Below are positions 1 through 64,000 of a DNA stretch of 64,000 nt, one piece after another (within the stretch, counting starts at the first letter, position 1; every line of letters begins with the position of its first letter). The translations under genes were made by a program, and so were the position numbers. This DNA comes from an uncultured Acidimicrobiia bacterium (GTDB taxonomy: Bacteria; Actinomycetota; Acidimicrobiia; Spongiisociales; JAENVV01), in contig CAVVWO010000005.1 in the NCBI GenBank assembly GCA_963752075.1, positions 30,523-94,522 of the forward strand, written 5' to 3'. Under the pieces are notes generated by a model. That model did not search any database, was not told the DNA's origin, and worked only from the letters and a program-made list of their open reading frames with translations.

Positions 1-273
1 GGTATTGGAGCCGTAGATCGTGCAACAGAACTCGGTGTAGCCGTCACAGCAGAGTGCGCTGCAACTGCACGAGGAGCCCGAGCAGGAACAGACCGCCGCG
101 AAGGCGGAGGTCGGCTTGAGCGCGTAGGTGAGGGGGGCAGCCACGAGGGCCGATCCGACCGTGGCGACCCGGCTCAGGAAACTGCGCCGGCTCACCTTTC
201 GCTCGAGGAGTGCGGTAGCTTCGCTCGGACGAGCCAGTTGCTCACGTTGCCGCCGCCTCCGGACCTCGGCCAT
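1..273 (-). CDS. Tat-signal, Cys-rich small secreted protein (3' end runs off the window)
   Basis: Hand translation of the minus strand from ATG (complement of 271-273): MAEVRRRRQREQLARPSEATALLERKVSRRSFLSRVATVGSALVAAP. This has a twin-arginine SRRSFL motif plus a hydrophobic region, followed by CSCSGSSCSCSALCCDGYTEFCC. The frame stays open to position 1. It is absent from the ORF track because it has no stop in the window. Confidence 0.45.
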   Translation of the reverse strand, partial: MAEVRRRRQREQLARPSEATALLERKVSRRSFLSRVATVGSALVAAPLTYALKPTSAFAAVCSCSGSSCSCSALCCDGYTEFCCTIYGSNT

Positions 274-275
274 GG

Positions 276-791
276 TTTCGGGGAAGGCGGTCAGGGCGAC
301 GTAGATCAGGTAGACGCCCACGATGCTCAGCGCCAACAGGGGAGCGCTCTCAGCCGGGTGGTCGACGAGCTGGGAGGTGAGCGGCCGGTTCGGCGGTGAA
401 GGCCCAGACCAGCGGCCGTCGTGGCCGCCACCAGGTTGACGGCGATGTGAGCGACCGAAGGAGGTGTGTCGACTCGCCCGAAACAGCCGCAGGACTGGAT
501 GGAAAGGCCTCTGCGGAGAGCGACGATCACGAAGACGGCGAACGCCGAGTACACAGCCACGAGTCGGCCGGACGAGCGCCAGGGGAGGCGTGCGTTCCCG
601 CCACCAGCAGTGCCATCGAGGCCGAGCGCCAGCTCGGCTCCGCCCATGCGACCGCACGAGGACCCGATGGGACGGCAGTCCCATCGCCTCGCATGGCGTT
701 GGCGGTGTCGTCCGGTCGGACGATCTTGAGGAGTCCGCCCAAGGGCAAGGACGACCAGGGCAACGAGGAAAGGGCCGCTCAGAGGATGCAT
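276..791 (-). CDS. MauE/DoxX-like integral membrane protein (apparent frameshifts; 3' boundary uncertain)
   Basis: Minus-strand pieces lie in three frames (ORFs 327..950 and 527..763 plus an unlisted frame). They read MHPLSGPFLVALVVLALG, GGAELALGLDG and LSIQSCGCFGRVDTPPSVAHIAVNLVAATTAAG. A CGCFG-containing TM core is typical of the MauE family. Confidence 0.5.
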
Positions 792-894
792 GGTTGGGCA
801 TGGTAGTTCGAGGTCTTGGAGCTGGCGAATCGTGCCTCGTCGGAAGGGTTTGGTGCCCGGCGGCGTTGTCGAGACCAACGAGGAGGGTCCGACC

Positions 895-1575
895 ATGGAC
901 GAACGCGACCGCCGGCATTTTGCCTGGTTGGCGCGCAGTTTTGGCCGCACCGACTATCTCCCGCTGCGCGAGTCTGATCTCGAGGCACTCGCCTCCACGG
1001 GCGAGGTGATCGAGAAGTACCCAGGTACCCACCTGTTCAGGAGGGTGAAGAGTCCCGCCACGCCTTCGTCCTGGAGAGTGGCCAGGTCGAGCTCTATCGA
1101 GGTGCGAAATCGGCCAAACGAACCGTGGGAAGGGCCGGCGCCGGCTCCGTCCTCGGCGACATCGCCATGTTTCAGGGCGAGCCCTACAAGCTCTCCGCCC
1201 GGGCGGCCACGAGGCTGGTGGCCTTCAAATTCGACCGAGATCTGCTTCTGCCGGTCCTGGTGCAGCGTCCGGTGATCACCCTGCGGTGGCTGGTGGCCGG
1301 CCTCACGCAGCTCGAGTCGACGCAGCGACGGGTGCTGGGCTTGATGCAGCGCACGGTGAAGGAACAAGTCGCCGAACTGATTCTCGACGAGTGCGACGTG
1401 CGAGGTGAGGTGCATCTCTCCCAGGCCGGAATGGCCGAGTCTCCTCGGGGCCAGTCGCCAGACCGTCAACGAGGCGCTGGGTCTTCTGCGAGAGGCGGGT
1501 GCCATCGCGACGGCGTATCGACGGGTCCACATCGTCGATCGGTCGATCCTTGAGGCGGTCGCCGGCCGTGGCTGA
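895..1575 (+). CDS. Crp/Fnr-family transcriptional regulator (apparent frameshifts near 1036 and 1440)
   Basis: The cNMP-binding-like core is GSVLGDIAMFQGEPYKLSARAATRLVAFKFDRD. The C-terminal HTH is ASRQTVNEALGLLREAGAI. The gene is recovered by joining ORF 790..1275, ORF 1125..1553 and a third frame ending at TGA 1573-1575. Confidence 0.7.
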
Positions 1576-1717
1576 GAGCTCGAGTCAGATCGAGCCGCTT
1601 CCGTGAACACCGAGCTCGCCGTCCGATCCGGGGCTGGCGAGCTTTGTCCGGTCACGCTGTCGAGCAGAGACACCCCAACTCGGGAGCTGGTCGCGCACCC
1701 TCGTAGTTGGGTTGAAG

Positions 1718-2381
1718 TCACGGAAGAAGAGCTGTCACGATCGAGCCGTACATGCCCTTCTTGATGGCGCCCAGGGTGGCCGGATCCTTCCCGGCCAGCT
1801 CGCCTGCCATGGTGATCGCTCGATCCAGTAGCTCGGAGTCGGCGGCGGTCTCGTCCACGATGCCCCGGGCTTCGGCGCGTCGCCGCCGAATCGATGGGCG
1901 GTGGTCATGGCGAGGTGGGCGGTTTGAGGGTCGAGCCGGCCCTGGATCAGTGCCCCCATGCCGTCGGTGAACGGTATCCGGATATCGACCTCGGGAAGGC
2001 TCCAGAAGCCGCGGTCGGCCCGCATCACCCGGAAGTCGTGACAGAGCGACCACATGGCGGCGGCCGCGAAACAATGTCCGTTGATGGCTGCGACGGTCGG
2101 GCGGGGGAACACCAGGGTTCTGGCGAGGAAGCGTTGCGTTTCCGTCGGCCAGTTCGCCGAGGCTCATGTCGGCGTCGCCGCTCATGACCCATTCGAGGTC
2201 GAGACCGTTCGAGAAGAACTTGCCGACTCCGGTGGTGACGAGGGCGGCCGGACCTTCGGCATGCTCGACCTCGTCCAGGATTGCGTTGAGCAGATCCGAG
2301 CGACTCCCGATTGAAGCGGTTCTCGCCTTCGTCCATGGTCAAGACGAACACGTCGCCATTGCGGGTCAGTTCGTAACTCAT
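1718..2381 (-). CDS. Enoyl-CoA hydratase/isomerase family protein (about three apparent frameshifts)
   Basis: N-terminus MSYELTRNGDVFVLTMDEGENRFN (ORF 2025..2381). Middle PTVAAINGHCFAAAAMWSLCHDFRVMRADRGFWSLPEVDIRIPF (ORF 1735..2112). C-terminus IVDETAADSELLDRAITMAGELAGKDPATLGAIKKGMY (ORF 1718..2185). Together these form a crotonase fold. Confidence 0.7.
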
Positions 2382-2461
2382 CGCCCGTCCTCTGATCGTC
2401 GTGGTCTGCGAATAACCTACTATGCGAGATGTAAACGTTCGTTAACTGATGGGAAGATGAC

Positions 2462-3288
2462 GTGGCAGGGCTCACAGGGAAGACGATGTTCATTTCGGGG
2501 GCAAGCCGTGGAATCGGCCTGGCCATTGCCAAACGGGTGGCCGCAGACGGCGCCAACGTGGCATTGGTGGCCAAGACGGCCGAACCTCATCCGAGGCTCG
2601 AGGGGACGGTGTTCACGGCGGCCGCAGAGATCGAGGCTGCCGGGCGGGAAGGCCCTTCCCATCGTCGGCGATATCCGGTTCGAGGATCAGGTGTTCGGCG
2701 CCGTCGAACGGACCGTCGCCGAGTTCGGTGGTATCGACCTGTGCGTGAACAACGCCTCGGCGATCGATCTGCGCGGTACGGAAGCGTTGCCCATGAAGTC
2801 CTACGACCTCATGCAGACGATCAATACACGCGGCACCTTCCTCGTCTCGAAGGCCTGCATCCCGGCACTCAGGAAGTCCGCACAACCCCCACATCCTCAC
2901 GCTCAGTCCTCCGCTGAACATGGCGCAGCACTGGTTCCAGAACCATGCCGCCTACACGATCGCCAAATACGGGATGAGCATGTGCACGTTGGGCATGTCC
3001 GCCGAGTTCTGCTCCGAGGGGATCGCGGTGAACAGCTTGTGGCCGAGGACGATCATCGCCACGGCGGCCGTCCAGAATCTCCTCGGCGGCGACGAGGCGA
3101 TGGCTCGGTCACGGAAGCCGCAGATCATGGCCGACGCCGCCTACGCCATCTTCTGCCGACCGAGCCGCCAGGCGACGGGCAACTTCTACATCGACGACGA
3201 GGTGTTGGCCGAGGAAGGCGTCACCGACCTCTCCGGGTACGCCTACCGTTCCGACGCAGAACTCCAGACGGACATCTTCCTCGACTGA
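2462..3288 (+). CDS. SDR-family oxidoreductase (two apparent frameshifts)
   Basis: Rossmann motif FISGASRGIGLAIAKR (ORF 2462..2917). CVNNASAI and TINTRGTFLVSKA lie in the ORF 2166..3347 frame. Catalytic YTIAKYGMS is in ORF 2920..3288. Confidence 0.75.
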
Positions 3289-3340
3289 AGTCATCGGCGG
3301 CGGCACGGGCGTCGGAGCTCTCGTCCGGGCGGGCGGGTGG

Positions 3341-4147
3341 TCAGTGACCGGACAGGAAACCCTCGAGGAGCGGGACGACCAGGTCTGGTTGCTCCATGGC
3401 GGGGAGGTGCGCCACCCCTGGCCAACTGGACGAACTCGCGCGGTGGGTATCAGGTCGGCGACCAGCGACGAGCGTTCGACGATGAACGGCAGGTCGAGGC
3501 TGCCGACGAGTACGAAGGTGGGAACGGCGATCTGGCCGAGTCGTTCGAAAGCAGGAGGGCGCGGTCGCTCCTCTCCGGGGCTGGGTGCAGCCAGTGCCAG
3601 TCGGTTCATCTCGAGGAAGAGGTCACGCACCTCACCCGGCGACACGCCCCTCGGGAGCGGAGGGGCCATCGAGCCAGAGGTGAGCTTCGAGACGGTTGAC
3701 CTCGTCGAGGTCGCCTGCCTCGTCGGCGGCGTCGAGGGCGGCGTCGAGAGAGAGAAGCGGCTCGGTGAAGCCTTCGGGCGGTGGAGCTCCAGACACTGCG
3801 GTCCCGATCAGGACCAGTCCCCGGCATCGTTCCGGGTCGGCGAGTGCGAAGTCGAGGGCCAGGCCGCCACCCATCGAGTTCCCGACGAGCGTCACCGCAT
3901 CCATTCTGTGGTGGTCGAGCACTGCCCGGAGGTCGTCCAGGTGTGAGAACTCCCTGGCCTCATAGCTGGTCTCGCCGAAGCCGCGCCGGTCGTACGACAC
4001 CGCGTGATGGGTGGCCGAGACCTCGGACTGGCACTCAGCCCAGCTTCGTCGGTCGGCGACCCCTGCGTGCAGGAACACGACGCCGTCGCCATCCCCGCTC
4101 GACTGGCCGACGATCTGGGCACCCTCGAACATCAACCGCCACGCCAT
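3341..4147 (-). CDS. Alpha/beta-fold hydrolase (apparent frameshifts in the 3' third)
   Basis: ORF 3632..4147 carries VVFLHAGVADRRSW and the nucleophile elbow VGNSMGG. The C-terminus AHLPAMEQPDLVVPLLEGFLSGH was recovered by hand, ending at the stop complement of 3341-3343. Confidence 0.7.
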
Positions 4148-4903
4148 TCAGACTCCAGCTCCTCCTCGGCCCTCTCCGTTCACGAACCGTGATGCTCCCG
4201 CGGCTGCGCTGTGGAGAGGCAACTCGCCGCCCTGTGCTTCCGCCCGCAGGGCGGCTGAGATCTCCATTCCCCATTGGGTGATCGAAGCATACCGGTCGGC
4301 CCGCAGACACGCCTGCGGGAACTCGGCAATCTCATGAGCCAGCTGCTCGGCGACAGACCGAGCCGTCCCGGAGGGCACCACCCGGTCGACGAGGCCCCAA
4401 GCACTGGCCTCTCTGGCGTCGACGGGGCGACCGGTGAGGATCATGTCGAGCGCCCTGCCCTCACCGATGAGGCGGGGGAGGCGGGCCGTTCCACCGTCGA
4501 TCAAAGGCACACCCCATCGCCGCGAAAACACACCGAACACGGCGTCCTCGGCGGCGACCCGCAGGTCGCACCACAGCGCCAGCTCCATGCCGCCTGCTAC
4601 CGCATAGCCCTCGACGGCAGCGATCACAGGCTTGGAGAGCGTCAGTCGGGTCGGTCCCATTGGTCCCTCCCCCTGCGGGTCGAATCCCAATGAGCCTGAT
4701 GCGGCCACTTTGAGATCGAACCCGGAACAGAAGGTGCCTCCTTCGCCCCACAGGACCCCAACGAATTGCTCGTCGTCGGCGTCGAATGCGACGAAGGCGC
4801 GTCGAAGCGCCTCCGCCGAGGACGGATCAACGGCGTTGCGGGTCTCCGGACGGCTGAGGACCACCGTGGTGATAGATCCATCTCGCTCGACTCGGACCGT
4901 CAC
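4148..4903 (-). CDS. Enoyl-CoA hydratase (crotonase family)
   Basis: VTVRVERDGSITTVVLSRPETRNAV, GGTFCSGFDLK and AVEGYAVAGGMELALWCDLRVA. The GTG start overlaps the P450 stop by 4 nt (GTGA). The stop abuts the hydrolase start. Confidence 0.85.
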   Translation of the reverse strand: MTVRVERDGSITTVVLSRPETRNAVDPSSAEALRRAFVAFDADDEQFVGVLWGEGGTFCSGFDLKVAASGSLGFDPQGEGPMGPTRLTLSKPVIAAVEGYAVAGGMELALWCDLRVAAEDAVFGVFSRRWGVPLIDGGTARLPRLIGEGRALDMILTGRPVDAREASAWGLVDRVVPSGTARSVAEQLAHEIAEFPQACLRADRYASITQWGMEISAALRAEAQGGELPLHSAAAGASRFVNGEGRGGAGV

Positions 4904-6102
4904 GGTCGACGATCCACGGCCAGCGGGAGCGCCTTCATGCCTCTCAGGAAGAGCATCATGTTCCACCGCAGATCCTCCGGCTCGATCGCCAGCTCGATGC
5001 CTGAGAACTCGGTGAGCAGCGCCTGGAAGGCCATCTTTGCCTCGAGCCTGGCCAATGGGGCCCCGAGGCAATGATGGATCCCGCTTCCAAACGCTATGTG
5101 CCGGTTGGGTGTTCGGGTGATATCGAAACGGTCGGGATCTTCGAAATGGGCAGGATCGCGATTGGCGGCCAGGAGCACAGGGACCACCAATTCACCGGCG
5201 GGAATCACCTGGTCACCCATTGGGATCTCCTCGAAGGCCCATCGCAGGGTGGGAACCTCTACCGGACCGTCGTAACGAAGCATCTCTTCGATCGCTCCCT
5301 CCAGGAGGTTCGGGTTGGCTCGGAGCTTGGCGAGCTGGTCCTGATTCCGAACGAGTGCCAGGGTGCCGTTCCCGATCAGGTTCACCGTGGTTTCGTGGCC
5401 GGCGACGAGAAGGAGGAGCACCATGGCCAGCAATTCCGAATGGTCGAGGCGATCTCCGTCCTCCTCGGCGTGGAGCAGTCTGCTGAGGAGGTCGGCGCCA
5501 GGATCGTCCTTGCGGGTGGCGATCTGTTCGTTCATGTAGGCGATGAACTCGAGCCCGGCGAGTTGGGCGTCGGTCACGTCGTCGGTGAAGAGAAGTCGCT
5601 TGGTCCAGTTGCGAAACAAGTCTCGATCGGCCGCAGGTATTCCGAGCATCTCGGCGATGACCGTGACGGGGAGGGGAAAGGCGAAATCGGCAATGAGGTC
5701 GATTTCATCTTTGGAGTGCATTTGCTGGATGAGGTCGGAGGCGATTTCGGCGATTCGAGGCTCGAGTGCCGCCACCGTCCGGGCAGTGAATGCGGTGGAG
5801 ACAAGCCGCCTGAGTCGGGTGTGGTCGGGAGGGTCGACAAACAGCAGATTTCGATTCAGGACCTCGAACCCTGTCTGCGGCACATCGACCGCCCCCGCGC
5901 CAGGGACGTGTTTCTCGATCTCCTTGCCGATCCTCCGGTCCCTGAGGGCGGCCTCGCAGTCGTCGTATTTCGTGAGGAGCCAGACTCCCTCGCCCAACCC
6001 GGGTCCCAGTGCCCGATACACGGGGGCCTCGGCGCGGAGGCGATGGTAGAGGGGATGCGGGTTGGCTCGGACCGACGGGTCCCATGGGTCGAACGTGGTC
6101 AT
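4900..6102 (-). CDS. Cytochrome P450
   Basis: ORF 4900..6132. Heme-thiolate loop FGSGIHHCLGAPLARLE, I-helix LLLVAGHETT and EEMLRY (ExxR). ATG at 6102 is chosen over the upstream alternative. Confidence 0.9.
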   Translation of the reverse strand: MTTFDPWDPSVRANPHPLYHRLRAEAPVYRALGPGLGEGVWLLTKYDDCEAALRDRRIGKEIEKHVPGAGAVDVPQTGFEVLNRNLLFVDPPDHTRLRRLVSTAFTARTVAALEPRIAEIASDLIQQMHSKDEIDLIADFAFPLPVTVIAEMLGIPAADRDLFRNWTKRLLFTDDVTDAQLAGLEFIAYMNEQIATRKDDPGADLLSRLLHAEEDGDRLDHSELLAMVLLLLVAGHETTVNLIGNGTLALVRNQDQLAKLRANPNLLEGAIEEMLRYDGPVEVPTLRWAFEEIPMGDQVIPAGELVVPVLLAANRDPAHFEDPDRFDITRTPNRHIAFGSGIHHCLGAPLARLEAKMAFQALLTEFSGIELAIEPEDLRWNMMLFLRGMKALPLAVDRRP

Positions 6103-6256
6103 GAATCGCTGTCCGGAGTCGTTGGCGCCCACCCTACGTGTTCACCGCCGAAAATGGCGCACAAACTCAAAATTCGCACCTTCCTCCTCGATTAACAGGC
6201 GCGGAACAACCTCCGATGCGCTTGCCTTTGAGCGCGAGGCGCTCCACTCTGGCGCC

Positions 6257-7822
6257 ATGCACACCACCGATACTCCTTTGGACGAGTCCTCCGAGGGTCC
6301 CGCTCCGACTCGCAGAACCCGTTTTGCGGCATTGTCCGGCGCCCTGGCGGTGGCCGCCGCCCTCGGTATGTCCGAATTCGTGTCCGGCCTGACCGGCACC
6401 GGTCGCTCGCTCGTTCCGTCTATCGCCGACTTCACGATCGACGCGGTTCCCTCTGCGGTGGCCAAATGGGGTATTCAGGTCTTCGGTATCTACGACAAGT
6501 TGGCTTTGGTGGTGGGCATCCTCCTCGTCAGCCTGCTGATCGGCGCCATCGTCGGGCAGCTCGGAGCGCGAAGGTTCTGGGTCGCCGTCGCGGGGTTCGG
6601 CGCATTTGGCGCACTCGGCTTGGCGGCCGGATTGGCTGATCCCCTCAATGACACCCTCCCCGTGGTGGCGGCAGCGGTGGCCGCCATCGTTACCGGATTG
6701 GGCTCGCTCTGGTTCTTGTACAAGCTCGGCCGAGGCGATCGCTGGACACAGCACGATCGCGGACGTCGCGATTTCTTCATAGGGGCCGGGGCGGTGACGG
6801 CGATCGCCGTAGTAGGCGCAGGAATGGGGCGGTGGCTCGTCGACCGGATGGAATCCGCCGCCTTGCGGGCAGACGTGATTCTTCCCGGTGTCCGCCGGCC
6901 GATTGCCGCTCCACCGTCCGGAGCGCAGGTGGACGGCGCGGTCCCGGTCATCACGCCCAACGATCGCTTCTACAAGATCGATACCGCCGTCATGACGCCG
7001 CACGTCGATCCGGCGAGCTGGTCGCTGAAGATCACGGGAATGGTCGACACGCCCTATGAGATCACGTTCGACGACCTGCTCGAACTGCCGATGGTCGAGC
7101 GCTACATCACGCTGTCCTGCGTCTCCAACAAGGTGGGTGGCAACCTCGTCGGAACCGCCAAGTGGCAGGGTGTGTTGCTCTCCGACGTGCTCGAACGAGC
7201 CGGAATTCAGCCCGGGGCGACCCAGATCGTGGGTCGCTCGGTGGACGATTTCACGGTGGGGTTTCCCACTGAAGCCGCTTTCGATGGGCGAGACGCCCTC
7301 ATTGCGGTCGGCATGAACGGTGAACCCCTTCCTTTCGACCACGGGTTCCCGGCGCGGCTCGTCGTGGCCGGGCTCTACGGCTATGTGTCCGCCACGAAGT
7401 GGCTGTCGGAGATCGAACTCACCAGGTGGGAGGACTTCGACGCCTACTGGGTTCCGCGCGGCTGGGCCAAGGAAGCTCCGATCAAGACGCAATCGCGGAT
7501 CGATGTACCAGCGAGCAATGCCTCTCTCGTTGCCGGACCCGTCAACATCGCCGGCGTGGCGTGGGCCCCGAACCGTGGGATCGAGCGGGTCGAGGTTCGA
7601 GTCGACGATGGGGCCTGGCAGGATGCCGAACTCGGTGACTCGTTGAGCGACGACGCCTGGCGTCAATGGATCCTTCGAGCGGAGATGTCCTCCGGTTCCC
7701 ATGCCATCCAGGTGAGAGCGACCGATCGAAACGGCGAGACGCAAACGGAGGACTTGGCCGAACCGAGACCGGATGGAGCAACCGGATATCACACCCGTCA
7801 GGTGACGGTGGGGGCTGCGTGA
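6257..7822 (+). CDS. Molybdopterin-dependent oxidoreductase (sulfite-oxidase family) with N-terminal multi-TM domain
   Basis: ORF 6062..7822, ATG at 6257. Several N-terminal hydrophobic helices are followed by ITLSCVSNKVGG, GFPARLVVAGLYGYVSATKWL and a C-terminal Ig-like dimerisation region. Confidence 0.8.
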   Translation: MHTTDTPLDESSEGPAPTRRTRFAALSGALAVAAALGMSEFVSGLTGTGRSLVPSIADFTIDAVPSAVAKWGIQVFGIYDKLALVVGILLVSLLIGAIVGQLGARRFWVAVAGFGAFGALGLAAGLADPLNDTLPVVAAAVAAIVTGLGSLWFLYKLGRGDRWTQHDRGRRDFFIGAGAVTAIAVVGAGMGRWLVDRMESAALRADVILPGVRRPIAAPPSGAQVDGAVPVITPNDRFYKIDTAVMTPHVDPASWSLKITGMVDTPYEITFDDLLELPMVERYITLSCVSNKVGGNLVGTAKWQGVLLSDVLERAGIQPGATQIVGRSVDDFTVGFPTEAAFDGRDALIAVGMNGEPLPFDHGFPARLVVAGLYGYVSATKWLSEIELTRWEDFDAYWVPRGWAKEAPIKTQSRIDVPASNASLVAGPVNIAGVAWAPNRGIERVEVRVDDGAWQDAELGDSLSDDAWRQWILRAEMSSGSHAIQVRATDRNGETQTEDLAEPRPDGATGYHTRQVTVGAA

Positions 7823-8421
7823 GACTGGCCGCCGCCGCCCTGACCCTTGGTCTGGCGCTAGGCGCGTGTGCTGCGAACGACGCCGGGAGTGAGCCGGCGC
7901 CGCCACTCTCGACGACGACGTCCCAACCTCCCGCTGCCGTCACCACGACGACCGAGCCGGCCTTCGACCCACCGGATCTCGGCGAGGCGGGGACACTGAC
8001 CGATCTGGACGGTTGGCTCCAGTCCGACGTCGAGTCGCTCGAGGAGCTGCGGGGCCAGGTGGTCGTCGTGCAGTTCTGGACCTTCGGCTGTTACAACTGC
8101 AAGAACACGCTTCCCCACCTCATAGCTCTCTACGAGGAGTACGGGTCGCAGGGCATGGAGATCGTCGGAGTGCATTCCCCCGAGTTCGAACGCGAGAAGG
8201 ATCCGGTGGCCATCGGCGCCGCCGCCGATGACCTGGGCGTCACGTGGCCGATCGCACTCGACACCGAGAAGCGAAACTTCTTCACATGGCAGGGCAGTCC
8301 GGCTTACTGGCCCCGCACCTTCGTGGTGGACCAAGATGGTCGGATACGGTTCGATCGGATCGGCGAGGGCGCCTACGACGAACTCGAACGGACGGTGGCG
8401 ACGCTCCTCGACGAAGCGTGA
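7819..8421 (+). CDS. TlpA/redoxin-like thiol-disulfide oxidoreductase lipoprotein
   Basis: Lipobox LTLGLALGAC. Thioredoxin motif WTFGCYNCKNTLPHL. GTG 7819 overlaps the upstream stop (GTGA). Confidence 0.8.
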   Translation: MRLAAAALTLGLALGACAANDAGSEPAPPLSTTTSQPPAAVTTTTEPAFDPPDLGEAGTLTDLDGWLQSDVESLEELRGQVVVVQFWTFGCYNCKNTLPHLIALYEEYGSQGMEIVGVHSPEFEREKDPVAIGAAADDLGVTWPIALDTEKRNFFTWQGSPAYWPRTFVVDQDGRIRFDRIGEGAYDELERTVATLLDEA

Positions 8422-8990
8422 TCTTTCTCGAGGGCATCGGCGACGTGATCTTGCCGTGCGCAGCGGCGATCGTGGTTCCAGGCATCCTCGTCGCTCTGAT
8501 CGGGCGCCGCACCGCCTTGCTCGCTTCGATCGTCTTTGCCGCCACCGTTGGCGTGGCGCTGTGGCTCCGAGCGGCCGGATTCTTCACCGCATCGCCCAAT
8601 GGTTGGGTCGTGGCCGGTGGCTTCCTCATCGCCGCCGGGCTCTTCGTTTCGGGCTGGCGACGAGCGCCCTTGCCCGGGGCGGCTCTGGTTGCGGCTGTTG
8701 CCGCCTGGATGTGGCAGCCATGCGTCGGCATTCATCTCGGGTCGGCCCTCACGCTCGCCACCCGCGAACCTTGGGCAGCCATGGTCCCGCTGATCGCCTA
8801 CGGAATCGGCCTGTCGATGGCGCCGGTCGCCATCGGCCTCCTCGTTCAGACCTTTCATTCCCGCAGCGGGCACACCCGTGGCTCTGGCGTGGTGTGGCCG
8901 GCGGTCGGGCTGGTCGTCTTGGCCTTGTTGGCGGCCGCGGGTTGGTATGAAGAGGTGGTCGCCCGGCTCGTGCAGTGGAGCGTCCAATGA
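8418..8990 (+). CDS. CcdA/DsbD-like membrane protein (thiol electron transfer)
   Basis: Polytopic hydrophobic protein with two intramembrane Cys motifs (LPCAAAIVVPG and WQPCVGIHLG). GTG 8418 overlaps the upstream stop (GTGA). Confidence 0.6.
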   Translation: MIFLEGIGDVILPCAAAIVVPGILVALIGRRTALLASIVFAATVGVALWLRAAGFFTASPNGWVVAGGFLIAAGLFVSGWRRAPLPGAALVAAVAAWMWQPCVGIHLGSALTLATREPWAAMVPLIAYGIGLSMAPVAIGLLVQTFHSRSGHTRGSGVVWPAVGLVVLALLAAAGWYEEVVARLVQWSVQ

Positions 8991-8994
8991 GGGG

Positions 8995-9021
8995 TTGACA
9001 TCCTTTTCCCTGATGTGTAAT
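8995..9021 (+). promoter_or_regulatory. Candidate sigma-70-type promoter in an AT-rich island
   Basis: TTGACA at 8995-9000, and TGTAAT at 9016-9021 and again at 9024-9029. It lies in a locally AT-rich stretch (tgatgtgtaatgatgtaattatgattactg) immediately upstream of ATG 9031. Confidence 0.35.
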
Positions 9022-9030
9022 GATGTAATT

Positions 9031-9534
9031 ATGATTACTGAGATGGAATCCTGGTTCAGAGGTCGCCTCCCCGACGACTGGTTCACCGATATCGAGATTC
9101 AGGTCGACCGCGATGAGATCGTTCTGATTGGCACGCTGGAAGTCCCGACGCTTTCGGAGGACGCCGGGACGGAGGACAGCGCGATCGCCTGCACCAGTCG
9201 GATCGAGGGCTTTCGTGAGGACACGCGCCGCCAACGCATGAAGATCGCGGATGAGGCCCAGCGCAAGTTCGATCGCAAGGTGTCGTGGGGAGCTCGCTGC
9301 GGTGAAGTGGGAATCATCTTCACCCACCTGGCTGTTCCGGCGATGACTCGCCTCCGGATGCGTGAGCGGAAGGTGCTCGACACGCTCATCGACGGCGGGA
9401 TAGCCCGCAGCCGATCCGAGGCGCTGGCCTGGTGCGTGCGTCTGGTCGGCCGTCACGAGACCGAGTGGATCGAAGAACTCCGCCAGGCGTTGGTGGCGGT
9501 CGAGGACGTGAGAGACCGCTCGCCGCTCGACTAG
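9031..9534 (+). CDS. Conserved hypothetical protein with C-terminal ribbon-helix-helix-like segment
   Basis: ORF 8878..9534. The start is ambiguous (ATG 9013, 9031 or 9043). The C-terminal RMRERKVLDTLIDGGIARSRSEALAWCVRLV looks RHH-like. Confidence 0.6.
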   Translation: MITEMESWFRGRLPDDWFTDIEIQVDRDEIVLIGTLEVPTLSEDAGTEDSAIACTSRIEGFREDTRRQRMKIADEAQRKFDRKVSWGARCGEVGIIFTHLAVPAMTRLRMRERKVLDTLIDGGIARSRSEALAWCVRLVGRHETEWIEELRQALVAVEDVRDRSPLD

Positions 9535-9537
9535 TCG

Positions 9538-10333
9538 TTGTCGCTAGCGTGGTTGGCCATGACGTCGGATCAGGCTCGGTCGATCGCCTTCGGGAAGCGC
9601 CTCCAGGAGAGGATGAGCACCCGCGTCGAGCACCTGCCGTGGGGCACGGCGTACTTCGATGATGGACTTCCCACGACGATACGGTTCGAATTTCCTATGG
9701 GTCGATGGAGAGCAGGATCTGACGGCCGGCCGGTTGGCCGGCGAAGCGGATAGATTGCTCGGTGGTGCCGGCTTCGATCATCGGGTGGTCGTCGTCGATC
9801 CGGCTGCGTATTTCGAGACCCTCCGCCCTGGTTTCGTGGAGCTGGGTTGGTCGACGAGCCGATACGTGCTCATGGTTCTGCGGCACGAACCACCTACGCC
9901 TCCTGCCCTCCCGCAGGCTCGCGAGGTCACACATTCGGACATCGTCGCGCTGTTGGAACAGCATGTTCGTGCGCATCCGGACCGGGGCGAATCAACGGTT
10001 CGCACCCTCGCTGACTACCCGGCCAAGCTGGAACGGCAGGCCGGAGCGCGTCTGTTCATGGCCGAGGCTGATGGGAGGCCGGGCGCTTCGTGTGAACTGT
10101 ATCTCGACGGTGCGGAGGCACAGGTCGAATCGGTTCAGACGCTCGAGGAGTTCCGCGGTCGGAACCTCGGGACGGCCGTGGTGCTGGCAGCGATCGCAGC
10201 TGCCCGTCTGGCAGGTGCAGAGTGGATCCATCTCTACGCCGAAGCGGACGATTGGCCGGCCGCCTGGTACAGGCGACTCGGATTCGAGGACGCCGGGTCC
10301 TTCGGTGAGTTCTCTCTGTACCCCGAGGGTTGA
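9538..10333 (+). CDS. GNAT-family N-acetyltransferase (apparent frameshift near 9680)
   Basis: The C-terminal acetyl-CoA binding region VQTLEEFRGRNLGTAVVLAAI is in ORF 9659..10333. The N-terminal part is in ORF 9538..9753. Confidence 0.65.
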
Positions 10334-10392
10334 ACCCATGGAAACCGTCACTCCGTGATCCGAACGGCCGACGCGAGCCGTATGCTCCGCTG

Positions 10393-11967
10393 ATGGTGAC
10401 GTACGACTACATCATTGTGGGGGCCGGCTCAGCCGGTTCCGTCCTGGCCAACCGGCTCAGCGTCGACCCGTCAACGTCCGTCCTCGTTCTCGAGGCAGGC
10501 GGATCTGATAGGCACCTCAATGTGAAGACCCCCGCCGCATTCTCGAAGCTTTTTCAGACGAAGCGCGACTGGAACTATCACACGATGCCGGAACCCGGCT
10601 GTGACGGCCGCCAGCTCTTCCTGCCGCGCGGCAAGATGCTGGGCGGCTCCAGTTCGATGAACGCCATGATCTACATCCGCGGGCATCGCGCCGACTACGA
10701 CGGTTGGGCTGCCGGTGGATGCGAAGGCTGGAGTTACGACGAGGTGCTTCCGTTCTTCAAGAAGGCCGAGCACAACGAACGAGGCGCCGACGAGTTTCAC
10801 GGGGTGAACGGGCCGCTCAACGTGGCCGAACTCCAATCGCCCAACATCCTGTCGTCGACCTTCGTCGAAGGGGGAGTGGAGCTGGGCATGCCGCTGAACA
10901 ATGACTTCAACGGTGCTCACCAGGAAGGCGTCGGGCTCTACCAGGTCACCCAGAAGGCTGGATCCCGATGGTCGGCAGCGACAGGGTATCTCCGGCCGTC
11001 CATGGAGCGTCGCAACCTGGCCGTCGAGACAGGAGCATTGGCGCATCGCGTGCTCTTCGAGGGGACCCGGGCGGTGGGAGTCGAGTACAGCCAGGACGGA
11101 TCGCTCCACGAAGTCCGTGCCGAACGGGAGGTCATCCTCTCTGGTGGCGCCTACAACAGCCCCCAACTGTTGATGCTCTCGGGAGTGGGCTCGGGCCGGC
11201 ACCTGGCGGACTTCGGGATCGACGTCGTGGTGGATAACCCCAATGTGGGCCAACACCTCCAGGATCACCCGGTGATATTGAACGTGTTCAGAGTGTCGGA
11301 GCCGGTCAGCCTGGCTCACGCCGAAAAAGCGAAGCATCTCATCACGTACCTTGCCAAGAAGACGGGCCATCTCTCGTCCAATGTCGGGGAGGCCGGGGCG
11401 TTCACGAGAACCGGCGACTCCCTCGATGCGCCGGACATGCAATACCATTTCGCTCCTGGCGCCTTCGTTCGTCACGGCTTCGAAACGTTGGAGGGTGATG
11501 CAATGACCATCGGTGCGACGCTCGTCGACGTCAAGAGCCGCGGTTCGGTGGCCCTCCGCTCGGCGGATCCGGAGATCCATCCAGACATCCTGACGATGGC
11601 CCTGAGTGAACCCGACGACGTCACCGCTTTGGTGGCTGGATTCAAGCTGGGCCGGGAGATCCTGAGTTCGTCGGCGTTTCGCGGATACGGCGCTGGTGAG
11701 ATCATCCCGGGAGATCAGGTGGGGTCCGACGACCAGATCGTGGCTTTCATTCGAGGCAACGCCGAACTGCTCTATCACCCGAGCTGCTCGGCACGGATGG
11801 GTCCGGATCCGTCGGGGGCGGTCGTCGATCCGCAACTACGAGTGTTCGGGACCGAGGGCCTGCGCGTCGTCGATGCCTCGGTGATGCCCACTGTGACGCG
11901 CGGGAACACCAATGCCCCCACGATCATGATTGCCGAAAAGGCCGCAGACCTCATCACCGCCGGCTGA
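10393..11967 (+). CDS. GMC-family FAD oxidoreductase (choline-dehydrogenase-like)
   Basis: YDYIIVGAGSAGSVLANRLS, GKMLGGSSSMNAMIYIRG and the C-terminal GLRVVDASVMPTVTRGNTNAPTIMIAEKAAD. Confidence 0.9.
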   Translation: MVTYDYIIVGAGSAGSVLANRLSVDPSTSVLVLEAGGSDRHLNVKTPAAFSKLFQTKRDWNYHTMPEPGCDGRQLFLPRGKMLGGSSSMNAMIYIRGHRADYDGWAAGGCEGWSYDEVLPFFKKAEHNERGADEFHGVNGPLNVAELQSPNILSSTFVEGGVELGMPLNNDFNGAHQEGVGLYQVTQKAGSRWSAATGYLRPSMERRNLAVETGALAHRVLFEGTRAVGVEYSQDGSLHEVRAEREVILSGGAYNSPQLLMLSGVGSGRHLADFGIDVVVDNPNVGQHLQDHPVILNVFRVSEPVSLAHAEKAKHLITYLAKKTGHLSSNVGEAGAFTRTGDSLDAPDMQYHFAPGAFVRHGFETLEGDAMTIGATLVDVKSRGSVALRSADPEIHPDILTMALSEPDDVTALVAGFKLGREILSSSAFRGYGAGEIIPGDQVGSDDQIVAFIRGNAELLYHPSCSARMGPDPSGAVVDPQLRVFGTEGLRVVDASVMPTVTRGNTNAPTIMIAEKAADLITAG

Positions 11968-12046
11968 ATCCCGCGAACCCAGGGTTCCTGACCGCCATTG
12001 TGGCGGTCTAGAACCCAGGGTTCGCCATTGCGCCGCTTCAGACCGT

Positions 12047-12460
12047 TCAGTTGATGGCGGTGCCTGAGGCGTCGATCACGAACCAGACGTCGTTGACGCC
12101 CTGGCCATTGGTATCCCCTGGGGCGGAGTCGTTGGCGAAGTAGTAGAGCGGCCAGTCGTTGTACGTCGCCTGCTCCGAACCATCGCTGCGAGTCGTCGTC
12201 CCCAACAGGTCGCCACTTGCTCCGGAACCTGCCGAGACATCCCCCGCCACGGCCGGCCAGTTCTCGAGGCATCCGTCTTCGCACGTCGAATCGCCCTGAG
12301 CGTCCGGGACGAATAGGTACACCGTGTTTCCGTCCGAATCGGCGAGGATCGTGCCGAGATCCGAATCGCTTGTCACCACCTGCAGTCCGTCGTCGCCTCC
12401 GCATGCCGCGGCGAGCAATCCAAGGGTGAGGGCCACCGCCAGAAGTCGTCGAGTCATCAT
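12047..12460 (-). CDS. Secreted lipoprotein of the COG4315 type (Y-x-F/Y-x-x-D repeat family)
   Basis: Lipobox LLAAAC. Also GNTVYLFVPD, CEDGCLENWP and WPLYYFANDSAPGDTNGQG. Confidence 0.7.
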   Translation of the reverse strand: MMTRRLLAVALTLGLLAAACGGDDGLQVVTSDSDLGTILADSDGNTVYLFVPDAQGDSTCEDGCLENWPAVAGDVSAGSGASGDLLGTTTRSDGSEQATYNDWPLYYFANDSAPGDTNGQGVNDVWFVIDASGTAIN

Positions 12461-12555
12461 TGTTCCTTTCGTTGGGTTCTCGCATCTGTACGGCCAAGCC
12501 CCGCTTCTGGTTCTCGGCCGCACACAGCCGAGCGCTATCGGGCAGAATGCGACCC

Positions 12556-13089
12556 ATGTCCGATGTCGAACTCCTCGATCGCTTCCGAGCCGGGGACGAG
12601 ACCGCCGTGCGAGAACTGTATATCCGCTACTCGCGGCCGGTCTTCACCGTGGTCTACAGCGTTCTCCAGGATCGGGAACTCGCCAACGATGCCGTCCAGC
12701 AGACCTTTCTGAAGGCGTGGAACGGAGCCCACCGTTTCGACACGGATCGCCGATTCGAGCCGTGGTTGTACGCGATCGCCCGCCGGGTGGCCATCGACGT
12801 CTGGCGCAAGGAACGCCGCACCCCGATCCCCTCCGAGTTCGCCGAACCGATCATCGACCGTGATGCGACGGACGGCTTGTGGGAGGCTTGGCAGGTACGA
12901 AAAGCGGTGGACCAGCTGCCTGATGACGAGGCGACCATCGTCAAGCTGGCCCACTTCGAACAACTCAGCCATCAGGAAATCGCCGACAAGATCGACGTGC
13001 CGGTCGGGACCGTGAAATCACGCTCCCACCGCGCTCATCGCCGACTGGCCGAGGTTCTCGGATTCCTGAGGAACGACGACAATGAATGA
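12556..13089 (+). CDS. ECF (sigma-70 family) RNA polymerase sigma factor
   Basis: Region 2 is YSRPVFTVVYSVLQDRELANDAVQQTFLKAW. Region 4 is LSHQEIADKIDVPVGTVKSRSHRA. Confidence 0.85.
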   Translation: MSDVELLDRFRAGDETAVRELYIRYSRPVFTVVYSVLQDRELANDAVQQTFLKAWNGAHRFDTDRRFEPWLYAIARRVAIDVWRKERRTPIPSEFAEPIIDRDATDGLWEAWQVRKAVDQLPDDEATIVKLAHFEQLSHQEIADKIDVPVGTVKSRSHRAHRRLAEVLGFLRNDDNE

Positions 13090-13124
13090 ACCAGTGCCCC
13101 CATTAGTCCGTAGTGAAAGAGACC

Positions 13125-13769
13125 ATGTCTGAAGAGCGATTCGCCGAAGACCTCGATCCCGAGAACGCCGCCCCGGCCGGCGCGGCGGCGCGGGTGCGCG
13201 GCTACCTCTCGGAGGCCGGCATGTGGGCCGAGCCGGAAGCCGGCATGGAAGACAGGATCGTTGGTCTCATATCCGCCCGGGCAGGCGAGACAACGCGTGA
13301 GTCGAGCGCCGAAGAGGACAACGTTCGTCCTCTCTTGTCCCGACCTGCCGCCATGTGGTTCGGCGCAGCGGCCGTGGTGGCGCTCATCGTCCTGGGAGCG
13401 CTCACCCTCAACGCCACGCGGGGCGATGACCGGGTCGGAGTCGATGTCGTCCTCCAGGGCACCGAGTTGGCGGCCGGGGCGTCAGCGGACGGCTTGGTGA
13501 TCACCACCGACGCCGGGTTCGCAATCCGCCTGGAGATCGTCGGCCTGCCTCCGGCTCCATCCGGCACCTTCTACCAGGGCTGGGTGAGGGGCGAGGCCGG
13601 TAGTGTGGCGATCGGTACCTTCCACATGCGTGGCGACGCCCCGATCGGACTGTGGTCCGGCGTCGAGGTGTCCGACTACCCCACCATCAACATCACCCTT
13701 CAAGACGAGGGCGCCGGACCTCAGCCGTCCGGAAAGATCGTGCTCACGGGTCAGATCCCGACCGACTGA
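13125..13769 (+). CDS. Anti-sigma factor (single TM, RskA-like C-terminal domain)
   Basis: It lies immediately downstream of the ECF sigma gene. It has a central TM segment (MWFGAAAVVALIVLGALTL) and a C-terminal FYQGWVRGEAGSVAIGTF...PTINITLQDEG. Confidence 0.65.
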   Translation: MSEERFAEDLDPENAAPAGAAARVRGYLSEAGMWAEPEAGMEDRIVGLISARAGETTRESSAEEDNVRPLLSRPAAMWFGAAAVVALIVLGALTLNATRGDDRVGVDVVLQGTELAAGASADGLVITTDAGFAIRLEIVGLPPAPSGTFYQGWVRGEAGSVAIGTFHMRGDAPIGLWSGVEVSDYPTINITLQDEGAGPQPSGKIVLTGQIPTD

Positions 13770-13858
13770 GTCCCGCTTCGGAAGGGCCACCAGTCCCTAT
13801 CGGGACGCTTCGCCTTGATTCCATTCTGGGGAGAGAGGTCACGAGAAGGGAGCTCGCG

Positions 13859-14230
13859 ATGACCCTGCTTCGAGAGCGGGAAACGCTCGAAACGCGCCCG
13901 ACACCCAACGTGGTGCGGACCAACCTCGAGATGACATTCGGGATCCTTGGCGTACTGGTGGCGGCCCTGGGTAGTTGGATGTTCCTCGCTGATGCCGCCT
14001 CGGAAATCACCGTGGTCGCATGGACGTGGGAGGTCGGTGCTCTTGCCGCCGGCTGGCCCCTTGGAACACTGGTCGGAGGCGGCCTTCTCATGGCCGCCGC
14101 GTTCGGCGTGATGGCCTACCGGGTGTACCGCCGGGAGGAGGCATTCACGGTCAGGCCATACATCGCTTTGGCCGGATCGCTGCTGGGAGCGGCTATCGCC
14201 GTCGTCTCCGCCTTGGTTTGGATCTTCTGA
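13859..14230 (+). CDS. Small membrane protein (about 3 TM)
   Basis: ATG 13859 follows GAGAAGGGAG. The sequence has hydrophobic helices and I recognise no family. Confidence 0.5.
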   Translation: MTLLRERETLETRPTPNVVRTNLEMTFGILGVLVAALGSWMFLADAASEITVVAWTWEVGALAAGWPLGTLVGGGLLMAAAFGVMAYRVYRREEAFTVRPYIALAGSLLGAAIAVVSALVWIF

Positions 14231-14320
14231 CGAGACAAGAGGACTGACGCCGCCACGCCGGCCCAGGTGACGGCAGCCGGTGTGGCGGACTCGTTCGTGG
14301 CGTCGAGTAGCGTTTCCCGG

Positions 14321-15223
14321 ATGCAGACTCGAGCCAATCTGGCCATTCTCTTCGCCTCGATCGGTTGGGGTTTTGCCGCCGTTGGTACTCGGTATCTCTT
14401 CCTCGGTGGCGCGACCACCTTCAGCGTCGTTTCGGGTCGGACACTCTTTGCCGCTCTGGCCGTTGCGCTGTTCGCTTTGGTGATTAGGCGAAAAGTGGAC
14501 GCCACGGCGTGGAAGCGCGGCGCCGCGATCGGCTTCCTCCGTGTCGGAATGGCGCCGATCCTCTTCATTGCGTCACTCCAATACATATCCGCCGGATTCG
14601 AGGGTCTCGTGATCACCCTGATTCCGGTCGTGACAGCGGTCATGGCTCACTTCGTCCTGGGCGAACGTCTGGTCCTGCTGCAGTCCGTCGGCCTGTTCCT
14701 CGGCCTGGTCGGTACCTCTCTTCTCATCCTGTCGGGTGAGTCTGGAATCGCGGACGGCGGGAACGCCCTGGTCGGCGGCGGGCTTGCTCTGGGCGGAGTG
14801 GCTTTCGGATCGGCCTCCGGCATCCTGCAGCGCCGATACGCGCCCCACCACGACACTCGGGATCTGGCCATCCCGATGTTCCTGACCGGAGCGGCCCTGG
14901 TTCTGACAGTCGGAATGGTCACCGGAGGTATCGAACCTTCGAGCATTCCGGCTGGGGGATGGTATGTGTTGGTTGCTCTGGCGATGGGCAGCACCTTGCT
15001 CCCGTTCGTCGCCACGCTCTTCGCCTCCCGCTACACGACAGCCGGCCGGGTCGCGCTGGTTGGCTACCTGGCGCCGCTCATTTCCCTGACGGCCGGGGTC
15101 ATTCTGCTGGACGAGGTGATCACCCCATTCATCCTCGTGGGAGGGTCGATTACGTTGGCGGGCGTAGCGATTGCCGGGAGGGCAAATACAGGGCGTCAGA
15201 CCATCATCAAGGCCACGGCCTGA
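14321..15223 (+). CDS. DMT/EamA-family transporter
   Basis: Ten-TM profile and duplicated EamA-like halves (ILFASIGWGFAAVGTRY). The start is uncertain (14267 or 14321). Confidence 0.8.
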   Translation: MQTRANLAILFASIGWGFAAVGTRYLFLGGATTFSVVSGRTLFAALAVALFALVIRRKVDATAWKRGAAIGFLRVGMAPILFIASLQYISAGFEGLVITLIPVVTAVMAHFVLGERLVLLQSVGLFLGLVGTSLLILSGESGIADGGNALVGGGLALGGVAFGSASGILQRRYAPHHDTRDLAIPMFLTGAALVLTVGMVTGGIEPSSIPAGGWYVLVALAMGSTLLPFVATLFASRYTTAGRVALVGYLAPLISLTAGVILLDEVITPFILVGGSITLAGVAIAGRANTGRQTIIKATA

Positions 15224-15283
15224 CGAGACCCAATGGACCTCCTCACTCAGTGGGGTGACGCTCCAACCCACTAGGCTCGCGTC

Positions 15284-15883
15284 ATGCCGGAAGAGTCTGA
15301 AGTTCGGGAGGTTGTCCGCCGTGTTGTGGCCGGACTCATGGAGGGCGAACACCACCCCGATGGCTCGTCGATGGGCATCACACCTGGCTCCCTCCCTGGT
15401 CCGGGTGAGTCGACTTCGGAGCGGCCGACCATCGCCGTCGGAGCCGATCACGGCGGCTATCCCCTCAAAGAACGCATCGGTTTCCGGCTCAAAGAGGCAG
15501 GCTACGAGGTGGTTGACTGCGGCACCGACAGTGCCGACTCGGTCGACTACCCCGACTTCGCCCACGCAGTCGCCAGTGCGGTGTCCGAAGGCCGAGCCAC
15601 CTACGGCATCATCGTGGACGGCGCAGGAATAGGCTCGTCGATGGTGGCGAACAAGGTTCCCGGGGTGCGGGCGGCACTGTGCTACGACCTCTCCAGTGCC
15701 CGCAACAGCCGAGAACACAACCATGCCAATGTCCTGACCCTCGGGGCGGGGCTCATAGGCGCAGGGCTAGCATGGCAGATCACGGAGGAGTGGCTCGCCA
15801 CACCGTGGGGCCCCGGTCGCCACGCCGATCGGGTCGCCAAGATCACCGAAATCGAACGCCGATACCTGAAAGCGGGCTCATGA
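15284..15883 (+). CDS. rpiB: Ribose-5-phosphate isomerase B-like (RpiB/LacA family) with N-terminal extension
   Basis: IAVGADHGGYPLKERI, GIIVDGAGIGSSMVANKVPGVRAA and AREHNHANVLTLGA. About 45 extra N-terminal residues begin with the amphipathic SEVREVVRRVVAGLM. Confidence 0.85.
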   Translation: MPEESEVREVVRRVVAGLMEGEHHPDGSSMGITPGSLPGPGESTSERPTIAVGADHGGYPLKERIGFRLKEAGYEVVDCGTDSADSVDYPDFAHAVASAVSEGRATYGIIVDGAGIGSSMVANKVPGVRAALCYDLSSARNSREHNHANVLTLGAGLIGAGLAWQITEEWLATPWGPGRHADRVAKITEIERRYLKAGS

Positions 15884-16728
15884 ACACAGAAGAGCTCATC
15901 GAGGCCGTCACGCGGGAGGTGTTGACTGCCCTCTCCGGGCGGGATCCCTGTGAGGACTGTCACGGGAGTTGCGCGGCCCACAGCCCGGACAAGGTGAGGT
16001 CCGTCGTCGCAAACGGGGCTGATCGTGTTTCGTATCGGGGCGAGGGCTCCGAGGTTCCGCTCGACCTCGCCAAATACATCGACCACACGCTCCTCAAGCC
16101 CGACGCCACCGCCGATGACATCGATCAGCTCTGCTCAGAAGCGGCCGAGTACGGATTCGCCTCGGTTTGTGTCAATCCGGCCTGGGTGAAACGGGCCGCC
16201 ACGAACCTACGTGGTACCGAGGTCCGCGTGGCCTCCGTCGTGGGTTTCCCGTTCGGCGCCACCACGTCGGATATCAAGGCCATGGAGACGCGACGGGTCT
16301 TGCGGGACGGTGCCAGGGAGATCGACATGGTGATCAACATCGGAGCTCTCAAATCCGGTCAACACGATGTGGTTCGAGAAGACATCGCCAAGGTCTCCGA
16401 CGCCTGCCACGAAGTCGGGGCGATCAACAAAGTGATCATCGAGACCACCCTCCTCGACGACAAGGAGAAAGTCATCGCCTCCCATCTCGCCAAAGAGGCC
16501 AAGGCCGATTTCGTCAAGACCTCGACCGGTTACGCCGGGGGTGGCGCCACCATCGCCGACGTGCTCCTCATGCGTGAGACGGTGGGTCCGAACATGGGCA
16601 TCAAGGCATCCGGCGGAGTGCGAAATCGAGAAGATGCCGAAGAGATGATCGCGGCGGGTGCCACCAGGATCGGCGCCTCGGCGGGCATCGCCATCGTGAC
16701 GGGAGGAACCTCGAGTGAGCAATATTGA
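15880..16728 (+). CDS. deoC: Deoxyribose-phosphate aldolase with N-terminal extension
   Basis: [21 protein letters not shown], the Schiff-base region [10 protein letters not shown] and [11 protein letters not shown] overlaps the rpiB stop (ATGA). The N-terminus is [18 protein letters not shown]. Confidence 0.9.
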
Positions 16729-17341
16729 ACTACGGTCCTATGCGTTCTTGGACAGCCTGCAACCGCAGTACGCAGCCTTCATCGGCACGACTGCGCCCGG
16801 GTTCTTGCCGTTGGCAGGCGAGGCGTCCCTGTTCGTGGAAATCTCGCCCGGGATCGAGATCAACCGCCTCACCGATGTGGCGCTCAAATCCAACAAGGTC
16901 AAACCAGGCATGCAGATCGTCGAGCGGTACTTCGGCCTCCTCGAGATCCACTCTCCGGAACAGGCCGAAACCCGGGGCGCCGGTGAGGCCATCCTCGAGG
17001 CGTGCGGGCTGACGGAGGTAGACCGGATCAAGCCGCGCATCCTCTCGAGTCAGATCGTTCGCCGTATCGATGACCATCAGGCGCAACTCATCAATCGCAT
17101 GCGCCATGGGCAGATGATCATTCCCGGTCAGACGCTGTACGTGATGGAATGCGAACCCGCCGCCTACGCGGCGTTGGCGACCAACGAGGCCGAGAAGGCC
17201 TCCAACATCAACGTGCTCGAGGTGCGGGCATTTGGCGCCATGGGGCGGCTCTATCTCGGTGGAGAGGAAGCGGACGTCGAGGTCGGGTGGCAGGCTGCGG
17301 TGGCGGCGTTGGAAGGTCTCGAAGGACGAGAAGCGAAGTAG
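16715..17341 (+). CDS. BMC-T shell protein, permuted tandem-domain type (CsoS1D/HO-T2/T3-like)
   Basis: 208 aa. [21 protein letters not shown]...[21 protein letters not shown] and [41 protein letters not shown] closely resemble the Haliangium double-stacking BMC-T proteins, from memory. Confidence 0.85.
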
Positions 17342-17379
17342 TCGAAAAGGTATCGAGAAGAAGAAACGAGGAGGAACAC

Positions 17380-17670
17380 ATGGCCGATGCTCTGGGAATG
17401 ATCGAGGCGCGCAGCTTCCCGGCGATGGTGGAAGCAGCCGACGCCATGGTGAAGGCTGCCAAAGTGGAGCTGGTCTCCTACGAGGAGACAGGCGGCGGGT
17501 ACGTGACCGCCATCATTCGAGGTGACGTTGCCGCGGTGAAAGCCGCCGTGGATGCCGGAGTGCGCGGCGCCGAACGGGTCGGTGAAGTCATTGCCACCCA
17601 CATCATCGCCCGCCCCCACGCCAACATCGACGCCATCCTGCCTCTGGGGCGCGCCGACGCGGCAGAGTAG
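17380..17670 (+). CDS. BMC-H hexameric shell protein (Pfam00936 type)
   Basis: ALGMIEARSFPAMVEAADAMVKAAKVELVSYEETGGGYVTAIIRGDVAAVKAAV. An RBS GAGGAGGA lies upstream. Confidence 0.92.
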   Translation: MADALGMIEARSFPAMVEAADAMVKAAKVELVSYEETGGGYVTAIIRGDVAAVKAAVDAGVRGAERVGEVIATHIIARPHANIDAILPLGRADAAE

Positions 17671-17685
17671 GAAAGGGAGTCCCGC

Positions 17686-17973
17686 ATGCTGCTCGGACGA
17701 GTCGCCGGCACGCTGGTGGCCAGCCGCAAGGAGTCGCGTCTCGACGGACTCAAATTCCTGGTGCTGGCCCAGCTGGATATCGACAACGCCGAGACCGGCT
17801 CGTACGTGGTGGCAGCAGACGCCGTCGGCGCCGGAGTCGGGGAGGTGGTCCTGTACGCCAGCGGAAGCTCAGCCCGGCAGACCGAGTACACCCACGAACG
17901 ACCCGTCGACGCAGTGGTCATGGCGATCGTCGATACCTGGGAAGTTGCCGGAGTGGATCGGTATAGCAAGTAG
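17686..17973 (+). CDS. BMC-P pentameric vertex protein (EutN/CcmL family), paralog 1
   Basis: [15 protein letters not shown]...LKFLVLAQL...[23 protein letters not shown]...[10 protein letters not shown]. Confidence 0.9.
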
Positions 17974-17976
17974 ACG

Positions 17977-19436
17977 ATGAGCGGCCTCAGCGAAGTTGAA
18001 ATCCAGGCAATCATCGACCGAGTCCAGCAACGACTCGGCGATGTTTCCTCGCGGTCTCGGCCGGCGGCATCTCTGGCTGCCCAGACAGAACTCGATGCGG
18101 CGGTGCAACTCGGCGACGGAATCTACCGCACCATCGATGAGGCGGTCGCGGCCGCCAAGCGAGCGCAGGCGCTGTACTCCGAGATGGGGCTGGGAGCTCG
18201 GTACGAGATCATCGACGCGGTGCGTCGAGCCATGCTCGAGCAGGCAGAACACCTGGCCATGCTCGCCCACACCGAGACGGGGCTTGGTCGCTACGAGGAC
18301 AAGGTCCGCAAGAACCGACTGGTGACCACCAAGGCCCCCGGTCCGGAGGACCTCGAGCCGCAGGCCGTGACCGGTGATGGCGGCATGGCCGTCATGGAGT
18401 GGGCGCCGGTCGGCCTCGTCGGGGCAATCACTCCTACCACGAACCCCACTTCCACCATCATCAACAACACGATCTCGATCGTGTCGGCAGGAAACGCAGT
18501 GGTGTTCAACGTCCATCCCGGGGCGAAGAACGTCTCGGCCGAGAACGTGCGCTTGCTCAATCGCGCCATCGTCGGCGCCGGCGGGCCGCCCGATCTCGTG
18601 ACGGCGATCCCCGCTCCGACCATCGACAGCGCCAAAGAACTCATGCAGCATCCCGACGTTCGGGTCTTGCTCGTGACGGGTGGTCCGGGAGTGGTGCGCG
18701 AAGCGCTCAAGACGGACAAACGGGCGGTTGCCGCGGGACCAGGCAACCCTCCTGCCGTCGTCGATGAGACAGCCGACATCGAGCGCGCCGCGCGCTGTAT
18801 CGTCGCCGGCGCTTCCTTCGACAACAACATCATCTGTACCGACGAGAAGCTGGCGATCGTCGTCGAGTCCGTCGCCGACCGCCTGGTCCGGGAAATGGCA
18901 AGGCCGGGGCCTACGTGTTGAAACAGCACGAGCTGCAGCGGCTCGAGCGAGTCATCTTTCGAGAGATGGGCCAGCCGAACAAGCCGGGCGTGATCAATCC
19001 GGCCTGGATCGGCAAGAACGCCTCGGTGATTCTCGCCCAGATCGGCGTACAGCTCGATGAGGATGTGCGACTGGTCGTCGCCGAGGTGCCGGTCGAGCAC
19101 AGCCTGGTTTGGACTGAGCAGATGATGCCGGTTTTCCCGGTGGTCCGCGTGCCGAACGTGGATGCCGGTATCGATTTGGCCGTGCGGGCCGAGCATGGTT
19201 TCCGTCACACGGCAGGTATCCATTCGACGAATGTGGAAACGATCACCCGAATGGCCCGTGCCATGAACTGTTCGATCTTCGTGGCGAATGCATCGTTTTT
19301 CGCCGGCCTGGGCGAAGGCGGCGAGGGTTACTCCTCCTTCTCGATCGCTTCACCCAGCGGGGATGGCTTGACCAGGCCCCGCACCTTCTCACGTCCCCGG
19401 CGGGTGACCGTCGTGGGGGCGCTCCGTATTGTCTGA
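17977..19436 (+). CDS. Acylating (CoA-dependent) aldehyde dehydrogenase, PduP/EutE type, with N-terminal extension (one apparent frameshift near 18900)
   Basis: ORF 17977..18921 joined to ORF 18915..19436. Motifs ITPTTNPTST, VVFNVHPGAK, GPGNPPAVVDETADI and NIICTDEK (catalytic Cys). The N-terminus is SEVEIQAIIDRVQQRL. Confidence 0.85.
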
Positions 19437-20043
19437 TGCGACGCACATGACCACGGAAAGCTCCTTGCGGCCCGCCATAGCCCTTCTCGAATTCGACTCG
19501 ATCGCGGCAGGAATAGAGGCAGGCGACGCCATGGTGAAGCGCTCGCCTCTCGATGTTCTCTTGGCCGGCACGGTGCAGCCGGGCAAATACCTCGTCCTTG
19601 TGGGAGGTCAGGTTGCCGATGTCGAGGAGGCCGTGGATGCCGGTCGCCAGGTGGCCGCGCAGCATCTCCTGGACGAGGTCTTCCTGGCCGATATCCACCC
19701 GCGAGTGGTCGAGGCTCTGGTCGGAACTCGGATGGAGGGATCCGGCGAGGCGCTCGGAATCATCGAAACCGCCACCGTGGCCGCAGTGATCGAGGCAGCC
19801 GATGCCGGGGTCAAAGGAGCGGTCGTGACCCTGCGAGAGATCCGGCTTGCCGATGGTCTTGGCGGCAAGGCCTATCTCTTGTTTGACGGGGAGGTCGGCG
19901 AGGTCGAAGCGTCGGTGGATCTCGGGACGGCTCGCATTCCCGGTCAGGTCCTGGGAAGCCGCGTGATCGCCCAACTGCATCCGGAGATGGACGAGAATCT
20001 GGCGGCCGACGGACGGTTCGCCCGCAGGATCAGGGGACGGTGA
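19429..20043 (+). CDS. BMC-T shell protein, tandem-domain single-layer type (PduT/HO-T1-like)
   Basis: Two BMC domains: AIALLEFDSIAAGIEAGDAMVKRSP and ALGIIETATVAAVIEAADAGVKGA. The start is TTG 19429 or ATG 19447. Confidence 0.85.
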   Translation: MSDATHMTTESSLRPAIALLEFDSIAAGIEAGDAMVKRSPLDVLLAGTVQPGKYLVLVGGQVADVEEAVDAGRQVAAQHLLDEVFLADIHPRVVEALVGTRMEGSGEALGIIETATVAAVIEAADAGVKGAVVTLREIRLADGLGGKAYLLFDGEVGEVEASVDLGTARIPGQVLGSRVIAQLHPEMDENLAADGRFARRIRGR

Positions 20044-20047
20044 CGGC

Positions 20048-20365
20048 GTGCACTTGGGGCGAGTGATCGGCACCGTCGTGGCAACGACCAGGACCCCGGA
20101 CCTCGACGGGGTCAAATTCCTGATTGTTCAGCCGCTCACCCGACAGCTCGAGCCGAGCGGCCGCCCGGTGGTGGCCGCCGACGGCGTTGCGATGGCCGGA
20201 CCCGAAGAGCTCGTTTACTTCGTCGGAAGTCGCGAGGCGGCTCAAGCGATGCCGGAGCCGTTCGTGCCGGTTGACCATGCCATCGTGGGCATCGTCGATG
20301 CCGTGGACCTGATCGAGGCGCCGGCCGGTCCCGCCAAGCGCCCAACGAGGAAGAAGAAGTCGTGA
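20048..20365 (+). CDS. BMC-P pentameric vertex protein, paralog 2
   Basis: MHLGRVIGTVVATTRTPDLDGVKFLIVQPL...VDHAIVGIVD, with a basic C-terminal tail. Confidence 0.88.
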   Translation: MHLGRVIGTVVATTRTPDLDGVKFLIVQPLTRQLEPSGRPVVAADGVAMAGPEELVYFVGSREAAQAMPEPFVPVDHAIVGIVDAVDLIEAPAGPAKRPTRKKKS

Positions 20366-20637
20366 AGGTGGCCCGCGTCTCGGGGACGGTGGTCTCGACC
20401 ATCTCGGCGCCGGTCTTCGGCGGCCGGCAACTTCTGCTGTGCGATTACGTGCACCCCGACGGCACCGCCACTGGCGACTACACCATTGCGGTCAACGTGG
20501 TGGGAGCGGGCGTCGGGGAGACCGTGCTGATCCTCGATGAGGGCACCGGCGCTCGTCAGATTCTCGGCGAGACGGTGGCTCCGGTGCGGGCTGTCGTGGT
20601 CGGGATCGTCGACGAACTCGAGATGAGCGGGACCTGA
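20362..20637 (+). CDS. BMC-P pentameric vertex protein, paralog 3
   Basis: MKVARVSGTVVSTI...LLLCDYVHPDG...AVNVVGAGVGETVLILDEGTGARQ...VRAVVVGIVDE. The GTG start overlaps the upstream stop. Confidence 0.88.
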   Translation: MKVARVSGTVVSTISAPVFGGRQLLLCDYVHPDGTATGDYTIAVNVVGAGVGETVLILDEGTGARQILGETVAPVRAVVVGIVDELEMSGT

Positions 20638-20657
20638 CCCCTTTCCATCGAGGGTGC
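20427..20657 (+). repeat. Left copy of a direct repeat (3' two-thirds of BMC-P paralog 3 plus 20 nt downstream)
   Basis: By hand alignment this matches 29325-29519. A 104-nt core (20528-20631 vs 29390-29493) is identical. The flanks carry a few substitutions, and the left copy has 36 nt that are missing from the right copy. Confidence 0.85.
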
Positions 20658-20668
20658 AACACCTTCGA
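20648..20668 (+). terminator. Possible stem-loop after the last shell gene (no T-tract)
   Basis: TCGAGGGTG-caa-CACCTTCGA, a 9-bp stem with one mismatch. The repeat boundary at 20657 falls inside it. Confidence 0.25.
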
Positions 20669-20873
20669 GGTTGGCAACGCCAACGACACTGGCCGGGTAT
20701 GCCGAAAACCGCTGTGGCAATGTAGGTAGGCGTTTTTGACGATCGCTGGACCAGCTAGCGGCGCGGTCGACCACCCACGGAATGCGGTCGCGAAAACTTC
20801 CACCCGCAGCCGAGTGGGTTTGGTGCTAGATCTTGGTCTTGGGGCGCAGGGGGCACCGGAACGAGGGGGAAGC

Positions 20874-23800
20874 ATGGCCGGCAGTGAGCGGACCGATTTC
20901 GCGGTAGCGGTGGACCTCGACCGATTCGCGGCGGGTTGGCGGCTCCTCCTCGGGCGACCCGATGTCATCGACCTCGGTGATTTGATTGGCCCCCGGCGCC
21001 GAGTGCCAGACATCGTCGTCGATGTGATGCGCTCCGAGGACCTGGCGGCCTTCACGGTGGAGGGATACGATCTCGAGCTGGTGGTCGGAGACGCACCGAT
21101 CCTGCGTCCCACGCCGGACAACGACGGGCTTCTGCTCGTCCGTTTCCCGTTCCAAAACCTCGCCGAGGACGCCATCTATGAGACTCCCGAGGGTGGTCGA
21201 CCGCCTCAGGTGCCGCACCCGGACGACCCGACGCTCCCGCCGATCGACGATCCGGATTTCGACCCTTCGGACGCCCGACCCGTGCCCCCGATCGATGCCC
21301 GGCCTGCCAAGAACAGCCGGCTCGTTTTTCGTGTTCCGCAAGGGGACGAGATCGAGTTCAGCACGCAGGGCATCCTCGATGCCATGGGTGACCTCGAGAT
21401 GGTGGTGCATTCGCTCGCCATGCCGCGCCCACCGGCCCTGCCCGGTCCGATCGAAGGTCCCATTTTCGAACTGCCGGGCGGCTTCACCGGGGTGCTGGCG
21501 ACCGATGGCCTGATCGTTCGTGCCGGCACCGAAGACATCGTCCGGGGAGAGGCGACCCCGGCCGAAGCGTTGAGCGCCCATGCACGCGACGCCCGCCGCG
21601 CTCGCGCCATCCTCTCGACACGGGCAGGCTTGGTGATCGGCGCCGACCTGAAAGTCGACGCATCCGACGTCCGATCCTTCACGATCGGCGGTGTAGAGGT
21701 GACGGTGCCTGGCTCGATGGTGGGAAGCGATCTGATCCTCCCTGATCTCGGCGTGAAAGTCCGGCCTCGGAAACGCCTGAGCAAGCCAGCCGCCCAACTC
21801 GAAACCGCCATCGAAGCCCCGTTCCGACTCATCATTTCGCCCAGCGACCAGGGCGGATGGGCGCATTCCAACCTCCCCGTCGCGGCCGGGGACGCTCCCC
21901 ACCGGGTGGAACTCTGGCACAGTCGGCTCGGAGTGCGGGTCGACTCCGGCGATGAGGTTGCTGTCGACGAACGTGCCAATCGACAGCGGATCGTGCGCGC
22001 CATATGGACCAGAGACCGGGAACGGTTCCCGGATTGGCAAGACCCGGCGAATCAGCCGGACCACGATCACGATCCCTTCAGAACCTCACTCGATGGCGCC
22101 GACCGTCACATGTTGGTGCGACAGACTGCTGAGACGTGGATTGGCGTCGGAAATCGCACGATCAGCCCGGTACCGGCCGATGCCACGGGCCTCTTTCTCT
22201 CCAGCCTCGGCGCCTGGGTCGACTTGCACGGAACGTGGACGACGGCGCCGTATTCGGAGGCAGGACTCGAATCGATCCTGCTGTGGGATCACGTGGCGCC
22301 GATGGGACGGGATCAGTTCGTTCGTGTCATGTACCCGGGGTATCTGTACCCGTTCGGCCACAAGGCAACGCTCGTCAAGGTGACCGAACGGAAGATGAAG
22401 GACGCCTCGCCATCGATCGCCAGTCTCTACCAACGAATGTTCATCGTGGTCGGTGAGGCCCTCAAGACCTTCTCGCAACGCGATCTCCCGTTTGATGAGG
22501 TGCGCCTTTCGCCCCTGGTCACCCCGACCATCGACGATCCTGGCACCGCCAACCTCAACAAATTCTTCTTCCCTTCTGTCGGCGGCATCGATTTCCCGTT
22601 CAATCTCCACACGGTCGACCGGGAAGGAACCCCCATCAGCCTCGTTGCCCCACTCATGTGGGTGGCCGAGTCTTTCGGAAGCAACGCGACCAACAGAACG
22701 GCAGTCGATTCCGCCTATGCGTCGAGTCCGAACAGCACCATCTCGGCCGGTGGTCAAAAGATCGCCTACGCGCCCGTCAAGAAGGGCGGCGACACCGTGT
22801 CCACGACCACGACGCTGAAGATGGCCGGAGCGGCATCGACGACGTCCGCCACTCCGAAGCTCGCCACGGCGAGCGTCGTCCTCCCGGCCGTCGAGCAGCT
22901 TTCGCCCGTTGGAGACGTGGTCATCCAATACGCCCAGACGTACCTCGGCAACGGTTTCGGCGGCACCGCCAACTCCGGAGACGTGTGGGCTGAACTCACC
23001 GGCGTCATCCCCAATCTCGCCTTTGGAGGCAACGGAGCGGGCAGCGACAAAGCGGGCGGGTTTCTTCAGCCCAACATGGCGATCAAAGGCTTGTCTCGCA
23101 TCAGCGGAACCGTCGGCGACGTGGCCGGCGCCGCCACCCAGACGTTTGATCCTGCCCAATTCCTGGCATCCGGCGTGGATCTCCCCAAGCTGTTCGGAGT
23201 GGTCGAGTTGCTCGACCTCATCGAGCTGGTCGTAGGCGATCTCGATCGAGCACCAAGCATCGTCTCCGAAGCCCTCGACCGAATCGAAGGCTTCGTTGCC
23301 GATCTGGAGCGAGCCAAGAAGATGGTGGAAGATGCCGTCGCCGAGGCCCAGAAGCTCGTCGACAGAGCCGCCAACAAAGCAGCCGAACTGCAGACCCAAG
23401 CCCAGCAGGCTCTCACCGCTGCGCAGAATCTCCAGGGGACCATCGAGGCGGCCGTCGACGACATCCTCGATCAGATCGCCGCTCTCCCCGGTGCCACCGA
23501 GGCCGCAGTGCAAGCCGCGCTTGCCAATCCTCTCCAGGCACTCAAGACCGCCACCACGGAGATGGAACAGGTCGCCCCACTGCTGCCGCCTCTCATCCGC
23601 CAGCAGCTGCTCAATCTGGCCAAGATCCTGCGGACCATCGCTGACGCCGTCGATATCGTCACGGACATCTATCGGTTCCTCAACGGGTTCGGGACCAGCG
23701 CAGTGATGGCTTCGTTCCGATTCGAGTGGAAGCCACCGATGAAGTCGTGGCCGAATGCCAACGATCCGATTCTGGCTCTCCAGGAAGACAGCTTGGTTTT

Positions 23801-24710
23801 GGCGGTCGAGGGCCGGGTGTCGGGCAAGGGCGAGATGGGGATCGAGGTGCTCGCCGAGCTGCGCGACTTCGTCCTTCACCTCCTACCGGCGGCTCCTCTG
23901 GTGCGGTTCAAGTTCGACCACCTCGCTTTCCGAGCCGGGTCGAGCGGCAAGCCAGAGGTCGATGTCGTCCTGCAAGACATCGAGTTCGTCGGGATTCTCT
24001 CGTTCATCGAGGTCCTCAAGGAGCTGATTCCGTTCGATGGCTTCTCCGACCCGCCGTTCCTCGAGATCGACGCCTCGGGTTTGACGGCCGGATTCACGCT
24101 CGACCTGCCCAACGTCGCCATCGGGGTGTTCAACCTCTCCAACATGTCGCTGGGCGCCGACATCCAGGTTCCCTTCCTGGGAAAGTCGGTCACCGTCGGA
24201 TTCAACTTCTGCACGCGCGAACGCCCGATGACACTCACCGTGATGGCCATCGGCGGCGGCGGCTGGTTCATGATCCGCCTGGCGCCCGACGGGCTCGACG
24301 TGCTGGAACTGGGTCTCGAGGCCGGCGCCGCTCTGGCCGTCGATTTCGGTGTGGCGTCCGGCTCCATCTCAGCCATGATCGGTATCTACATGCGGCTCGA
24401 GGGCGACACAGGCTCGTTGACCGGCTACTTCAGGTTGCGCGGCGAAGTCGATGTGCTTGGCTTGATCTCGGCTTCGATCGAGCTCTACCTCGAGCTCGTT
24501 TACGAGTTCGACAGCGGGAAGATGATCGGCTCCGCCCGATTGACGGTGAAGGTCGAGGTCTTGTTCTTCTCTGCCTCGGTCACCATCGAATGCGAACGGC
24601 GTTTCGCCGGCTCCAACGGCGATCCGAGCTTCCTCGACATCATGGGCCTGGAACCCGACGGTTCCTCGCCAGCCTGGTCGGAATACTGCCTCGCCTTCGC
24701 AGGAGCGTAG
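20874..24710 (+). CDS. Giant hypothetical protein 1 (1278 aa): Pro/Asp-rich N-terminal region, central coiled coil, Gly-rich hydrophobic beta-like C-terminus
   Basis: Uninterrupted ORF 20736..24710. ATG 20874 is preceded by GAGGGGGA. I saw no signal peptide and no named domain. Details are in the findings. Confidence 0.8.
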   Translation: MAGSERTDFAVAVDLDRFAAGWRLLLGRPDVIDLGDLIGPRRRVPDIVVDVMRSEDLAAFTVEGYDLELVVGDAPILRPTPDNDGLLLVRFPFQNLAEDAIYETPEGGRPPQVPHPDDPTLPPIDDPDFDPSDARPVPPIDARPAKNSRLVFRVPQGDEIEFSTQGILDAMGDLEMVVHSLAMPRPPALPGPIEGPIFELPGGFTGVLATDGLIVRAGTEDIVRGEATPAEALSAHARDARRARAILSTRAGLVIGADLKVDASDVRSFTIGGVEVTVPGSMVGSDLILPDLGVKVRPRKRLSKPAAQLETAIEAPFRLIISPSDQGGWAHSNLPVAAGDAPHRVELWHSRLGVRVDSGDEVAVDERANRQRIVRAIWTRDRERFPDWQDPANQPDHDHDPFRTSLDGADRHMLVRQTAETWIGVGNRTISPVPADATGLFLSSLGAWVDLHGTWTTAPYSEAGLESILLWDHVAPMGRDQFVRVMYPGYLYPFGHKATLVKVTERKMKDASPSIASLYQRMFIVVGEALKTFSQRDLPFDEVRLSPLVTPTIDDPGTANLNKFFFPSVGGIDFPFNLHTVDREGTPISLVAPLMWVAESFGSNATNRTAVDSAYASSPNSTISAGGQKIAYAPVKKGGDTVSTTTTLKMAGAASTTSATPKLATASVVLPAVEQLSPVGDVVIQYAQTYLGNGFGGTANSGDVWAELTGVIPNLAFGGNGAGSDKAGGFLQPNMAIKGLSRISGTVGDVAGAATQTFDPAQFLASGVDLPKLFGVVELLDLIELVVGDLDRAPSIVSEALDRIEGFVADLERAKKMVEDAVAEAQKLVDRAANKAAELQTQAQQALTAAQNLQGTIEAAVDDILDQIAALPGATEAAVQAALANPLQALKTATTEMEQVAPLLPPLIRQQLLNLAKILRTIADAVDIVTDIYRFLNGFGTSAVMASFRFEWKPPMKSWPNANDPILALQEDSLVLAVEGRVSGKGEMGIEVLAELRDFVLHLLPAAPLVRFKFDHLAFRAGSSGKPEVDVVLQDIEFVGILSFIEVLKELIPFDGFSDPPFLEIDASGLTAGFTLDLPNVAIGVFNLSNMSLGADIQVPFLGKSVTVGFNFCTRERPMTLTVMAIGGGGWFMIRLAPDGLDVLELGLEAGAALAVDFGVASGSISAMIGIYMRLEGDTGSLTGYFRLRGEVDVLGLISASIELYLELVYEFDSGKMIGSARLTVKVEVLFFSASVTIECERRFAGSNGDPSFLDIMGLEPDGSSPAWSEYCLAFAGA

Positions 24711-24714
24711 AACC

Positions 24715-27700
24715 ATGGTCACGGAACGATTCCAAGCGGTTGCTCTCCCCAAGACCCACGTCGAGGGGGCCCCCTTCCACGTCTCGGTGTTCGTCGGACC
24801 GGACCTGACTCCTGACGGCGCCGAGGGGGCACTCGACGATTTCAAACACTTTCCGCATTGGGCGGCCCTTCTCCGCGACGGCGGCGCCGACGTCGAACTG
24901 CGCGACCAGGACGGACCCATCGAGGTTGTCCCCCTTCTCGACCAGATTTCTACAAAGATCTGGGATGCGCTCTTCCCGCCCGACACGCCGGTTCGGGGCA
25001 AGGATGCGCCGGATTTCGCGAGTCGGCAATGGCGGACGTTCCGGGCCGCAGTTCCCCACGACGGCGCCAAGCTCATGCATGTCGTGGCGATGTTCGCCGA
25101 CCCCACCACGCCACCCGTGCCGAGCCGCCACCCCCTTGGCATTCTGCTCGGGCGGTTGAACGAGTTCCTTTCCGACAGAGACAACTTCCAGGGCAGGGAC
25201 TGGGATGAGTCGATCATCACCCGGGCGCTCGACCGAGCGGTCGGCGAAGGAGACCGGAAGCAGAGTCTCAGCCAGATCGAGAAGTCGATCGGGGCGCTCG
25301 ATCCTGTCTCACGGTTGACTCAGGAAATGCATCGGGCGCGACGCTTCTACGAGCGACCGGAGTCGGCTGCCGAGTACCGGGAACGTCCGATCGAGGGCTA
25401 TACCACTCCGCTTCCGCCTCGACCGGAGCCCGACTTCCACGAGCGTTGTGCGCTGGTTGCCGACAATCCGAGCCTCCAACGTCTGCTCGGCCTCGGTGGT
25501 GGACCTCAAGGTTGCCGAGCCGGGCCGGCTGGAGAAGAGCGACTGGATCTCGGCGCAGGATCATCCCGCAGGGAGATACGGCGGCCAGCCAGACCTCGAG
25601 AACCAGGGTGGCGGTCGCTGACGATGACCTCGTCACGGTGGCCGCTTCGAACGACTGGATCGAGGAGCGACTTCAGCTCGGCGACACCGATCGGTATGCG
25701 GTGCTGGATATGGACCCTGACGGGTCGGCCCTCAAGCTCGACCGGTTCTTGTGGTCGATGCCGCGTCTCCTCAAGGTGGAAGATGATGGCGGGCCGATCA
25801 ACGCCGCGCCGGCAGCCTTGCGGTCGATCGGTTTCACTATCGTCCGCCACCAAAAAGGGCTCGAAACCCAGAGTCGGATGTCCCGCCAGGTCAGCCTCTC
25901 CAACGCACCCGGTGCCCAGCCGCTTCTCAACACCGAGGACGTCACCCAGGGGCTCCGGGTCGACGTGTGGGATGACACGGCCAAAGCCTGGTACTCGCTG
26001 CATGCCCGCAGGATCGAGGCGGAGATCGTTGGCCACGGCGCCGTGGTCGAGGACGAGGCGGAAGAAGGCTTTGTCCAGGGCACCACCCTCACCGAAACGG
26101 TCGGCGTGGAAGACAGCCCCGTGCACGTTCACGAAGCGGTATTCGGCTGGCAGGGATGGAGTCTCAGCGCGACCCGACCCGGAAAGCGGGTCCGCCACGA
26201 GAACGGCGAAGAAATCGTCGAAGATCCCGATGTAGACCCCGACCCCATCACCCCGCTGGTGGTCGAGACGAGAGCCGAGCCCGGATCCCTTCCGCGATTG
26301 CGCTACGGCCGGTCCTACGCCTTCCGCGCCTGGGCCGTCGATCTGGCCGGAAACAGTCGCAGTCGCGACCTCGGGTCGCCGCCTCCTCCTCCACTCGCAG
26401 CGGTCAACGCCTTGACGTCTGCGATGGGCGCCGGCGGGGAGGTTCCGAACAGCGCCGCTCATCTGCTGCCGATCCTTCGGGCCGACACTGCTGCGGTGCT
26501 GATGCGAGACCGCCTCCAACCGGTCGAGCCGGCCACGCCGACGGTACCGATCGGATTCAAGATCGTCGACCAGCCTGATATCGACGATGCAATCGTGCGC
26601 CGCATTCGTGCTCGCCGGCCCGAAGCGGCACGCCCGAGATCTGGTGAGGCAAGTGGGTTCTCCACCCGGAGAGCCTCGGTGGTGGGAGCCTCGTTCGCCG
26701 ACGTGGCCCTCGATCAGACACAGCCCTTCATGGTGGACACCGGGGTCGTCGATCCTGAGGTGCTCGCCCACGCGTTGCCGCTGCCATCGGATATCGAAAC
26801 GATCCCGAACTATCTCAACACCGTCACGGCGCTCCGCCCCTTCCTCCGGTGGGATCCCGTTCAGCCGCCCACGGTCGTGGCGCGTCATGCGTATTCCGAG
26901 GGTGAGTCGCTTCTCCGGCTGGTGGTGCGCTCGGGTGTCACACAGGACCTCGACACTCTGGAGCTGACAGTGACCCGTCCGGACGTGTACGGACCTGCGA
27001 ACGGATACCGCGGAACCAGCGAACGTCACGTGGCGCCTCCCAAGACGAGCCAGACGGAGGCCGAAACACATGGAGCCTTCGATGCGGCCATCGGGTCCAC
27101 CAACCCGGCCGACCATGCGTTGCTCCTGGGTTCGGCGATCCGCGAGAAGGGGACCTGGTTTGACACCGAGGTCATCCGCCTCGACGACCCGACCACTGCC
27201 GATCCGCAGGCGGGGATCGCCCTCGCCAACGATCCCGATGTTCCGCCTTCGACCATGAAGGCACTCCCTCTGCCTCAGGGCGAGATGCCCGCCACCGGCC
27301 AGTACATCGTCCACGACACCGACGAGCCAGTGTGTTGCCCTATCTGCCCGATGTGGTGCGCGCGTGGCATCTCGTTGGTGTTCCAGGAGGCGGGTCAGGA
27401 CCGCCAGATCATCTTCCCGTTCGGCACGGAAGGCTTCACCGCTCGGTATCGGGGGACGTGGCCAGCGCGCGAACCCTTCCGTCTCGTTCTCGGCGACAGC
27501 AGTGAGGTTCGTGGTCGGACTGTCGGGACGCACCCTCGAGATCGGTCTCCCGCCCGGGCGACGTACAGCGTTTCCGGCTCGCCTCGTCGCTGGATCCGGA
27601 GGACCTCGAACTGTTCGGACTCTGGCGGATCTTGCCGCCGATCCTGCGGGACAATCCCGACATCATCGAAGCGGCCGCCGACGGATGGCTGTGGGCGTTC

Positions 27701-29267
27701 ACGCCCTTCGACCAGGTCACGTTGGTGCATGCAGTGCCCCGTCCTCTCGAAGCGCCTCGCCCGACCATCCTGCGCGCCCTGCGCCTCGAGGAGGGCGCCA
27801 CGGACGCTTTCCTCGCCGGCGCCGTCGACATCCACGGGCCGAGCACCGATTCGCTGACGGCCGAAGTGTCGTGGGTCGACCAGGTCGACGATCTGAGTCT
27901 GCCCGCCCCCGAGGAGCGGGCCGAGACCGGCGTCGCTTTCACCACGCAGGTCCGGACTGAGGAGGATCTGGCGGTATTGGGTGGCGGACCGGAGGACGTT
28001 CGCCTGGTGGTGCCCGGATTTGGGCCGGTCTGGGTCCACAGCGCGTTGCACAAACTCAACGACACCCGCCACCGCAACATCACCTATCGGTTCCGAGCCG
28101 CCACCCGCTTCCGCGAATACTTCGACCCAGCCGCCTTGGCTCCCAGCGGCGACACCACCGCCGACGGGGTGGCGGACGACGGGCAGAGCGTGCTTGGTCC
28201 GGCAACGGTCTTGTCCGTGCCCGAGCTCGGCCAAGCCGGCCGCTCCGGTGGTTCATTCGGTGATCCCCCTGTTCCGATGGGACGCCGGAACCGAACCGGA
28301 GCAGCCGATGGCGACCCGCCGCCGGCGGCGGGCCGGTGTGCGGATCTATCTGGAGCGACCATGGTTTTCGTCGGGCGAGAACGAGCTGCTCGGGGTATTG
28401 GTCGCTCGTCGCGGCGACGATTCCAACGTGGACGGGCTGGTGAGTCAATGGGGTGCGGATCCGATTTGGGTCGCCGACCAGGTCGATCGTCGAGCCATGT
28501 TCCTCGAGTTCGACGATCTGATGCGGCTCTCCGGTCTCGACGACCGTCCAGGCGACGCCATGCCGGTGGTTCCACCCGCCGAGCACCCGTTGGCCACCGA
28601 GCCGGGATCGCCGGTGGTCGGTGTGCTCGGATACCGCCCACAGTTCAATGTCGAGCGGGGCCTCTGGTATGTCGACGTGGCCCTCGATCCGACCACCAAG
28701 TTCTGGCCGTTCGTCAGGTTGGCGGTGGCGAGGTACCAACCGGAGAGCATTGCTGGATGCCATCTCTCCAAACCGGTCCGGTGCGACTTCGTGCAGCTCA
28801 CCCCAGAACGAACCACGAGCGTCAGCCGCACCGACGTCCGGCACGTCCGGGTGGTGGTGAGCGGTCCGGTTGGCGTGCGCGACGGTCTCGAGTCAGACGC
28901 CGGCGTGTTTCCTGGACCGCTGCAGCTTCCGGCCGCCGTGGCAGCGAACCGGACCGTGATAGCCCGCCTCCAGCGACGGGACCCGCAGATTCCGACCGAC
29001 CTTGGTTGGGCGACGGTCGATACGGTCGAGCTCGACGTCCGCGGTTTGGCAGGCAGCGTCTTTTCGCCTGCATGGGTCGGTTCCCTCGCCTCGCCGGTCA
29101 ACATCCCGCTCCGTCGTCCGGGCGGGGGGAGTACCTGGCGGGTCGTCGTCGAAGAGTGGGAGCGACTCGAGGGCGACCCGGCCACCCTCGGCGCCACGAC
29201 TGGCCGCCGACCGCCGCCACCGGTCTGGGAACAACGCCTCATCTACGCAGACGAGGTTGCCCTCTGA
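24715..29267 (+). CDS. Giant hypothetical protein 2 (about 1517 aa), read through five apparent +1 frame changes
   Basis: ATG lies 4 nt after the stop of giant 1. The segments are 24715-25497, a short piece VVDLKVAEPGRLEKSDWISAQ, 25560-27505 (ORF 25446..27857), a short piece VVGLSGRTLEIGLPPG, 27556-28220 (ORF 27632..) and 28220-29267 (ORF 27981..29267). Plausible protein sequence continues across every junction. Confidence 0.7.
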
Positions 29268-29274
29268 CGTCCCG

Positions 29275-29499
29275 ATGTTCCGACGATCCGGAAATGCCGG
29301 CCAACATCCGTCCGCCACGGGACCGCAACTTCTGCTGTGCGGCTACGTGCACCCCGACGGCACCGCCTCGGGCGACGGGGAGACCGTGTTGATCCTCGAT
29401 GAGGGCACCGGCGCTCGTCAGATTCTCGGCGAGACGGTGGCTCCGGTGCGGGCTGTCGTGGTCGGGATCGTCGACGAACTCGAGATGAGCGGGGCCTGA
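29275..29499 (+). pseudogene. Truncated BMC-P remnant (copy of the paralog 3 C-terminus with a 12-codon in-frame deletion)
   Basis: Translation ...QLLLCGYVHPDGTASGD-GETVLILDEGTGARQILGETVAPVRAVVVGIVDELEMSGA, compared with paralog 3 QLLLCDYVHPDGTATGDYTIAVNVVGAGVGETVL... It lacks the conserved N-terminal strand and the VGAGVGE segment. Confidence 0.75.
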
Positions 29500-29519
29500 T
29501 CCCTTTCCATCGAGGGTGC
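29325..29519 (+). repeat. Right copy of the BMC-P-derived direct repeat
   Basis: See 20427-20657. Similarity ends at ...cgagggtgc on both sides. Confidence 0.85.
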
Positions 29520-29695
29520 TTGGAGACGCAGGGCTTGGTCGAAGCTGGAGAAAAGGGCCGGGGCCTTGCCCATCATCGTTGGATTCGGTTTGTGGCGGGG
29601 CTAGGGTCGACGTCGTTCGTCTGACCCTCCACGACTGGCATGCCGATCCATCGCACTCCGTACTGTCCAGCGCAACTGAGAGACCCTGCGGGCTC

Positions 29696-31198
29696 GTGAG
29701 AAGCTTCATTCCGTCCCTTTCGAGTCTCTCGCGCTACGCTGCCGCCCTCGTCGGATTAGCTGCGCCCACCCTCTTTTTTTGGGGCACCTATCGAAGCTCG
29801 GCGGCGTGGTTTCCGGTTCCGCCGATTCCCTGGTCCCACTTGATGGCCTCACTCGTCCTTGCGGTGATCGCCGATCTCGTCATAGCTTTCGTCCTGGTAC
29901 GGCTCGGTAGCTCGCTTTCCGACGCTGTCGTCGCAGCGGTTATCCCCGTCTGGTTTTTGTTCTTCTACTCGCGGACGTTGATAGGACTGTCCATCGTTAC
30001 GTTCGAGGTTGTCTCGCTCCGTTGGCTGAGATTCCTGTTCTGGCTACTCCTCCTTGGTCTCGTGGCGCTTGTTTCGAAGGCTGTGCAGCGCGGGAACGGA
30101 CCGGTTATCGCGGCAGCCGTCGCCGTGTTCGGGGTTGCTTCCATCGCCCAACATGCTCATGCACTGATTGCTCCGCCGTCGGTGCAGCCCGCCCCGGCGT
30201 CCTTCACGATCACCGAGGAGAAGAATGTGTGGGTCCTCGTCTTCGACGAACTGGCGTCACCGTTGTTCCTAGGGCGGTACGCGACCGATCCGCCCCAGAT
30301 CGTCAAGATGCTCGAGAACCAGGGATTCGAAGTTCCTCTGGCGCCAGTGAGTCCGTACAGCCAGACCTACCCTGCCCTCACCTCGATCTTCACCTTGGAC
30401 CCGGTGCGACCGGGTATCTATGGAGAGGATGACTGGGCGGCCAGATCAGCGGTCTTCGGCGGTGACCATCCGCTCGCCCGCTCCTATGTCGACGAAGGGA
30501 GGCCGGTGGTTCTCGTGGAGGCTCCAATTTCGCCGGGATATTGCAGCGACATCGTCACTGACTGCCACCCTGCCCTGCTGGACGATTTCGACAGGTTCTT
30601 GATCGCAAATACGGCCCTCTTCGAGCTGCCCGGTTCGTGGAGGAGCTGGGCCGAACAGGGGCTCGCCCAGATGGATCGACTCGATGAGGTCGCACAGGAA
30701 GGAGGAACGGGTCGGTTGATCCTGGCGCATGTCATGCTCGCCCACGGGCCCTACCTTCTCGATTCCGCCTGCAACACCTCTCTTCCCTCTGTGTACTCCT
30801 CGGAGAAGTACATGGATCAGGTCGGGTGTCTGGGCTCGAGGCTGTCGAAGCTCGTCTCGGTGATTCCACCCGACGATGTGGTGTTGATCCTCAGTGATCA
30901 TGGGATCACCCGCGCCGAGCCATATCCGATGGATACGCCCGAGGCTCGGGAGGAGCGTCTGGTGTCGTTTGTCGCCCTGAGAGGGTGTCAACCATCCGAC
31001 GAGTATCTCGACTCCAACGTCAACGCCTACCGGGCACTGGTCAATTGCGTTACGACGGCATCGCTGGAGCCTGTCGTGGTGCCCCCAACCCTCACCTGCT
31101 ACCTGGGGAAAGACACCATCGAACTTGTCGAGATTCCGAAGGGTGTTCCTACAGACCCGGTTGAATGCCGGGAGGGTTCACGGAATGTGGGTTCATGA
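29696..31198 (+). CDS. Membrane protein with C-terminal sulfatase/alkaline-phosphatase-superfamily-like domain
   Basis: ORF 29516..31198. It has about 5 N-terminal TM helices, then VWVLVFDELASP, LILAHVMLAHGPYLLD and VLILSDHGI, motifs typical of LTA-synthase or phosphoethanolamine-transferase-like enzymes. The start is uncertain (GTG 29696). Confidence 0.6.
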   Translation: MRSFIPSLSSLSRYAAALVGLAAPTLFFWGTYRSSAAWFPVPPIPWSHLMASLVLAVIADLVIAFVLVRLGSSLSDAVVAAVIPVWFLFFYSRTLIGLSIVTFEVVSLRWLRFLFWLLLLGLVALVSKAVQRGNGPVIAAAVAVFGVASIAQHAHALIAPPSVQPAPASFTITEEKNVWVLVFDELASPLFLGRYATDPPQIVKMLENQGFEVPLAPVSPYSQTYPALTSIFTLDPVRPGIYGEDDWAARSAVFGGDHPLARSYVDEGRPVVLVEAPISPGYCSDIVTDCHPALLDDFDRFLIANTALFELPGSWRSWAEQGLAQMDRLDEVAQEGGTGRLILAHVMLAHGPYLLDSACNTSLPSVYSSEKYMDQVGCLGSRLSKLVSVIPPDDVVLILSDHGITRAEPYPMDTPEAREERLVSFVALRGCQPSDEYLDSNVNAYRALVNCVTTASLEPVVVPPTLTCYLGKDTIELVEIPKGVPTDPVECREGSRNVGS

Positions 31199-31258
31199 CC
31201 ATGGACAGCGGTCAAGGTTGGCGGTAAGCTGAGAGCCACCAGCAAACAGGGGTTCCCA

Positions 31259-31420
31259 ATGCGGTTGTTCTCATACATCGATCCTGCGGCCGGGGGTCTT
31301 CTGATTCAGGTTCTTCTCGGCGGAACAGCCGGAGTCCTGGCGCTGTTTCGCGGCAAGATTCGCCGCCTCTTCAAGAGCGGTAGCGAAGCGACCGTCCTTC
31401 CCGCCGACCGCGAGTCGTAG
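31259..31420 (+). CDS. Small (53 aa) hydrophobic protein
   Basis: Hand-found ORF below the track cutoff: MRLFSYIDPAAGGLLIQVLLGGTAGVLALFRGKIRRLFKSGSEATVLPADRES. It has one TM helix followed by a basic tail. Confidence 0.4.
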   Translation: MRLFSYIDPAAGGLLIQVLLGGTAGVLALFRGKIRRLFKSGSEATVLPADRES

Positions 31421-31449
31421 CGACCAAACACGGCTCTCGAATCAGGGTC

Positions 31450-32703
31450 TCAACGAAGAGGCATCTCTTCGACCTCGGTGGCTTCCGGCATGGATTCGGC
31501 GTGATGACGCTCGAACCAGTCGGCGTAGCGTCTTGAGAGCGGCACTGCGGTCAGGCCGTGGAGGAAGACACTGGCGAGGACCGTCCAGATCACCACGAGA
31601 AGAAGGTCGTCGCCCATCGGTAGTTCTGCTTCTTCCAGGATGAAGAGCCCGAAGAGGATCGAAGCCAAGCCGCGTGGCCCGAACCACGCCACGAAGGCGA
31701 CCGTCTGGAACCTCAGTCCGGCGCCGATCATGCTCAGCGCCACTGGTGCCATCCGGACGAAGGTGAGGCTGAGGAGAGCGTAGAGGCCGATCCTCCATGT
31801 CAATTGGTCGAGCGCCGGGCCCGCCATGGCGGCTCCGAAGAACAAGAAGGTCAGCAACGAGAGGAGCTGCCCTTGGTCTTCGGCGAAGTCGTGGACGGTC
31901 GGGCACTGATCCCGGGCTGCCTCACCGAAAGCCAAGCCAGCCACGAAGGCGGCCACAAAACCGTTGCCGCCCGCCGCTTCTGCCCCGGCGAACGCCGCCA
32001 CCCCAACCGCCAAGGCTGACAATTGGCGGAAGGCCCCGTCCATCCAGTTGCGGGCAGAGAACCATTCGATGAGTTTCCCGCCTCCATAGCCAACGATGAC
32101 GGCGATCAGGACGCCGAATCCGATTTGGCGAACGGTGAACCGAGCCCAGAAGGAGGGTGTCTCCAGGTCGACTCCGGTCGCGGCAAGCGCCAGGAACAGG
32201 GTGATGACGGGGAGCATGATGCCGTCGTTCAAGCCGCTTTCGACGTTGAGTGCCTGGCGGACGCGAACCGGAACCCGCCGGTTGGAGACCACTGCTTGCC
32301 CGAGCGCTGCGTCGGTAGGAGAGAGAATGGCGGCGACCAGCGCCGCTTCCCAGATTCCAAACCCCGGCAGAATCGCCAAGGCCGCCGCAGCTCCGCTGAT
32401 CACCGTGAGTGGCAATCCGAGCCCCAGCAATCGTGCCGGGAGGTCTATCTGGCGCCGCAGTCGGCTCAAGTCGATTCGGATCGCATCGGTGAACAGCAGC
32501 AAGACCAGCGTCGCCTCGGCCAGGACGCGAACGGCTCCGTCGTCCATGCCCAGATCCAGGATATCCAGGCCAGGTGGCCCGAGGATGATTCCGGCCGTCA
32601 CGAACACCATTGGCCCGGTGACGGGCGTGGTCTCCAGTCGGCGCGAGACGAGCGCATATGCGATGACGAACACGGCGAGGATGGCCAGTCCGGCTATCTC
32701 CAT
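31450..32703 (-). CDS. Na+/H+ (cation:proton) antiporter, CPA1 family
   Basis: MEIAGLAILAVFVIAYALVSRRL, ILSPTDAALG, ESGLNDGIMLP and a polytopic profile. ATG at the complement of 32701-32703. Confidence 0.85.
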   Translation of the reverse strand: MEIAGLAILAVFVIAYALVSRRLETTPVTGPMVFVTAGIILGPPGLDILDLGMDDGAVRVLAEATLVLLLFTDAIRIDLSRLRRQIDLPARLLGLGLPLTVISGAAAALAILPGFGIWEAALVAAILSPTDAALGQAVVSNRRVPVRVRQALNVESGLNDGIMLPVITLFLALAATGVDLETPSFWARFTVRQIGFGVLIAVIVGYGGGKLIEWFSARNWMDGAFRQLSALAVGVAAFAGAEAAGGNGFVAAFVAGLAFGEAARDQCPTVHDFAEDQGQLLSLLTFLFFGAAMAGPALDQLTWRIGLYALLSLTFVRMAPVALSMIGAGLRFQTVAFVAWFGPRGLASILFGLFILEEAELPMGDDLLLVVIWTVLASVFLHGLTAVPLSRRYADWFERHHAESMPEATEVEEMPLR

Positions 32704-32828
32704 GGGCCGTGAGCCCGAGCAGAACCAAGAGTTCCGGCGCGAAAATCGGGGAGAGAGACAGGAGCGAGCACTGGCCGTGAGGCTACCCGCCGGGTGAACT
32801 CCGAGGCTGCTCACAAGAGTTTCTGGTA

Positions 32829-32854
32829 ACCTGCCTAACGCTTGTTAGGTGGGT
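32829..32854. promoter_or_regulatory. Imperfect 26-bp palindrome, candidate TetR operator
   Basis: ACCTGCCTAAC-gctt-GTTAGGTGGGT, with a perfect CCTAAC/GTTAGG core. It lies between the divergent antiporter and TetR genes. Confidence 0.45.
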
Positions 32855-32857
32855 TCC

Positions 32858-33464
32858 ATGGTCACAACGCAAACCGATGGTCGGCAGCGCCTGCTCGAAG
32901 TGGGCGCCGATCTCTTCCATGACCGTGGCTACACCGAGACCACCCTTCGAGACATCGCTCAACAGGCAGGGATGAAGGCCGGTTCGATCTACTACCACTT
33001 CGCGTCCAAGGACCATTTGCTGACCGAGGTACTACGCATCGGCATGGCAGCCATCACCGATGCCTTCCTAGCCGCTGCCGATGCTCGGACGTCGGACGCT
33101 GCCGACGCGCTTGCGGGCGGCGATCTCAGCCCACATGGAGGCGCTCTTTCGGCATGGACCGTTCACGACTGCTCATGTCAGCGTCCTGGGGCGCGCTCCC
33201 AAAGCAGTCCGCGACCAGATCGTTCCCCTTCGCGACGCCTACGAGTCACTCTGGACCCAACTTCTCTCAGAGCTCCGAGACGAGGGCGCTCTTCGTCCCT
33301 CGCTCGACGTTCGTTTCGTTCGCCTCAACTTGCTGGGCGCCATGAACAGCTCGTTGGAGTGGTTCGACCCGGCAGGGGAGCAGCCCCTCGAGATGCTGAT
33401 CGATCACCTGGTCGATCAGTTCTGGGCAGGACTCGCCAAATCAGACCTCACACAGGAGAATTGA
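32858..33464 (+). CDS. TetR-family transcriptional regulator (apparent frameshift near 33110)
   Basis: HTH RLLEVGADLFHDRGYTETTLRDIAQQAGMKAGSIYYHFASKDHLL. The C-terminal domain is in ORF 33081..33464. Confidence 0.8.
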
Positions 33465-33468
33465 CCCG

Positions 33469-34620
33469 ATGTCCAAGCGCAACGCCTATATGACCGACGA
33501 GCTGGAAGCCATCTATGACCAAACGGTCGAGTTCGTCACCAAGGAGGTTCGACCGCACGGTGACGCCTGGGAGGAGGCCGGGTACGTTCCTCGTCAGGTG
33601 CTCGAGAAGATGGGCTCGCTCGGTATGTTTGGTCTGCGGGTGCCGGAAGACGCCGGTGGCTTGGGACTGGGCCCCCTCGCTTCGGCGACCTTTGCCGAAG
33701 CGCTCGGTGCGTCTACGTACGGTGGTTTCGAAGCCACGGTTCTGGTGCACACCGACATGGCCTCGCCGCATCTGATTCATTCCGGCAACGACGAACAGTT
33801 GGGGCGCTTTCTCCCCGGGATCCTCTCGGGGGAAGTCATCACGGCCATCGCCATCACCGAGCCGGACTCCGGATCCGACGTGGCCGGGATGCGCACCAAG
33901 GCCGTGCGCGACGGCGACGGATGGCGGCTCACCGGGACGAAGATGTTCATCACCAATGCAGCACACGGCGATCTGGTGATCGTGGGCGCCCGCACCGACC
34001 CTGATGAGCGGTATGGGATCTCTATGTTTCTCGTCGAAAAGGACCGTCCAGGGTTCGACGTCGCCAAGAAGCTCGACAAGACGGGCTGGCGCAGCTCCGA
34101 CACCGCCGAGCTCATTCTCGACAACGTGTTCGTCCCTGCCGAGAACCTGCTTGGGACCGAGCATCGCGGCTTCTACGAAATCATGAAGAACTTCCAAAAC
34201 GAGAGGATGGTGCTGATCGGAATGGGGGTGGGGGCGGCCCAAACGGCCATCGATCTCACACTCGAGCACACCCAGAACCGCTCGGCATTCGGTGCCACCC
34301 TCTACGACCTGGGAGGGCTCCGCCAGCGGATGGCCATGAATCAGGCCAAGCTGGACGCCGTGCGAGCCTCGCTGTATCACACGACGTGGTTGATGGAACA
34401 GGGCGATGCCACGAAAGAGATCTCCGGCGTCAAGGCGTGGGGGGCTGAGGTCGTCAATCAGATTCTGTACGACTGCGTGCAGTTCCACGGAGGGATGGGT
34501 TACATGACCGAGACCACCGTCGAGAGAATGTCCCGAGACGCCCGAATCCTGCCGATCGGCGGAGGGGCTACCGAGGTGCTGCTCGAGGAAGTGGCCAAAC
34601 GGTCGTACGTGGTTCGGTGA
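33469..34620 (+). CDS. Acyl-CoA dehydrogenase
   Basis: AIAITEPDSGSDVAGMRTKA, GTKMFITNA, FHGGMGYMTE and ILPIGGGATEV. Confidence 0.9.
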   Translation: MSKRNAYMTDELEAIYDQTVEFVTKEVRPHGDAWEEAGYVPRQVLEKMGSLGMFGLRVPEDAGGLGLGPLASATFAEALGASTYGGFEATVLVHTDMASPHLIHSGNDEQLGRFLPGILSGEVITAIAITEPDSGSDVAGMRTKAVRDGDGWRLTGTKMFITNAAHGDLVIVGARTDPDERYGISMFLVEKDRPGFDVAKKLDKTGWRSSDTAELILDNVFVPAENLLGTEHRGFYEIMKNFQNERMVLIGMGVGAAQTAIDLTLEHTQNRSAFGATLYDLGGLRQRMAMNQAKLDAVRASLYHTTWLMEQGDATKEISGVKAWGAEVVNQILYDCVQFHGGMGYMTETTVERMSRDARILPIGGGATEVLLEEVAKRSYVVR

Positions 34621-35333
34621 CCTCTTCGAAGTCGGCGCCCGCCGCGCTGGTCCTGTTGGTCCTCGGGATCGTCGCCCTGGCGGGGCTCCACGGATGGATC
34701 ACAGCAGCGGAACCAGAGACCGACGGAATCGACGCCCATGTGCTCGCCCTGGCGGCCGACGGCGAACTTCCGGGAAGCCCTTCCGTGCTGTGGTCGTTCA
34801 GCCATGGGACAGACACCGAACCCCTCCTCGTGGCAACCGTGGTGGTCGGTGTGGCCGCCTGGCTGAGCGGCGCGCGACGTGCCGGCCTGCTGTTTTGGGC
34901 GGTCTCCGGGTTCAGTTCATTGGTCGTTACCGTGCTGAAGCGCCTGGCGGACCGGACTCGCCCGCCTCTGGGACAGATAGCCGAGTCCTCGGCGGCGTGG
35001 CCGTCCGGGCATTCGGCAGGCGCTCTGATCTTCGCGGTCGGTGTTGCGCTGGTGATGTGGCGTGCCCAACGGCATCCGGCCCGGGTCCTTCCACTGGCCC
35101 TGGTGCCGGCGGCGCTGGCGGTCGGCTACAGCCGGGCTTTCCTCGGACTCCATTGGGCCACTGACGTCGTGGCGGGCTGGCTGGTGGCGGGAGTGGCCGC
35201 CGCCTTGTTTCTGATGTTCGACACCTCAGCCGACCCGTCAGATGATGGACAGGTGGGATGGCTGTACGGGGGCCTCGTTGTGGCCGTCGTCTATCTGATC
35301 GCGGTGGGTATCAACACTCCCGCAGTGGCTTGA
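34617..35333 (+). CDS. PAP2-family phosphatase (membrane)
   Basis: KRLADRTRPP, WPSGHSAGA and SRAFLGLHWATDVVAG, the three PAP2 motifs. The GTG start overlaps the upstream stop. Confidence 0.85.
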   Translation: MTSSKSAPAALVLLVLGIVALAGLHGWITAAEPETDGIDAHVLALAADGELPGSPSVLWSFSHGTDTEPLLVATVVVGVAAWLSGARRAGLLFWAVSGFSSLVVTVLKRLADRTRPPLGQIAESSAAWPSGHSAGALIFAVGVALVMWRAQRHPARVLPLALVPAALAVGYSRAFLGLHWATDVVAGWLVAGVAAALFLMFDTSADPSDDGQVGWLYGGLVVAVVYLIAVGINTPAVA

Positions 35334-35334
35334 G

Positions 35335-37092
35335 TCAGCCCCGCAGTGCCGCAGCCAGCACCGGCGCCAGAGTGAGAGGGCTGGGGTTGGCCTCGAGCGC
35401 CACCAGATGTCTGGTGACGTTGTGGGCTTGCCGGTTGTCGGTGAACCACAGTGGCTTGGGTTGTTGGCGAAATGGGCCACGTAGCACCGACTTCTGGGCC
35501 ATGTCGAACATGAGCGAGTTGTGGACCATCCCCCGTCCTGACTGGATGTCGGTGAGGTCGTGGCCCGGGAAGCCTCCCCACGTGGTGCTGGTGAAGGCGT
35601 AGCCGAGTCCCGTCCACACGTTCAAACCAACGGTGCCGTAGCGCAGATCGGCCAAGGCCTTTTCCACGGCCGCGGCGATCTCGGGGTCATTCATCGATGC
35701 CGGGTGCACGAGGAGCGAAGCACCGAGCGTTCCCCACAACGTGTCGTTGGCGAAGGTGACCGCTTCTTCGAGATACTCGGGTACCGATCGGGGTGCGTTG
35801 AGCGGTGCCTCACCGAACACTCCTGCAAAAGCCTCAACGGCGAAACACGTGTGTTTGGGGTCGGCACTGTCCAGGTCGTGGATCAGGGTCCACGGTATGG
35901 CACCTTCGACGGGCTCTCCGTGTTCCTCTCACGAGGTGATGAGACTCGGCGAAGGTCTGCCATCGTTGCTCTGCGCCCGGGTAGTAGGCCTTGCGCCGTG
36001 GCGTGGCGTGCAGAGCGGTGCTGATCGACTCGAGCAGCGCCTCCCTGTGTAGCCATTCTTGCGTGGGTGACGACCGACCCGCGTGGCGATGCAGTTGAAC
36101 CCGGCGTTGTGCGTCAACATGGCCGCGATGTTCTTGCCGTGGTACTCGATGTCCTTGGCCGTCCACGGTCCGGGCACGACGATGACCGGTGAGACATTGC
36201 CGAGCTCGGACGTGATCTCCTTCTTGAGCAGCGGCTCTCCGTCCGCCTTGCGACGTTCGCCCTCCGCCCCTGACCCGAAGACGATGGTGTCGTGAGTCTT
36301 GTCCGATCCGGTGACATGGATCGAGGTGACGGCGTCGTGATGACAGAGGTAGTTTCCTTCCTTGGCGCCGCCATAGGCGATCCGCAGGTAACCCCTGTCG
36401 ATGAAGGGCGCGAAGGCCTCGGTCAGGAAAGGCCCGAGATACTCGTTGACGGGGTTCATCTTCAAGATGGTCACTTCGTTGTCAACGAAGAGCTTGCTGA
36501 GGACATCCATCGGCGGGATCGAGGCGATGTTTCCGGCACCCAGGACCAGCGCCACTCCCGATGGTCTGGGTGTGCCGGGGTTCTCGCGGTAGGCACGCGC
36601 CATCGTCGAGGGGAGGTTGCCTGGGGTGACACCGGGTTGCATCCACACTTCTCCGGTGTATCCCGCCCAGAGCAGCTTGTCATATGTGTCGACCGGGAAG
36701 ACCTGAGCAACCGTTTGTCCGTCGGCTCGGACGGTGACCGGCCCGGGGATGTTCGGCGTTCCGAACTGGGCCGTTTCCTGAAGCGAGGTCCGCAGCAGGC
36801 GGGCATTGCGGATGGTGAGCACAGGGCCCGAATGCCATTCTTCGCCGGCCACAGGGGCATCTTTGGAGATACCCTTGTTGACGCACGCTGCCTCCACCCA
36901 TCGTTCGGCCACCTCCTGGGTGTTTTCGATCAGGGCGTCGAGCAGCTCGATTCTGGCGGGGATGGGCAACGTTGCCCACTCGTCTCGCTTCCCGGACAAG
37001 ATTTCCAGGGCGGCGTCGAGATCAGCGAACGAGGTTGGTGGAATCGTTGATTCACCCTCGGGTTTGTTGAGGCTTCCGGAAGTGACGGTCAC
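35335..37092 (-). CDS. Aldehyde dehydrogenase family protein (apparent frameshifts around 35820-35930)
   Basis: ORF 35929..37092 (LVLGAGNIASIPPMDVL, ELGNVSPVIVVPG, NAGFNCIA) plus ORF 35335..35820 (the C-terminal third). Confidence 0.7.
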
Positions 37093-37221
37093 GAGGCTCC
37101 TCCGTGGTGGGTGCTCAGCTCAGCGTACCGACCAGGACCGGCTCGCGCCCGCTCGACGCCGCTGCGGCTCGGGTGTCCGAGGAGGACGCTAGCCTTCCGC
37201 CGTTCCCAACCAGGAGTCCCC

Positions 37222-38310
37222 GTGGCATTACAGGCAGGAATCGTCGGCCTGCCCAACGTCGGCAAGAGCACCCTCTTCAACGCTCTCACCTCAGCCGGCG
37301 CCGAGTCGGCCAACTATCCGTTCAGCACCATCGAACCCAACGTCGGCATCCTGCCGGTCCCCGACCCGCGCCTCCAAGAGCTGGCTGGTGTCATTGCCAC
37401 GGAGAGGGTGCTCCCCGCCGTTGTCGAGATCGTCGACATTGCCGGCCTGGTCCGAGGTGCCTCAGAAGGAGAGGGGTTGGGTAACCAGTTCCTGGGACAT
37501 ATTCGGAGCGTTGATGCCGTGCTCCAGGTAGTGCGTTGTTTCGAGGATTCCGATATCACCCACGTCGACGAGACGATCGATCCTCTGCGCGACATCGAGA
37601 CCATCGCCATTGAGCTGGTTCTGGCAGATCTCCAGGTAGCGGAGCGACGTCTCGACCGGGTGACTCGAGCTGCTCGCGGCGACAAGTCTCTCATGGTCGA
37701 GCTGGCCACGACCGAGAAGCTGGTCGCCCATCTCGCCAATGGCCATCCAGCGCGCAGCTTGACGCTCACGCCGGAAGAAACCGCTTCCTTGCGTGAGATG
37801 CAGATGATCACCATGAAGCCGGTCCTGTATGTGTGCAACGTGGATGAGGATTCGGTGCACGGCAACGAACATGTCGACGCTGTTCGAGCTCACGCCGACC
37901 AGGAAGGATCCGGCGTGATCGCCATCTCCGCTCGGATCGAGTCCGACATCGCCGAGCTCGATCCCGACGAGCGTGAGGAGTTCCTGGCCGAAATCGGTCT
38001 CAGTGAGCCCGGCCTGGCCCCGTTGGCGCGAGCGACCTACTCGCTGCTCGGCCTCGAAACCTTCTTCACTGTCGGCCCGAAAGAGATTCGCGCCTGGACG
38101 GTCACCCACGGCACCCGAGCCCCCCAAGCTGCGGCAGTGATCCACACTGACTTCGAGAAGGGCTTCATTCGCGTCGAGGTCTACCGCATCCCCGACTTGG
38201 TCGAACTTCGCAGCGAAGCGGCACTCAAGGCGGCAGGCAAGCTGCGCGTCGAAGGCAAGGAATACGTGGTCCGAGACGGCGACGTGATGCACTTTCGCTT
38301 CAACGTGTAG
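37222..38310 (+). CDS. ychF: Ribosome-binding ATPase YchF
   Basis: GIVGLPNVGKSTLFNALT, the EIVDIAGLVRGAS region, NVDE and the C-terminal TGS-like KEYVVRDGDVMHFRFNV. GTG at 37222. Confidence 0.92.
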   Translation: MALQAGIVGLPNVGKSTLFNALTSAGAESANYPFSTIEPNVGILPVPDPRLQELAGVIATERVLPAVVEIVDIAGLVRGASEGEGLGNQFLGHIRSVDAVLQVVRCFEDSDITHVDETIDPLRDIETIAIELVLADLQVAERRLDRVTRAARGDKSLMVELATTEKLVAHLANGHPARSLTLTPEETASLREMQMITMKPVLYVCNVDEDSVHGNEHVDAVRAHADQEGSGVIAISARIESDIAELDPDEREEFLAEIGLSEPGLAPLARATYSLLGLETFFTVGPKEIRAWTVTHGTRAPQAAAVIHTDFEKGFIRVEVYRIPDLVELRSEAALKAAGKLRVEGKEYVVRDGDVMHFRFNV

Positions 38311-38429
38311 GCGTTCTGCGTCGGCAGAGCGTCCCGGTTGCGACCTTTTCGGGAACTTCTTCGGCATTGCCGGGTCCAAATCAACAAGCACATCGGCAAC
38401 CGGCGGATGTGGAATACGGAGGGTCTGCA

Positions 38430-39245
38430 ATGAAGCTTGGAGAGATTGGTACGAAGGTACGGGATGGTGTCGTGGGCACGGTCAAGGGGACCGGCACTGT
38501 CGCCGACACCACCGCCACCGAGATCAAGGACACCACGGTCAGCGTGATCAAGGGTGCCGGCGGCATCGTGCATGGCACCACTGACGCAATTTCCGACGTA
38601 GTTCTGGGCGCCCTGTCGGCGGTCGATCAAATCGGCGGCGGCGTCCTCAAGGTGGTGAAGGGTGTTGCGCTCGGCGTGCTCGAGACCGTCGGCAAGGTCG
38701 CCCAGGTGACCGCAGGGACCATCAGTGACACCGTTCGGGCAGCAATCAAGGGAACCGCAGCCATCGGCGGGGATCTGACTCAGGCCACCAGTGGCGTCGC
38801 CCAGGGCGTGCTGACGGGTGCCAAGGATGTCGGCATGTCCATCACCGATGCGGCCTTCACCGTGGGTCGGGCTGCCGTGACCGGCACCTCCGAGGTCAGC
38901 GGTGACGTCGTCGACGCCGTGACGGGTACGGTCCGCGGCGCCGTCAAGGGCGCTCAGGAAACCGGCGCTGATGCGCTCGGAGCTCTTTCGAGCACGGCGC
39001 GTGGCGTGGTGCGTGGAGCCGGCGATGTCGGCGGCGACGTTGCCAAAGTCACGAAGGCGACCATCTCCGCAGCCATCGGTGTTGCGAAGGAGACGGGCTT
39101 GAGCGTCGAAGACGCAGTGTCGGCCGCTGCTTCTGGAGCCCTCGAGGCTGCCGGAGCCGTGGGAGAGTCCGCCGTTGGAGCGGTGACCGGTGTGGTCGGC
39201 TCGACGGTCGACGGAGTGAAAGTCGTCATCAAAGGCGACGAGTAA
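38430..39245 (+). CDS. Low-complexity Gly/Val/Ala/Thr-rich repeat protein (hypothetical)
   Basis: 271 aa, ATG after ACGGAGGG. It has no Cys, Trp or Tyr, and I saw no signal peptide. It has reiterated short segments such as GAVKGAQETG, GVVRGAGDVG and GVLKVVKGVALGVLETVGKV. Confidence 0.7.
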   Translation: MKLGEIGTKVRDGVVGTVKGTGTVADTTATEIKDTTVSVIKGAGGIVHGTTDAISDVVLGALSAVDQIGGGVLKVVKGVALGVLETVGKVAQVTAGTISDTVRAAIKGTAAIGGDLTQATSGVAQGVLTGAKDVGMSITDAAFTVGRAAVTGTSEVSGDVVDAVTGTVRGAVKGAQETGADALGALSSTARGVVRGAGDVGGDVAKVTKATISAAIGVAKETGLSVEDAVSAAASGALEAAGAVGESAVGAVTGVVGSTVDGVKVVIKGDE

Positions 39246-39281
39246 GCCTTCGTAGTTTCCCCCGCCGGGGACGCAGAAACG

Positions 39282-39305
39282 AGAGGGGCCCTGCGGGGCC
39301 CCTCT
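39282..39305. terminator. GC-rich hairpin between convergent genes (candidate bidirectional terminator)
   Basis: AGAGGGGCCC-tgcg-GGGCCCCTCT, a perfect 10-bp stem followed by tgctattgg. Confidence 0.6.
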
Positions 39306-39432
39306 TGCTATTGGTCGTTCGGGTTCGGGCTCGCGCCGTGCGGGGCTCGATGCCCGCTCACCCTCTGGAACCAGGGTCATGCTCCCGAGGGATCGGAGAT
39401 CAGGCATCGAAGACGCGGCTTGTCCCCGCCGG

Positions 39433-40284
39433 CTAGCGCCGCAGCCAGGGCTCCAGGAGGCGGGTCAACCAGGGCATGAGGATCCAGGAGAGAATGGCCA
39501 CTCCCAGCGCATTGCCGAGGAAGACTCCCGGCGCCCATGGGAGGCCGGGGAGAAAACGTTCCTTCAAGCTGCCCAGCACCAGTGCGGTCGGAAACAACGC
39601 CAACAGGACCACCGCCGATTGTTTCCAGATCTTCACGCTGGTACCACCGTTGTCGGGGAACCATCCGGCGAAACCCCCAACGACGTTCAGCGTCCGGTCG
39701 CCTTCCACCAGGTCGTCCATCCTGTCGAGCACCTCGGTCCGAGCCTCGGAGACCAGCCACGCATCGAGAGAGGAACGATCCTCGAACGCAAAGACGACCA
39801 CCGTGTCATCCTGCACGCCCGGGACTGCTTCGTAGAACGTCGACCACAGGTAGCCGTCGAACGCCTCGAGTCGCTCGAGCAGCTCATCGTGTAGGGCTCG
39901 ATACCTCGACTCGGCACCCGGGCGGAGTCTCACCGACGCCACCGCGGTGACGGGTTGGCCGGTTGTCGAATCCACCGCCAATACCTGTTCGACCGGGTCG
40001 CCGAGCACGAGGTCGGCGCCTTCGGCGATGAGTGTGCGCCGGGCCTCCGATTCGAGCCAGGCGGAGCGGGTAGCTGCGTCTTCGAAGCGATAGACGACGG
40101 TCCATTGGTCGGGGTGGGATGGCCCGGGCGGCTGATATTCGGACGCGACGTGTCCGGGAGCGAGGAACGCCGCGTCTCTGATCCTGCGCATCCATGCCTC
40201 GAACTCCGCTTCACGGCCGGGCACGACTCGGCGCGACACGATGACGGTGGGAGAGGAGCGATCGTTGGACCGGGAGGCGGACAT
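39433..40284 (-). CDS. Antibiotic-biosynthesis-monooxygenase (ABM)-like tandem-domain protein with C-terminal TM helices
   Basis: Two ferredoxin-like ABM-type halves (VIVSRRVVPGREAEFEAWMRRI and VASVRLRPGAESRYRALHDELL). A hydrophobic tail follows (AVVLLALFPTALVLG, GNALGVAILSWILMPW). Confidence 0.65.
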   Translation of the reverse strand: MSASRSNDRSSPTVIVSRRVVPGREAEFEAWMRRIRDAAFLAPGHVASEYQPPGPSHPDQWTVVYRFEDAATRSAWLESEARRTLIAEGADLVLGDPVEQVLAVDSTTGQPVTAVASVRLRPGAESRYRALHDELLERLEAFDGYLWSTFYEAVPGVQDDTVVVFAFEDRSSLDAWLVSEARTEVLDRMDDLVEGDRTLNVVGGFAGWFPDNGGTSVKIWKQSAVVLLALFPTALVLGSLKERFLPGLPWAPGVFLGNALGVAILSWILMPWLTRLLEPWLRR

Positions 40285-40401
40285 CGGTTGGATGCTACCT
40301 CCCGGACGGGCGAGTTCCTGACCGCCGGACCGCCGGTGGGTGGGCGCTCGGCGAGGAGGGTGAACGTGTGTCGTTCGGGATCTGGCGTGCTTGGAGCGGA
40401 G

Positions 40402-40548
40402 GAAGAACGCTGGAAGCGCTCTTCAACGAACTGACATCGTCAGTTCGCGACGGTGTCAGTTCGCGACATCGTCAGTTCGCGTCGTTGGGCGGGGGAAGAA
40501 CGCTGGAAGCGTTCTTCAACGAACTGACCATGTCAGTTCGCAACGATG
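40402..40548. repeat. Duplicated ~48-bp double-hairpin element plus extra GTCAGTTCGCG half-sites
   Basis: Copy 1 is 40402-40450 and copy 2 is 40496-40543. Each carries GAAGAACGC-tggaa-GCG(C/T)TCTTC followed by CGAACTGAC-(atc or cat)-GTCAGTTCG. GTCAGTTCGCG also occurs at 40455 and 40471. Confidence 0.8.
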
Positions 40549-41568
40549 GTCAGACCTCGCGTCGCGAATCGTGTCATGGCTTCGAGTTCGGCTTCGACGT
40601 CGTCGAGGCCGATGCGCTTGCCGATCAGGTCGCCTGGGTGGAGCGTTCCCTGGCTGATCATCGCGAGCAGTTCGCCATAGGCGTGAGCAGGCATCCCGTG
40701 ACTGCCCACGACCTCCAACTCGAGAGCGATGACTCGACTCATCGGGATTGGCAGCGTGTTGCCCTCTGCATTCACGAGGCCGATCTGGATATGGCGACCG
40801 CGCGGGCGCAGGCAAGAGATGGAGTTCGTCACGGTCTCAGCGCTGCCGAGCGCGTCGATCGAGAGGTGGGCGCCGCCGCCCGTGGCGGAACGAACGCCGG
40901 CGACCGGATCGGCCGTTTTGGCGTCGACTGCGGCCACCGCGCCCAGCCGGAGGGCCCAATCCAAGGCGTCGCCGTCGATGTCGACGGCCACCACCCGCAG
41001 TCCGAGTGCCGTTCCGATGTGCACCAGCGACAGTCCGACACCACCGCAACCGTGCACGGCGAGCCACTCGCCTTCTCTCGTCTTGCCCTGGGTCGTCAAC
41101 GCGTGAAATGCCGTCATGAAACGACACCCGAGAGCGGCGGCGGCCGCGAACTCGAGATCGTCGGGGAGTCTGATGAGGTTGGTCTTGGCGTAGGGAATCG
41201 CCACGTACTCCGCGAACGAACCCCAACCGGTGAACCCGGGTTGATACTGTCGCTCGCACAGATGGGTGTCCCCGAGGCGGCAACTCGCACAGGCCCCGCA
41301 TCCGCAGCAGAAGGGAACCGTGACGCGATCACCGACTGCCCACCCGGAGACATCGGGACCGACCTCGGCGATGACACCGGAGAACTCGTGGCCGGGAACG
41401 TGCGGGAGCGCAATGCCCGAATCGTGGCCCATCCAGCCGTGCCAGTCGCTCCGGCACACCCCGCTTGCCTTGACCTCGATGACCACTCCGTCCGGCGGGA
41501 GCGGGCGGGCGGGCGACCTCCTCGACATCGATCGGTCCGGCGAATTCACGAAAGACGAGCGCCTTCAC
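40533..41568 (-). CDS. Zinc-dependent alcohol dehydrogenase (MDR family; apparent frameshift near 41490)
   Basis: GVCRSDWHGWMG, HVPGHEFSGVIAEVG, the structural-zinc region CCGCGACASCRLGDTHLC and the Rossmann motif AVHGCGGVGLS. The N-terminus MKALVFREF is in ORF 41329..41568. Confidence 0.8.
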
Positions 41569-41595
41569 AGCGTCGCCTGTCCTCTCGCCAGTGCC

Positions 41596-42396
41596 CTAGG
41601 GAAGCGGGAGTTCAATGGTCAGTTCCGGGTCGTATTCGAGGATTTCGAACGTGGCGAGGTAGTACTCGGGACCCGCTGCCGCCGCTCGAACGCCTCCGAA
41701 GTCGTACACCGCCTTGGCGAGAAACCCTGCCTTGTCCACCCACAAGTCGATGGCGGCGTATTCGATGTCCGTGAACGACGCGAAAGCCGGATCATCCGTC
41801 GCGTTGAGGAGTACTTCGAGGGTCTCCGGTCCGCCCTGGTAATGCACGGCAGTTCGGCCGGCCACGTCCTCTTCGCCGATTTCGTCGAGGAGTGGCAGGA
41901 TCACGGCGACCGTTTCGGGCGCCAACAGACTGGTCGACGCCAGGGACAGGATTTGTCTGGCGAGGGGCTCTTCGGCCCAGCCAGTTCCATCGTCGAGAAA
42001 ATAGCGTTCCCCGACGCCGATGATCTCGAAGTTGCCGGCCCCGTCGATGGCGATGCTCACGGAAACCGCGTCCGGTGAACGCTGGTAGGCGGCATCGATC
42101 ACGCTCCGGACCAACGGATCGGAACCGTCGGGGTTGTCGGCGAGCCGAACATCGGTATGCGTTCGAAACGTATCCAGAGTGGTCTTCGCGAAGACCGCCC
42201 CAGCCAGATCGGTACCCGATGGGCCATCGCCAACGTTGGGGAGCAGGGCAGTGGAGGTGGTAGTGGCTGGCATAGTGGTCGTGGTTGGCGGAACCGTCGG
42301 TGAGGGCGGGGCGGCGGTTGTGGTCGGAGCGGCTGTGGTGGAGCAGCCGGCCAGGATCATGGCTAGGGCTGCGGACCAGGGGAGCAAAGTGCGCAT
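41596..42396 (-). CDS. Secreted lipoprotein, hypothetical
   Basis: MRTLLPWSAALAMILAGCS lipobox, then a Thr/Pro-rich linker and a globular domain with no family I recognise. Confidence 0.6.
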   Translation of the reverse strand: MRTLLPWSAALAMILAGCSTTAAPTTTAAPPSPTVPPTTTTMPATTTSTALLPNVGDGPSGTDLAGAVFAKTTLDTFRTHTDVRLADNPDGSDPLVRSVIDAAYQRSPDAVSVSIAIDGAGNFEIIGVGERYFLDDGTGWAEEPLARQILSLASTSLLAPETVAVILPLLDEIGEEDVAGRTAVHYQGGPETLEVLLNATDDPAFASFTDIEYAAIDLWVDKAGFLAKAVYDFGGVRAAAAGPEYYLATFEILEYDPELTIELPLP

Positions 42397-42442
42397 CGGC
42401 AGCAGGGTACCAACGCACTGCACTTGTCGTGGCTTCTCCTGA

Positions 42443-43228
42443 TCATCGCCCCCGGTAGTGAGGTTGACGTTTCTCGACGAACGCAGCCATGCCCTCCCGG
42501 GCGTCGTCCGTCCTCATCATGTCGGCGATGTGTCTGGCTTCCCATTCCATTTGCGATTCCAGGGACTCAGTGAACGTCGAAAGCATCATCGCCTTGACCC
42601 GTCCGTAGGCCAGCGTGGGGCCGGCAGCCAACTCCCGGCCGAGTGAGACGGCCTGCTCCATGAGCGATTCGTCGGGTACCGCCCTGGTGATCAGCTGCCA
42701 TTCGGCGGCCTGCGCTGCTGTGAGCACACGGTTGGTCAAGAAGAACTCTGTGGCCCGCCGGACACCGATCGCCCTGGGGAGAAAATAGGTCGAACTCCCG
42801 TCAGGAGACAGTGCCGCCGAGGTGTATGCCGACGTGAATTCCGCCGACTCGGCTGCCAGGACGATGTCGCCGGCCAATGCCACGCTGAGCCCACCCCCGG
42901 CGGCCGTTCCATTCACCGCCACGATGAGCGGGGCGTTCATGCGCGAGAACCGTGACACGGCCGCATGGAGGTACGTGGTCATCTCCTTGACGAGCACCGC
43001 AGGATTCGGGGCGCCGGCGAAGGCCTTCATGTCCCCGCCCGCCGAGAACATCCGGCCGGCGCCGGTCAAGATCACGGCCCGGGTATCCGAATCCTCGTCG
43101 CATTGAATTGCCACCTGCATCAGCTCGTGGCTGAGCTGGAGATTGAACGCATTGGCCGACTCCGGACGGTTGAGGGTGATGGTCGCCAAGCCCTCCTCGA
43201 CCGACAACAGCAACAGTTCGTAGTCCAT
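42443..43228 (-). CDS. Enoyl-CoA hydratase
   Basis: ITLNRPESANAF, FSAGGDMK and AVNGTAAGGGLSVALAGDIVLAAESA. Confidence 0.88.
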   Translation of the reverse strand: MDYELLLLSVEEGLATITLNRPESANAFNLQLSHELMQVAIQCDEDSDTRAVILTGAGRMFSAGGDMKAFAGAPNPAVLVKEMTTYLHAAVSRFSRMNAPLIVAVNGTAAGGGLSVALAGDIVLAAESAEFTSAYTSAALSPDGSSTYFLPRAIGVRRATEFFLTNRVLTAAQAAEWQLITRAVPDESLMEQAVSLGRELAAGPTLAYGRVKAMMLSTFTESLESQMEWEARHIADMMRTDDAREGMAAFVEKRQPHYRGR

Positions 43229-43243
43229 TCGGCCCTCCTCGGA

Positions 43244-43807
43244 TCAGCCGGCTCTCATTCGCTCAGCAAGCAGACGGCCTGCGAAGGATCGCAGATCGAA
43301 CGATGGGTCGAGGGAGGTGTGAATCGCCAGGCCGTTGAGGGTGGCGATGAGCAACTCGGCTTCCGCGCGAGCTTCATCGGCGGGGAGGGCCGTCTCCTCC
43401 CGGAGGAGGGCGTCCGTGAATCGATGGACCCGCTGTTCGTGGTGGCGCAGGACCCGGGTTCGCAGATGCTCGTCGCTGGTGCTGGCCGTTGCGGCGAGTT
43501 GGACGAAGATCTTGGCCAGGCTGTCTGCCTGGATGACGAAGGTCACGTACGCATTCACCAGGTCGGCAATGGTGTCGGTGCCTTCGCCGGCGGGGTCAGG
43601 ATCCACGGCCGTGATGGCCTCCCGCACCACCGTCAGGACTGCTTCGTCCTTGGAGGGAAAGAGGTTGTAGAACGATCCCGACTGGATCCCAGCCCGGTCG
43701 CAAATGGCCTTGAGCGTGGTGCCCTCAAACCCAACCTCGCCCAGGAGTTGGCGGGTGGCTTCGAGGATCTTCGCCTGGGTTTCGATGCCTACCTTGTAGC
43801 GGGCCAT
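43244..43807 (-). CDS. TetR-family transcriptional regulator
   Basis: ILEATRQLLGEVGFEGTTLKAICDRAGIQSGSFYNLFPSKDEAV. Confidence 0.85.
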   Translation of the reverse strand: MARYKVGIETQAKILEATRQLLGEVGFEGTTLKAICDRAGIQSGSFYNLFPSKDEAVLTVVREAITAVDPDPAGEGTDTIADLVNAYVTFVIQADSLAKIFVQLAATASTSDEHLRTRVLRHHEQRVHRFTDALLREETALPADEARAEAELLIATLNGLAIHTSLDPSFDLRSFAGRLLAERMRAG

Positions 43808-43842
43808 GGGACTCCAGAATTGTCGAGTCGATGCTAGACGAC

Positions 43843-43860
43843 CGGTGACTATCGTCACCG
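43843..43860. promoter_or_regulatory. Perfect palindrome, candidate TetR operator
   Basis: CGGTGAC-tatc-GTCACCG, in the 80-bp divergent region between the TetR gene (start 43807) and the HAD gene (start 43888). Confidence 0.5.
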
Positions 43861-43887
43861 AAACGCTGGACTGAGGGAGACGGCGAC

Positions 43888-44607
43888 ATGGATGAGTTTG
43901 CACGTTTCGGAGCGCTGAGCTTCGACTGCTACGGCACGCTCATCGACTGGGAGAAGGGGATCGTTCTCGAGCTGCGTAGGTGGGCTGGGACCCATGATCT
44001 CGATTTCCCAGACGACACCTTGCTCCGAATGTTCGCCGAGGTCGAAACGGCGGTGCAAGCTGCTCAGCGGCCGGCTCTGGCCTACCCGGAGGTGCTGGCC
44101 GAAACGCTTCGGCTGATCGGTCGCCGACTCGGGGCGCCGGTCTCGGCAAGCGAGGCAGACTCGTTCGGCACATCGGTGGGCCGATGGCCCGAATTCGCGG
44201 ACAGCCACAACGCTCTCGAGAAGTTGGCGGGCCGCTTCAAGCTCATCATCGTCTCGAACATCGATCGAGCGTCCTTCGCTGCCAGCCAAACGCGTTCGGG
44301 GGTGTCATTCGACAGGGTGATCACGGCTGAAGAGGTCGGCGCCTACAAGCCGGCCGATCCGCATTTCGAGACCCTCCTTGCCTCCCTCGACGAGTTTGGG
44401 ATTGATCGAGGGGCTCTCCTGCACGTGGCCCAGAGCATCTATCACGACCATGAACCGGCCCGCCGGTTTGGGATCGAGTCGGCTTGGATCGATCGGCGAG
44501 GGGCACGCCGAGGTTGGGGCGCCACTCCGCCGCCCCAGACGGGCGAGGCGACTCCTGCCAGGCGATTCCCCTCGATGGAGGCGTTCGCAGCTGCTGCGCT
44601 GACCTGA
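43888..44607 (+). CDS. HAD-superfamily hydrolase (haloacid dehalogenase type II-like)
   Basis: ALSFDCYGTLIDWE (DxYGT nucleophile motif), IVSNID and AYKPADPHFE. Confidence 0.8.
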   Translation: MDEFARFGALSFDCYGTLIDWEKGIVLELRRWAGTHDLDFPDDTLLRMFAEVETAVQAAQRPALAYPEVLAETLRLIGRRLGAPVSASEADSFGTSVGRWPEFADSHNALEKLAGRFKLIIVSNIDRASFAASQTRSGVSFDRVITAEEVGAYKPADPHFETLLASLDEFGIDRGALLHVAQSIYHDHEPARRFGIESAWIDRRGARRGWGATPPPQTGEATPARRFPSMEAFAAAALT

Positions 44608-44665
44608 GATCGCTCATGGCGGAGCGGGTGTTTCCGATGATCGACTGTAGGATCGGGCAACAAAT

Positions 44666-44696
44666 TTGGTCGATATCCCAAAATTGGGTGTATACT
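44666..44696 (+). promoter_or_regulatory. Candidate promoter for the large acyl-CoA dehydrogenase gene
   Basis: TTGGTC (44666-44671), a 19-nt spacer ending in TG, then TATACT (44691-44696). The region is locally AT-rich with short palindromes (CAAATTTG, CAATTG). Confidence 0.35.
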
Positions 44697-44731
44697 CAAT
44701 TGACTGTTGGAGCCGGCTAGGAGAAGGTGCC

Positions 44732-46537
44732 ATGACTCACTACAAGTCCAATCTTCGAGATCTGGAATTCAACCTCTTCGAGTTCAACGACATCAGCGCC
44801 TACCTGGGCACGGGACCGTTTGCCGCCATGGACCTCGATACCGCGAAGATGATCCTGAGGGAGGTCGAGCGACTGGCCCTCAACGAGTTCTCGGCCAGCT
44901 TCGTCGAGGCTGACCGCTTCAAGCTCGAACTGAAAGACGGCGAAGTCGAACTCGCTCCTGGCCTCAAGAAGTCGATCGAGGCCTACCAGGAAGCCGGCTG
45001 GAACAGGCTCTCCATGCCTGACGAACTCGGCGGTTTCGGAGCTACCCCCTCCTTGAACTGGGCGGCCGCCGAATTGTTGACTGGAGCCAACCCGACGGCC
45101 TATCTCTATGCCACCGGCGAACTCATGGCCAGAGTGCTGTTCGAAGAGGGAACCGAGGATCAGAAGAAGATCGCTGCTTTGATGCTGGATCACAACTGGG
45201 GTGGCACCATGGTCCTGACCGAACCCGACGCCGGGTCAGACGTTGGAGCCGGGACCACCAAGGCGACCCAGATCGAAGGCGATCTCTATCACGTCGAGGG
45301 CGTGAAGAGGTTCATCACCTCGGGTGAGTACGACCTACCGGAAAACATCGTTCATCTGGTGCTGGCCCGACCGGAGGGTGCCGGTCCGGGCACCAAAGGT
45401 CTCTCCTTGTTCATGGTCCCCAAGTTCCTCGTCAACAAGGATGGAACTCTCGGAGACCGCAACGGTGTATACGCCACCAACATCGAAGAGAAGATGGGGA
45501 TCAAAGGCTCTACTACCTGCGAGCTGACCTTCGGTATGAACGAACCTGCTCTCGGTTGGCTGGTCGGTTCCAAGCACGACGGGATCCGCCAGATGTTTCG
45601 TGTCATCGAACATGCCAGGATGCTCATCGGCACCAAGTCGGCGGCGACCCTCTCGACCGGCTATCTCAACGCCCTCGAATACGCCAAAGAGCGCAAACAG
45701 GGGCCCGATCTGGCCAAGGCCACCGACAAGACGTCGCCCCGCGTCGAGATCATCCGGCACCCAAACGTGCGGCGCATGTTGATGATGCAGAAGTCGTACG
45801 CGGAGGGCCTGCGAGCACTCGTGATGTATACCTCCTGGGTGCAGGATCAGGTCATGCTTCACCCTGACGACGACTATTGGGACCGGCTCAACGATCTCCT
45901 CCTTCCCATGGTGAAGGGGTACTCCTCCGAAAAGGCGTACGAGATGTTGGCGGTGTCCTTGCAGACCCTCGGTGGTTCTGGCTTCACACAGGACTACCCA
46001 ATCGAGCAGTACATCCGAGACGCCAAGATCGATACAGTGTATGAGGGCACGACGGGGATCCAGGCCATGGACCTCTTCTTCCGAAAGATCGCTCGGGATC
46101 AGGGTCGAACGCTCACTCGCCTGGCTTCGGAGATCACCGAGTTTGTCAAGGGAGGTCCGGACGCCGACGAGTTGTCGACCGAACGGGAGCTACTCGGGAA
46201 GGCGCTCGATGATGCGCAAGCCACTATCGGAGTGCTCGTCGGTGGGCTGATGGCCTCCGTGCAAACCCCTTCGGAGATCTACAAGGTCGGCCTCCACCTC
46301 AATCCGATGTTGGAGTCCCTGTCCGAGGTGACCATTGCCTGGCTCATGCTTCGCCACGCCGAGTTGGCGCTGTCGAAGCTGCCCGAGGCCGAAGGGGCGG
46401 ATCGCGACTTCTATACCGGCAAGGTGGCCAGTGCCCGCTGGTTCGTTGGGCACGTATTACCGCGAACCGCACTTCGTCGGGCAGCCGCCGAACAAGAAGA
46501 AGGCGCCCTCATGGAGTTACCCGACTCGGCTTTCTGA
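44732..46537 (+). CDS. Large acyl-CoA dehydrogenase (about 600 aa, FadE5-like architecture)
   Basis: MTHYKSNLRDLEFNLFEF, VLTEPDAGSDVGAGTTKA, KRFITSGE, GGSGFTQDYPIEQYIRDAKIDTVYEGTTGIQ and an additional C-terminal helical domain. Confidence 0.88.
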   Translation: MTHYKSNLRDLEFNLFEFNDISAYLGTGPFAAMDLDTAKMILREVERLALNEFSASFVEADRFKLELKDGEVELAPGLKKSIEAYQEAGWNRLSMPDELGGFGATPSLNWAAAELLTGANPTAYLYATGELMARVLFEEGTEDQKKIAALMLDHNWGGTMVLTEPDAGSDVGAGTTKATQIEGDLYHVEGVKRFITSGEYDLPENIVHLVLARPEGAGPGTKGLSLFMVPKFLVNKDGTLGDRNGVYATNIEEKMGIKGSTTCELTFGMNEPALGWLVGSKHDGIRQMFRVIEHARMLIGTKSAATLSTGYLNALEYAKERKQGPDLAKATDKTSPRVEIIRHPNVRRMLMMQKSYAEGLRALVMYTSWVQDQVMLHPDDDYWDRLNDLLLPMVKGYSSEKAYEMLAVSLQTLGGSGFTQDYPIEQYIRDAKIDTVYEGTTGIQAMDLFFRKIARDQGRTLTRLASEITEFVKGGPDADELSTERELLGKALDDAQATIGVLVGGLMASVQTPSEIYKVGLHLNPMLESLSEVTIAWLMLRHAELALSKLPEAEGADRDFYTGKVASARWFVGHVLPRTALRRAAAEQEEGALMELPDSAF

Positions 46538-46690
46538 GCTTGGGGCGGGACGAGCCTTGGGGCGACGTTCCTTTTCGCCGTTCCTTTCGTCGTTCTCTTT
46601 CGGCGGCCCTCGGTGGGCGGGGTTCTCTGACCTCTGACCCCCAGCCTCGGTAGGCTGGCAGGGACCGACTGACCAGGGAACAACGTTGTG

Positions 46691-47095
46691 ATGGTGATGC
46701 GATGGAAACGCGTGCTCAAGCGCATCGCGGTTTTCGTGGTGGTTTCGTTGGGTTTGCTGCTGCTGCTCCTTTGGCTGGCCGATATTCCTGCCCAGTACCC
46801 GGACCACGGCCTGGAGGCCCTGCAGGAGACCGAAGACCCAGCGGTGGTGGCGTCCGTAGCCTGTCTCATCGAGCAGGTTCGACTCGACCCGGATGCGTTC
46901 GGGGTCGGCGAAGACTTTGAGATCCGACGCCGGGATCGCGACTCAACGGTGCTCATCGTGCACGGCTGGGTTCGCCAATCGTCTGTGTCCTGGGTGGAAA
47001 ACGGGATCCGGGTTCGCACCAACCCTCTGTCGAGCGGAGACCTGCTCCCCACCGTGTGTCGTCCGTGGCAGCCGGTTGAGGTTGAAACAGGGTGA
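46691..47095 (+). CDS. Hypothetical membrane-anchored protein
   Basis: N-terminal TM segment KRIAVFVVVSLGLLLLLLWL, then a roughly 100-aa domain with no family I recognise. Confidence 0.5.
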   Translation: MVMRWKRVLKRIAVFVVVSLGLLLLLLWLADIPAQYPDHGLEALQETEDPAVVASVACLIEQVRLDPDAFGVGEDFEIRRRDRDSTVLIVHGWVRQSSVSWVENGIRVRTNPLSSGDLLPTVCRPWQPVEVETG

Positions 47096-47258
47096 CCGTT
47101 GGGGCCCCGGCGGAAGAAGTGGGTCCTGGTCCTGCGTAGCGCTGAGGCGGCGCTGCTCCGGCCCGATCGGGGTTTACCTGGTCTTGAGGTTGTGGAGATA
47201 CGGCATTACCCCGCCGTCTGGTCTACTCCCTACTGAGACGTCCACCAAGGAGACCAAC

Positions 47259-47822
<564 letters not shown>

Positions 47823-47898
47823 GCAGAGCCACGGCACTGCCCGGTGATCCCGCTTCTGGAGGTCGCTCGAGTCGAGTTGGAGCGCTAGCTTCGGCTCC

Positions 47899-49219
47899 AT
47901 GCGAGCGTGCATCGTTGGAGCAGGATCATCGGGAATTGCCGCGGCCAAGGCGTTGGCGGACCGTCGCATCGAGTTCGACTGGTTTGAGATGGCGTCGGGC
48001 ATGGGTGGCAATTGGCGGTTTGAGAATGACAACGGCCGCTCTGCCGCCTACGCATCCCTCCACATCGATACTTCCAAACATCGGATGGCCTTTTCCGACC
48101 TTCCGATGTCGGCAAACTATCCGGTCTACCCACACCACACCCAGGTGCTCGAGTACTTCGAGAACTACGTCTCCGAGTTCGATCTCCGTTCCCGGGTCAC
48201 GCTCTCGACCCAGGTGCTGTCAGTCGTACCCGTGCCGGGCCTCGCGCGAGTCGTGCTGGGAGGTGGTGACCCGCTCCCTGGAGACCGGCGAAGACTCGAC
48301 CCACCGCTACGAGGCGGTCCTCGTGGCGAACGGACACCATTGGGACCCGCGCATCCCGGAGTTTGGCGGGTCGTTCGACGGCGTGATACTTCATTCACAG
48401 GACTATCGCACTCCCGACCTCCTCGACGGCAAGCGAGTCGTCATCCTGGGAGTGGGGAACTCCGGGGCGGACATAGCCTGCGAGGCGGCCGGCGTGGCGG
48501 ACACCGTGCACCTCGCATCCCGACATGGCGCCCATGTGATTCCCCGCTATCTGTTCGGTCGACCCACCGACACCTTCACCTCCGAGAGGGATGTTCGTCT
48601 GCCGTTTCCGGTGTCGCGAGCCGTCTATCAGTTGCTGCTTTGGACGTTTCGCGGTCCACAACGTTGGTACGGGTTTCCGACGCCTGACACTCCGGTCCTA
48701 TCCGAGCATCCGACCCTCTCCCAGGACCTCCTCAGCTTGGCGAAGGCAGGGAAGATCATCCCCAAGGCGAGCATCGAGCGCTTCGATGGTTCTTCGGTCG
48801 TCTTTTCGGACGGGTCATCGGCCGAAGCGGACGTGGTGGTGCTCGCCACCGGGTACCGCATCAGCTTCCCGTTCCTCGAACCGTCGATCATTGACCCGGA
48901 GGACAACGAAATTCGCCTGTATCGGCACGTGGTTCCTCCCGAGTGGCCAGGGCTGTTCTTCGTCGGGCTCGTGCAGCCGCTCGGCGCCATCATGCCGTTG
49001 GCTGAACTCCAGGGAAGGTGGGTGGCGGAATTGCTCACCGGCGGCAAGTTGCCTCCTCCCGAGCAGATGAATCGACGTATCGAGTCGGATATCGCCGCGA
49101 TCCGCGCCCGGTACGTGTCGTCGCCCCGTCACACGATCCAGGTCGACTTCTTTCCGTACAAGCAGACGTTGGAGACCGAAATACTGAGCTCGCGTCGGTT
49201 GGCTGCATTCCCCGGGTGA
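47899..49219 (+). CDS. Flavin-containing monooxygenase (FMO/BVMO-like; apparent frameshift near 48240)
   Basis: FAD motif CIVGAGSSGIAAAKAL, GGNWRF, NADPH motif VVILGVGNSGADIA and VVLATGYRISFPFL. Confidence 0.8.
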
Positions 49220-49273
49220 ACCCCGAACGGACGCCTGCGGTCTCGTCTTGGAACCCGCTGCCCGGGACAGTGA

Positions 49274-49756
49274 TCAGTCGTGGAGTCGGTGCGGTGAGAG
49301 GAGAATGCCATCGAGATCGGCATAGAGCCAGGCACCCGCTGTGAACTCGGCCCCGGCAAACCAGAGCGGCTGGTCAACGATCCCCGCCCCGCGTTTCTCG
49401 GACTTTCGAGGGGAGGTGGCAATCGCGTTGATGCCAATCGGCATCGCGTCGATGACCGCTGAATCGCGGATAGCACCCCAGATGACGAGGCCGTTCCATC
49501 CGTGGTCGATCGCCAGTTGGGCCAGCTGGTCGCCGATCAGAGCGCAACGAGTCGAGCCCCCTCCGTCCACCACCAGAACGGCGCCTTCTCCGGGGGTCTC
49601 GAGCAATCCTCGAACCAGCGTGTTGTCCTCGAAGACCTGGACAGTCCGGATCGGTCCGCAGAACGAGGTTGGCGTGCCGAAACGGCGCAGTCTTTCGGTG
49701 CTCAACGTCGCAACCGTGGGATCGGCGTCGGACAGGTCGGCCGTCGTCCACGTCAC
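49274..49756 (-). CDS. RraA-family protein (RNase E regulator / HMG-aldolase fold)
   Basis: VLVVDGGGSTRCALIGDQLAQLAIDHGWNGLVIWGAIRD. The GTG start overlaps the upstream stop (GTGA). Confidence 0.85.
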   Translation of the reverse strand: MTWTTADLSDADPTVATLSTERLRRFGTPTSFCGPIRTVQVFEDNTLVRGLLETPGEGAVLVVDGGGSTRCALIGDQLAQLAIDHGWNGLVIWGAIRDSAVIDAMPIGINAIATSPRKSEKRGAGIVDQPLWFAGAEFTAGAWLYADLDGILLSPHRLHD

Positions 49757-50610
49757 GATCGGTACCTCTCGACGAACGGGGCGAGGCTTTCGATCTGGGG
49801 GAGGACGACCTCAGGCCCTTCCGGCGGAACGCCGAAAACCACCCGGCTGACCCCGGCTTCGACGTATGCGTCGAGGGTCTCGGGGTCCGGTTTGGCGAAG
49901 AACACACCCAGCGAGAGCGACGTGGGTTCCCTTCCGGCATCCTCGGCGGCTCGCCGCAGGGCCGATGCCTTCACGACGATGTCGGATCTGGAAGCAATCG
50001 GCATCCACCCGTCACAGAACTCGGCAATGTCGGCAAATGTCCGTGGGCCGGCCGAACCGCCCATGATGATTGGCGGATGAGGTCGCTGGACCGGCTTGGG
50101 CCAAGACCACGAGGGCGAGAAATCGACGTGCTCGCCGTGAAACTCGGCTTCATCCTGAGTCCACACTGCCTTGATGGCGAGCATCTTCTCGCGCAGGATG
50201 GCGCGACGTTCGGTGTACCTGACGCCGTGATGGGCCATCTCTTCCTTGTTCCAGCCATACCCGACGCCGAAGATGAATCGACCTCCGGAGATCATGTCGA
50301 GCGACGCTGTTTGCTTGGCCAGCCACAGTGGGTCTCGTTGGGCCACCAGCGATATTCCGGTGGCCACCTTGATGGTCGTGGTGGCGGCAGCCGCTGCCGT
50401 CAGCGCGATCAACTGATCATGAGTGCGCCAATACATCTCAGGGAGTGGTGGTGCGCCCTGGCGGCCGCCCCAAGGAGTGACCCGGCTGGTGGGAATGTGG
50501 CTGTGCTCCGGAAACCAGAGCGATTCGAACCCGGCTGCCTCGGCAGCCTGGGCCAGCTCGGCAGGTTGGATCGCACGGTCGGTCGGAAACATGGCGAGGC
50601 CGATTTCCAT
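49753..50610 (-). CDS. LLM-class (luciferase-like) F420/flavin-dependent oxidoreductase
   Basis: MEIGLAMFPTDRAI...AAEAAGFESLWFPEHSHIP, GRFIFGVGYGWNKEE and PPIIMGGSAGPR. Confidence 0.85.
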   Translation of the reverse strand: MEIGLAMFPTDRAIQPAELAQAAEAAGFESLWFPEHSHIPTSRVTPWGGRQGAPPLPEMYWRTHDQLIALTAAAAATTTIKVATGISLVAQRDPLWLAKQTASLDMISGGRFIFGVGYGWNKEEMAHHGVRYTERRAILREKMLAIKAVWTQDEAEFHGEHVDFSPSWSWPKPVQRPHPPIIMGGSAGPRTFADIAEFCDGWMPIASRSDIVVKASALRRAAEDAGREPTSLSLGVFFAKPDPETLDAYVEAGVSRVVFGVPPEGPEVVLPQIESLAPFVERYRS

Positions 50611-50672
50611 GGTGACTCCTTCGTAGAACCCGGTCGAGCCTACTGGCCTGGTCTGTGAGGTAGCCTTTTGCC

Positions 50673-51542
50673 ATGATCAGCGTGACAAGGACGGCCCTCA
50701 GGGCGGTGGTCGTGATCCTGGTGTTGGCTCTCGGCCTGGCCGGCTGCACATCGACGCCGGCTACCACGACCGCTGCGGCAATCCCCACGACGACCACCAC
50801 CGCCACCTCCACCACGACCACCTCGACGACCGTGGCGCCGGTCACGACGACGTCGACCTCGACCAGTACGACGACGACCACCACGGTACCGCTCACGGTC
50901 GATACCATCGAGGTCGATCTGACCACCCCCTGCGGGGTCGTGGAAGGTTGGTTGGCCTTCGCCAGCATCGCCGCCTGGGACGAGACCTGGGGGCTCACCC
51001 ACCCCTTCTCCCAGACCGGCTCACCCTTCGAAGACGGCGCAGGCGGCTACGGAGCCGTCGATAACCCTGCCTACCAGGACGAGACCGCCATGACGGCCGC
51101 CGTGGTTGGTGTGAATGTCGAGTGTTCGTTTGCCGATTTTGGAACCAGCTTCGGGGAATCGGTCGGTGTTGCCACGGTCATCGGTGAGAGTGTTGCCGGT
51201 CCGGGCGCCCTCGGCGTGGCGGTGCGCACCGATGCCGGCCAGTGGAAAGTCGACTCGTTCGCGAACCATGTCTCCATCGTGTCGCCCGATCCGTTCGGCG
51301 AACCCGAACCAGACGAACGAGTCGTCTTTGTGACACCGTTGGGCACCTTCGACACTCTGGTGGTGGTCGATGGTGTGTCCGTCGAGGCCGTCCTGGTCGA
51401 GAACCCGGTCAACCCCGACGAAGGAATCGGCACCTGGGTCCCCGGCACACCGTTCGCATCGGGCACGCATGTGGTCACCGTGGCCTCCATGCTGGAGAAC
51501 GGCGTCCTTGCTGCCCAAGCGGTGCAGTGGATGGTCCCCTGA
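50673..51542 (+). CDS. Secreted lipoprotein with Thr-rich linker, hypothetical
   Basis: Lipobox LGLAGCTS and a poly-Thr/Ser linker, followed by a globular region. Confidence 0.6.
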   Translation: MISVTRTALRAVVVILVLALGLAGCTSTPATTTAAAIPTTTTTATSTTTTSTTVAPVTTTSTSTSTTTTTTVPLTVDTIEVDLTTPCGVVEGWLAFASIAAWDETWGLTHPFSQTGSPFEDGAGGYGAVDNPAYQDETAMTAAVVGVNVECSFADFGTSFGESVGVATVIGESVAGPGALGVAVRTDAGQWKVDSFANHVSIVSPDPFGEPEPDERVVFVTPLGTFDTLVVVDGVSVEAVLVENPVNPDEGIGTWVPGTPFASGTHVVTVASMLENGVLAAQAVQWMVP

Positions 51543-51696
51543 CCTGGGCGGGGTGCCAGGCGGTTGGACACTTCCCCGTTCGGAGGTGCGGCGGGGAACC
51601 GCCCCCTAGGCTTGCAGTGGATGCTGCACGAGCCCGACGACGCCTCCTCTGACACGCCGATGCCGTCGACCGGCGCCGCCTTCGGTCCGAACCAAG

Positions 51697-52710
51697 GTGA
51701 TCAGGGTTGTTGTGACGTTGGCAGTTCTGGTGGCGGTGTTCCTGGGGGTGCTGCCGCGTTTCGCGGACTATTCGGAAGTCTGGCCGATTCTGTCCGATCT
51801 GGCGATCGGTGAGATCGCTCTCCTGCTCGGCTTGGCGCTGTGGTTCTTGGCCGCATACTGGCTGGTGCTGATGGCGGTGCTTCCCACGCTTCGTTGGAGA
51901 GAGGCAGCCGTCAACCAACTTGCCGGAACCGCCGTCTCGAATACGGTGCCCGCCGGCGGAGCAGTGGCGGTTGGGGTCAACTACTCGATGTACCTGTCGT
52001 GGGGCTTTGCTCCAGAGCAGGTGTGGGCGGGGCTCCTCACGGCAGGCGTGTGGGACAATCTGCTGAAGGCGGCCGTGCCCGTCACAGCGGTGAGTCTTGT
52101 CGCACTCAGCGCCGGGGAGACGAGCGTCAGTTGGACGGTGCCGCTGATCGGCGCGGCGTTTCTGGTGACCATGCTCGCCGGCGTGATTTCGGTGTTGCGA
52201 TCCGAATCGGGAGCAGGCTTGATCGGCCGTGGCTTGGGCCGGGTGGTCAATCCTCCGCTTCGCCTTCTCGGTCGATCCCCGGTCGACTTCCAGGGGAGGC
52301 TCCAGGTGTTCAGGCGAACCCTGGTTGAACTCCTCCGACGACGCTGGGGGCGATTGACCTTCGCCATGTTTGGCAATCACCTGGCGATGTTCGCCGTGTT
52401 CGTCGCCTCGCTCCGGGTGGTGGGGGTCGACGACCTCGGACTGCCGACGATGCTGATGGCCTTCTCGCTGGCTCGGTTGCTCAGCGGTGTGCCGATCACA
52501 CCTGGTGGCCTCGGAGTGGTCGACGCCGGCTACGTAGCGCTATTGTCGCTCAGTTCGTCGGCAGACTCCGACGCGGTGATCGTGGCGGGAGTGCTCTTGT
52601 TTCGGGCTCTCACCTTCTTCCCGCCCATCCCCCTCGGTCTCGCCTCATGGCTCTTCTGGAGGGCCAATCGATCGTGGAGAAGGCCCGTCGGGTCGCGGGT
52701 CGGTCGTTAG
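51697..52710 (+). CDS. Lysylphosphatidylglycerol-synthase-TM-region-like (UPF0104, flippase-like) membrane protein
   Basis: Eight-TM profile, RFADYSEVWPIL, LARLLSGVPITPGGLGVVDAG and LLFRALTFFPPIPLG. Confidence 0.7.
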   Translation: MIRVVVTLAVLVAVFLGVLPRFADYSEVWPILSDLAIGEIALLLGLALWFLAAYWLVLMAVLPTLRWREAAVNQLAGTAVSNTVPAGGAVAVGVNYSMYLSWGFAPEQVWAGLLTAGVWDNLLKAAVPVTAVSLVALSAGETSVSWTVPLIGAAFLVTMLAGVISVLRSESGAGLIGRGLGRVVNPPLRLLGRSPVDFQGRLQVFRRTLVELLRRRWGRLTFAMFGNHLAMFAVFVASLRVVGVDDLGLPTMLMAFSLARLLSGVPITPGGLGVVDAGYVALLSLSSSADSDAVIVAGVLLFRALTFFPPIPLGLASWLFWRANRSWRRPVGSRVGR

Positions 52711-52714
52711 TGCA

Positions 52715-53413
52715 ATGAGGTCATTACCATCACGTCTCGTGCGTCACACCTCCGAAAACCATCCGGCCCGGTCCGACTGCGAGCGCGTGCTGCCCTTGGT
52801 CGGCCAGCCGGTCAACACCCTCACGAGCTTGGGCATTGCCGCAATGGGGATCCGCCTGGCCAAGCGTTCCAAAGCCGACCCGCAAGCCCATCCCGGTGCC
52901 AAATGGGCCGGATGGGCTCTCGTGGCGGCAGGGTTCGGTTCAGCGTTGTACCACGGTCCCGGAGGTCGGCTGGCTCCGTGGCTGCACGATGTCACCCTTC
53001 TCGCTCCGCCCATTGTGCTGGCGCTGGCGTCGGAAGCCGATCGACGATCCATGGCTGACATTGCTCCGGTGCAAGCGATCAGCGTGGCGATGGGGAGCGC
53101 CGGATTGCTTCGGGCGGTCGCACCAAATTCCCAGGACTCTCTGTCCGCGGCAACGGGTGCTGCCCTCATGGGAGCTACGTGGCAGAGGATTCGGTCCGAG
53201 CACGTCGAACACGATCTCGAGGCTTTGACCGCAGCCGCCGCGACCGGCCTCGCCGGCATTGCGGTATTTGCTTTGAGTAGGACCGATGGCCCCCTCTGCC
53301 GGCCCAACAGCGTGCTCCAAGGTCACGGCCTATGGCATCTCCTGGCGGCCGGTGCCACGGTGATCGCCGCCCGGGGGATGGGCCTCGATCAGCGCAGCGA
53401 AGCTCTCACATAG
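52715..53413 (+). CDS. Polytopic membrane protein with ceramidase-like His motifs (tentative)
   Basis: GSALYHGPGG, WLHDVT and QGHGLWHLLAAG across about 7 hydrophobic segments. Confidence 0.45.
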   Translation: MRSLPSRLVRHTSENHPARSDCERVLPLVGQPVNTLTSLGIAAMGIRLAKRSKADPQAHPGAKWAGWALVAAGFGSALYHGPGGRLAPWLHDVTLLAPPIVLALASEADRRSMADIAPVQAISVAMGSAGLLRAVAPNSQDSLSAATGAALMGATWQRIRSEHVEHDLEALTAAAATGLAGIAVFALSRTDGPLCRPNSVLQGHGLWHLLAAGATVIAARGMGLDQRSEALT

Positions 53414-54753
53414 TCGACCGCCTCGGCCCTGGTCACCAGCACCTTTGAGACCATGTCCGCCCGACTCCAGGACTTCCACCACCCGAGGCCTGCGTCGAGA
53501 GCGTCGATCGCGCTGTGAGCACCGATCACGATGAGGATCGAACCGAACGCAAGGGCCAGGCCCTGGACGACCACCTGCCACCCGACGAGCTGGGAGGACC
53601 ACAGGGTGAACGCCCATGCGGCAGGAAAGGCCACGAGCGCAACGAGCACTCGAGCGGTGCCCTTTGTGACAGGTTCCCTGACGGCCGTGCCGACCAGGAG
53701 GGTCAACAGGATCGGAATGATATTGGTCACGAAACTGAAATACGCAAGGGGTGTGACGACCACGAGCGTCAGCATCGTGACCGTCATTTTGCGGAGAAGA
53801 TCCCGCAGCCTCACCTTCGGAACCAGGTGATCGTCCCGAACGCCGAGGTTGACCAGATCCAGGTGGTACCGCCCCATTCGATCCACGATCGCTTCCTCCA
53901 CGTCCGGAGGCAGAGCGGCGATCCGGTCGGCGAGATCCACGAGGGCCGACATGGCGGGGTTCTTGTACGGTCGTGTGATCGCCGCGCTGAGGACCACGTC
54001 GGCGGTCCGCAGCAGACGGGCTTTGCGTTGGAGGCTGCCATAGGTGGCAGACAGGGAAGTCAACCGCTCCGAGAGGAGCTCCGTGAACGACCGGATCGTC
54101 TCCGGATGGTTGGGATCCATCTGGGCCGGGAGGAGCGCTTGAGCGGAGGCAAGTGGGTCTGATTCCAGCCCGGGATCCACGAGCATCAACGCTGGGGAGA
54201 GTTCGGTTATCTCGATGGGCCGGCCGATTTCGACGAGGCCCCGTGAGCGGGTGGCGGCCTTGTCCATGTACGTGATGCCGACGGGGATGATCTCGAGATC
54301 GGCGACGGCGTGACTGGGTGCTCCGAGGGCCATCCGCGCCGCTCCGGTCCTGAGCGGTTGGAGCCGTTCTTCCTCCGGCACGGTGCCTTCGGGGAAGATG
54401 GCGACGGTCCTGCCTTTCGACCAGGCGGCGTAGACCTTGTCGAAGGAACCCTTGTTGTTGTCGGCGTCTGCGCCATCAAAGGGGCGATACACGGGGATGG
54501 CGCCTACGGCCTTGAGCAAGAGCCGGGTGGGAATCCTGTCGAACAAGGTGGACTTGGCGATGAACAAGGGATACTCGCCCAGGGCGACGATGAGCAAGAG
54601 CACGTCGACCAAGCCGTTGAAATGGTTCGAGATGACCAAGCGGGGACCGTTCCGCCGAGGGGGACGGCCCTGGACCTCCAGGCTTTGGAAGAGGCCGGCC
54701 ACCACCAGCCGGGCGATGGCCCAGAGGAGGCGAGCACGAAGCCGGTAGAACAT
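53389..54753 (-). CDS. Lysophospholipid/glycerol-phosphate acyltransferase (PlsC-like) with C-terminal membrane domain
   Basis: VISNHFNGLVDVLLL, FIAKSTLF, AIFPEGT and IIPVGITY, followed by TM helices. Confidence 0.8.
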   Translation of the reverse strand: MFYRLRARLLWAIARLVVAGLFQSLEVQGRPPRRNGPRLVISNHFNGLVDVLLLIVALGEYPLFIAKSTLFDRIPTRLLLKAVGAIPVYRPFDGADADNNKGSFDKVYAAWSKGRTVAIFPEGTVPEEERLQPLRTGAARMALGAPSHAVADLEIIPVGITYMDKAATRSRGLVEIGRPIEITELSPALMLVDPGLESDPLASAQALLPAQMDPNHPETIRSFTELLSERLTSLSATYGSLQRKARLLRTADVVLSAAITRPYKNPAMSALVDLADRIAALPPDVEEAIVDRMGRYHLDLVNLGVRDDHLVPKVRLRDLLRKMTVTMLTLVVVTPLAYFSFVTNIIPILLTLLVGTAVREPVTKGTARVLVALVAFPAAWAFTLWSSQLVGWQVVVQGLALAFGSILIVIGAHSAIDALDAGLGWWKSWSRADMVSKVLVTRAEAVDYVRASLR

Positions 54754-54800
54754 GGTTCTACCCTACGTGGGTTGTGACCCCGGGATGTACTCCGGGTGCA

Positions 54801-54852
54801 TGTGCCCGGTCAATGTGCCCGGTCAGTGTGCCCGGTCAGTGTGCCCGGTGAC
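54801..54852. repeat. 13-bp tandem repeat x4 (TGTGCCCGGTCAR)
   Basis: tgtgcccggtcaa tgtgcccggtcag tgtgcccggtcag tgtgcccggtgac, in the divergent intergenic region between 54753 and 54910. Confidence 0.85.
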
Positions 54853-54909
54853 GCTGCTTCGGCTGCGGCCATCGAAGGTAGCATTGAGGGTGACCGCCGG
54901 AGGTGACCC

Positions 54910-55119
54910 GTGTCTGAGTTCCAGTTAGCTGCCTTGCTCCCGGTCATCATCGTTGCCGTCGGCCTCGTGGGCTACGCATTGTGGGACATCAGTCGCAGCG
55001 AGGTCCGCTACCTTCCCCGGTGGGGGTGGGTGGCCGTTTGTCTTCTCTCGGTCCCGCTGGGAGCCATCGTGTATCTCCTGGTCGGCAGAGACCGTCTTGC
55101 CCATCCGATGTCTCAGTGA
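54910..55119 (+). CDS. PLDc_N-type small membrane protein
   Basis: Two TM helices with the WDISRSEVRYLPRWGWV...VPLGAIVYLLVGR pattern. Confidence 0.75.
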   Translation: MSEFQLAALLPVIIVAVGLVGYALWDISRSEVRYLPRWGWVAVCLLSVPLGAIVYLLVGRDRLAHPMSQ

Positions 55120-55994
55120 TCCATACCGAACGACTCACCAAGCAGTACGGTGAGACCAAGGCTCTCGACGCCGTCGACTTGGACGTTTCCGACGGAGCGG
55201 TCTACGGGTTGGTGGGGCCCAACGGTGCAGGCAAGACCACCCTTCTGGCCATCATCGCCGGCCTTCGGAAAGCTACGAGCGGCTCGGTCTCCCTGGCTGT
55301 CGACCGCTCTGAACTGGCCGTACTCCCTGACACCCCCCGATTCGATTCGTGGCTGACCGCTCGAGAAATCGTCGACCTGGCGCGCAACGTCGGAAGGAAG
55401 CCGGCCCGCCCGGAGCGGGTTGACGAGGTCCTGGTCGAAGCCGGTCTCATCGACGTGGCAGACCGACCCTCTGGCGGGTTCTCGCGCGGCATGCTGCAGC
55501 GACTTGGCATCGCATCAACGATGGTCAATCACCCGCGTCTCCTCCTGCTGGACGAACCGAGCTCGGCGCTCGATCCGGTCGGTCGTCGCGAGGTTCTCGA
55601 TCTGGTCACCCGTCTGCGTGGCGAGGCCACCGTGATGTTCTCGAGTCATATCCTGTCCGACGTCCAGGAGGTGTGCGACACGGTTGGCGTGCTCCGCCAA
55701 GGACGCCTCGCGTATCAAGGGTCGGTGCAGAAGTTGCTCGACGAACGCACGACACCGCGATATCTCATCCGTCTGCGCCCGCCCTTGCGGCCAGTCGTGG
55801 CCGCGCTCGAGAACACAGACTGGGTGCGAAAGGTCACGGTGATGGCGACCGATCAGCTCAGGGTGGATGTCGACGCGATCTCGGCTGCCGAGCGGTCACT
55901 CGTAGGCGTTCTGGCCGCCGCCGCCGCCCAGGTCGTCTCGCTCGGTCCGGAGGCGGCAACGCTCGAGGACGTGGTGTTGGAGATCGTCTCATGA
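55116..55994 (+). CDS. ABC transporter ATP-binding protein (ABC-2 type)
   Basis: Walker A GPNGAGKTT, signature FSRGMLQRL and Walker B LLLLDEPSSALD. The GTG start overlaps the upstream stop. Confidence 0.88.
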   Translation: MIHTERLTKQYGETKALDAVDLDVSDGAVYGLVGPNGAGKTTLLAIIAGLRKATSGSVSLAVDRSELAVLPDTPRFDSWLTAREIVDLARNVGRKPARPERVDEVLVEAGLIDVADRPSGGFSRGMLQRLGIASTMVNHPRLLLLDEPSSALDPVGRREVLDLVTRLRGEATVMFSSHILSDVQEVCDTVGVLRQGRLAYQGSVQKLLDERTTPRYLIRLRPPLRPVVAALENTDWVRKVTVMATDQLRVDVDAISAAERSLVGVLAAAAAQVVSLGPEAATLEDVVLEIVS

Positions 55995-56737
55995 CTCTTT
56001 GGCGACTCGAGTGGCTGAGGCTGGTGCGCACGAGGCGGTGGATGGCGCTCGGGGCCGTCTATGTGCTCTTTGGCCTTCTCGGGCCGTTTACTGCCCGGTA
56101 CCTGGGAGAGATCTTGGCTCGTTTTGGCGGCGGCATCGACGTGGTCCTACCCAACCCGACTCCGGCGGATGGGTTGACCCAGTTCGTGGGCAATGCTGCG
56201 CAGCTCGGCTTGCTGGTGGTCATCGTCGTGGCCGCCGGGGCGTTGTGCATCGATGCGACGCCTGAGATCGGTGCCTTCTTTCGCACCCGGGTCTCCAATT
56301 TCGGGAAGATTGTGGCGCCCCGGTTCCTGGTTACCGTTGGAGCGGTTCTGGCTGCGTTCGCAGCGGGCACACTGGCTGCCTGGTACGAGACCGAGGTGCT
56401 CCTCGGGAGTCTCCCGCTCGGCCCTCTCATGGGTGGTTGGGCTCTGGGGGCGCTCTATCTCGTGTTTGCGGTGGCGGTCGTTGCCGCTGTGGCTGCGCGG
56501 GCGCGGTCTGTTCTGGCCACGGTGCTCATCACGGTGATCATTCTCCTGGGCTTGCCGATTCTCGGCGTGATTCCTGAGCTGGGGGAGTGGCTGCCGAGTC
56601 ACCTCGTCGGGGCCTTGGACGGAGTGGTGCGCGACCAGACATTCGCTTCCTATCTCCCTGCGGCCGGTGTGACTCTGGGGGCGACGGCCGGGGCGCTGTG
56701 GGCTTCGGTAGCGTGGGGTTCCAGCCGGGAGATCTGA
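55991..56737 (+). CDS. ABC-2-type transporter permease
   Basis: Six hydrophobic helices. The ATG overlaps the ATPase stop (ATGA). Confidence 0.7.
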   Translation: MTLWRLEWLRLVRTRRWMALGAVYVLFGLLGPFTARYLGEILARFGGGIDVVLPNPTPADGLTQFVGNAAQLGLLVVIVVAAGALCIDATPEIGAFFRTRVSNFGKIVAPRFLVTVGAVLAAFAAGTLAAWYETEVLLGSLPLGPLMGGWALGALYLVFAVAVVAAVAARARSVLATVLITVIILLGLPILGVIPELGEWLPSHLVGALDGVVRDQTFASYLPAAGVTLGATAGALWASVAWGSSREI

Positions 56738-57063
56738 ACACTTCTCAGCGCACGCCACGGACGAACGATGTCCGTCTGGAATGCAGCCATCATCGTGGGG
56801 TTTCGAGCGATCGACTGCTGGTTGGAGGTACGTTGGAAGGCGCCCCATCGCTCCTTCTCACGACCTCCGGCTCCAATTCGGACTGGCCGGCAGGTTCCCT
56901 AGATTTGCCGAATCCGCGGCCGGCCCCGATCGGCCCATCCTCGTCGTGGGCTCCCCCGCACCGGAGTTCCGCTCGGACGTTTGTCAGGCTGCCGGATGCT
57001 GCGCCACGATGTTCGGGTCCCCTCTACCTCCTGGTTCTAGAATCCGCCCCGGAGGTGATCGCC

Positions 57064-58179
57064 ATGGTCGCGATCTCGCTCCGTGACGTGAGGAAGGTCT
57101 TCCCCGACGGCACGGAGGTTCTCGAGCACTTTGAGCTGGACATCGGAGACGGAGAGCTCATGGTGTTGGTTGGCCCGTCGGGTTCCGGCAAGACAACCGT
57201 GCTCCGGCTCATCGCCGGCCTCGAAACGCCGACCGCCGGTTCCGTCCTGTTCGACGACCGACCTGTTCATCGCCTCAACCCGGCTCAGAGAAACGTATCG
57301 ATGGTCTTCCAAGATGGGGCGCTCATCGGGCATCTGTCTGCCCGAGCCAACATTGCCTTCCCCCTACGAATCAGGCATGTCGCGCCTCTCGAGACCGACC
57401 GGCGGGTCGAGGCCGAAGCCACCCATGTGGGTATCCGAAGTCTGCTGTCCGCCATGCCCGGCGAGCTTTCGGCCGGCCACCGGCACGCCGTGGCGACTGC
57501 CCGGGCCATCATCCGCGAGAGCGATGCGTTCCTGCTCGACGAGCCGCTCGCCGCACTGGATGCTCGCGCACGACAACGTGTGCGAGCCGAGGTGGTGCGC
57601 CTCCACCGGGAGCTTGGGTCGACCATGGTCTATGTGACAAACGACACGGCCGAGGCCATGGCGATCGGCGATCGCATCGCAGTGCTCGGGGAGTCAGGCC
57701 AGCTCCTGCAAGTCGACACCCCCACCCGGCTGTTCTCCGAACCGGTGAACACCTTCGTGGCGAGCTTCATTGGTCCGATCAATCTGATCACCACGCTCCT
57801 CGAACACGACGGAGGCTTCTACTGGATTCAACTCGGGCATGATCGAACACGTCTGAGCGAGGCTGCGCAGGCTCCTCCTTCCCTCGCTCGCTTCCAAGGG
57901 AAAGAGATCATCGTGGGCATTCGTCCCCACCACCTCAGCGTGTCCCAACCGGGAGCGCCCTTCGACCAATGTGTTCACGGAGTCGTCGCGGCCGTCTCCG
58001 ATCTCGGAGCCGACCTCGAAATCGAAGTCGGGCTGGGGCCGGTCACGCTGGCGGCTCGAACGAGGCGTGACCGTCCTCTCTATCCCGGCGATCCGGTTGA
58101 GTTGCGCGTCCACCCAGACCGTCTGCTGTTCTTCGATCCCGTCGACGAGCACCTCATTTGTGGCGGTCAAAGCGTCTGA
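57064..58179 (+). CDS. Sugar ABC transporter ATP-binding protein (MalK/MsiK/UgpC type)
   Basis: GPSGSGKTT, LSAGHRHAVATARAI, FLLDEPLAALD and a C-terminal regulatory beta-domain. An RBS GGAGGTG lies upstream. Confidence 0.85.
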   Translation: MVAISLRDVRKVFPDGTEVLEHFELDIGDGELMVLVGPSGSGKTTVLRLIAGLETPTAGSVLFDDRPVHRLNPAQRNVSMVFQDGALIGHLSARANIAFPLRIRHVAPLETDRRVEAEATHVGIRSLLSAMPGELSAGHRHAVATARAIIRESDAFLLDEPLAALDARARQRVRAEVVRLHRELGSTMVYVTNDTAEAMAIGDRIAVLGESGQLLQVDTPTRLFSEPVNTFVASFIGPINLITTLLEHDGGFYWIQLGHDRTRLSEAAQAPPSLARFQGKEIIVGIRPHHLSVSQPGAPFDQCVHGVVAAVSDLGADLEIEVGLGPVTLAARTRRDRPLYPGDPVELRVHPDRLLFFDPVDEHLICGGQSV

Positions 58180-58317
58180 GAAATGACCATCGCCCGTTTC
58201 CGCTGACCTGGTCTCTCACGTAGACTTGCGAGGTTATTCATCGGTGTCGCGCCACGACCGAGGCTCCAAGCCAGAGAGTGGCCGTTGCCGGTGCCCGAGA
58301 AATGAAAGAAGGAACGA

Positions 58318-59658
58318 ATGAAAAACTGGAAAGCCCTTCTTGGGCTGCTCCTGGCTTTCTCCATGTTGGTAGCCGCCTGTGGCGGCGACACCGCGGAGAC
58401 AACCGAGGTCACCGAAGCGGCGGTTGAAACCACCGTCGCAGAAACCACTACCACCGCCGCTGAAACCACCACGACCGAGGCAGCGCCGGCCGAGTCCACC
58501 ACGACCACCCTGCCTCCGGTGGTGCGCGCCGATGCTGACCTGGTCATCTGGGCAGACGACACTCGCGCACCGGCCATCACGCCGTTCGCTGAGCAGTTCG
58601 CAGCCGACAACGGTCTCAGCGTGGCGGTTCAGGAGATCGGCTTCGGAGATATTCGCGACCGCCTTGTGGTAGCAGCGCCAGCCGGCGAAGGTCCCGACAT
58701 CATCATTGGTGCCCACGACTGGCTCGGCAAGCTCGTCACGAGCGGTGTGGTTGCTCCGATGGACCTCGGCGACGTGGAAGCCGAGCTGCGGCCGGCCGCC
58801 GTGTCTGCCTTCAACTACGAGGGTCAGATCTATGGTCTGCCGTACGCCATCGAAAATGTGGCTTTGATCCGCAACATCGACCTGGTGCCGGACGCTCCGG
58901 CGACGTTCGAGGAACTCGAGACGGTTGCGCTCGGTCTTCTGGATGCCGGTGAGGTCGAGATCCCGCTGGCTCTGCAGGAGAACGGCAACGGCGATCCCTT
59001 CCACAACTACCCATTGTTCACGTCGCTCGGCGGCTATGTCTTCGGACTGAACGCCGACGGAAGCTACAACCCCGAAGACGTCGGCATCGACTCGGAAGGC
59101 GGCTTGGCCGCAGCCGGAGCGTTTGCTGCCTGGGCCGAATCAGGGCTCATCGACGTCGATGTCACGTACGACGTCATGACGGAGAGCTTTGGCAACGGCA
59201 CGGCGCCGTTCGCCATCACCGGTCCGTGGGCGCTCCCGAACTTCGAGAACGTCAATTACGTGGTCGAGCCGATTCCGTCGGCCGCCGGTGGAGAGCCGCG
59301 ACCCTTCATTGCCGTGCAAGGGTTCATGGTGTCGGCGTTTGCGGAGAACCCGCTCTTCGCCCAGACCTTCGTGTTGGACTTCATGTCGACGCAAGAGGCG
59401 CAGGTTGCCATCTTCGAGGCCGACCCACGGCCACCGGCCCACGTGGGCGCCTTCGACGAAGTCGCCGCTGGCAACGCAAACATCGCCGGTTTCGGCGAAG
59501 CCGGCGCCAATGGCTACCCGATGCCGAGCATCTCGGCCATGGACTCGGTCTGGACCGCCTGGACCGACGCCTATCAACTGGTGTTGACCGGCAGTGATCC
59601 GGAGGAGGCGTTCACCAACGCCGCAGATCAGATCCGCACGTTGATCTCCGAAGGCTGA
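58318..59658 (+). CDS. Sugar (maltose/maltodextrin-type) ABC transporter substrate-binding lipoprotein
   Basis: Lipobox LVAACGG and a Thr/Glu/Ala-rich linker. Also LVIWADDTRAP, GPDIIIGAHDWLG and GPWALPNF. Confidence 0.85.
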   Translation: MKNWKALLGLLLAFSMLVAACGGDTAETTEVTEAAVETTVAETTTTAAETTTTEAAPAESTTTTLPPVVRADADLVIWADDTRAPAITPFAEQFAADNGLSVAVQEIGFGDIRDRLVVAAPAGEGPDIIIGAHDWLGKLVTSGVVAPMDLGDVEAELRPAAVSAFNYEGQIYGLPYAIENVALIRNIDLVPDAPATFEELETVALGLLDAGEVEIPLALQENGNGDPFHNYPLFTSLGGYVFGLNADGSYNPEDVGIDSEGGLAAAGAFAAWAESGLIDVDVTYDVMTESFGNGTAPFAITGPWALPNFENVNYVVEPIPSAAGGEPRPFIAVQGFMVSAFAENPLFAQTFVLDFMSTQEAQVAIFEADPRPPAHVGAFDEVAAGNANIAGFGEAGANGYPMPSISAMDSVWTAWTDAYQLVLTGSDPEEAFTNAADQIRTLISEG

Positions 59659-59665
59659 TCAGTCA

Positions 59666-61300
59666 GTGACACCTGACGAACCAGGCAGGGAGGGGACATT
59701 CGGATCTGATGATTCGAGCTCCGGCCCTGCCGGCTCGTCGCCGACCCGGGGGGACGAGTCCCCCCGGGTTTCCATTTCCACCGGCATGATCATCAAGCTG
59801 CTGTTTCTGGCAGCTGTCAATGCCGCAGCCATGTCGTCACTGCCGGCGATGTATGCGCAGCGCTGGTGGGGTGGTCTGGCGGCAGTGGTCGTGGCGACGG
59901 TCCTCATCGACATCGCCTACCTCACCAAGCGGGCGATCCCACTCAAGTACCTGGTGCCGGGCACGATCTTCGCTCTGATCTTTCAGGTGATTCCCGTCAT
60001 CTACACCGGCTACATCGCCTTCACCAACTACGGCACGGGCAACGTGCTCACCAAGGAGCAGGCGCTCGACAACATCGACAGTCGGGTTTCGAACGTGCCG
60101 GGGGCCACTCGCTACCAGATCGACGTGCTGGCAGGAGACGGCGGCCTCGGTGACTTCGCTCTCCTCCTGACCGACGACGAGGGAGTCCAGTTCCTCGGCA
60201 CCCCCGATGGCCTTCAGGACGTCGAGGCGGCCGACGTCGTCACGAGCGATACGGGCAGGGTGCTCGAAGTCGACGGGTTACGAGCGCCGTGGCCTTGCGG
60301 GACCTCGCCGACCGCCAGGACGAACTCCAGAGCGAGTTCGAGGTTCCGACCGACGAAGGCGTGATTCGGGTGGTCACTCTCACGACGGCCGCCCTGTACG
60401 AAGTGTCCTACGTCTACGACGAGGCCGCCGACACGGTCACCGACCTCGCCACCGGCACGGTCTATGCGCCGGTGGAAGGCAATTTCGTCGCCGACACCGG
60501 CGAGAGTCCTCAGCCCCGGCTGGGTGGCCCGAATCGGCTTCGACAACTTCACCAGAATCCTCACCTCGGAACCCATTCGGGGGCCGTTCGTTCGGGTGTT
60601 TCTCTGGAACTATGCCTTCGCCATCCTCTCGGTGATCCTGACCTTCGTGGTCGGGCTTGGGCCTGGCCGTTGCTCTGAATCATCCCGAGCTCGGTGGCCG
60701 TCGGATCTATCGGTCGTTCCTGATCATTCCCTACGCGCTTGCCCAGCTTCATGACCGCGCTGCTCTGGGCGGGCATGCTCAACCAGGAGTTCGGGGTCAT
60801 CAACGACCTGCTGGGAGCCGATCATCGCTTGGCTGCGCGATCCCTGGCTGGCGAAGGCCTCCGTCCTGCTCGTCAACACGTGGCTCGGTTTTCCCTACAT
60901 GTTCCTGATCTCGACCGGCGCGCTTCAGGCGATCCCCGCCGAGTTGAACGAAGCAGCCTTCGTCGACGGTGCCACCCCTCGGCAAGCGTTCCGGCGGGTC
61001 ACCTTCCCCTTGCTGCTCGTGTCGCTGGCCCCGCTGCTCATCGCCTCGTTCGCGTTCAACTTCAACAACTTCAACATCATCTTCCTGCTCAATCAGGGAG
61101 GTCCTCCCATCGAAGGGGCTCAGACCCCGGCCGGCCACACCGACATCCTCATCAGTTACACGTACCGCCTCGCCTTCGAGAGCGGCAGTGGTCAGGACTT
61201 CGGGTTCGCTTCCGCCATCGCCATCCTGATCTTCATCATGGTCGCCACCATCTCGGCGATCAGTTTCCGCCGTAGCCGAGCCCTCGAGGAGCTTGCCTGA
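59666..61300 (+). CDS. Sugar ABC transporter permease, MalF-like with large extracytoplasmic loop (five apparent frameshifts)
   Basis: Pieces in ORFs 59666..60364, 60289..60678, 60464..60754, 60657..60908, 60739..61275 and 60899..61300. EAA loop AIPAELNEAAFVDGATPRQAFRRVTFP. Confidence 0.7.
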
Positions 61301-62224
61301 TGGTCGCCGACAGCACCCCCATTGCCGTGCCAAAGACCGAGGTCAGGCGCCCAGGCGGTCCGGTCCGATTCAGCCGATGGTTCCGCAAGCTGGGATGGCG
61401 TCACGTGGTGGCCTGGCTCGCGCTGGCTTTTGCGCTCTTTCCGGCCGTGTGGGTCGTGTCGGCAGCCTTCAATCCTCTCGGGACACTGCGTTCCCAGACA
61501 GCTCATCCCGGACGGGGCCACGCTCGACAACTTCCGGGACCTCTTCGAGCAGACCGATTTCCTGGCTTGGTACGGCAACACGATGCTGATCGCCGGAGGA
61601 GCGGCCGCGCTGCAGGTCTCTGCTGTCGTCCTTCGCCGCCTATGCCTTTTCGAGGATGCGATTCAAAGGACGCCGCACCGGGCTGCTGTCCGTGCTGCTC
61701 GTCCAGATGTTCCCGCAGCTCCTCGCCTTTGTGGCCATCTTCCTCATGATGGTCAGATCAAGGACTTCTTTCCCGGGGATCGGGTTGGGTACCCGGGCCG
61801 GGTTACTCCTCGTCTACATGGGCGGCGCCATGGGCGTGAACACCTGGCTGATGAAGGGATTCTTCGATACGATCCCCGTCGATCTCGACGAGTCGGCCAA
61901 GGTGGATGGTGCCACCCACTCGCAGATCTTCTTCCGGATCGTCATGCCGCTCGTCGCCCCGATCCTGGCCGTGGTGTTCCTCCTGTCGTTCATCTTCCTC
62001 ATCAACGACTTCGTGCTGGCCGATGCGGTGCTCGGCCAGGGGAGTCCCGAGAACTACACGCTGTCGATCGGGCTGTACCGATTCCTCTCCGACCAGTTCA
62101 ACCTGCGTTGGGGGCCCTTTGCCGCAGGATCGCTGTTGGCGGCCGTCCCGATCATCCTGCTCTTCCTGTTTCTTGCAGCGATACATCGTGCTCCGGACTG
62201 ACGGCCGGATCGGTCAAGGGATGA
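61300..62224 (+). CDS. Sugar ABC transporter permease, MalG-like (about four apparent frameshifts)
   Basis: Pieces in ORFs 61300..61749, 61322..62224 and 61656..62201. EAA loop IPVDLDESAKVDGATHSQIFFRIVMP. The true C-terminus QRYIV/SGLTAGSVKG was recovered by hand. Confidence 0.7.
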
Positions 62225-62243
62225 GCGTCGAAGCGATCCGCTG

Positions 62244-64000
62244 TTGACCTCGACGCGGCGCACTCTGATCGTCTTGGTCGTCCTGTGCACTCTGGCGTCG
62301 CGATGCACCACGGTCGACGGAAACAACGAGCACTACGCCGTCGGTGTTCCGAGCCCCGCCGCCACCACCGTCGGCGCGGATCCGGGTGGGGTCGCATATG
62401 AGGGTCCCCCTCTCTACGTCAACCTCATGTGGCACCAGCATCAGCCCGCCTACCCCAAAGACTCCGACGGCGTCTACACCCGTCCGTGGGTCCGGGTTCA
62501 CGCCACCAAGGACTACCACGACATGGCGGCCATGGTCGAGGACTATCCGGGACTCGACCTCACGATCAACCTGACGCCGGTGCTCCTGCGACAACTCGAG
62601 GATCTGGCGGGCGGCGCCAAGGACCTCTACTGGACCACCGCCGAGATTCCGGCGGAAGAACTCACCGAATCCGAGAAGAGGTTTCTGCTCGAGCGGTTCT
62701 TCGATGTGAATCCGGAGGTCGTTGCTCGGTTCCCCCGCTTCCAGGAATTGGCCGACAGGCGGGCTGAGGCGGGTGTCGATACATCGGTGACCGAATGGGT
62801 CGCCGGGGACTTCCTCGACCTACAGGTACTCTTCAATCTCGCCTGGACGGATCCGGACTTCCTGTCCGAGGAGCCGTTGGCCGCACTGGTGGCCAAAGAA
62901 CGGGCATTCGAGGAAGCCGACAAGGCGACGCTCTTCGACGAACACCTCCGGATCATCGGCGAGACGATTCCGCTCCATGCTCGATTGTGGGACGAAGGTC
63001 TGATCGAGGTCACGACCACTCCCTTTGCGCATCCGATTCTTCCGCTCGTGTCTGACACGGATCTGGCCGTGGTGGGTGATCCGACTGCCCTGCTTCCAGC
63101 GTTCTCGATTCCAGGAGATCGCCGACGCCGACCAGCACATCGTCCGAGGCTTGGACGAGGCGGAACGTCTCCTCGGAGCCCGTCCGACCGGCATGTGGCC
63201 AGGGGAGGGGTCGGTGGCACAGTTGGTCATGGGCCTTTTCTCCAAGGACGGAGTCGAGTGGGTCGCTACCGGCGAAGACGTGCTGGCGCAGAGTCTCGGA
63301 ATTGGTTCGTTCACGCGCGACGCCAACGAGACCGTGCAGGAGGGATCCCAGCTCTATCGGCCCTGGACGGCGGAGCCGAACCGGCCTCCGAACGTGGGGA
63401 TGTTCTTTCGCGATGTCCGGCTCTCCGATCTGATCGGCTTCGAGTACTCGGCCATGGCGGGCCAGGATGCCGCCGACGACTTCGTTTGGCGGTTGCGGAA
63501 CATCCGTGATTCGCTGGATATGGAGGCGGCTACTGCCGCCGGTCAGCCGTACGTGGTTTCGGTCATCCTCGACGGGGAGAACGCCTGGGAGAACTATCCA
63601 AACGACGGAAAGGAGTTTCTCGACGCCCTGTACACCTCCCTCACCACGACCGACTGGATCGAGACGATCACCCCGAGCGAATACCTCGACAGGTACGGGG
63701 AGGCCGAGGTGATCGAAGAGGTCTTCCCTGCTTCCTGGTTTCAGCCGAATTTCGCCACATGGATCGGCGAGGAGGAGGAGGCGACCGCCTGGGACTATCT
63801 CTTCGAGGTTCGGCGCGACCTACGCGCGGCTGAGCAAAGCGGCGACCATGACGAGGAACGGTTGGCGTCCGCCTACGAGACCATGCTGTATGCCGAAGGC
63901 TCCGATTGGTTCTGGTGGTACGGAGCCGACCAGGAGTCGGGGGACGATGGGTATTTCGACCGCGCCTATCGAGAGCTACTCGGCCAGGTGTACGACATCC
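62244..64000 (+). CDS. Glycoside hydrolase family 57 (amylopullulanase/alpha-amylase-like), one apparent frameshift near 63100; 3' end beyond the window
   Basis: LMWHQHQPAY, RVHATKDYHDM, INLTPVLLRQLED, GMWPGEGSV, ILDGENAWENYP and GSDWFWWYG. The frame is open to position 64000. Confidence 0.8.

Follow-up and report, generated by a model that had tools for sequence, protein, structure and literature searches.

A probable SPU3-type bacterial microcompartment locus in an uncultured Acidimicrobiia bacterium

The window analysed here, a stretch of 64,000 nucleotides from an uncultured Acidimicrobiia bacterium (GCA_963752075.1 CAVVWO010000005.1:30523-94522), contains nine co-directional genes that together form a bacterial microcompartment (BMC) locus (table 1). 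Their identities, order and coordinates had been proposed in an earlier sequence-only reading and were confirmed here with Pfam and NCBIfam; the intergenic spacing across the operon ranges from -14 to +38 nt. That reading had called the operon complete: the nine genes are indeed all present, but the AldDH gene is not a single open reading frame (ORF) in the present sequence, as it is split by a one-base deletion. An EamA transporter gene lies directly upstream, as claimed, at a distance of exactly 60 nt from the RpiB-like gene. Not noticed at the time were the AldDH split, the four frameshifts of giant gene 2 and the truncated BMC-P copy located beyond that gene.

Table 1. Genes of the BMC locus and neighbouring features, in window coordinates.
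Feature	Coordinates	Strand	Description
EamA/DMT transporter	14267..15223	+	PF00892 E 6.6e-30; upstream neighbour
RpiB-like	15284..15883	+	199 aa; PF02502 E 1.4e-51
DeoC/DERA	15880..16728	+	282 aa; PF01791; TIGR00126 deoC 277 bits
BMC-Tdp, permuted tandem-domain, CcmP-like	16715..17341	+	208 aa; NF053796 325 bits, residues 4-207
BMC-H	17380..17670	+	96 aa; PF00936 E 1.1e-29
BMC-P 1	17686..17973	+	95 aa; PF03319 E 6.3e-28
Acylating AldDH, two ORFs here	17977..19436	+	486 aa after frame repair; PF00171 on both pieces
BMC-Ts	19429..20043	+	204 aa from TTG 19429; alternative ATG 19447; PF00936 x2, E 1.1e-34
BMC-P 2	20048..20365	+	105 aa; PF03319 E 2.9e-24
BMC-P 3	20362..20637	+	91 aa; PF03319 E 1.4e-21
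Giant gene 1	20874..24710	+	1278 aa; outside the BMC locus
Giant gene 2	24715..29267	+	~1517 codons; four frame changes
Truncated BMC-P 3 copy	29308..29499	+	direct repeat of 20422-20657

The same nine-gene order was retrieved in four other Acidimicrobiia (L001, L008, L009 and L010), within flanks that differ from one genome to another. The EamA transporter adjoins the cassette in this window and in L001, the closest relative, but not in L008, L009 or L010, which have other neighbours; it is a neighbour and no conserved part of the BMC locus. Relative to L001, dN/dS values of 0-0.13 were obtained for all nine genes (dS ~0.5-1.07), and the BMC genes of L001 are intact and under strong purifying selection. 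BMC-H is even 100% identical to its L001 counterpart at the amino acid level, despite a dS of 0.49.

Each of the three cargo proteins carries a conserved helix within an N-terminal extension. In the RpiB-like protein, this amphipathic helix is followed by a linker of ~30 aa, and the extension of AldDH (~45 aa) likewise consists of SEVEIQAIIDRVQQRL and a linker; in both proteins, comparison of the five Acidimicrobiia shows a conserved helix and a variable linker. In alignments with 5JFL and 4C3S, the AldDH fold begins around residue 45 and runs to the C-terminus, with no C-terminal extension. The AldDH extension thus has the appearance of a putative N-terminal encapsulation peptide, as described for SPU3. 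In DERA, the signature enzyme of the locus, the extension spans ~62 aa before the DeoC fold, as in DERAs of the sugar-phosphate-utilising (SPU) class, and holds the helix, a Cys-rich motif and a conserved 12-residue element. The best PDB relatives of this protein are DERAs, with an alignment beginning at residue 61, and its catalytic residues, D149, K213 and K242 by mapping, are all intact; the AF2 model displays a pLDDT above 92 for the core and of 52-82 for the extension.

In the RpiB-like protein, Asp112 stands at the position of E. coli Cys66 and His145 at that of His99, the E. coli sequence used for this mapping having passed position checks. Such a combination of pfam02502 with an Asp in place of Cys66 is the one expected of an SPU RpiB. 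Indeed, the Cys-to-Asp replacement was described in all SPU RPIs, together with a negligible ribose-5-phosphate (R5P) isomerase activity and the formation of a DERA-RPI complex (PMC11585597). As its catalytic Cys is replaced, the RpiB-like protein probably does not work as an isomerase but as a scaffold or encapsulation partner for DERA. Among the best-scoring relatives of DERA (50%-cluster level), many are 430-530 aa long and matched over their C-terminal DERA part only; given this length and match position, these may be read as RpiB-DERA fusions, and RPI-DERA fusions were reported in SPU3 (PMC8217296 Supplementary Data 2).

The Cys-rich motif of the DERA extension reads C24-x2-C27-H28-x2-C31-x2-H34; in a set of 45 diverse homologues, C24 and C27 never vary, and conservation of C31 is at least 90%. 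Four-cysteine motifs of this kind are widespread in the DERA extension and apparently undiscussed. The four-ligand motif of SPU-type DERAs takes the forms C-x6-9-C-x2-C-x2-C and C-x2-3-C-x3-5-C-x3-C, versus C-x2-C-H-x2-C-x2-H here, and is located either in the BMC-specific N-terminal extension or in the RPI-DERA inter-domain extension. A structural Zn site or a disulfide is the more likely explanation of these cysteines; that they are ligands of an Fe-S centre or another redox-active metal centre, serving an NADH/electron route inside PduS-less shells such as SPU3, seems very improbable.

The shell set is a full one and comprises one BMC-H, one BMC-Ts, one BMC-Tdp and three distinct BMC-P (Pfam/NCBIfam), from which the hexameric BMC-H would be predicted to form the facets and the three pentameric BMC-P the vertices, the CcmP-like BMC-Tdp being of the double-stacking kind. 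BMC-H carries the motifs KAAK and ARPH. BMC-P 1 shares 39-42% identity with BMC-P 2 and BMC-P 3, and all pairs among the three lie within 32-42%; BMC-P 3 overlaps BMC-P 2 by 4 nt, an adjacent pair that is typical of the SPU BMC-P triplet. BMC-Tdp is matched weakly by PF00936, as expected with a permuted domain, while its relatives display a precomputed match to PF27545 (CsoS1D_N). Its full-length match to the NCBIfam CcmP model (table 1) associates it, by profile match, with the CcmP-like clade; it is the candidate gated large pore. BMC-Ts contains two standard BMC domains and is PduT-like (TIGR02526, 100 bits, below the cutoff of that model), and its entire 204-aa translation is free of cysteine.

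The sequence-only reading had reported no PduL/Pta, alcohol dehydrogenase or acetate kinase in the operon, and Pfam scans bear this out: PF06130 (PduL), PF01515 (Pta), PF00465 (Fe-ADH), PF00871 (AckA) and PduS domains were found neither in the operon nor in ~55 other ORFs of the window. The sole ADH-like gene of the window encodes a Zn-MDR (40533-41564, minus strand), 20 kb away, and no deoA, deoB or deoD was seen in the window. Likewise, no PduL, Adh or PduS was retrieved within 10 kb on either side of the cassette in the four other Acidimicrobiia.

The presence of DERA, an RpiB-like protein and AldDH is the published signature of SPU loci (PMC8217296), so that the earlier assignment of this locus to the SPU class holds, with a pfam01791 gene lying alongside shell genes as in SPU loci generally. 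Within this class, the Kerfeld-lab catalogue lists 31 SPU3 loci, from phyla including Actinobacteria (Sutter et al. 2021, Nat Commun, PMC8217296), in which the enzymes are only AldDH, pfam01791 and pfam02502, and BMC-Ts occurs without PduS and without a pore cysteine (Supplementary Data 2). The enzyme genes of the present locus and of the four related ones are likewise only those for AldDH (split in this sequence), DERA and RPI, and our assignment to SPU3 follows this verbal description of the catalogue. Further likenesses to SPU3 are the position of RPI ahead of DERA, the N-terminal extensions on AldDH and DERA, the single BMC-H, the BMC-P triplet with two adjacent members, the CcmP-like BMC-Tdp, the cysteine-free BMC-Ts in a window devoid of PduS, and a host from the Actinobacteria. 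In contrast to 12-20 catalogued SPU3 loci, where RPI and DERA are fused, the two are separate here; the frame-broken AldDH of the present assembly and an extra truncated BMC-P fragment, 8.9 kb downstream, also set this locus apart. As the locus fits SPU3 in every tested feature, the lack of recycling enzymes corresponds to the published definition of the subtype; it is an SPU3 hallmark and not new.

Assignment to another catalogued type appears quite improbable, even though several types share part of the present features. SPU2 resembles the present locus in its minimal enzyme set, its CcmP-like Tdp and its one Ts, but possesses a fourth, green-clade BMC-P, keeps the pore Cys in 80% of its Ts, and is hosted by Bacteroidetes, Spirochaetes and candidate phyla, Actinobacteria not being listed; here, an Acidimicrobiia carries three intact BMC-P and a Cys-free Ts. 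SPU6 of Chloroflexi, whose enzymes, alone among the SPU types, have been characterised (Dwyer, Sutter and Kerfeld 2024, Commun Biol, PMC11585597), resembles the present locus in the N-terminal extension of DERA (60-70 aa in SPU6) and its conserved D/K/K, in the Cys66-to-Asp replacement of RPI, in the absence of PTAC and PduS, and in a shell of one H, a Tdp and three P. [quoted passage not shown] In addition, the SPU6 shell description lists no BMC-Ts, versus one here, and a EutQ-like 130-aa protein of SPU6, to which the characterised GWB2_54_36 operon adds a GntR regulator, has no counterpart in the present locus. The resemblance to the shell of Haliangium ochraceum (HO) noted in the sequence-only reading is a real one that was already in print: both have a single BMC-H, a BMC-P triplet and a Ts with a CcmP/CsoS1D-like Tdp. 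The HO AldDH also bears an N-terminal encapsulation peptide, a putative one being present here. Yet HO has two Tdp (three T in all) and a main locus without DERA or RPI, whereas both enzymes and a single Tdp are found here. SPU3 accordingly remains the type to which the locus is best referred.

The way in which such an SPU3 shell would operate can be outlined from bioinformatics and by analogy with SPU6 enzymology, from which its substrate, its exchange of cofactors and the assembly of its shell are deduced. According to the literature on the family, deoxyribose-5-phosphate released when DNA or nucleosides are degraded would enter the shell, where DERA would cleave it. Of the two products, glyceraldehyde-3-phosphate would leave, and acetaldehyde would be converted by AldDH into acetyl-CoA with reduction of NAD+, the RpiB-like protein acting mainly as a DERA-binding packaging partner. 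PDU and EUT compartments follow the same logic, a signature enzyme producing an aldehyde in the shell and an acylating AldDH turning it into acyl-CoA, but within their shells CoA is regenerated by PduL or Pta and NAD+ by an alcohol dehydrogenase, and the present locus encodes neither function. SPU operons without PTAC typically encode a BMC-Tdp, and an exit of acetyl-CoA through its pore was proposed (PMC11585597). Since PTAC, AlcDH and a PduS-PduT electron relay are all lacking, acetyl-CoA and CoA would be exchanged with the cytosol through the gated BMC-Tdp pore, ~14 A wide, as published; the passage of NADH and NAD+ through the same pore would be our own extension of that proposal. A compartment handling another sugar phosphate, with the RpiB-like protein as a real isomerase, was left open in PMC11585597 and would be in line with the conservation of His145 and of the Asp replacing the catalytic Cys. 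We nevertheless consider this unlikely, as DERA matches deoC at the equivalog level and has every catalytic residue, and as, in SPU6, DERA is active on deoxyribose-5-phosphate and RPI shows virtually no activity towards R5P (PMC11585597).

It had also been hinted that the adjacent giant proteins might supply the missing component; they would then be unrecognised BMC components involved, for example, in cofactor recycling or scaffolding. Giant gene 1 starts on the same strand 236 nt past the last BMC-P gene, with no terminator predicted in between, and a BMC-P fragment comes after the giant pair. This fragment lacks the first ~20 codons of BMC-P 3 and has a 36-nt internal deletion; with 20422-20657, it forms a direct repeat of 89-97% identity that brackets the pair. 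However, in three other Actinomycetota loci (L005, L006 and L007), giant gene 1 is always followed by a ~1520-aa gene, with no BMC genes nearby, whereas the nine-gene cassette of L008, L009 and L010 stands without the pair. Of the pair, L001 retains six short fragments in colinear order, deletion having removed the rest, and its BMC genes remain under selection. Giant gene 2 is itself broken here: colinear with intact orthologues of 1518-1524 aa, it changes frame near 25485, 25565, 27560 and 28220, running through frames 1, 2, 3, 2 and 3 (tblastn with the L005 and L006 orthologues). Giant gene 1 has 380 homologues (the best 63% identical, the window's own P0121 excluded), none of them with a Pfam domain, and searches of Pfam, NCBIfam, PADLOC, PDB and Foldseek returned no match for it; neither giant protein displays an encapsulation-peptide-like terminus, a cofactor-binding domain or another recognisable domain. 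A function in the compartment is thereby largely refuted already and hardly credible: the giant genes form a conserved two-gene module of their own and are unrelated passengers, in the course of decay.

The integrity of AldDH bears more directly on the locus, as the operon is complete only if the break in this gene is an assembly error. As sequenced, the gene consists of two ORFs in different frames (17977-18921, 314 aa; 18915-19436, 173 aa), owing to one G missing from a GGG run at 18896-18898 by comparison with intact homologues of 485-487 aa; the site reads ATGGC, versus ATGGGG in L001, and frame repair requires ATGGGC. Once restored, the protein shows 95% identity to the intact P0001 and an end-to-end alignment with the BMC AldDH 5JFL (E 8e-124); FDNNIIC is its catalytic Cys motif. 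Neither a public read nor a public contig spanning 18896-18898 was found. We nonetheless consider that the break is probably an assembly indel error, because the window holds at least 10 such single-base frame breaks, in genes without in-frame stops. A real frameshift, in a freshly inactivated SPU3 locus beginning its decay as a pseudo-operon, is possible but doubtful. The break does stand in the sequence as given, the giant pair next to the locus is genuinely in decay in the clade (the short-read assembly of L001 keeps only the six deletion-bounded fragments), and the breaks are unevenly spread and clustered: about five fall within 1.7-4.2 kb, and giant gene 2 has four. Against this, dN/dS relative to L001 amounts to 0.033 for the part ahead of the break and 0.010 for the part beyond it, the latter value implying that any inactivation would be very recent, and ordinary metabolic genes (SDR, ECH, TetR) are broken too. 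Moreover, all breaks look like single-base insertions and deletions, with no nonsense codons or larger deletions, a pattern typical of long-read indel errors and unlike that of natural pseudogenes. Finally, a short-read contig from a near-identical population conflicts with the window at two 1-nt indels, for only two substitutions in 151 nt.

Were the AldDH break real, the copy of the pathway carried here would be dead. Taken as a whole, the locus is likely an SPU3-type BMC, an ordinary example of a catalogued type as set by the catalogue description, that would function by the mechanism proposed above.

Nine closely packed forward-strand ORFs, spanning 15284-20637 in a window of 64% G+C, were recovered with Pfam and NCBIfam models (see table). 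The list, order and coordinates of the genes proposed by the sequence-only reading are right, and the 60-nt gap that it had placed upstream is exact, the EamA transporter gene ending at 15223 and the RpiB-like gene starting at 15284; the observation as a whole is real, except for a break in the gene for the acylating aldehyde dehydrogenase (AldDH). Just upstream of the EamA gene (12460-14230) lie genes for an ECF sigma factor, an RskA-type anti-sigma factor and a small membrane protein, a set kept in the nearest relative (locus L001) and not in more distant ones. No GntR or DeoR-type regulator stands beside the operon here; L008, one of the distant loci, has a MarR gene instead. No sigma-70-like promoter, Rfam family or tRNA was found, and terminator-like sites were no commoner than chance.

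Table. Features of the microcompartment (BMC) operon and of the adjoining giant genes (positions in the window unless a locus is named).
Feature	Position	Strand	Evidence or remark
RpiB-like (RPI)	15284-15883	+	PF02502, E 1e-51
DERA/DeoC	15880-16728	+	TIGR00126, 277 bits
Cys-rich motif CxxCHxxCxxH	15949-15984	+	DERA residues 24-35, in BMC-specific N-terminal extension
BMC-Tdp, permuted tandem-domain	16715-17341	+	NCBIfam CcmP model, 325 bits, full length
BMC-H	17380-17670	+	PF00936
BMC-P 1	17686-17973	+	PF03319
Acylating AldDH	17977-19436	+	PF00171
BMC-Ts, two canonical BMC domains	19429-20043	+	PF00936, two matches
BMC-P 2	20048-20365	+	PF03319
BMC-P 3	20362-20637	+	PF03319
Giant 1	20874-24710	+	1278 aa, intact
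Giant 2	24715-29267	+	colinear with 1518-1524 aa orthologues; four frame switches
Giant pair, L005	10001-18385		conserved module, ~1270 + ~1520 aa
Giant pair, L006	10001-18412		conserved module, ~1270 + ~1520 aa
Giant pair, L007	10001-17009		conserved module, ~1270 + ~1520 aa

The assignment of the operon to the sugar-phosphate-utilising (SPU) class proved right, and its features narrow it to SPU3. This type was catalogued in 2021 with AldDH, pfam01791 and pfam02502 as its only enzymes, with RPI preceding DERA and sometimes fused to it, with encapsulation peptides at the N-termini of AldDH and DERA, with a shell comprising a BMC-P triplet, a BMC-Ts that has neither a pore cysteine nor a PduS partner, and a BMC-Tdp of the CcmP-like clade, and with Actinobacteria among its hosts (Sutter et al. 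2021, PMC8217296, Supplementary Data 2). In keeping with SPU3, the window has a Ts wholly without cysteine, a CcmP-like Tdp, adjacent final two BMC-P genes, a DERA with a 62-aa extension containing a conserved helix, and an AldDH whose extension is N-terminal, since the fold of the frame-restored AldDH runs from about residue 45 to the C-terminus. Moreover, many of the best-scoring DERA relatives among 1.8 billion cluster representatives are 430-530 aa long and matched only over their C-terminal DERA part; we read these as putative RpiB-DERA fusions. The window thus fits every testable SPU3 feature, the call being a feature-based one against the description in the catalogue. Other types fit less well: in SPU6 the AldDH peptide is C-terminal, the Tdp belongs to the blue clade and the hosts are Chloroflexi only; the main HO loci are without DERA or RPI; and SPU2 loci have a fourth BMC-P from the green clade, mostly retain the pore cysteine of Ts and come from other phyla.

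The same assignment bears on cofactor recycling, the absence of which the sequence-only reading had flagged. The absence itself was confirmed, as Pfam detected no PduL, Pta, Fe-ADH, acetate kinase, PduS, TPI or class II aldolase in about 55 further ORFs of the window, the sole alcohol-dehydrogenase-like gene in the ORFs scanned being a Zn-MDR gene (40533-41564) on the opposite strand and 20 kb off. However, it is a published hallmark of SPU3 and not an oddity of this locus. Within the SPU types, nearly every SPU1, SPU4 and SPU7 locus has a phosphotransacylase (PTAC), and an alcohol dehydrogenase (AlcDH) occurs only in some SPU2, SPU4 and SPU6 loci (Dwyer, Sutter and Kerfeld 2024, PMC11585597).

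Comparison with relatives shows the nine genes to be a self-contained unit. Matches to AldDH and to the giant genes that carry a source name are mostly from Acidimicrobiia, and the nearest genome is an uncultured Acidimicrobiia MAG (L001 and L011, on a 99-kb contig) with approximately 82% DNA identity. Synteny with L001 takes in a GMC oxidoreductase, the ECF sigma/anti-sigma pair, EamA, the nine BMC genes, and a Na+/H+ exchanger and beyond. Three more distant Acidimicrobiia loci (L008, L009 and L010) keep all nine genes in this order despite wholly different flanks, and no PduL, Adh or PduS was found within 10 kb on either side of these three cassettes. Against L001, the nine genes give dN/dS values of 0-0.13 (dS 0.5-1.07), and the BMC-H proteins are 100% identical in amino acids.

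The operon had been described as complete, which holds for the presence of all nine genes and, for AldDH, only if a frame break is an assembly error: as it stands, this gene reads as one ORF at 17977-18921 and a second, in another frame, at 18915-19436. Each of its homologues is one protein of 485-487 aa, and P0001, the best of them, is 95% identical. At the break site, DNA alignment sets ATGGC in the window against ATGGGG in L001, so that one G of a GGG run is missing at 18896-18898. Once the frame is restored, the catalytic cysteine motif FDNNIIC is retained, and an alignment with 5JFL, a BMC aldehyde dehydrogenase, covers the protein from end to end (E 8e-124).

Several lines of evidence lean towards an assembly artefact, which we hold to be the likely cause of the AldDH break, without settling the matter. 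Indeed, the window contains at least 10 single-base-looking frame breaks, comprising insertions as well as deletions, and the frame-broken genes show no in-frame stops or larger deletions. The broken ordinary genes are concentrated in 1718-4147 and 32858-33461: an SDR gene (2462-3288) occupies three frames (Pfam profile positions 1-37, 48-126 and 133-200), the gene for an enoyl-CoA hydratase (1718-2381, minus strand) has at least one split, an alpha/beta hydrolase gene (3109-4147, minus strand) is probably frame-split too, and the N- and C-domains of a TetR regulator sit in different frames. Related sequence was present in six sediment metagenome runs, with low-depth near-identical contigs in three (X1, X3 and X6). 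The X3 short-read contig comes from a near-identical population; over 151 nt, it and the window disagree at two 1-nt indels (2399 and 2430) and at only two substitutions, a ratio that suggests indel errors of assembly rather than natural divergence. Together with the clustering of the broken genes, these indels suggest local assembly errors, and the assembly behind the window is probably indel-prone. Lastly, dN/dS on the 3' side of the AldDH break is 0.010. The public contigs and reads reach neither 18,856-18,921 nor the four break sites in giant 2.

Programmed -1 frameshifting in AldDH was rejected: the source frame lacks an X XXY YYZ slippery site, and all homologues are encoded by single ORFs. 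Basecalling errors linked to GATC methylation were also considered, as three of eight indel sites have a GATC no more than 6 nt away, versus approximately 9% expected; this link was set aside because GATC occurs every 112 nt and most indel-site positions are imprecise.

The hint that the two giant proteins 3' of the operon belong to the microcompartment did not survive comparison. Homologues of giant 1 are many, all hypothetical and free of Pfam domains, the best being 63% identical (the window's own protein aside). Of three further Actinomycetota loci, two come from Acidimicrobiia assemblies and the third from Actinokineospora alba; in each, a 1520-aa partner directly follows giant 1 and no BMC gene is near. 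In L001, the stretch of 2.2 kb that separates the last BMC-P gene from the Na+/H+ exchanger (12656-14855) holds six short colinear fragments of both giant genes (78-86% identity), indicating that the pair was present in the common ancestor and later destroyed by stepwise deletions, while the BMC genes of that lineage remained under strong selection. This loss and the occurrence of the pair without BMC genes elsewhere argue, from gene content, that it is an independent module, apparently next to the operon by happenstance and unrelated to it. Sequence searches of Pfam, NCBIfam, PADLOC and the PDB gave no domain or relative for the giant proteins, only coiled-coil noise. For the C-terminal 533 aa of giant 1, an AF2 model predicts a helical bundle with long beta-hairpins (mean pLDDT 61); Foldseek searches of the PDB with this model returned no match at E <=0.001 and no TM-score >0.2.

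A truncated copy of BMC-P 3, missing its N-terminus and carrying a 36-nt deletion, follows giant 2 (29308-29499), and direct repeats (20422-20657 and 29320-29519) thereby flank the giant pair. The repeats are 89-97% identical, far more alike than BMC-P 3 and its L001 orthologue (approx. 82%), suggesting a recent event, either a partial duplication or gene conversion. Further on, 29516-31198 encodes a predicted membrane protein of 560 aa with no Pfam, NCBIfam or PADLOC match, and its gene is missing from the syntenic region of L001.

For the operon itself, the published SPU scheme is the most likely mechanism, given the matching literature and the residues of the window's RPI and DERA. In SPU RPIs, Asp replaces the catalytic Cys, R5P isomerase activity is negligible and the protein binds DERA, a packaging role being suggested; operons without PTAC typically encode a BMC-Tdp, through whose large gated pore acetyl-CoA has been proposed to exit (Dwyer, Sutter and Kerfeld 2024, PMC11585597). 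The RpiB-like protein of the window has the same Cys-to-Asp substitution (Asp112) and keeps His145, and its DERA retains the catalytic Asp and both Lys. [quoted passage not shown]

The DERA extension also carries a cysteine motif, which was compared across further homologous loci (L011-L090) and proteins (P0241-P0390). Among 45 aligned, diverse DERAs that bear the extension, C24 and C27 never vary and C31 reaches at least 90% conservation; at least four cysteines lie within 38 residues upstream of an AGAxR-type element in 38 of 53 cluster representatives with that extension. The motif takes the form C-x6-9-C-x2-C-x2-C in fusion-length proteins, C-x3-C-x4-C-x3-C in Anaerolineae (including the cultured Levilinea saccharolytica), and three Cys with nearby His residues in the window's clade. 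The motif resembles a four-ligand metal site. Read conservatively, it would be a structural Zn knuckle or a disulfide; that it holds an Fe-S centre bearing on the redox balance of SPU compartments devoid of PduS is a long shot. The motif is lost in some lineages, other Acidimicrobiia among them, which counts against an indispensable role. It is undiscussed in the main text of Dwyer et al. 2024, and a full-text literature search found no paper on it.

As one more Acidimicrobiia example of SPU3, the locus has little significance as such. For the turnover of CoA and NAD+ in metabolosomes without PTAC, AlcDH and PduS, it offers no easier test than the many intact loci of better-assembled genomes or of cultured strains, L. 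saccharolytica among them. The widespread four-cysteine motif of DERA and the domain-less giant pair found across Actinomycetota may nevertheless be of specialist interest.

Follow-up and report, generated by a model that had tools for sequence, protein, structure and literature searches.

A truncated copy of a microcompartment shell gene beside an ancient giant-gene pair: a probable rearrangement scar in an uncultured Acidimicrobiia genome

Introduction

Integrase islands insert into a gene at its 3' end, with tRNA genes as the classical targets, restore that gene, and leave attL and attR repeats at their borders. Partial gene duplicates also remain at the borders of illegitimate recombination, homology-facilitated illegitimate recombination and end-joining. 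Merodiploid formation in pneumococcal transformation is the subject of PMC3784515. The sugar-phosphate utilisation (SPU) type of microcompartment (BMC) locus was defined by Sutter et al. (2021; PMC8217296), with a BMC-P triplet as the norm.

We analyzed a 64,000-nt stretch of DNA (here, the window) from an uncultured Acidimicrobiia bacterium (contig CAVVWO010000005.1), in which an SPU-type operon is followed by two giant genes and then by a truncated copy of the last shell gene, BMC-P3 (Table 1). As in the loci of Sutter et al. (2021; PMC8217296), RpiB (PF02502), the DeoC aldolase (PF01791), AldDH and the shell genes, including BMC-H, BMC-T and the three BMC-P genes, are present in conserved order. 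The locus differs from those loci in the giant pair, which is appended after P3 in this lineage alone, and in the additional P3 fragment, which is found in this genome alone.

The arrangement recalls an attL/attR island: there is an intact gene on one side and its 3' fragment on the other, in direct orientation, and the repeat ends soon after the gene. However, an integrase is lacking, and the repeat, at 200-236 nt, has a diverged 5' part where att sites would have a short exact core. The genes it encloses are ancient and common to the sister clade, and the pair occurs elsewhere without such repeats. The likeness to the border duplicates of illegitimate recombination lies in a truncated, direct-orientation copy of a resident gene, abrupt homology limits, the lack of a dedicated recombinase, nearby microhomologies (TGCCGG in the related genome L166, GGCG(A/T)C at the gap within the fragment), and foreign low-GC DNA beside the fragment. 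The difference is that the DNA between the repeats is here the old resident and not the incoming piece, and that we infer the donor haplotype and the joining event.

Table 1. Positions of the features discussed, numbered from the first letter of the window
Feature	Position	Strand	Basis
SPU-type BMC operon: RpiB, DeoC aldolase, BMC (208 aa), BMC-H, BMC-P1, AldDH, BMC-T, BMC-P2, BMC-P3	15284..20637	+	Pfam
BMC-P3, intact 91-aa EutN/CcmL pentamer gene, last of the operon	20362..20637	+	PF03319 positions 1-83/83, E = 1.4e-21
Left repeat copy: from P3 codon 21 through the stop codon and 20 nt beyond	20422..20657	+	Repeat search, alignment
Short hairpin at repeat end, 9-bp stem, CAA loop	20648..20668	+	Folding
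Giant gene 1, 1278 aa, intact, conserved hypothetical	20874..24710	+	380 homologs, none with a Pfam domain
Giant gene 2, collinear with intact 1509-1524-aa orthologs	24715..29267	+	tblastn with L001 and L003 orthologs
Spacer downstream of giant gene 2	29268..29319	+	29276-29301 common to L166, local alignment p ~0.008
Right repeat copy: 5'-truncated P3 fragment with 36-nt internal gap	29320..29519	+	Repeat search, alignment, Pfam
mem560, membrane protein ORF, likely start 29843 (451-aa version called in L084)	29516..31198	+	2 database homologs
orf53, small hydrophobic protein	31259..31420	+	Called gene in L084
Na+/H+ exchanger gene	31450..32814	-	L004 synteny resumes here; L166 synteny at 32433

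The direct repeat

The gene order from DeoC to P3 is the same in the related loci that span it (~80, from a genome-contig scan), and P3 shares 92% amino acid identity with its counterpart in the related genome L004. The AldDH gene can be read only after one frame correction near 18899. Exact-protein look-ups of BMC-P3 and of the remnant ORF found no record.

Alignment establishes 20422-20657 and 29320-29519 as direct copies, with nine substitutions over 200 aligned nt and one 36-nt in-frame gap. The repeat is far beyond chance (a 51-nt piece of its core occurs exactly twice in the window, with 0 occurrences expected). An earlier, sequence-only reading of this DNA had drawn the copies at 20427-20657 and 29325-29519; these are real, and the 5' limit lies 5 nt further out. 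A repeat search of the window returns two segments (D5, 20422-20478 vs 29320-29376, 57 nt, 89%; D1, 20507-20657 vs 29369-29519, 151 nt, 97%), and the change of offset from 8898 to 8862 between them places the 36-nt gap in the right copy, where, as that reading had it, 12 codons (YTIAVNVVGAGV) are missing. Microhomologies, GGCGAC and GGCGTC, flank the gap.

Homology sets in abruptly at 20422/29320 and ends at 20657/29519, which bears out the earlier placement of the end 20 nt beyond the stop codon; no residual homology was found downstream of both copies. The left end point does fall inside a stem-loop, in which 20648-20656 pairs with 20660-20668. This hairpin looks like a reduced form of the large one that follows P3 in L166 (-43.1 kcal/mol, z = -6.3), both arms of which can be aligned. 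A weaker similarity that had been suspected 5' of the right copy dissolved on scoring, given that its score equals the mean of random window segments (0.62 of the null reaches it).

The substitutions (left-copy coordinates 20424, 20426, 20444, 20445, 20506, 20513, 20527, 20632 and 20638) give a divergence of 4.5% overall (9/200), 9/96 (~9%) outside the core and 0% within the 104-nt core. The new alignment confirms this core, which is the longest identical run between the copies, with P ~0.011 if substitutions were placed uniformly. Chance, a crossover region or a conversion tract could each account for the run. The clustering nonetheless suggests that gene conversion operates, or has operated, on the copies, so that molecular dating of the repeat is weakened.

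The source of the right copy is clear from its translation, which matches P3 at 54 of 56 residues (P1, 21/48; P2, 15/47). Both copies have a C-terminus of the window type, DELEMSG(T/A), where L166 and L004 have DEVTT(T/P). With these two genomes as outgroups, the changes derived in the left copy are synonymous (GAC>GAT, ACG>ACT), and those derived in the right copy are R>P, D>G, T>S and one synonymous change. We regard the right copy as a pseudogene fragment because its changes are mostly non-synonymous (R>P, D>G, T>S, T>A). With 20 N-terminal codons absent and 12 core codons deleted, the copy lacks part of the EutN fold, and Pfam EutN matches only at profile positions 45-83 (E = 8.6e-6) rather than over the full-length pentamer domain (1-83). 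These sequence comparisons show that the right copy derives from P3 and is unconstrained.

The giant gene pair

The pair is widespread in Acidimicrobiia and Actinomycetota, and it is without a family or fold assignment. Searches of both proteins against Pfam, NCBIfam, PADLOC and PDB sequences returned only coiled-coil noise, and Foldseek matches of the two models had TM values of <=0.32, or <=0.27 where the target was the PDB. Giant protein 1 is modeled as a coiled coil and helical bundle that gives way to an all-beta C-terminal region with long strands (pLDDT 67.8, weak fold matches). For giant protein 2, the C-terminal 349 aa give a confident tandem beta-sandwich model (pLDDT 90.4). In this assembly giant gene 2 needs three frame changes (~25482-25560, 27554-27572 and 28218-28222). 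We considered pseudogenisation and dropped it, because dN/dS is low in each of the four pieces (0.05-0.115), many single-base indels separate this assembly from that of L166, and ORFs with partial domains occur elsewhere in the window; assembly errors or very recent lesions are the more likely cause.

The proposal that the giant genes form a discrete two-gene unit fared well. They are adjacent (~1250 aa and ~1510 aa) in L001, L002 and L003, in three unrelated, non-BMC neighbourhoods. No bracketing direct repeats were found there (both flanks in L001 and L003; the left side only in L002, where the contig ends inside giant gene 2).

At the site considered here, giant-gene material follows P3 in only one of 160 related SPU-type BMC loci, L004, and also in the separately fetched L166. 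The three genomes form the tree (window,(L166,L004)), and in each of them the pair lies downstream of P3, intact in L166 and reduced in L004 to deletion remnants (six small fragments). Against L166, dS is 0.50-0.60 (~0.55) and dN/dS is 0.05-0.12 (0.080 for giant gene 1), from which it follows that the pair is old, vertically inherited and selected at this site. These comparisons show the pair to be ancestral to the window and the L166/L004 clade and under purifying selection. There is no sign that the pair was replaced horizontally between lineages, as its dS overlaps the lower end of the range for the flanking genes (0.53-1.5). A metagenome scan for closer relatives gave 76% amino acid identity at best.

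At the age of the pair, a neutral fragment would be expected to differ by at least 30%. Divergence of the repeat is <=5%, which makes it ~4-10x younger than the pair, unless gene conversion kept the copies similar; with a neutral right copy, the age of the repeat would come to roughly 0.1-0.25 of that of the split.

In L166 the full pair is followed by 34 nt of downstream spacer in common with the window, and a P3 fragment is missing. This genome lacks 29302-32432 and is joined at a TGCCGG microhomology; L004 lacks 28182-31449. These are independent deletions across the critical interval; as neither genome offers a clean empty site, they do not prove that the ancestor lacked the right copy. 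L166 was set aside as an empty site because its own deletion covers the interval, and for the mem560 segment L004 was rejected as a clean empty site because its spacer match is not significant (p = 0.25).

The right flank

The right copy adjoins mem560 and orf53, which are a near-orphan module specific to the window. Neither gene was present in L166, L004 or the other 160 related BMC loci fetched. An orf53 homolog also follows the mem560 homolog in L085 (tblastn 66% identity, 1680-1820), which makes this a two-gene module, and mem560 has a pN/pS of 0.33 vs L085. From the end of the right copy GC drops by ~6 points, to 0.60-0.61 in mem560 vs 0.66-0.69 in giant gene 2.

Origin of the repeat

The reading that we prefer, with a probability of about 0.58, is that the window lineage's own P3 was partly duplicated, by illegitimate recombination and long after the pair had settled, and that the right copy is the young, non-functional result and not the scar of the pair's integration. 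The repeat would then be an ordinary rearrangement scar. For the exact mechanism we infer recombination, illegitimate or homology-facilitated, or else an old scar that underwent gene conversion. The duplicated piece would run from P3 codon 21 to just beyond the stop, ending inside the terminator-like hairpin of the operon, and would form the left edge of a lineage-specific mem560 + orf53 segment in the interval from giant gene 2 to the Na/H exchanger gene. In the most economical version, a piece of a conspecific haplotype in which P3 was followed directly by mem560 (no such haplotype was observed) would have been joined into the spacer after giant gene 2, either through end-joining or through homology-facilitated illegitimate recombination with its anchor on the exchanger side. 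It would be equivalent for the pair to have recombined into such a P3-mem560 haplotype, where the illegitimate end would fall in P3 codon 21. The fragment would later have lost 36 nt by slippage between GGCGAC and GGCGTC, and the identical 104-nt core could have been left by a short gene-conversion tract or by the crossover itself.

The sequence-only reading had favored a scar of the pair's original integration at the P3 3' end (Campbell-type or site-specific), which requires conversion from the left copy to have kept the similarity. We consider this doubtful. The geometry of the repeat fits, the pair is discrete in unrelated contexts and lineage-specific at this locus, and substitution clustering around the core (P ~0.011) is what a conversion tract would leave. 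The deletions over the right-end site in L166 and L004 also allow for an ancestral right copy, and the 13 nt beyond the repeat at the right copy resemble the apex of the L166 hairpin (9/13 in fixed register), which would be expected of a right copy that retains old sequence from downstream of P3, although this resemblance is not significant in free local alignment. However, the pair is old at this same site in L166 and L004, whereas the repeat is young and L166 lacks the right copy. A useless 200-nt fragment would have had to last for ~dS 0.3-0.45 per lineage in fast-deleting genomes (in L004 most of the pair has disappeared since the 5-10% split that separates it from L166), and even the non-core flanks are just 9% diverged. 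The idea therefore survives only if gene conversion long kept a useless fragment similar, and it leaves unexplained why an orphan mem560 module sits exactly at the fragment's outer edge.

Searches for a mobile element point the same way. No recombinase or transposase was found in the ORFs tested from 1 to 56 kb, and the giant genes have no Pfam, NCBIfam or PADLOC recombinase match; the earlier observation that the bracket holds no recombinase is correct and extends to these ORFs. The predicted empty site, with P3 followed directly by the sequence from 29520 onward, was not found in relatives, in that L166 and L004 carry giant genes there. An integrase-type element with att repeats is thus short of a recombinase gene, an empty site in relatives and flanking repeats at other sites (three other cassette sites lack them; L002, left side only). 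The repeat is also unlike a transposon target-site duplication, being 200-236 nt long and 95.5% identical, and there are no terminal inverted repeats around it among the inverted-repeat pairs of the window, and no transposase. That a recombinase-less two-gene cassette entered by Campbell-type recombination at the P3 3' end, its att-like repeat kept by gene conversion, is a version that we hold to be unlikely.

We also weighed an assembly chimera, in which two coexisting strains (one with P3 followed by the giant genes, the other with a P3 variant followed by mem560) were falsely joined at 29302-29320 in the long-read metagenome assembly, so that no genome would hold both copies. The many single-base frame problems would suit noisy or low-coverage long reads. 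Independent support for the junction 29319|29320 was sought and none was found, so that it rests on one assembly with scattered frame errors. Logan contig L084 (ERR12040029), whose start lies 30 nt into the identical core, at the point where a branch is expected in a k=31 graph, shows only that the core has two continuations in its sample. Set against this, chance would have to place the false join 35-52 nt past the stop of giant gene 2, with no shared sequence, where assemblers do not join, and the P3 of the second strain would bear a 12-codon core deletion and three radical replacements. We judge a chimera improbable. The simpler suspicion that the right copy is an assembly duplicate was rejected, because the copy carries its own variants and is reproduced by an independent short-read contig: L084 matches 29464-32265 at 99.86%, with the bases specific to the right copy.

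A fourth BMC-P paralog that decayed after the pair had been inserted between two paralogs, as had also been suggested, is rejected as very improbable: an ATG at 29275 does open a 74-codon frame through the fragment, but the triplet is the norm (PMC8217296), the fragment is 96% identical to P3 where true BMC-P paralogs are only 28-42% identical to one another, similarity in the 5' part is at chance level, and, among 131 related SPU loci in which 500 nt or more of downstream sequence is available, none has BMC-P-like sequence after P3.

Implications

For annotation, 29320-29519 should be labeled a BMC-P3 pseudogene fragment, neither a fourth shell gene nor an att site, and the giant genes should not be treated as a recent island. 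With a 200-bp direct repeat around the 8.7-kb pair, RecA-type excision is now possible, and a crossover in the core would leave P3 intact. The repeat thus offers a simple route to precise loss of a strongly conserved pair with the shell gene kept. Should the repeat be the scar of the pair's integration after all, clean excision would make the pair a mobile unit tied specifically to the microcompartment operon. The sister genomes show how fast such a pair can be lost once dispensable (the six small fragments of L004), and for functional work the giant pair is a better target than the repeat.

A partial copy of BMC-P3 lies beyond the giant genes

The window (64% GC) holds an operon that fits the SPU (sugar-phosphate-utilisation) type as defined by Sutter et al. 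(2021; PMC8217296), their "BMC-P triplet" included, and two giant genes follow it. The sequence-only reading held that this giant pair is bracketed by a direct repeat of a BMC-P 3' end, and that observation is right.

Features of the window around the repeat (window positions)
Feature	Position	Product	Content or placement
SPU microcompartment operon	15284-20637		RpiB, DeoC, BMC, BMC-H, BMC-P1, AldDH, BMC-T, BMC-P2, BMC-P3
Left copy	20422-20657		3' part of BMC-P3 plus 20 nt
Giant gene 1	20874-24710	1278 aa	next after the operon
Giant gene 2	24715-29267		next after giant gene 1
Downstream of giant gene 2			in order: 52-nt spacer, right copy, mem560, orf53, convergent Na/H exchanger gene
Right copy	29320-29519
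mem560 + orf53	29516-31420		near-orphan two-gene module

A repeat search of the window returned two direct-repeat pairs, one of 151 nt at 97% identity (20507-20657 / 29369-29519) and one of 57 nt at 89% (20422-20478 / 29320-29376), with offsets 36 nt apart. Both MAFFT and a separate gapped alignment give 9 substitutions in 200 aligned nt and an identical run of 104 nt; the right copy lacks 36 nt in a single in-frame gap, flanked by GGCGAC and GGCGTC (slippage-type microhomology). A 51-nt core piece is present at exactly two places in the 64-kb window (0 expected). Self-comparison of the window set the limits of the copies: homology begins abruptly at 20422/29320 and stops 20 nt past the stop codon in both, the latter as had been proposed. 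No residual homology was found beyond this shared end point, and the weaker similarity said to continue 5' of the right copy is no better than that of random window segments.

Judged by residue matches (54/56 to P3, 21/48 to P1 and 15/47 to P2), the right copy is derived from P3; the true paralogs share only 28-42% identity with one another. Its Pfam match is limited to EutN profile positions 45-83, and its derived changes, polarised with the P3 of two close relatives of the window (L166 and L004), are mostly nonsynonymous (R>P, D>G, T>S), whereas those of the left copy are synonymous; the right copy is therefore an unconstrained fragment. The two copies have in common a window-specific P3 C-terminus, unlike the one in L166 and L004.

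The giant pair is old at this site

L166 and L004 form a sister pair (90-95% nucleotide identity), with the window as outgroup. L166, located via a 93%-identical giant gene 2 fragment, matches window 19895-29263 collinearly at 85.5%, through P2, P3 and both giant genes. L004 (~81% nucleotide identity to the window, with synteny on both sides) retains after P3 six short pieces of the two giant genes, all collinear, with 0-3-nt overlaps at the joins and ~1 kb of unrelated DNA among them (11004-12037, with a 288-codon open frame); the exchanger gene comes next. These remnants occupy L004 10262-12468, and the loss was rapid, falling since the 5-10% split from L166. Because all three loci carry pair material after P3 and the window is the outgroup, the pair was already there in their common ancestor. 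Comparison of the window with L166 gives dS 0.50-0.60 and dN/dS 0.05-0.115 for giant gene 1 and for each of the four frame segments of giant gene 2 (flanking genes, dS 0.53-1.5); the pair is therefore old at the site, vertically inherited and functional.

The pair also occurs in unrelated, non-BMC neighborhoods on three other contigs (L001-L003), with no bracketing repeats (L002 ends inside gene 2, where the open reading frame reaches the contig end; it is intact in L001, at 1524 aa, and in L003, at 1509 aa). Thus, the proposed "discrete cassette" stands as a conserved two-gene unit, but the repeat is not part of it.

Several hundred homologs of giant gene 1 were found, mostly in Acidimicrobiia and Actinomycetota metagenomes, every one unannotated. 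Searches of the giant proteins against Pfam, NCBIfam, PADLOC and PDB sequences gave nothing except coiled-coil noise. AlphaFold models the last 469 aa of giant protein 1 (pLDDT 67.8) as a helical bundle leading into a beta meander of long strands, for which the only fold matches, resembling porins or lipid-transfer proteins, are weak (TM ≤0.27). For giant protein 2, the C-terminal 349 aa give a confident model of tandem beta-sandwiches (pLDDT 90.4), with no convincing structural neighbor. Upstream of giant gene 1, window 20757-20873 and L166 839-955 are highly conserved (CGCGGTCGACCACCCACG...GGGGGCACCGGAAC.AGGGGGAAGCATGG) and the adjoining intergenic DNA is not alignable; this stretch is a candidate promoter or leader of the pair.

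Origin of the repeat

The explanation that fits the repeat best is a young duplicate of part of P3, which would belong to a later rearrangement, specific to this lineage, in which the mem560 module took part. A neutral fragment dating from the arrival of the pair should by now be about 30% or more diverged from P3, whereas divergence between the copies is 4.5% as a whole (9% outside the core, 0% within it). If there was no gene conversion, the duplicate is, on these figures, about 4-10 times younger than the split. An old integration scar that gene conversion has kept similar to P3 would account for the same low divergence, and we consider it unlikely.

An assembly chimera is very improbable. 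The repeat is not an assembly duplicate, because the right copy carries variants of its own and a second, independent assembly reproduces the right junction; for junction 29319|29320, the support is this one assembly. The other proposal of the sequence-only reading, a decayed fourth BMC-P paralog, is rejected, because BMC-P-like sequence follows P3 in 0 of the 131 loci that extend 500 nt or more past it. These come from P3 scans in which 160 loci were compared (80 from genomes and 80 from metagenomes); the order DeoC ... P2-P3 is kept in the genome-scan loci that span the operon, and giant-gene material was found in L004 only. In several distant SPU loci (L021, L035, L065, L077), an acyl-CoA dehydrogenase-like gene lies directly 3' of P3; in the window, an ACAD gene is at 33469-34620, past the giant pair.

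The module implicated in the proposed young duplication comprises mem560, a membrane protein ORF of 560 aa (or 451 aa) with several predicted N-terminal membrane segments and a soluble C-terminal part, and orf53 (53 codons). Where the right copy ends, GC drops from 0.66-0.69 to 0.60-0.61. Only two database relatives of mem560 were found, a 100%-identical protein on a Logan short-read contig (L084, ERR12040029) and a 63%-identical protein on L085, which also has an orf53 homolog downstream, hence a two-gene module. For mem560, nothing matched in Pfam (E up to 0.01) or in NCBIfam and PADLOC (E up to 0.1); its pN/pS of 0.33 indicates a real gene.

The module was not found in L166, L004 or any other BMC locus compared. 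Its ancestral absence from the interval is likely, short of proof because L166 and L004 have independent deletions across it. In L166, a 34-nt spacer after the pair, homologous to window 29276-29301 (p ~0.008), precedes a jump to window 32433, with TGCCGG microhomology.

A strong hairpin follows P3 in L166 (735-810; -43.1 kcal/mol, z = -6.3), probably the SPU operon terminator. After the left copy, the window has a short hairpin (20648-20668, 9-bp stem) that keeps both arms (TCGAGGGTG / CACCTTCGA) and lacks the apical part; the right copy keeps the 5' arm, and the next 13 nt match the L166 apex at 9/13 positions, a likeness that is not significant in free alignment and only suggestive. The shared end of similarity may thus stem from loss of the apex of the left hairpin and not mark where the duplicated segment really ends.

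Frame breaks

As assembled, three frame changes are needed in giant gene 2 and one in AldDH. Giant gene 2 has five uncompensated single-base insertions relative to L166 (25491, 25555, 27515, 27552, 28223), which divide it into its four frame segments. Across the pair, the window and L166 differ by 17 small indels, of which fifteen are 1 nt long and two are 2 nt long; several must be L166 lesions, because the window's giant gene 1 is unbroken there. With purifying selection this strong, long-read errors or very recent lesions are the simplest account of the frame breaks. AldDH is split into two frames at 18890-18915 by a 1-nt deletion beside a short G/C run (ATGG-CAAGG vs. ATGGGGAAGG; reference L004 and another retrieved locus, L005); this is an assembly error, or else the signature enzyme is truly inactivated. 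Relative to L004, an in-frame stop divides a 652-aa ORF (35335-37119, minus strand), and the frame changes near 33105-33148 in a TetR-family gene (32849-33493, plus strand). Partial Pfam domains in ORFs at 1718-4147 and 46860-49219 (ECH 161-205 / 251, adh_short 132-200 / 236, abhydrolase 3-103 / 245, FMO from 120 / 532) suggest further frame breaks across the window.

Follow-up and report, generated by a model that had tools for sequence, protein, structure and literature searches.

Two very large genes, here called A and B, lie directly behind a bacterial microcompartment (BMC) operon in a 64,000-nt stretch of contig CAVVWO010000005.1 from an uncultured Acidimicrobiia bacterium (the window), and their position raises the question of whether they belong to the microcompartment or reached this locus on their own. 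The initial annotation had offered both origins, a BMC-associated component or an unrelated module recombined into the locus. The gene structure that it described was recovered here. Gene A is one uninterrupted open frame whose start lies 236 nt beyond the last BMC-P gene; B opens 4 nt past the stop of A and can be followed by three-frame reading through five single-base phase changes to its TGA (Table 1). The GC content of both genes is like that of their neighbours. Repaired across the five changes, B reads without an internal stop and encodes about 1512 aa. Intact B is present in at least 36 homologues (1480–1620 aa), and an HMM profile built from 36 intact homologues matches the window's B over positions 1–1512. 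No N-terminal extension was found in B homologues, about 25 of which start at profile position 1.

Table 1 Features of the A-B locus (positions in the window).
Feature	Position	Strand	Basis or remark
Left copy of direct repeat	20422..20657	+	3' two-thirds of last BMC-P gene (20362-20637) plus ~20 nt
RBS-like GAGGGGGA of gene A	20863-20870	+	Sequence
Gene A	20874..24710	+	Single open frame, ATG 20874 to TAG 24708-24710, 1278 codons, intact
A conserved beta-rich core	21807..23267	+	aa ~312-798; alignments; AF2 pLDDT mostly >90
A bundle of 4-5 long Ala/Gln/Glu-rich helices	23280..23681	+	aa ~803-936; AF2 secondary structure
A C-terminal domain, long (14-18 residue) amphipathic beta-strands	23703..24605	+	aa ~944-1244; AF2
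GGGGWF in A C-terminal domain	24252-24269	+	Invariant alignment columns
RBS-like AGGAG of gene B	24701-24705	+	Inside A's end
Gene B	24715..29267	+	ATG 24715, TGA 29265-29267; full length across five +1 frame changes (tblastn and HMM against intact homologues)
B frame pieces	mod1 24715-~25490; mod2 to ~25555; mod0 to ~27516; mod1 to ~27552; mod2 to ~28222; mod0 to TGA 29265-29267	+	Three-frame reading
B frame break 1, mod1 to mod2	25491	+	Extra C, CTCGG[C]CTCGG, against L090
B frame break 2, mod2 to mod0	25555	+	Extra G, TCGGC[G]CAGG, against L090
B frame break 3, mod0 to mod1	27517	+	Extra G, GGTC[G]GACTG, against L090
B frame break 4, mod1 to mod2	27553	+	Extra C, CCCG[C]CCGGG, against L090
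B frame break 5, mod2 to mod0	28223	+	Extra G, GCCC[G]AGCTC, against L090
B block LPRLRYGRSYAFRAWAVDLAGNS	26289..26357	+	Family consensus
Six conserved blocks in A and B	22332-22394, 26142-26192, 26289-26357, 28341-28403, 28443-28469, 28704-28748	+	Family alignments
Right copy of direct repeat	29320..29519	+	5'-truncated BMC-P remnant without 12 codons; 89-97% identical to left copy

The frame changes in B could reflect either errors of assembly or the genuine and recent inactivation of B, with the module decaying in this genome. All five are 1-nt insertions of G or C that are absent from the relative L090 (85% DNA identity). That all five run in one direction and that B has five breaks when A has none favors decay; under random errors spread over both genes, a 5-to-0 distribution has a chance of about 0.05 (0.54^5), which is a counterpoint to the artefact reading. 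However, B shows no excess of amino-acid changes (dN/dS against L090 is 0.084, versus 0.081 for A) and no in-frame stops inside its frame pieces. In L090 the pattern is reversed, with indels at other sites leaving A broken (five) and B nearly intact (one). Unrelated genes are also broken in both contigs, including in the window an AldDH gene split at about 18909 and a split ABC permease gene, and similar breaks are seen in other long-read-style MAG contigs. A pseudogene is thus quite unlikely. There is good support for the most likely reading, in which the five breaks would have arisen as erroneous one-base insertions in an assembly prone to indels and the real gene would be intact. Frameshifted giant genes in such MAG contigs should not be called pseudogenes before the reads are checked.

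The pairing of A with B is obligate, and their translation is coupled. B lies directly 3' of A in all of the approximately 90 related loci long enough to show it; the order is invariant, and the genes overlap or nearly abut. Because the pairing is obligate and coupled, the two products very probably form a two-protein complex, in agreement with what the initial annotation had proposed. Gene A has more than 500 homologues at 52–63% identity, far above chance, and the A family comprises at least 4280 clusters at 50% identity. The pair occurs in Actinomycetota, Proteobacteria, Bacillota and other groups, on chromosomes, chromids and megaplasmids; its carriers include Bacillus, Cupriavidus, Rhizobium and Streptomyces replicons, and in Micropruina its synteny holds across a dozen species. 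No third conserved partner was found: 169 Pfam families are represented among 128 flanking genes, none of them in more than four. Both genes are under strong purifying selection. The six blocks first described as conserved-looking in the two proteins all correspond to conserved consensus blocks in the family alignments.

Neither protein belongs to a recognized family, as first supposed. Searches of Pfam, NCBIfam, PADLOC, PHROGs and PDB sequences gave no family match for A or B. The only matches to A in these databases fall in its helical bundle and are weak coiled-coil noise, as are the PHROGs matches. No P-loop, HExxH, YD, LPXTG or thioester (CxEQ) motif is present in A or B, and no transmembrane helix or signal peptide was found in the window's A. 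Foldseek searches with the confidently predicted structures of A and B identified no true relative, with TM-scores of at most about 0.14 to 0.3.

If A and B were a new microcompartment component (a scaffold, positioning factor, cargo organizer or shell partner) transcribed together with the BMC operon, their position would be readily explained, since they lie on the same strand with no terminator-like site in the 236-nt gap, and L090 has the same adjacency. However, L090 is the only near relative that shares it. Homologues of BMC-H, BMC-P, DeoC, RpiB or AldDH were found within 10 kb of A-B at 0 of 82 loci, and the annotated Bacillus, Rhizobium and Streptomyces flanks of the pair list no BMC genes. 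Conversely, A or B was found at 0 of 65 homologous BMC loci, about 15 of which extend 2.5–9 kb beyond the last BMC-P gene. Pfam searches of A, the window's B pieces and intact B homologues detected no shell domain (PF00936 BMC or PF03319 EutN/CcmL); the same kind of search picks up the genuine shell genes upstream without difficulty. The check on BMC association thus came out against it: the pair is syntenic, but its co-occurrence with shell genes is nil at the 82 and 65 loci compared. With no co-occurrence in either direction, the idea of a BMC-associated component is largely refuted and very improbable.

The other proposed origin, recombination of an unrelated module into the locus, is supported by the flanking sequence. 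The 3' part of the last BMC-P gene is duplicated on either side of A-B, the right copy starting 52 nt past the stop of B and ending at the start of an ORF at 29516-31198. This duplication looks like an insertion scar, which also speaks against the pair being a native part of the operon. The scar and the next 3.1 kb are absent from L090. There is good support for the conclusion that an existing BMC operon of the sugar-phosphate type received A-B at its end through recombination.

The predicted structure of A (AF2; pLDDT 79, pTM 0.71) runs from a beta core through a helical bundle to long-strand beta sheets. The core, which distant homologues retain, contains dozens of invariant His, Asp, Arg, Glu and Trp residues in the family alignments, in motifs such as ELWHSRLG, WxRDRE, DRHMLVRQ, YPGYLxPFGH and LVKxTERK. 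The bundle is missing or divergent in a shorter subfamily that includes Bacillus and L083 homologues, with HMM gaps in L083 and L087. Since distant members lack it, the bundle is not essential to the core function of the family. Within the C-terminal domain, aa ~1076–1121 are highly conserved yet placed with low confidence in the model. Foldseek comparison of A with the PDB gave weak best matches, all of them lipid- or membrane-associated beta-sheet proteins (lipovitellin, MTP, ApoB100, TamB, OrfX, LptD and porins); for the first-ranked lipovitellin, MTP, ApoB and TamB, TM is about 0.1, probability at most 0.25 and the best E-value 2.6e-4. For B, a model of the homologue P0125 (pLDDT 89, pTM 0.74) consists of beta-sandwich arrays and matches only multi-Ig or MG-domain proteins. 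The B block LPRLRYGRSYAFRAWAVDLAGNS putatively resembles the motif that closes a fibronectin-III-type beta-sandwich (Y-x-F-R-x-x-A-x-D/N-x-x-G-N-S).

Export signals are confined to a few lineages. Of about 267 A-family proteins, 7 bear a Tat signal, and so does a copy on a Streptomyces plasmid. L156 has a Tat signal and a lipobox on A and an adjoining tatA gene; in L158, A carries a Tat signal and B is signal-less. The Tat motif (N-terminal S/T-R-R-x-F-L-K type followed by a hydrophobic stretch) is absent from A and B of the window, and most A-family members, the window's included, have neither an export signal nor a transmembrane helix.

The best joint explanation, which we favor at somewhat less than even confidence, is that A-B, from a very large unnamed family, is a two-gene operon that stands on its own, independent of the microcompartment, and that its products may form a membrane-engaging heteromeric complex. 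Action of this complex on the envelope or membrane is our best guess, held with low confidence, and comes from the strand length and amphipathic pattern of A and the common theme of its weak structural matches. Under the proposed mechanism, folding and heteromeric assembly of A and B would take place in the cytoplasm, and B, as a chain of Ig/FN3/macroglobulin-like beta-sandwiches, would be a binding or scaffold subunit. A, with its beta core, helical bundle and C-terminal amphipathic-strand domain bearing an invariant Gly-rich hydrophobic segment, would engage a membrane or lipid surface. Because A bears a Tat signal in some lineages and B none, the pre-assembled complex might be exported there with B as a passenger; in the window's lineage, with no signal on either protein, it would either work on the cytoplasmic face or leave the cell by another route. 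Taken further, A-B could represent an unrecognized class of two-protein machine built on new folds (an Ig array and a giant amphipathic beta-sheet subunit), assembled in the cytoplasm, Tat-exported as a complex in some lineages, and remodelling, perforating or carrying lipid at the membrane, a proposal that we regard as tentative and rather doubtful. Such a class would account for so far unannotated genes in thousands of lineages.

Four observations run against this mechanism. The invariant His, Asp, Arg and Glu residues of the A core suit an enzyme equally well, no structural match exceeds the TM-scores given above, distant members do without the helical bundle, and most members, the window's included, lack an export signal and a transmembrane helix.

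The invariant core residues raise the alternative of a housekeeping-type cytoplasmic enzyme or structural complex (its target might be, for example, a polymer inside the cell or the inner envelope face), with the A core as a new catalytic fold. The low dN/dS (0.08), the apparently vertical inheritance within genera and the scarcity of export signals are consistent with such a role. Tat export of a minority would also fit, as it is common for folded enzymes. However, the searches recovered no catalytic motif or fold already known, conserved metabolic genes are missing next to A-B, and cytoplasmic enzymes seldom have Ig-like arrays; this alternative has a real but small chance of being correct.

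Ig-like arrays without signal peptides, as in B, are typical of phage structural proteins. This likeness, together with the presence of homologues on Bacillus cereus-group megaplasmids, would suit a binary toxin or adhesin directed at other organisms, signal-less and released by lysis or another route like Tc toxins or tailocin-type proteins, and possibly descended from phage tail-tip or fibre proteins. The best matches to A in a viral structure library are indeed 'host specificity protein J', tail-fibre and tail proteins (probability up to 0.99, TM about 0.1). However, tblastn found no match in 50,697 phage genomes, PHROGs gave none, and a single IMG/VR contig matches. No Pfam family of TcA (VRP1, TcA_TcB_BD), TcB (SpvB, integrin-like) or TcC (RHS/YD) matched at E up to 1, and no eCIS family matched either, so that the earlier suggestion of checking for phage, eCIS or Tc homology yielded no confident match. 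Lysis cassettes and other tail genes are not conserved nearby, and many free-living soil and sludge Actinomycetota carry the pair with stable synteny. We therefore consider a toxin or adhesin unlikely.

The patchy distribution across phyla, including plasmids and chromids, would also be compatible with a two-gene anti-phage abortive-infection system in which the Ig-like array of B would recognize a phage structural protein and A would kill the cell by membrane damage. Some loci lie among toxin-antitoxin, transposase, reverse transcriptase, patatin, CHAT and NB-ARC genes, and one copy has terminase and capsid genes of a prophage at a distance of 2.7 kb; however, only about 8% of the 128 immediate neighbours match defence models, many of them generic. 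PADLOC-DB v2 gave no match for B and only coiled-coil matches to ZorA/JetC for A, and neither protein revealed a nuclease, an NTPase or any other domain common in defence systems. The stable synteny in Micropruina and the very high sequence conservation also argue against defence, and Tat-exported variants are hard to square with an intracellular sensor. A defence role is thus unlikely.

If the pair is as it appears, A-B defines a family that still lacks a name and numbers at least 4000 sequence clusters; its carriers live in soil, in sludge or with plants, and both proteins are longer than 1200 residues and strongly constrained. An assigned function would annotate thousands of 'hypothetical proteins' and might reveal a new fold as well as a novel type of complex active at the envelope or membrane; A-B should not join the parts list of sugar-phosphate-type microcompartments. 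Carriers of the pair that can be cultured make it directly testable: Cupriavidus metallidurans CH34, Bacillus wiedmannii PL1, Micropruina glycogenica JCM 10248, Nocardioides limicola, Leifsonia sp. Root227, and Microbacterium and Herbiconiux isolates.

Several known systems resemble A-B in part. Tc toxins are likewise very large proteins from coupled adjacent genes, without a Sec signal and on plasmids of soil bacteria, and combine beta-rich domains of receptor-binding type with a putative membrane-engaging part. However, they have three subunits rather than two, A and B have no TcA/TcB/TcC, SpvB or RHS/YD match and no cocoon or channel fold by Foldseek, and the pair is common in non-pathogenic Actinomycetota. 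The tail-tip protein J and Ig-decorated fibres of siphophages recall the J-like and tail-fibre matches of A and the signal-less Ig/FN3-like string of B, but TM is about 0.1, phage genomes and PHROGs give no match, and genes for tape measure, tube, baseplate or lysis are missing near A-B.

Alpha-2-macroglobulin and C3 have chains of MG-type sandwiches of a size similar to B, and 9 of the 35 top PDB matches to B are A2M, C3, C5 or TEP. In contrast to these, A and B have no A2M/MG Pfam domain, B has no CxEQ thioester and its model no helical toroid of thioester-domain size, and a lipoprotein signal is missing in most members; the likeness is limited to generic beta-sandwich chains. The group of lipovitellin/MTP/ApoB, TamB/AsmA, LptD and porins shares with A the C-terminal amphipathic strands of 14–18 residues and the beta-helical-beta order. 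However, the E-values are marginal (best 2.6e-4) at TM about 0.1, no Vitellogenin_N, DUF1943 or AsmA/DUF490 Pfam family matches A, and A-B has no signal peptide and occurs in monoderm bacteria. Finally, unlike Tat 'hitchhiker' complexes such as the small and large subunits of hydrogenase, A-B has a signal in a minority of its family and no known cofactor-binding motif, and its co-export is presumed; like them, in L158 and L156 it bears the Tat signal on one partner only, A.

Gene A, the first of the two coupled giant ORFs downstream of the bacterial microcompartment (BMC) operon, reads as one uninterrupted frame of 1278 codons from ATG 20874 to TAG 24710, with GAGGGGGA upstream of its ATG at 20863-20870. 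Gene B starts at ATG 24715, 4 bases past the stop of A, with AGGAG ahead of it within the final codons of A; it is split over several frames rather than forming a single ORF, and ends at TGA 29267. The frames of B were traced by tblastn, for which an unbroken 1524-aa homologue served as query, and by an HMM built from 36 intact homologues, to which the window copy aligns over profile positions 1-1512. The frames run in the order mod1, mod2, mod0, mod1, mod2, mod0, that is, with five +1 changes (see the table). The initial annotation had described a single 1278-codon ORF followed by a gene with five single-base phase changes up to TGA 29267; the frame reading bears out the former, and tblastn and the HMM match the latter exactly. 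The motifs that it had reported missing (P-loop, HExxH, YD/RHS repeat, and phage tail or tape-measure signatures) were also absent in a motif search, its six sequence blocks are among the best-conserved stretches in alignments of the family, and neither window protein carries a signal peptide or TM helix (it had seen no signal peptide or N-terminal TM helix). The observation as a whole is confirmed. No promoter or terminator was detected when the two flanks of the A-B pair were scanned.

Coordinates of features in the window, in the model of A and in homologous loci
Feature	Sequence	Position	Strand	Description or basis
BMC operon	window	15284-20637		complete, sugar-phosphate-type (SPU-like); genes upstream of A
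Direct repeat, left copy	window	20422-20657		last 216 nt of third BMC-P gene (3' two-thirds) plus ~20 nt
Direct repeat, right copy	window	29320-29519		begins 52 nt past the B stop
+1 frame changes in B	window	near 25491, 25555, 27517, 27553, 28223	+	tblastn and HMM
Variable part	A model	N-terminal		AlphaFold
Large beta-rich core	A model	aa ~312-798		very confident; holds most invariant residues
Bundle of four to five long helices	A model	aa ~803-936		AlphaFold
C-terminal domain with 14-18-residue beta-strands	A model	aa ~944-1244		AlphaFold
Tat-signal/tatA region	L156	2441-7400
Tat-signal/tatA region	L158	9001-18544
Tat-signal/tatA region	L083	5858-6085
Tat-signal/tatA region	L089	11455-14763

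Base-level alignment with L090, a relative's contig that covers the same region at 85% DNA identity, revealed that all five breaks in the window are a single extra G or C lacking in L090. L090 has indels of its own, five in A and one in B, at sites that differ from those of the window, so that the member of the pair that looks "broken" is not the same in the two assemblies. Other window genes are also frameshifted: the aldehyde dehydrogenase (AldDH) of the BMC operon (17977-19436) changes frame near 18909, as comparison with an unbroken homologue of 483 aa shows; an ABC permease is divided over two ORFs (59645-60364 / 60755-61300), one with the TM_PBP2_N part and the other with BPD_transp_1; and the match of a luciferase-like monooxygenase (49753-50676) ends at profile position 229 of 314. 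These genes suggest an indel-prone assembly. The acyl-CoA dehydrogenase of L090 is likewise split, as are A or B genes in several further MAG contigs of similar style. Between window and L090, A and B have dN/dS values of 0.081 and 0.084, respectively, and no stops were found in any frame piece of B. The shifted breaks in L090, the other broken genes, the low dN/dS and the lack of stops together point to assembly indels, which the sequences make much the likeliest source of the frame breaks in B; that B is instead a very recent pseudogene in this genome is improbable. Elsewhere in the window, a 387-aa minus-strand ORF (35929-37092) with only a weak partial aldehyde-dehydrogenase match (profile positions 125-273 of 461) abuts ORF 35335-35928, and this too may be a broken gene.

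The BMC operon encodes, in order, RpiB, a DeoC-type aldolase, a conserved 222-aa protein (16676-17335) with a weak BMC-domain match, BMC-H, BMC-P, AldDH, a two-domain BMC protein and two BMC-P. The combination of DeoC-type aldolase, RpiB-type isomerase and aldehyde dehydrogenase resembles the SPU loci of Axen et al. (PMC4207490). Upstream of this operon and an EamA transporter lie genes for an ECF-type sigma factor (Sigma70_r2/r4) and then an RskA-type anti-sigma factor (12460-13769), and a GMC oxidoreductase is found at 10330-11967. In none of 82 A-B loci was a homologue of any of these BMC operon genes found within 10 kb of A-B. We also fetched 65 loci homologous to the BMC operon, about 45 (L091-L133) with the same gene order and about 15 with 2.5-9 kb past the last BMC-P, and none of the 65 contains A or B. 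The adjacency is common only to the window and L090. The initial annotation had considered A-B either a BMC-associated component or an unrelated module recombined into the locus. The two counts argue against the former, and the latter is supported by a duplicated BMC-P remnant behind B.

The remnant belongs to the right copy of the direct repeat, which is 89-97% identical to the left copy, carries a 12-codon deletion and lacks the BMC-P 5' end. With repeat copies on both sides, the 8.7-kb A-B segment sits between a complete BMC-P and its truncated duplicate. A 3.1-kb window segment (~29300-32432) that includes the remnant, a hydrophobic, membrane-type 560-aa ORF (29516-31198) without matches in Pfam and, after it, a Na+/H+ exchanger gene (31450-32814, minus strand) is missing from L090, where B is directly followed by TetR, acyl-CoA dehydrogenase and PAP2 genes (window counterparts 32849-35333). 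The sequence of the repeat suggests a scar left by insertion or recombination. A-B would end up bracketed by the repeat if a circular fragment had integrated by a single crossover (Campbell-type), and insertion followed by a 3.1-kb deletion in the line of L090 could produce the same pattern; the repeat-bracketed junction may also be a chimeric assembly join. No empty site, with BMC-P directly followed by the 560-aa ORF, was found in metagenome contigs, because the 560-aa ORF (searched as 29780-31195) has no relatives in that collection.

More than 500 homologues share 52-63% identity with A; all of them are annotated as "hypothetical", and most belong to MAGs of Acidimicrobiia and other Actinomycetota. 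When A residues 300-1278 were searched exhaustively against 1.84 billion cluster representatives, 4280 clusters matched at E <=1e-3 and 1910 at E <=1e-30. A locus scan with one genome per species returned 114 loci, and the 80 kept are mainly from Acidimicrobiia, Gaiellaceae, Micropruina, Microbacterium, Nocardioides, Leifsonia, Herbiconiux, Streptomyces, Tsukamurella and Phycicoccus, with a few from Sphingomonas, Burkholderiales, Lysobacterales, Myxococcales, Methylomirabilota and Verrucomicrobiota. The C. metallidurans CH34 chromid, Rhizobium and Streptomyces plasmids and Bacillus cereus-group megaplasmids were added by tblastn against plasmids. B directly follows A in every locus reaching far enough (intact B sequences for comparison were drawn from the fetched loci), and the order is kept in distant shorter versions of ~1000 + 1100-1400 aa. 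A third conserved partner gene is ruled out, since all-against-all clustering gives only A, B and genus-level Micropruina synteny; the nearest 128 flanking genes match 169 Pfam families, each at most four times. BLASTP and hhalign also rule out A and B as ancient paralogues.

Two loci depart from the simple pair. In Streptomyces sp. NPDC001717 (L044), the first A-B pair is followed, ~3 kb further downstream, by a second A-like sequence (21612-23870), and some genomes may have tandem paralogous copies. In L085 (10001-13087 and 14532-17908), a B-like gene with no A detectable upstream adjoins a DDE transposase and two reverse-transcriptase (RVT_1) genes; this B may have been disrupted within a mobile or conflict region.

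A, the window pieces of B and intact B homologues were searched against Pfam, NCBIfam, PADLOC and PHROGs, as were distant Bacillus, Cupriavidus, Rhizobium and Streptomyces homologues and long N-terminally extended variants. These searches returned only coiled-coil noise and one Big_2 domain, and a profile search of PDB sequences gave only coiled-coil noise for A and no match at E <=10 for B. The earlier statement that the proteins have no recognisable family therefore held. AlphaFold modelling of A (residues 79-1278, 120 homologues) gave a pLDDT of 79 and a pTM of 0.71. Residues ~1076-1121 are nearly invariant, yet are placed with low confidence in the model, and could take shape only in a complex or another state. 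For B, the homologue P0125 was modelled (profile positions 367-1512; pLDDT 89, pTM 0.74); its beta-sandwich domains follow one another in a chain, into which a helical stretch of ~100 residues is inserted. Whole models were compared by Foldseek, A with PDB and BFVD and B with PDB, and neither gave a meaningful TM-score. A had no real PDB match (best, lipovitellin; E 2.6e-4, TM 0.1), its leading weak matches being lipid- or membrane-associated beta-sheets (MTP, ApoB100, TamB, OrfX1-OrfX3, LptD, porins), and its best matches among predicted viral structures (BFVD) were host-specificity protein J and tail-fibre proteins (TM ~0.1). Matches of B were generic multi-Ig or macroglobulin-domain proteins (mastigoneme, integrin, A2M/C3/C5, ICAM-5, arrestin).

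Convincing twin-arginine signals are present in 7 of ~267 A-family proteins and in a Streptomyces plasmid copy, one with a lipobox. The lipobox-bearing A gene is that of L156, which adjoins a tatA gene. The B partners of these Tat-signal proteins have no signal, as in L158, where a signal-less B comes after an A with the Tat signal. A tatA-like gene lies immediately upstream in both L156 and L083; as a dedicated general partner tatA is ruled out, being found in only 2 of ~90 loci. About 25 B homologues begin at profile position 1 without an N-terminal extension, so B seems never to have its own signal. Tat "hitchhiker" export is known, and by analogy export of a pre-formed A-B complex would fit the Tat-signal lineages.

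We propose, with low confidence, that A and B form a heteromeric complex engaging a membrane or the envelope, in which contact with membrane or lipid would fall to A, while B would serve as the binding or scaffold subunit. A defence system would instead be consistent with the patchy, plasmid-friendly distribution, the mobile or conflict contexts of some loci and the one copy beside prophage terminase and capsid genes, although PADLOC is negative, only ~8% of neighbours match defence models and Micropruina shows stable synteny. Among predicted viral contigs, an A-B pair was found only on L157, from IMG/VR. There (2920-6065 and 8787-16584), 2.7 kb separate the pair from genes for a large terminase and a capsid-like protein on the opposite strand; a prophage could carry the pair as cargo, or its boundary may have been overcalled. 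The lack of phage-genome or PHROG matches and of Tc families argues against a phage-derived or Tc-like toxin, a reading to which the signal-less Ig arrays and the J-like structure matches of A lend themselves. The invariant charged cluster in the core of A fits an enzyme, but nothing beyond it does. The A-B family, which by the tools used fits no known kind of system, is real, very large and strongly constrained, and its function is testable in several cultured strains.
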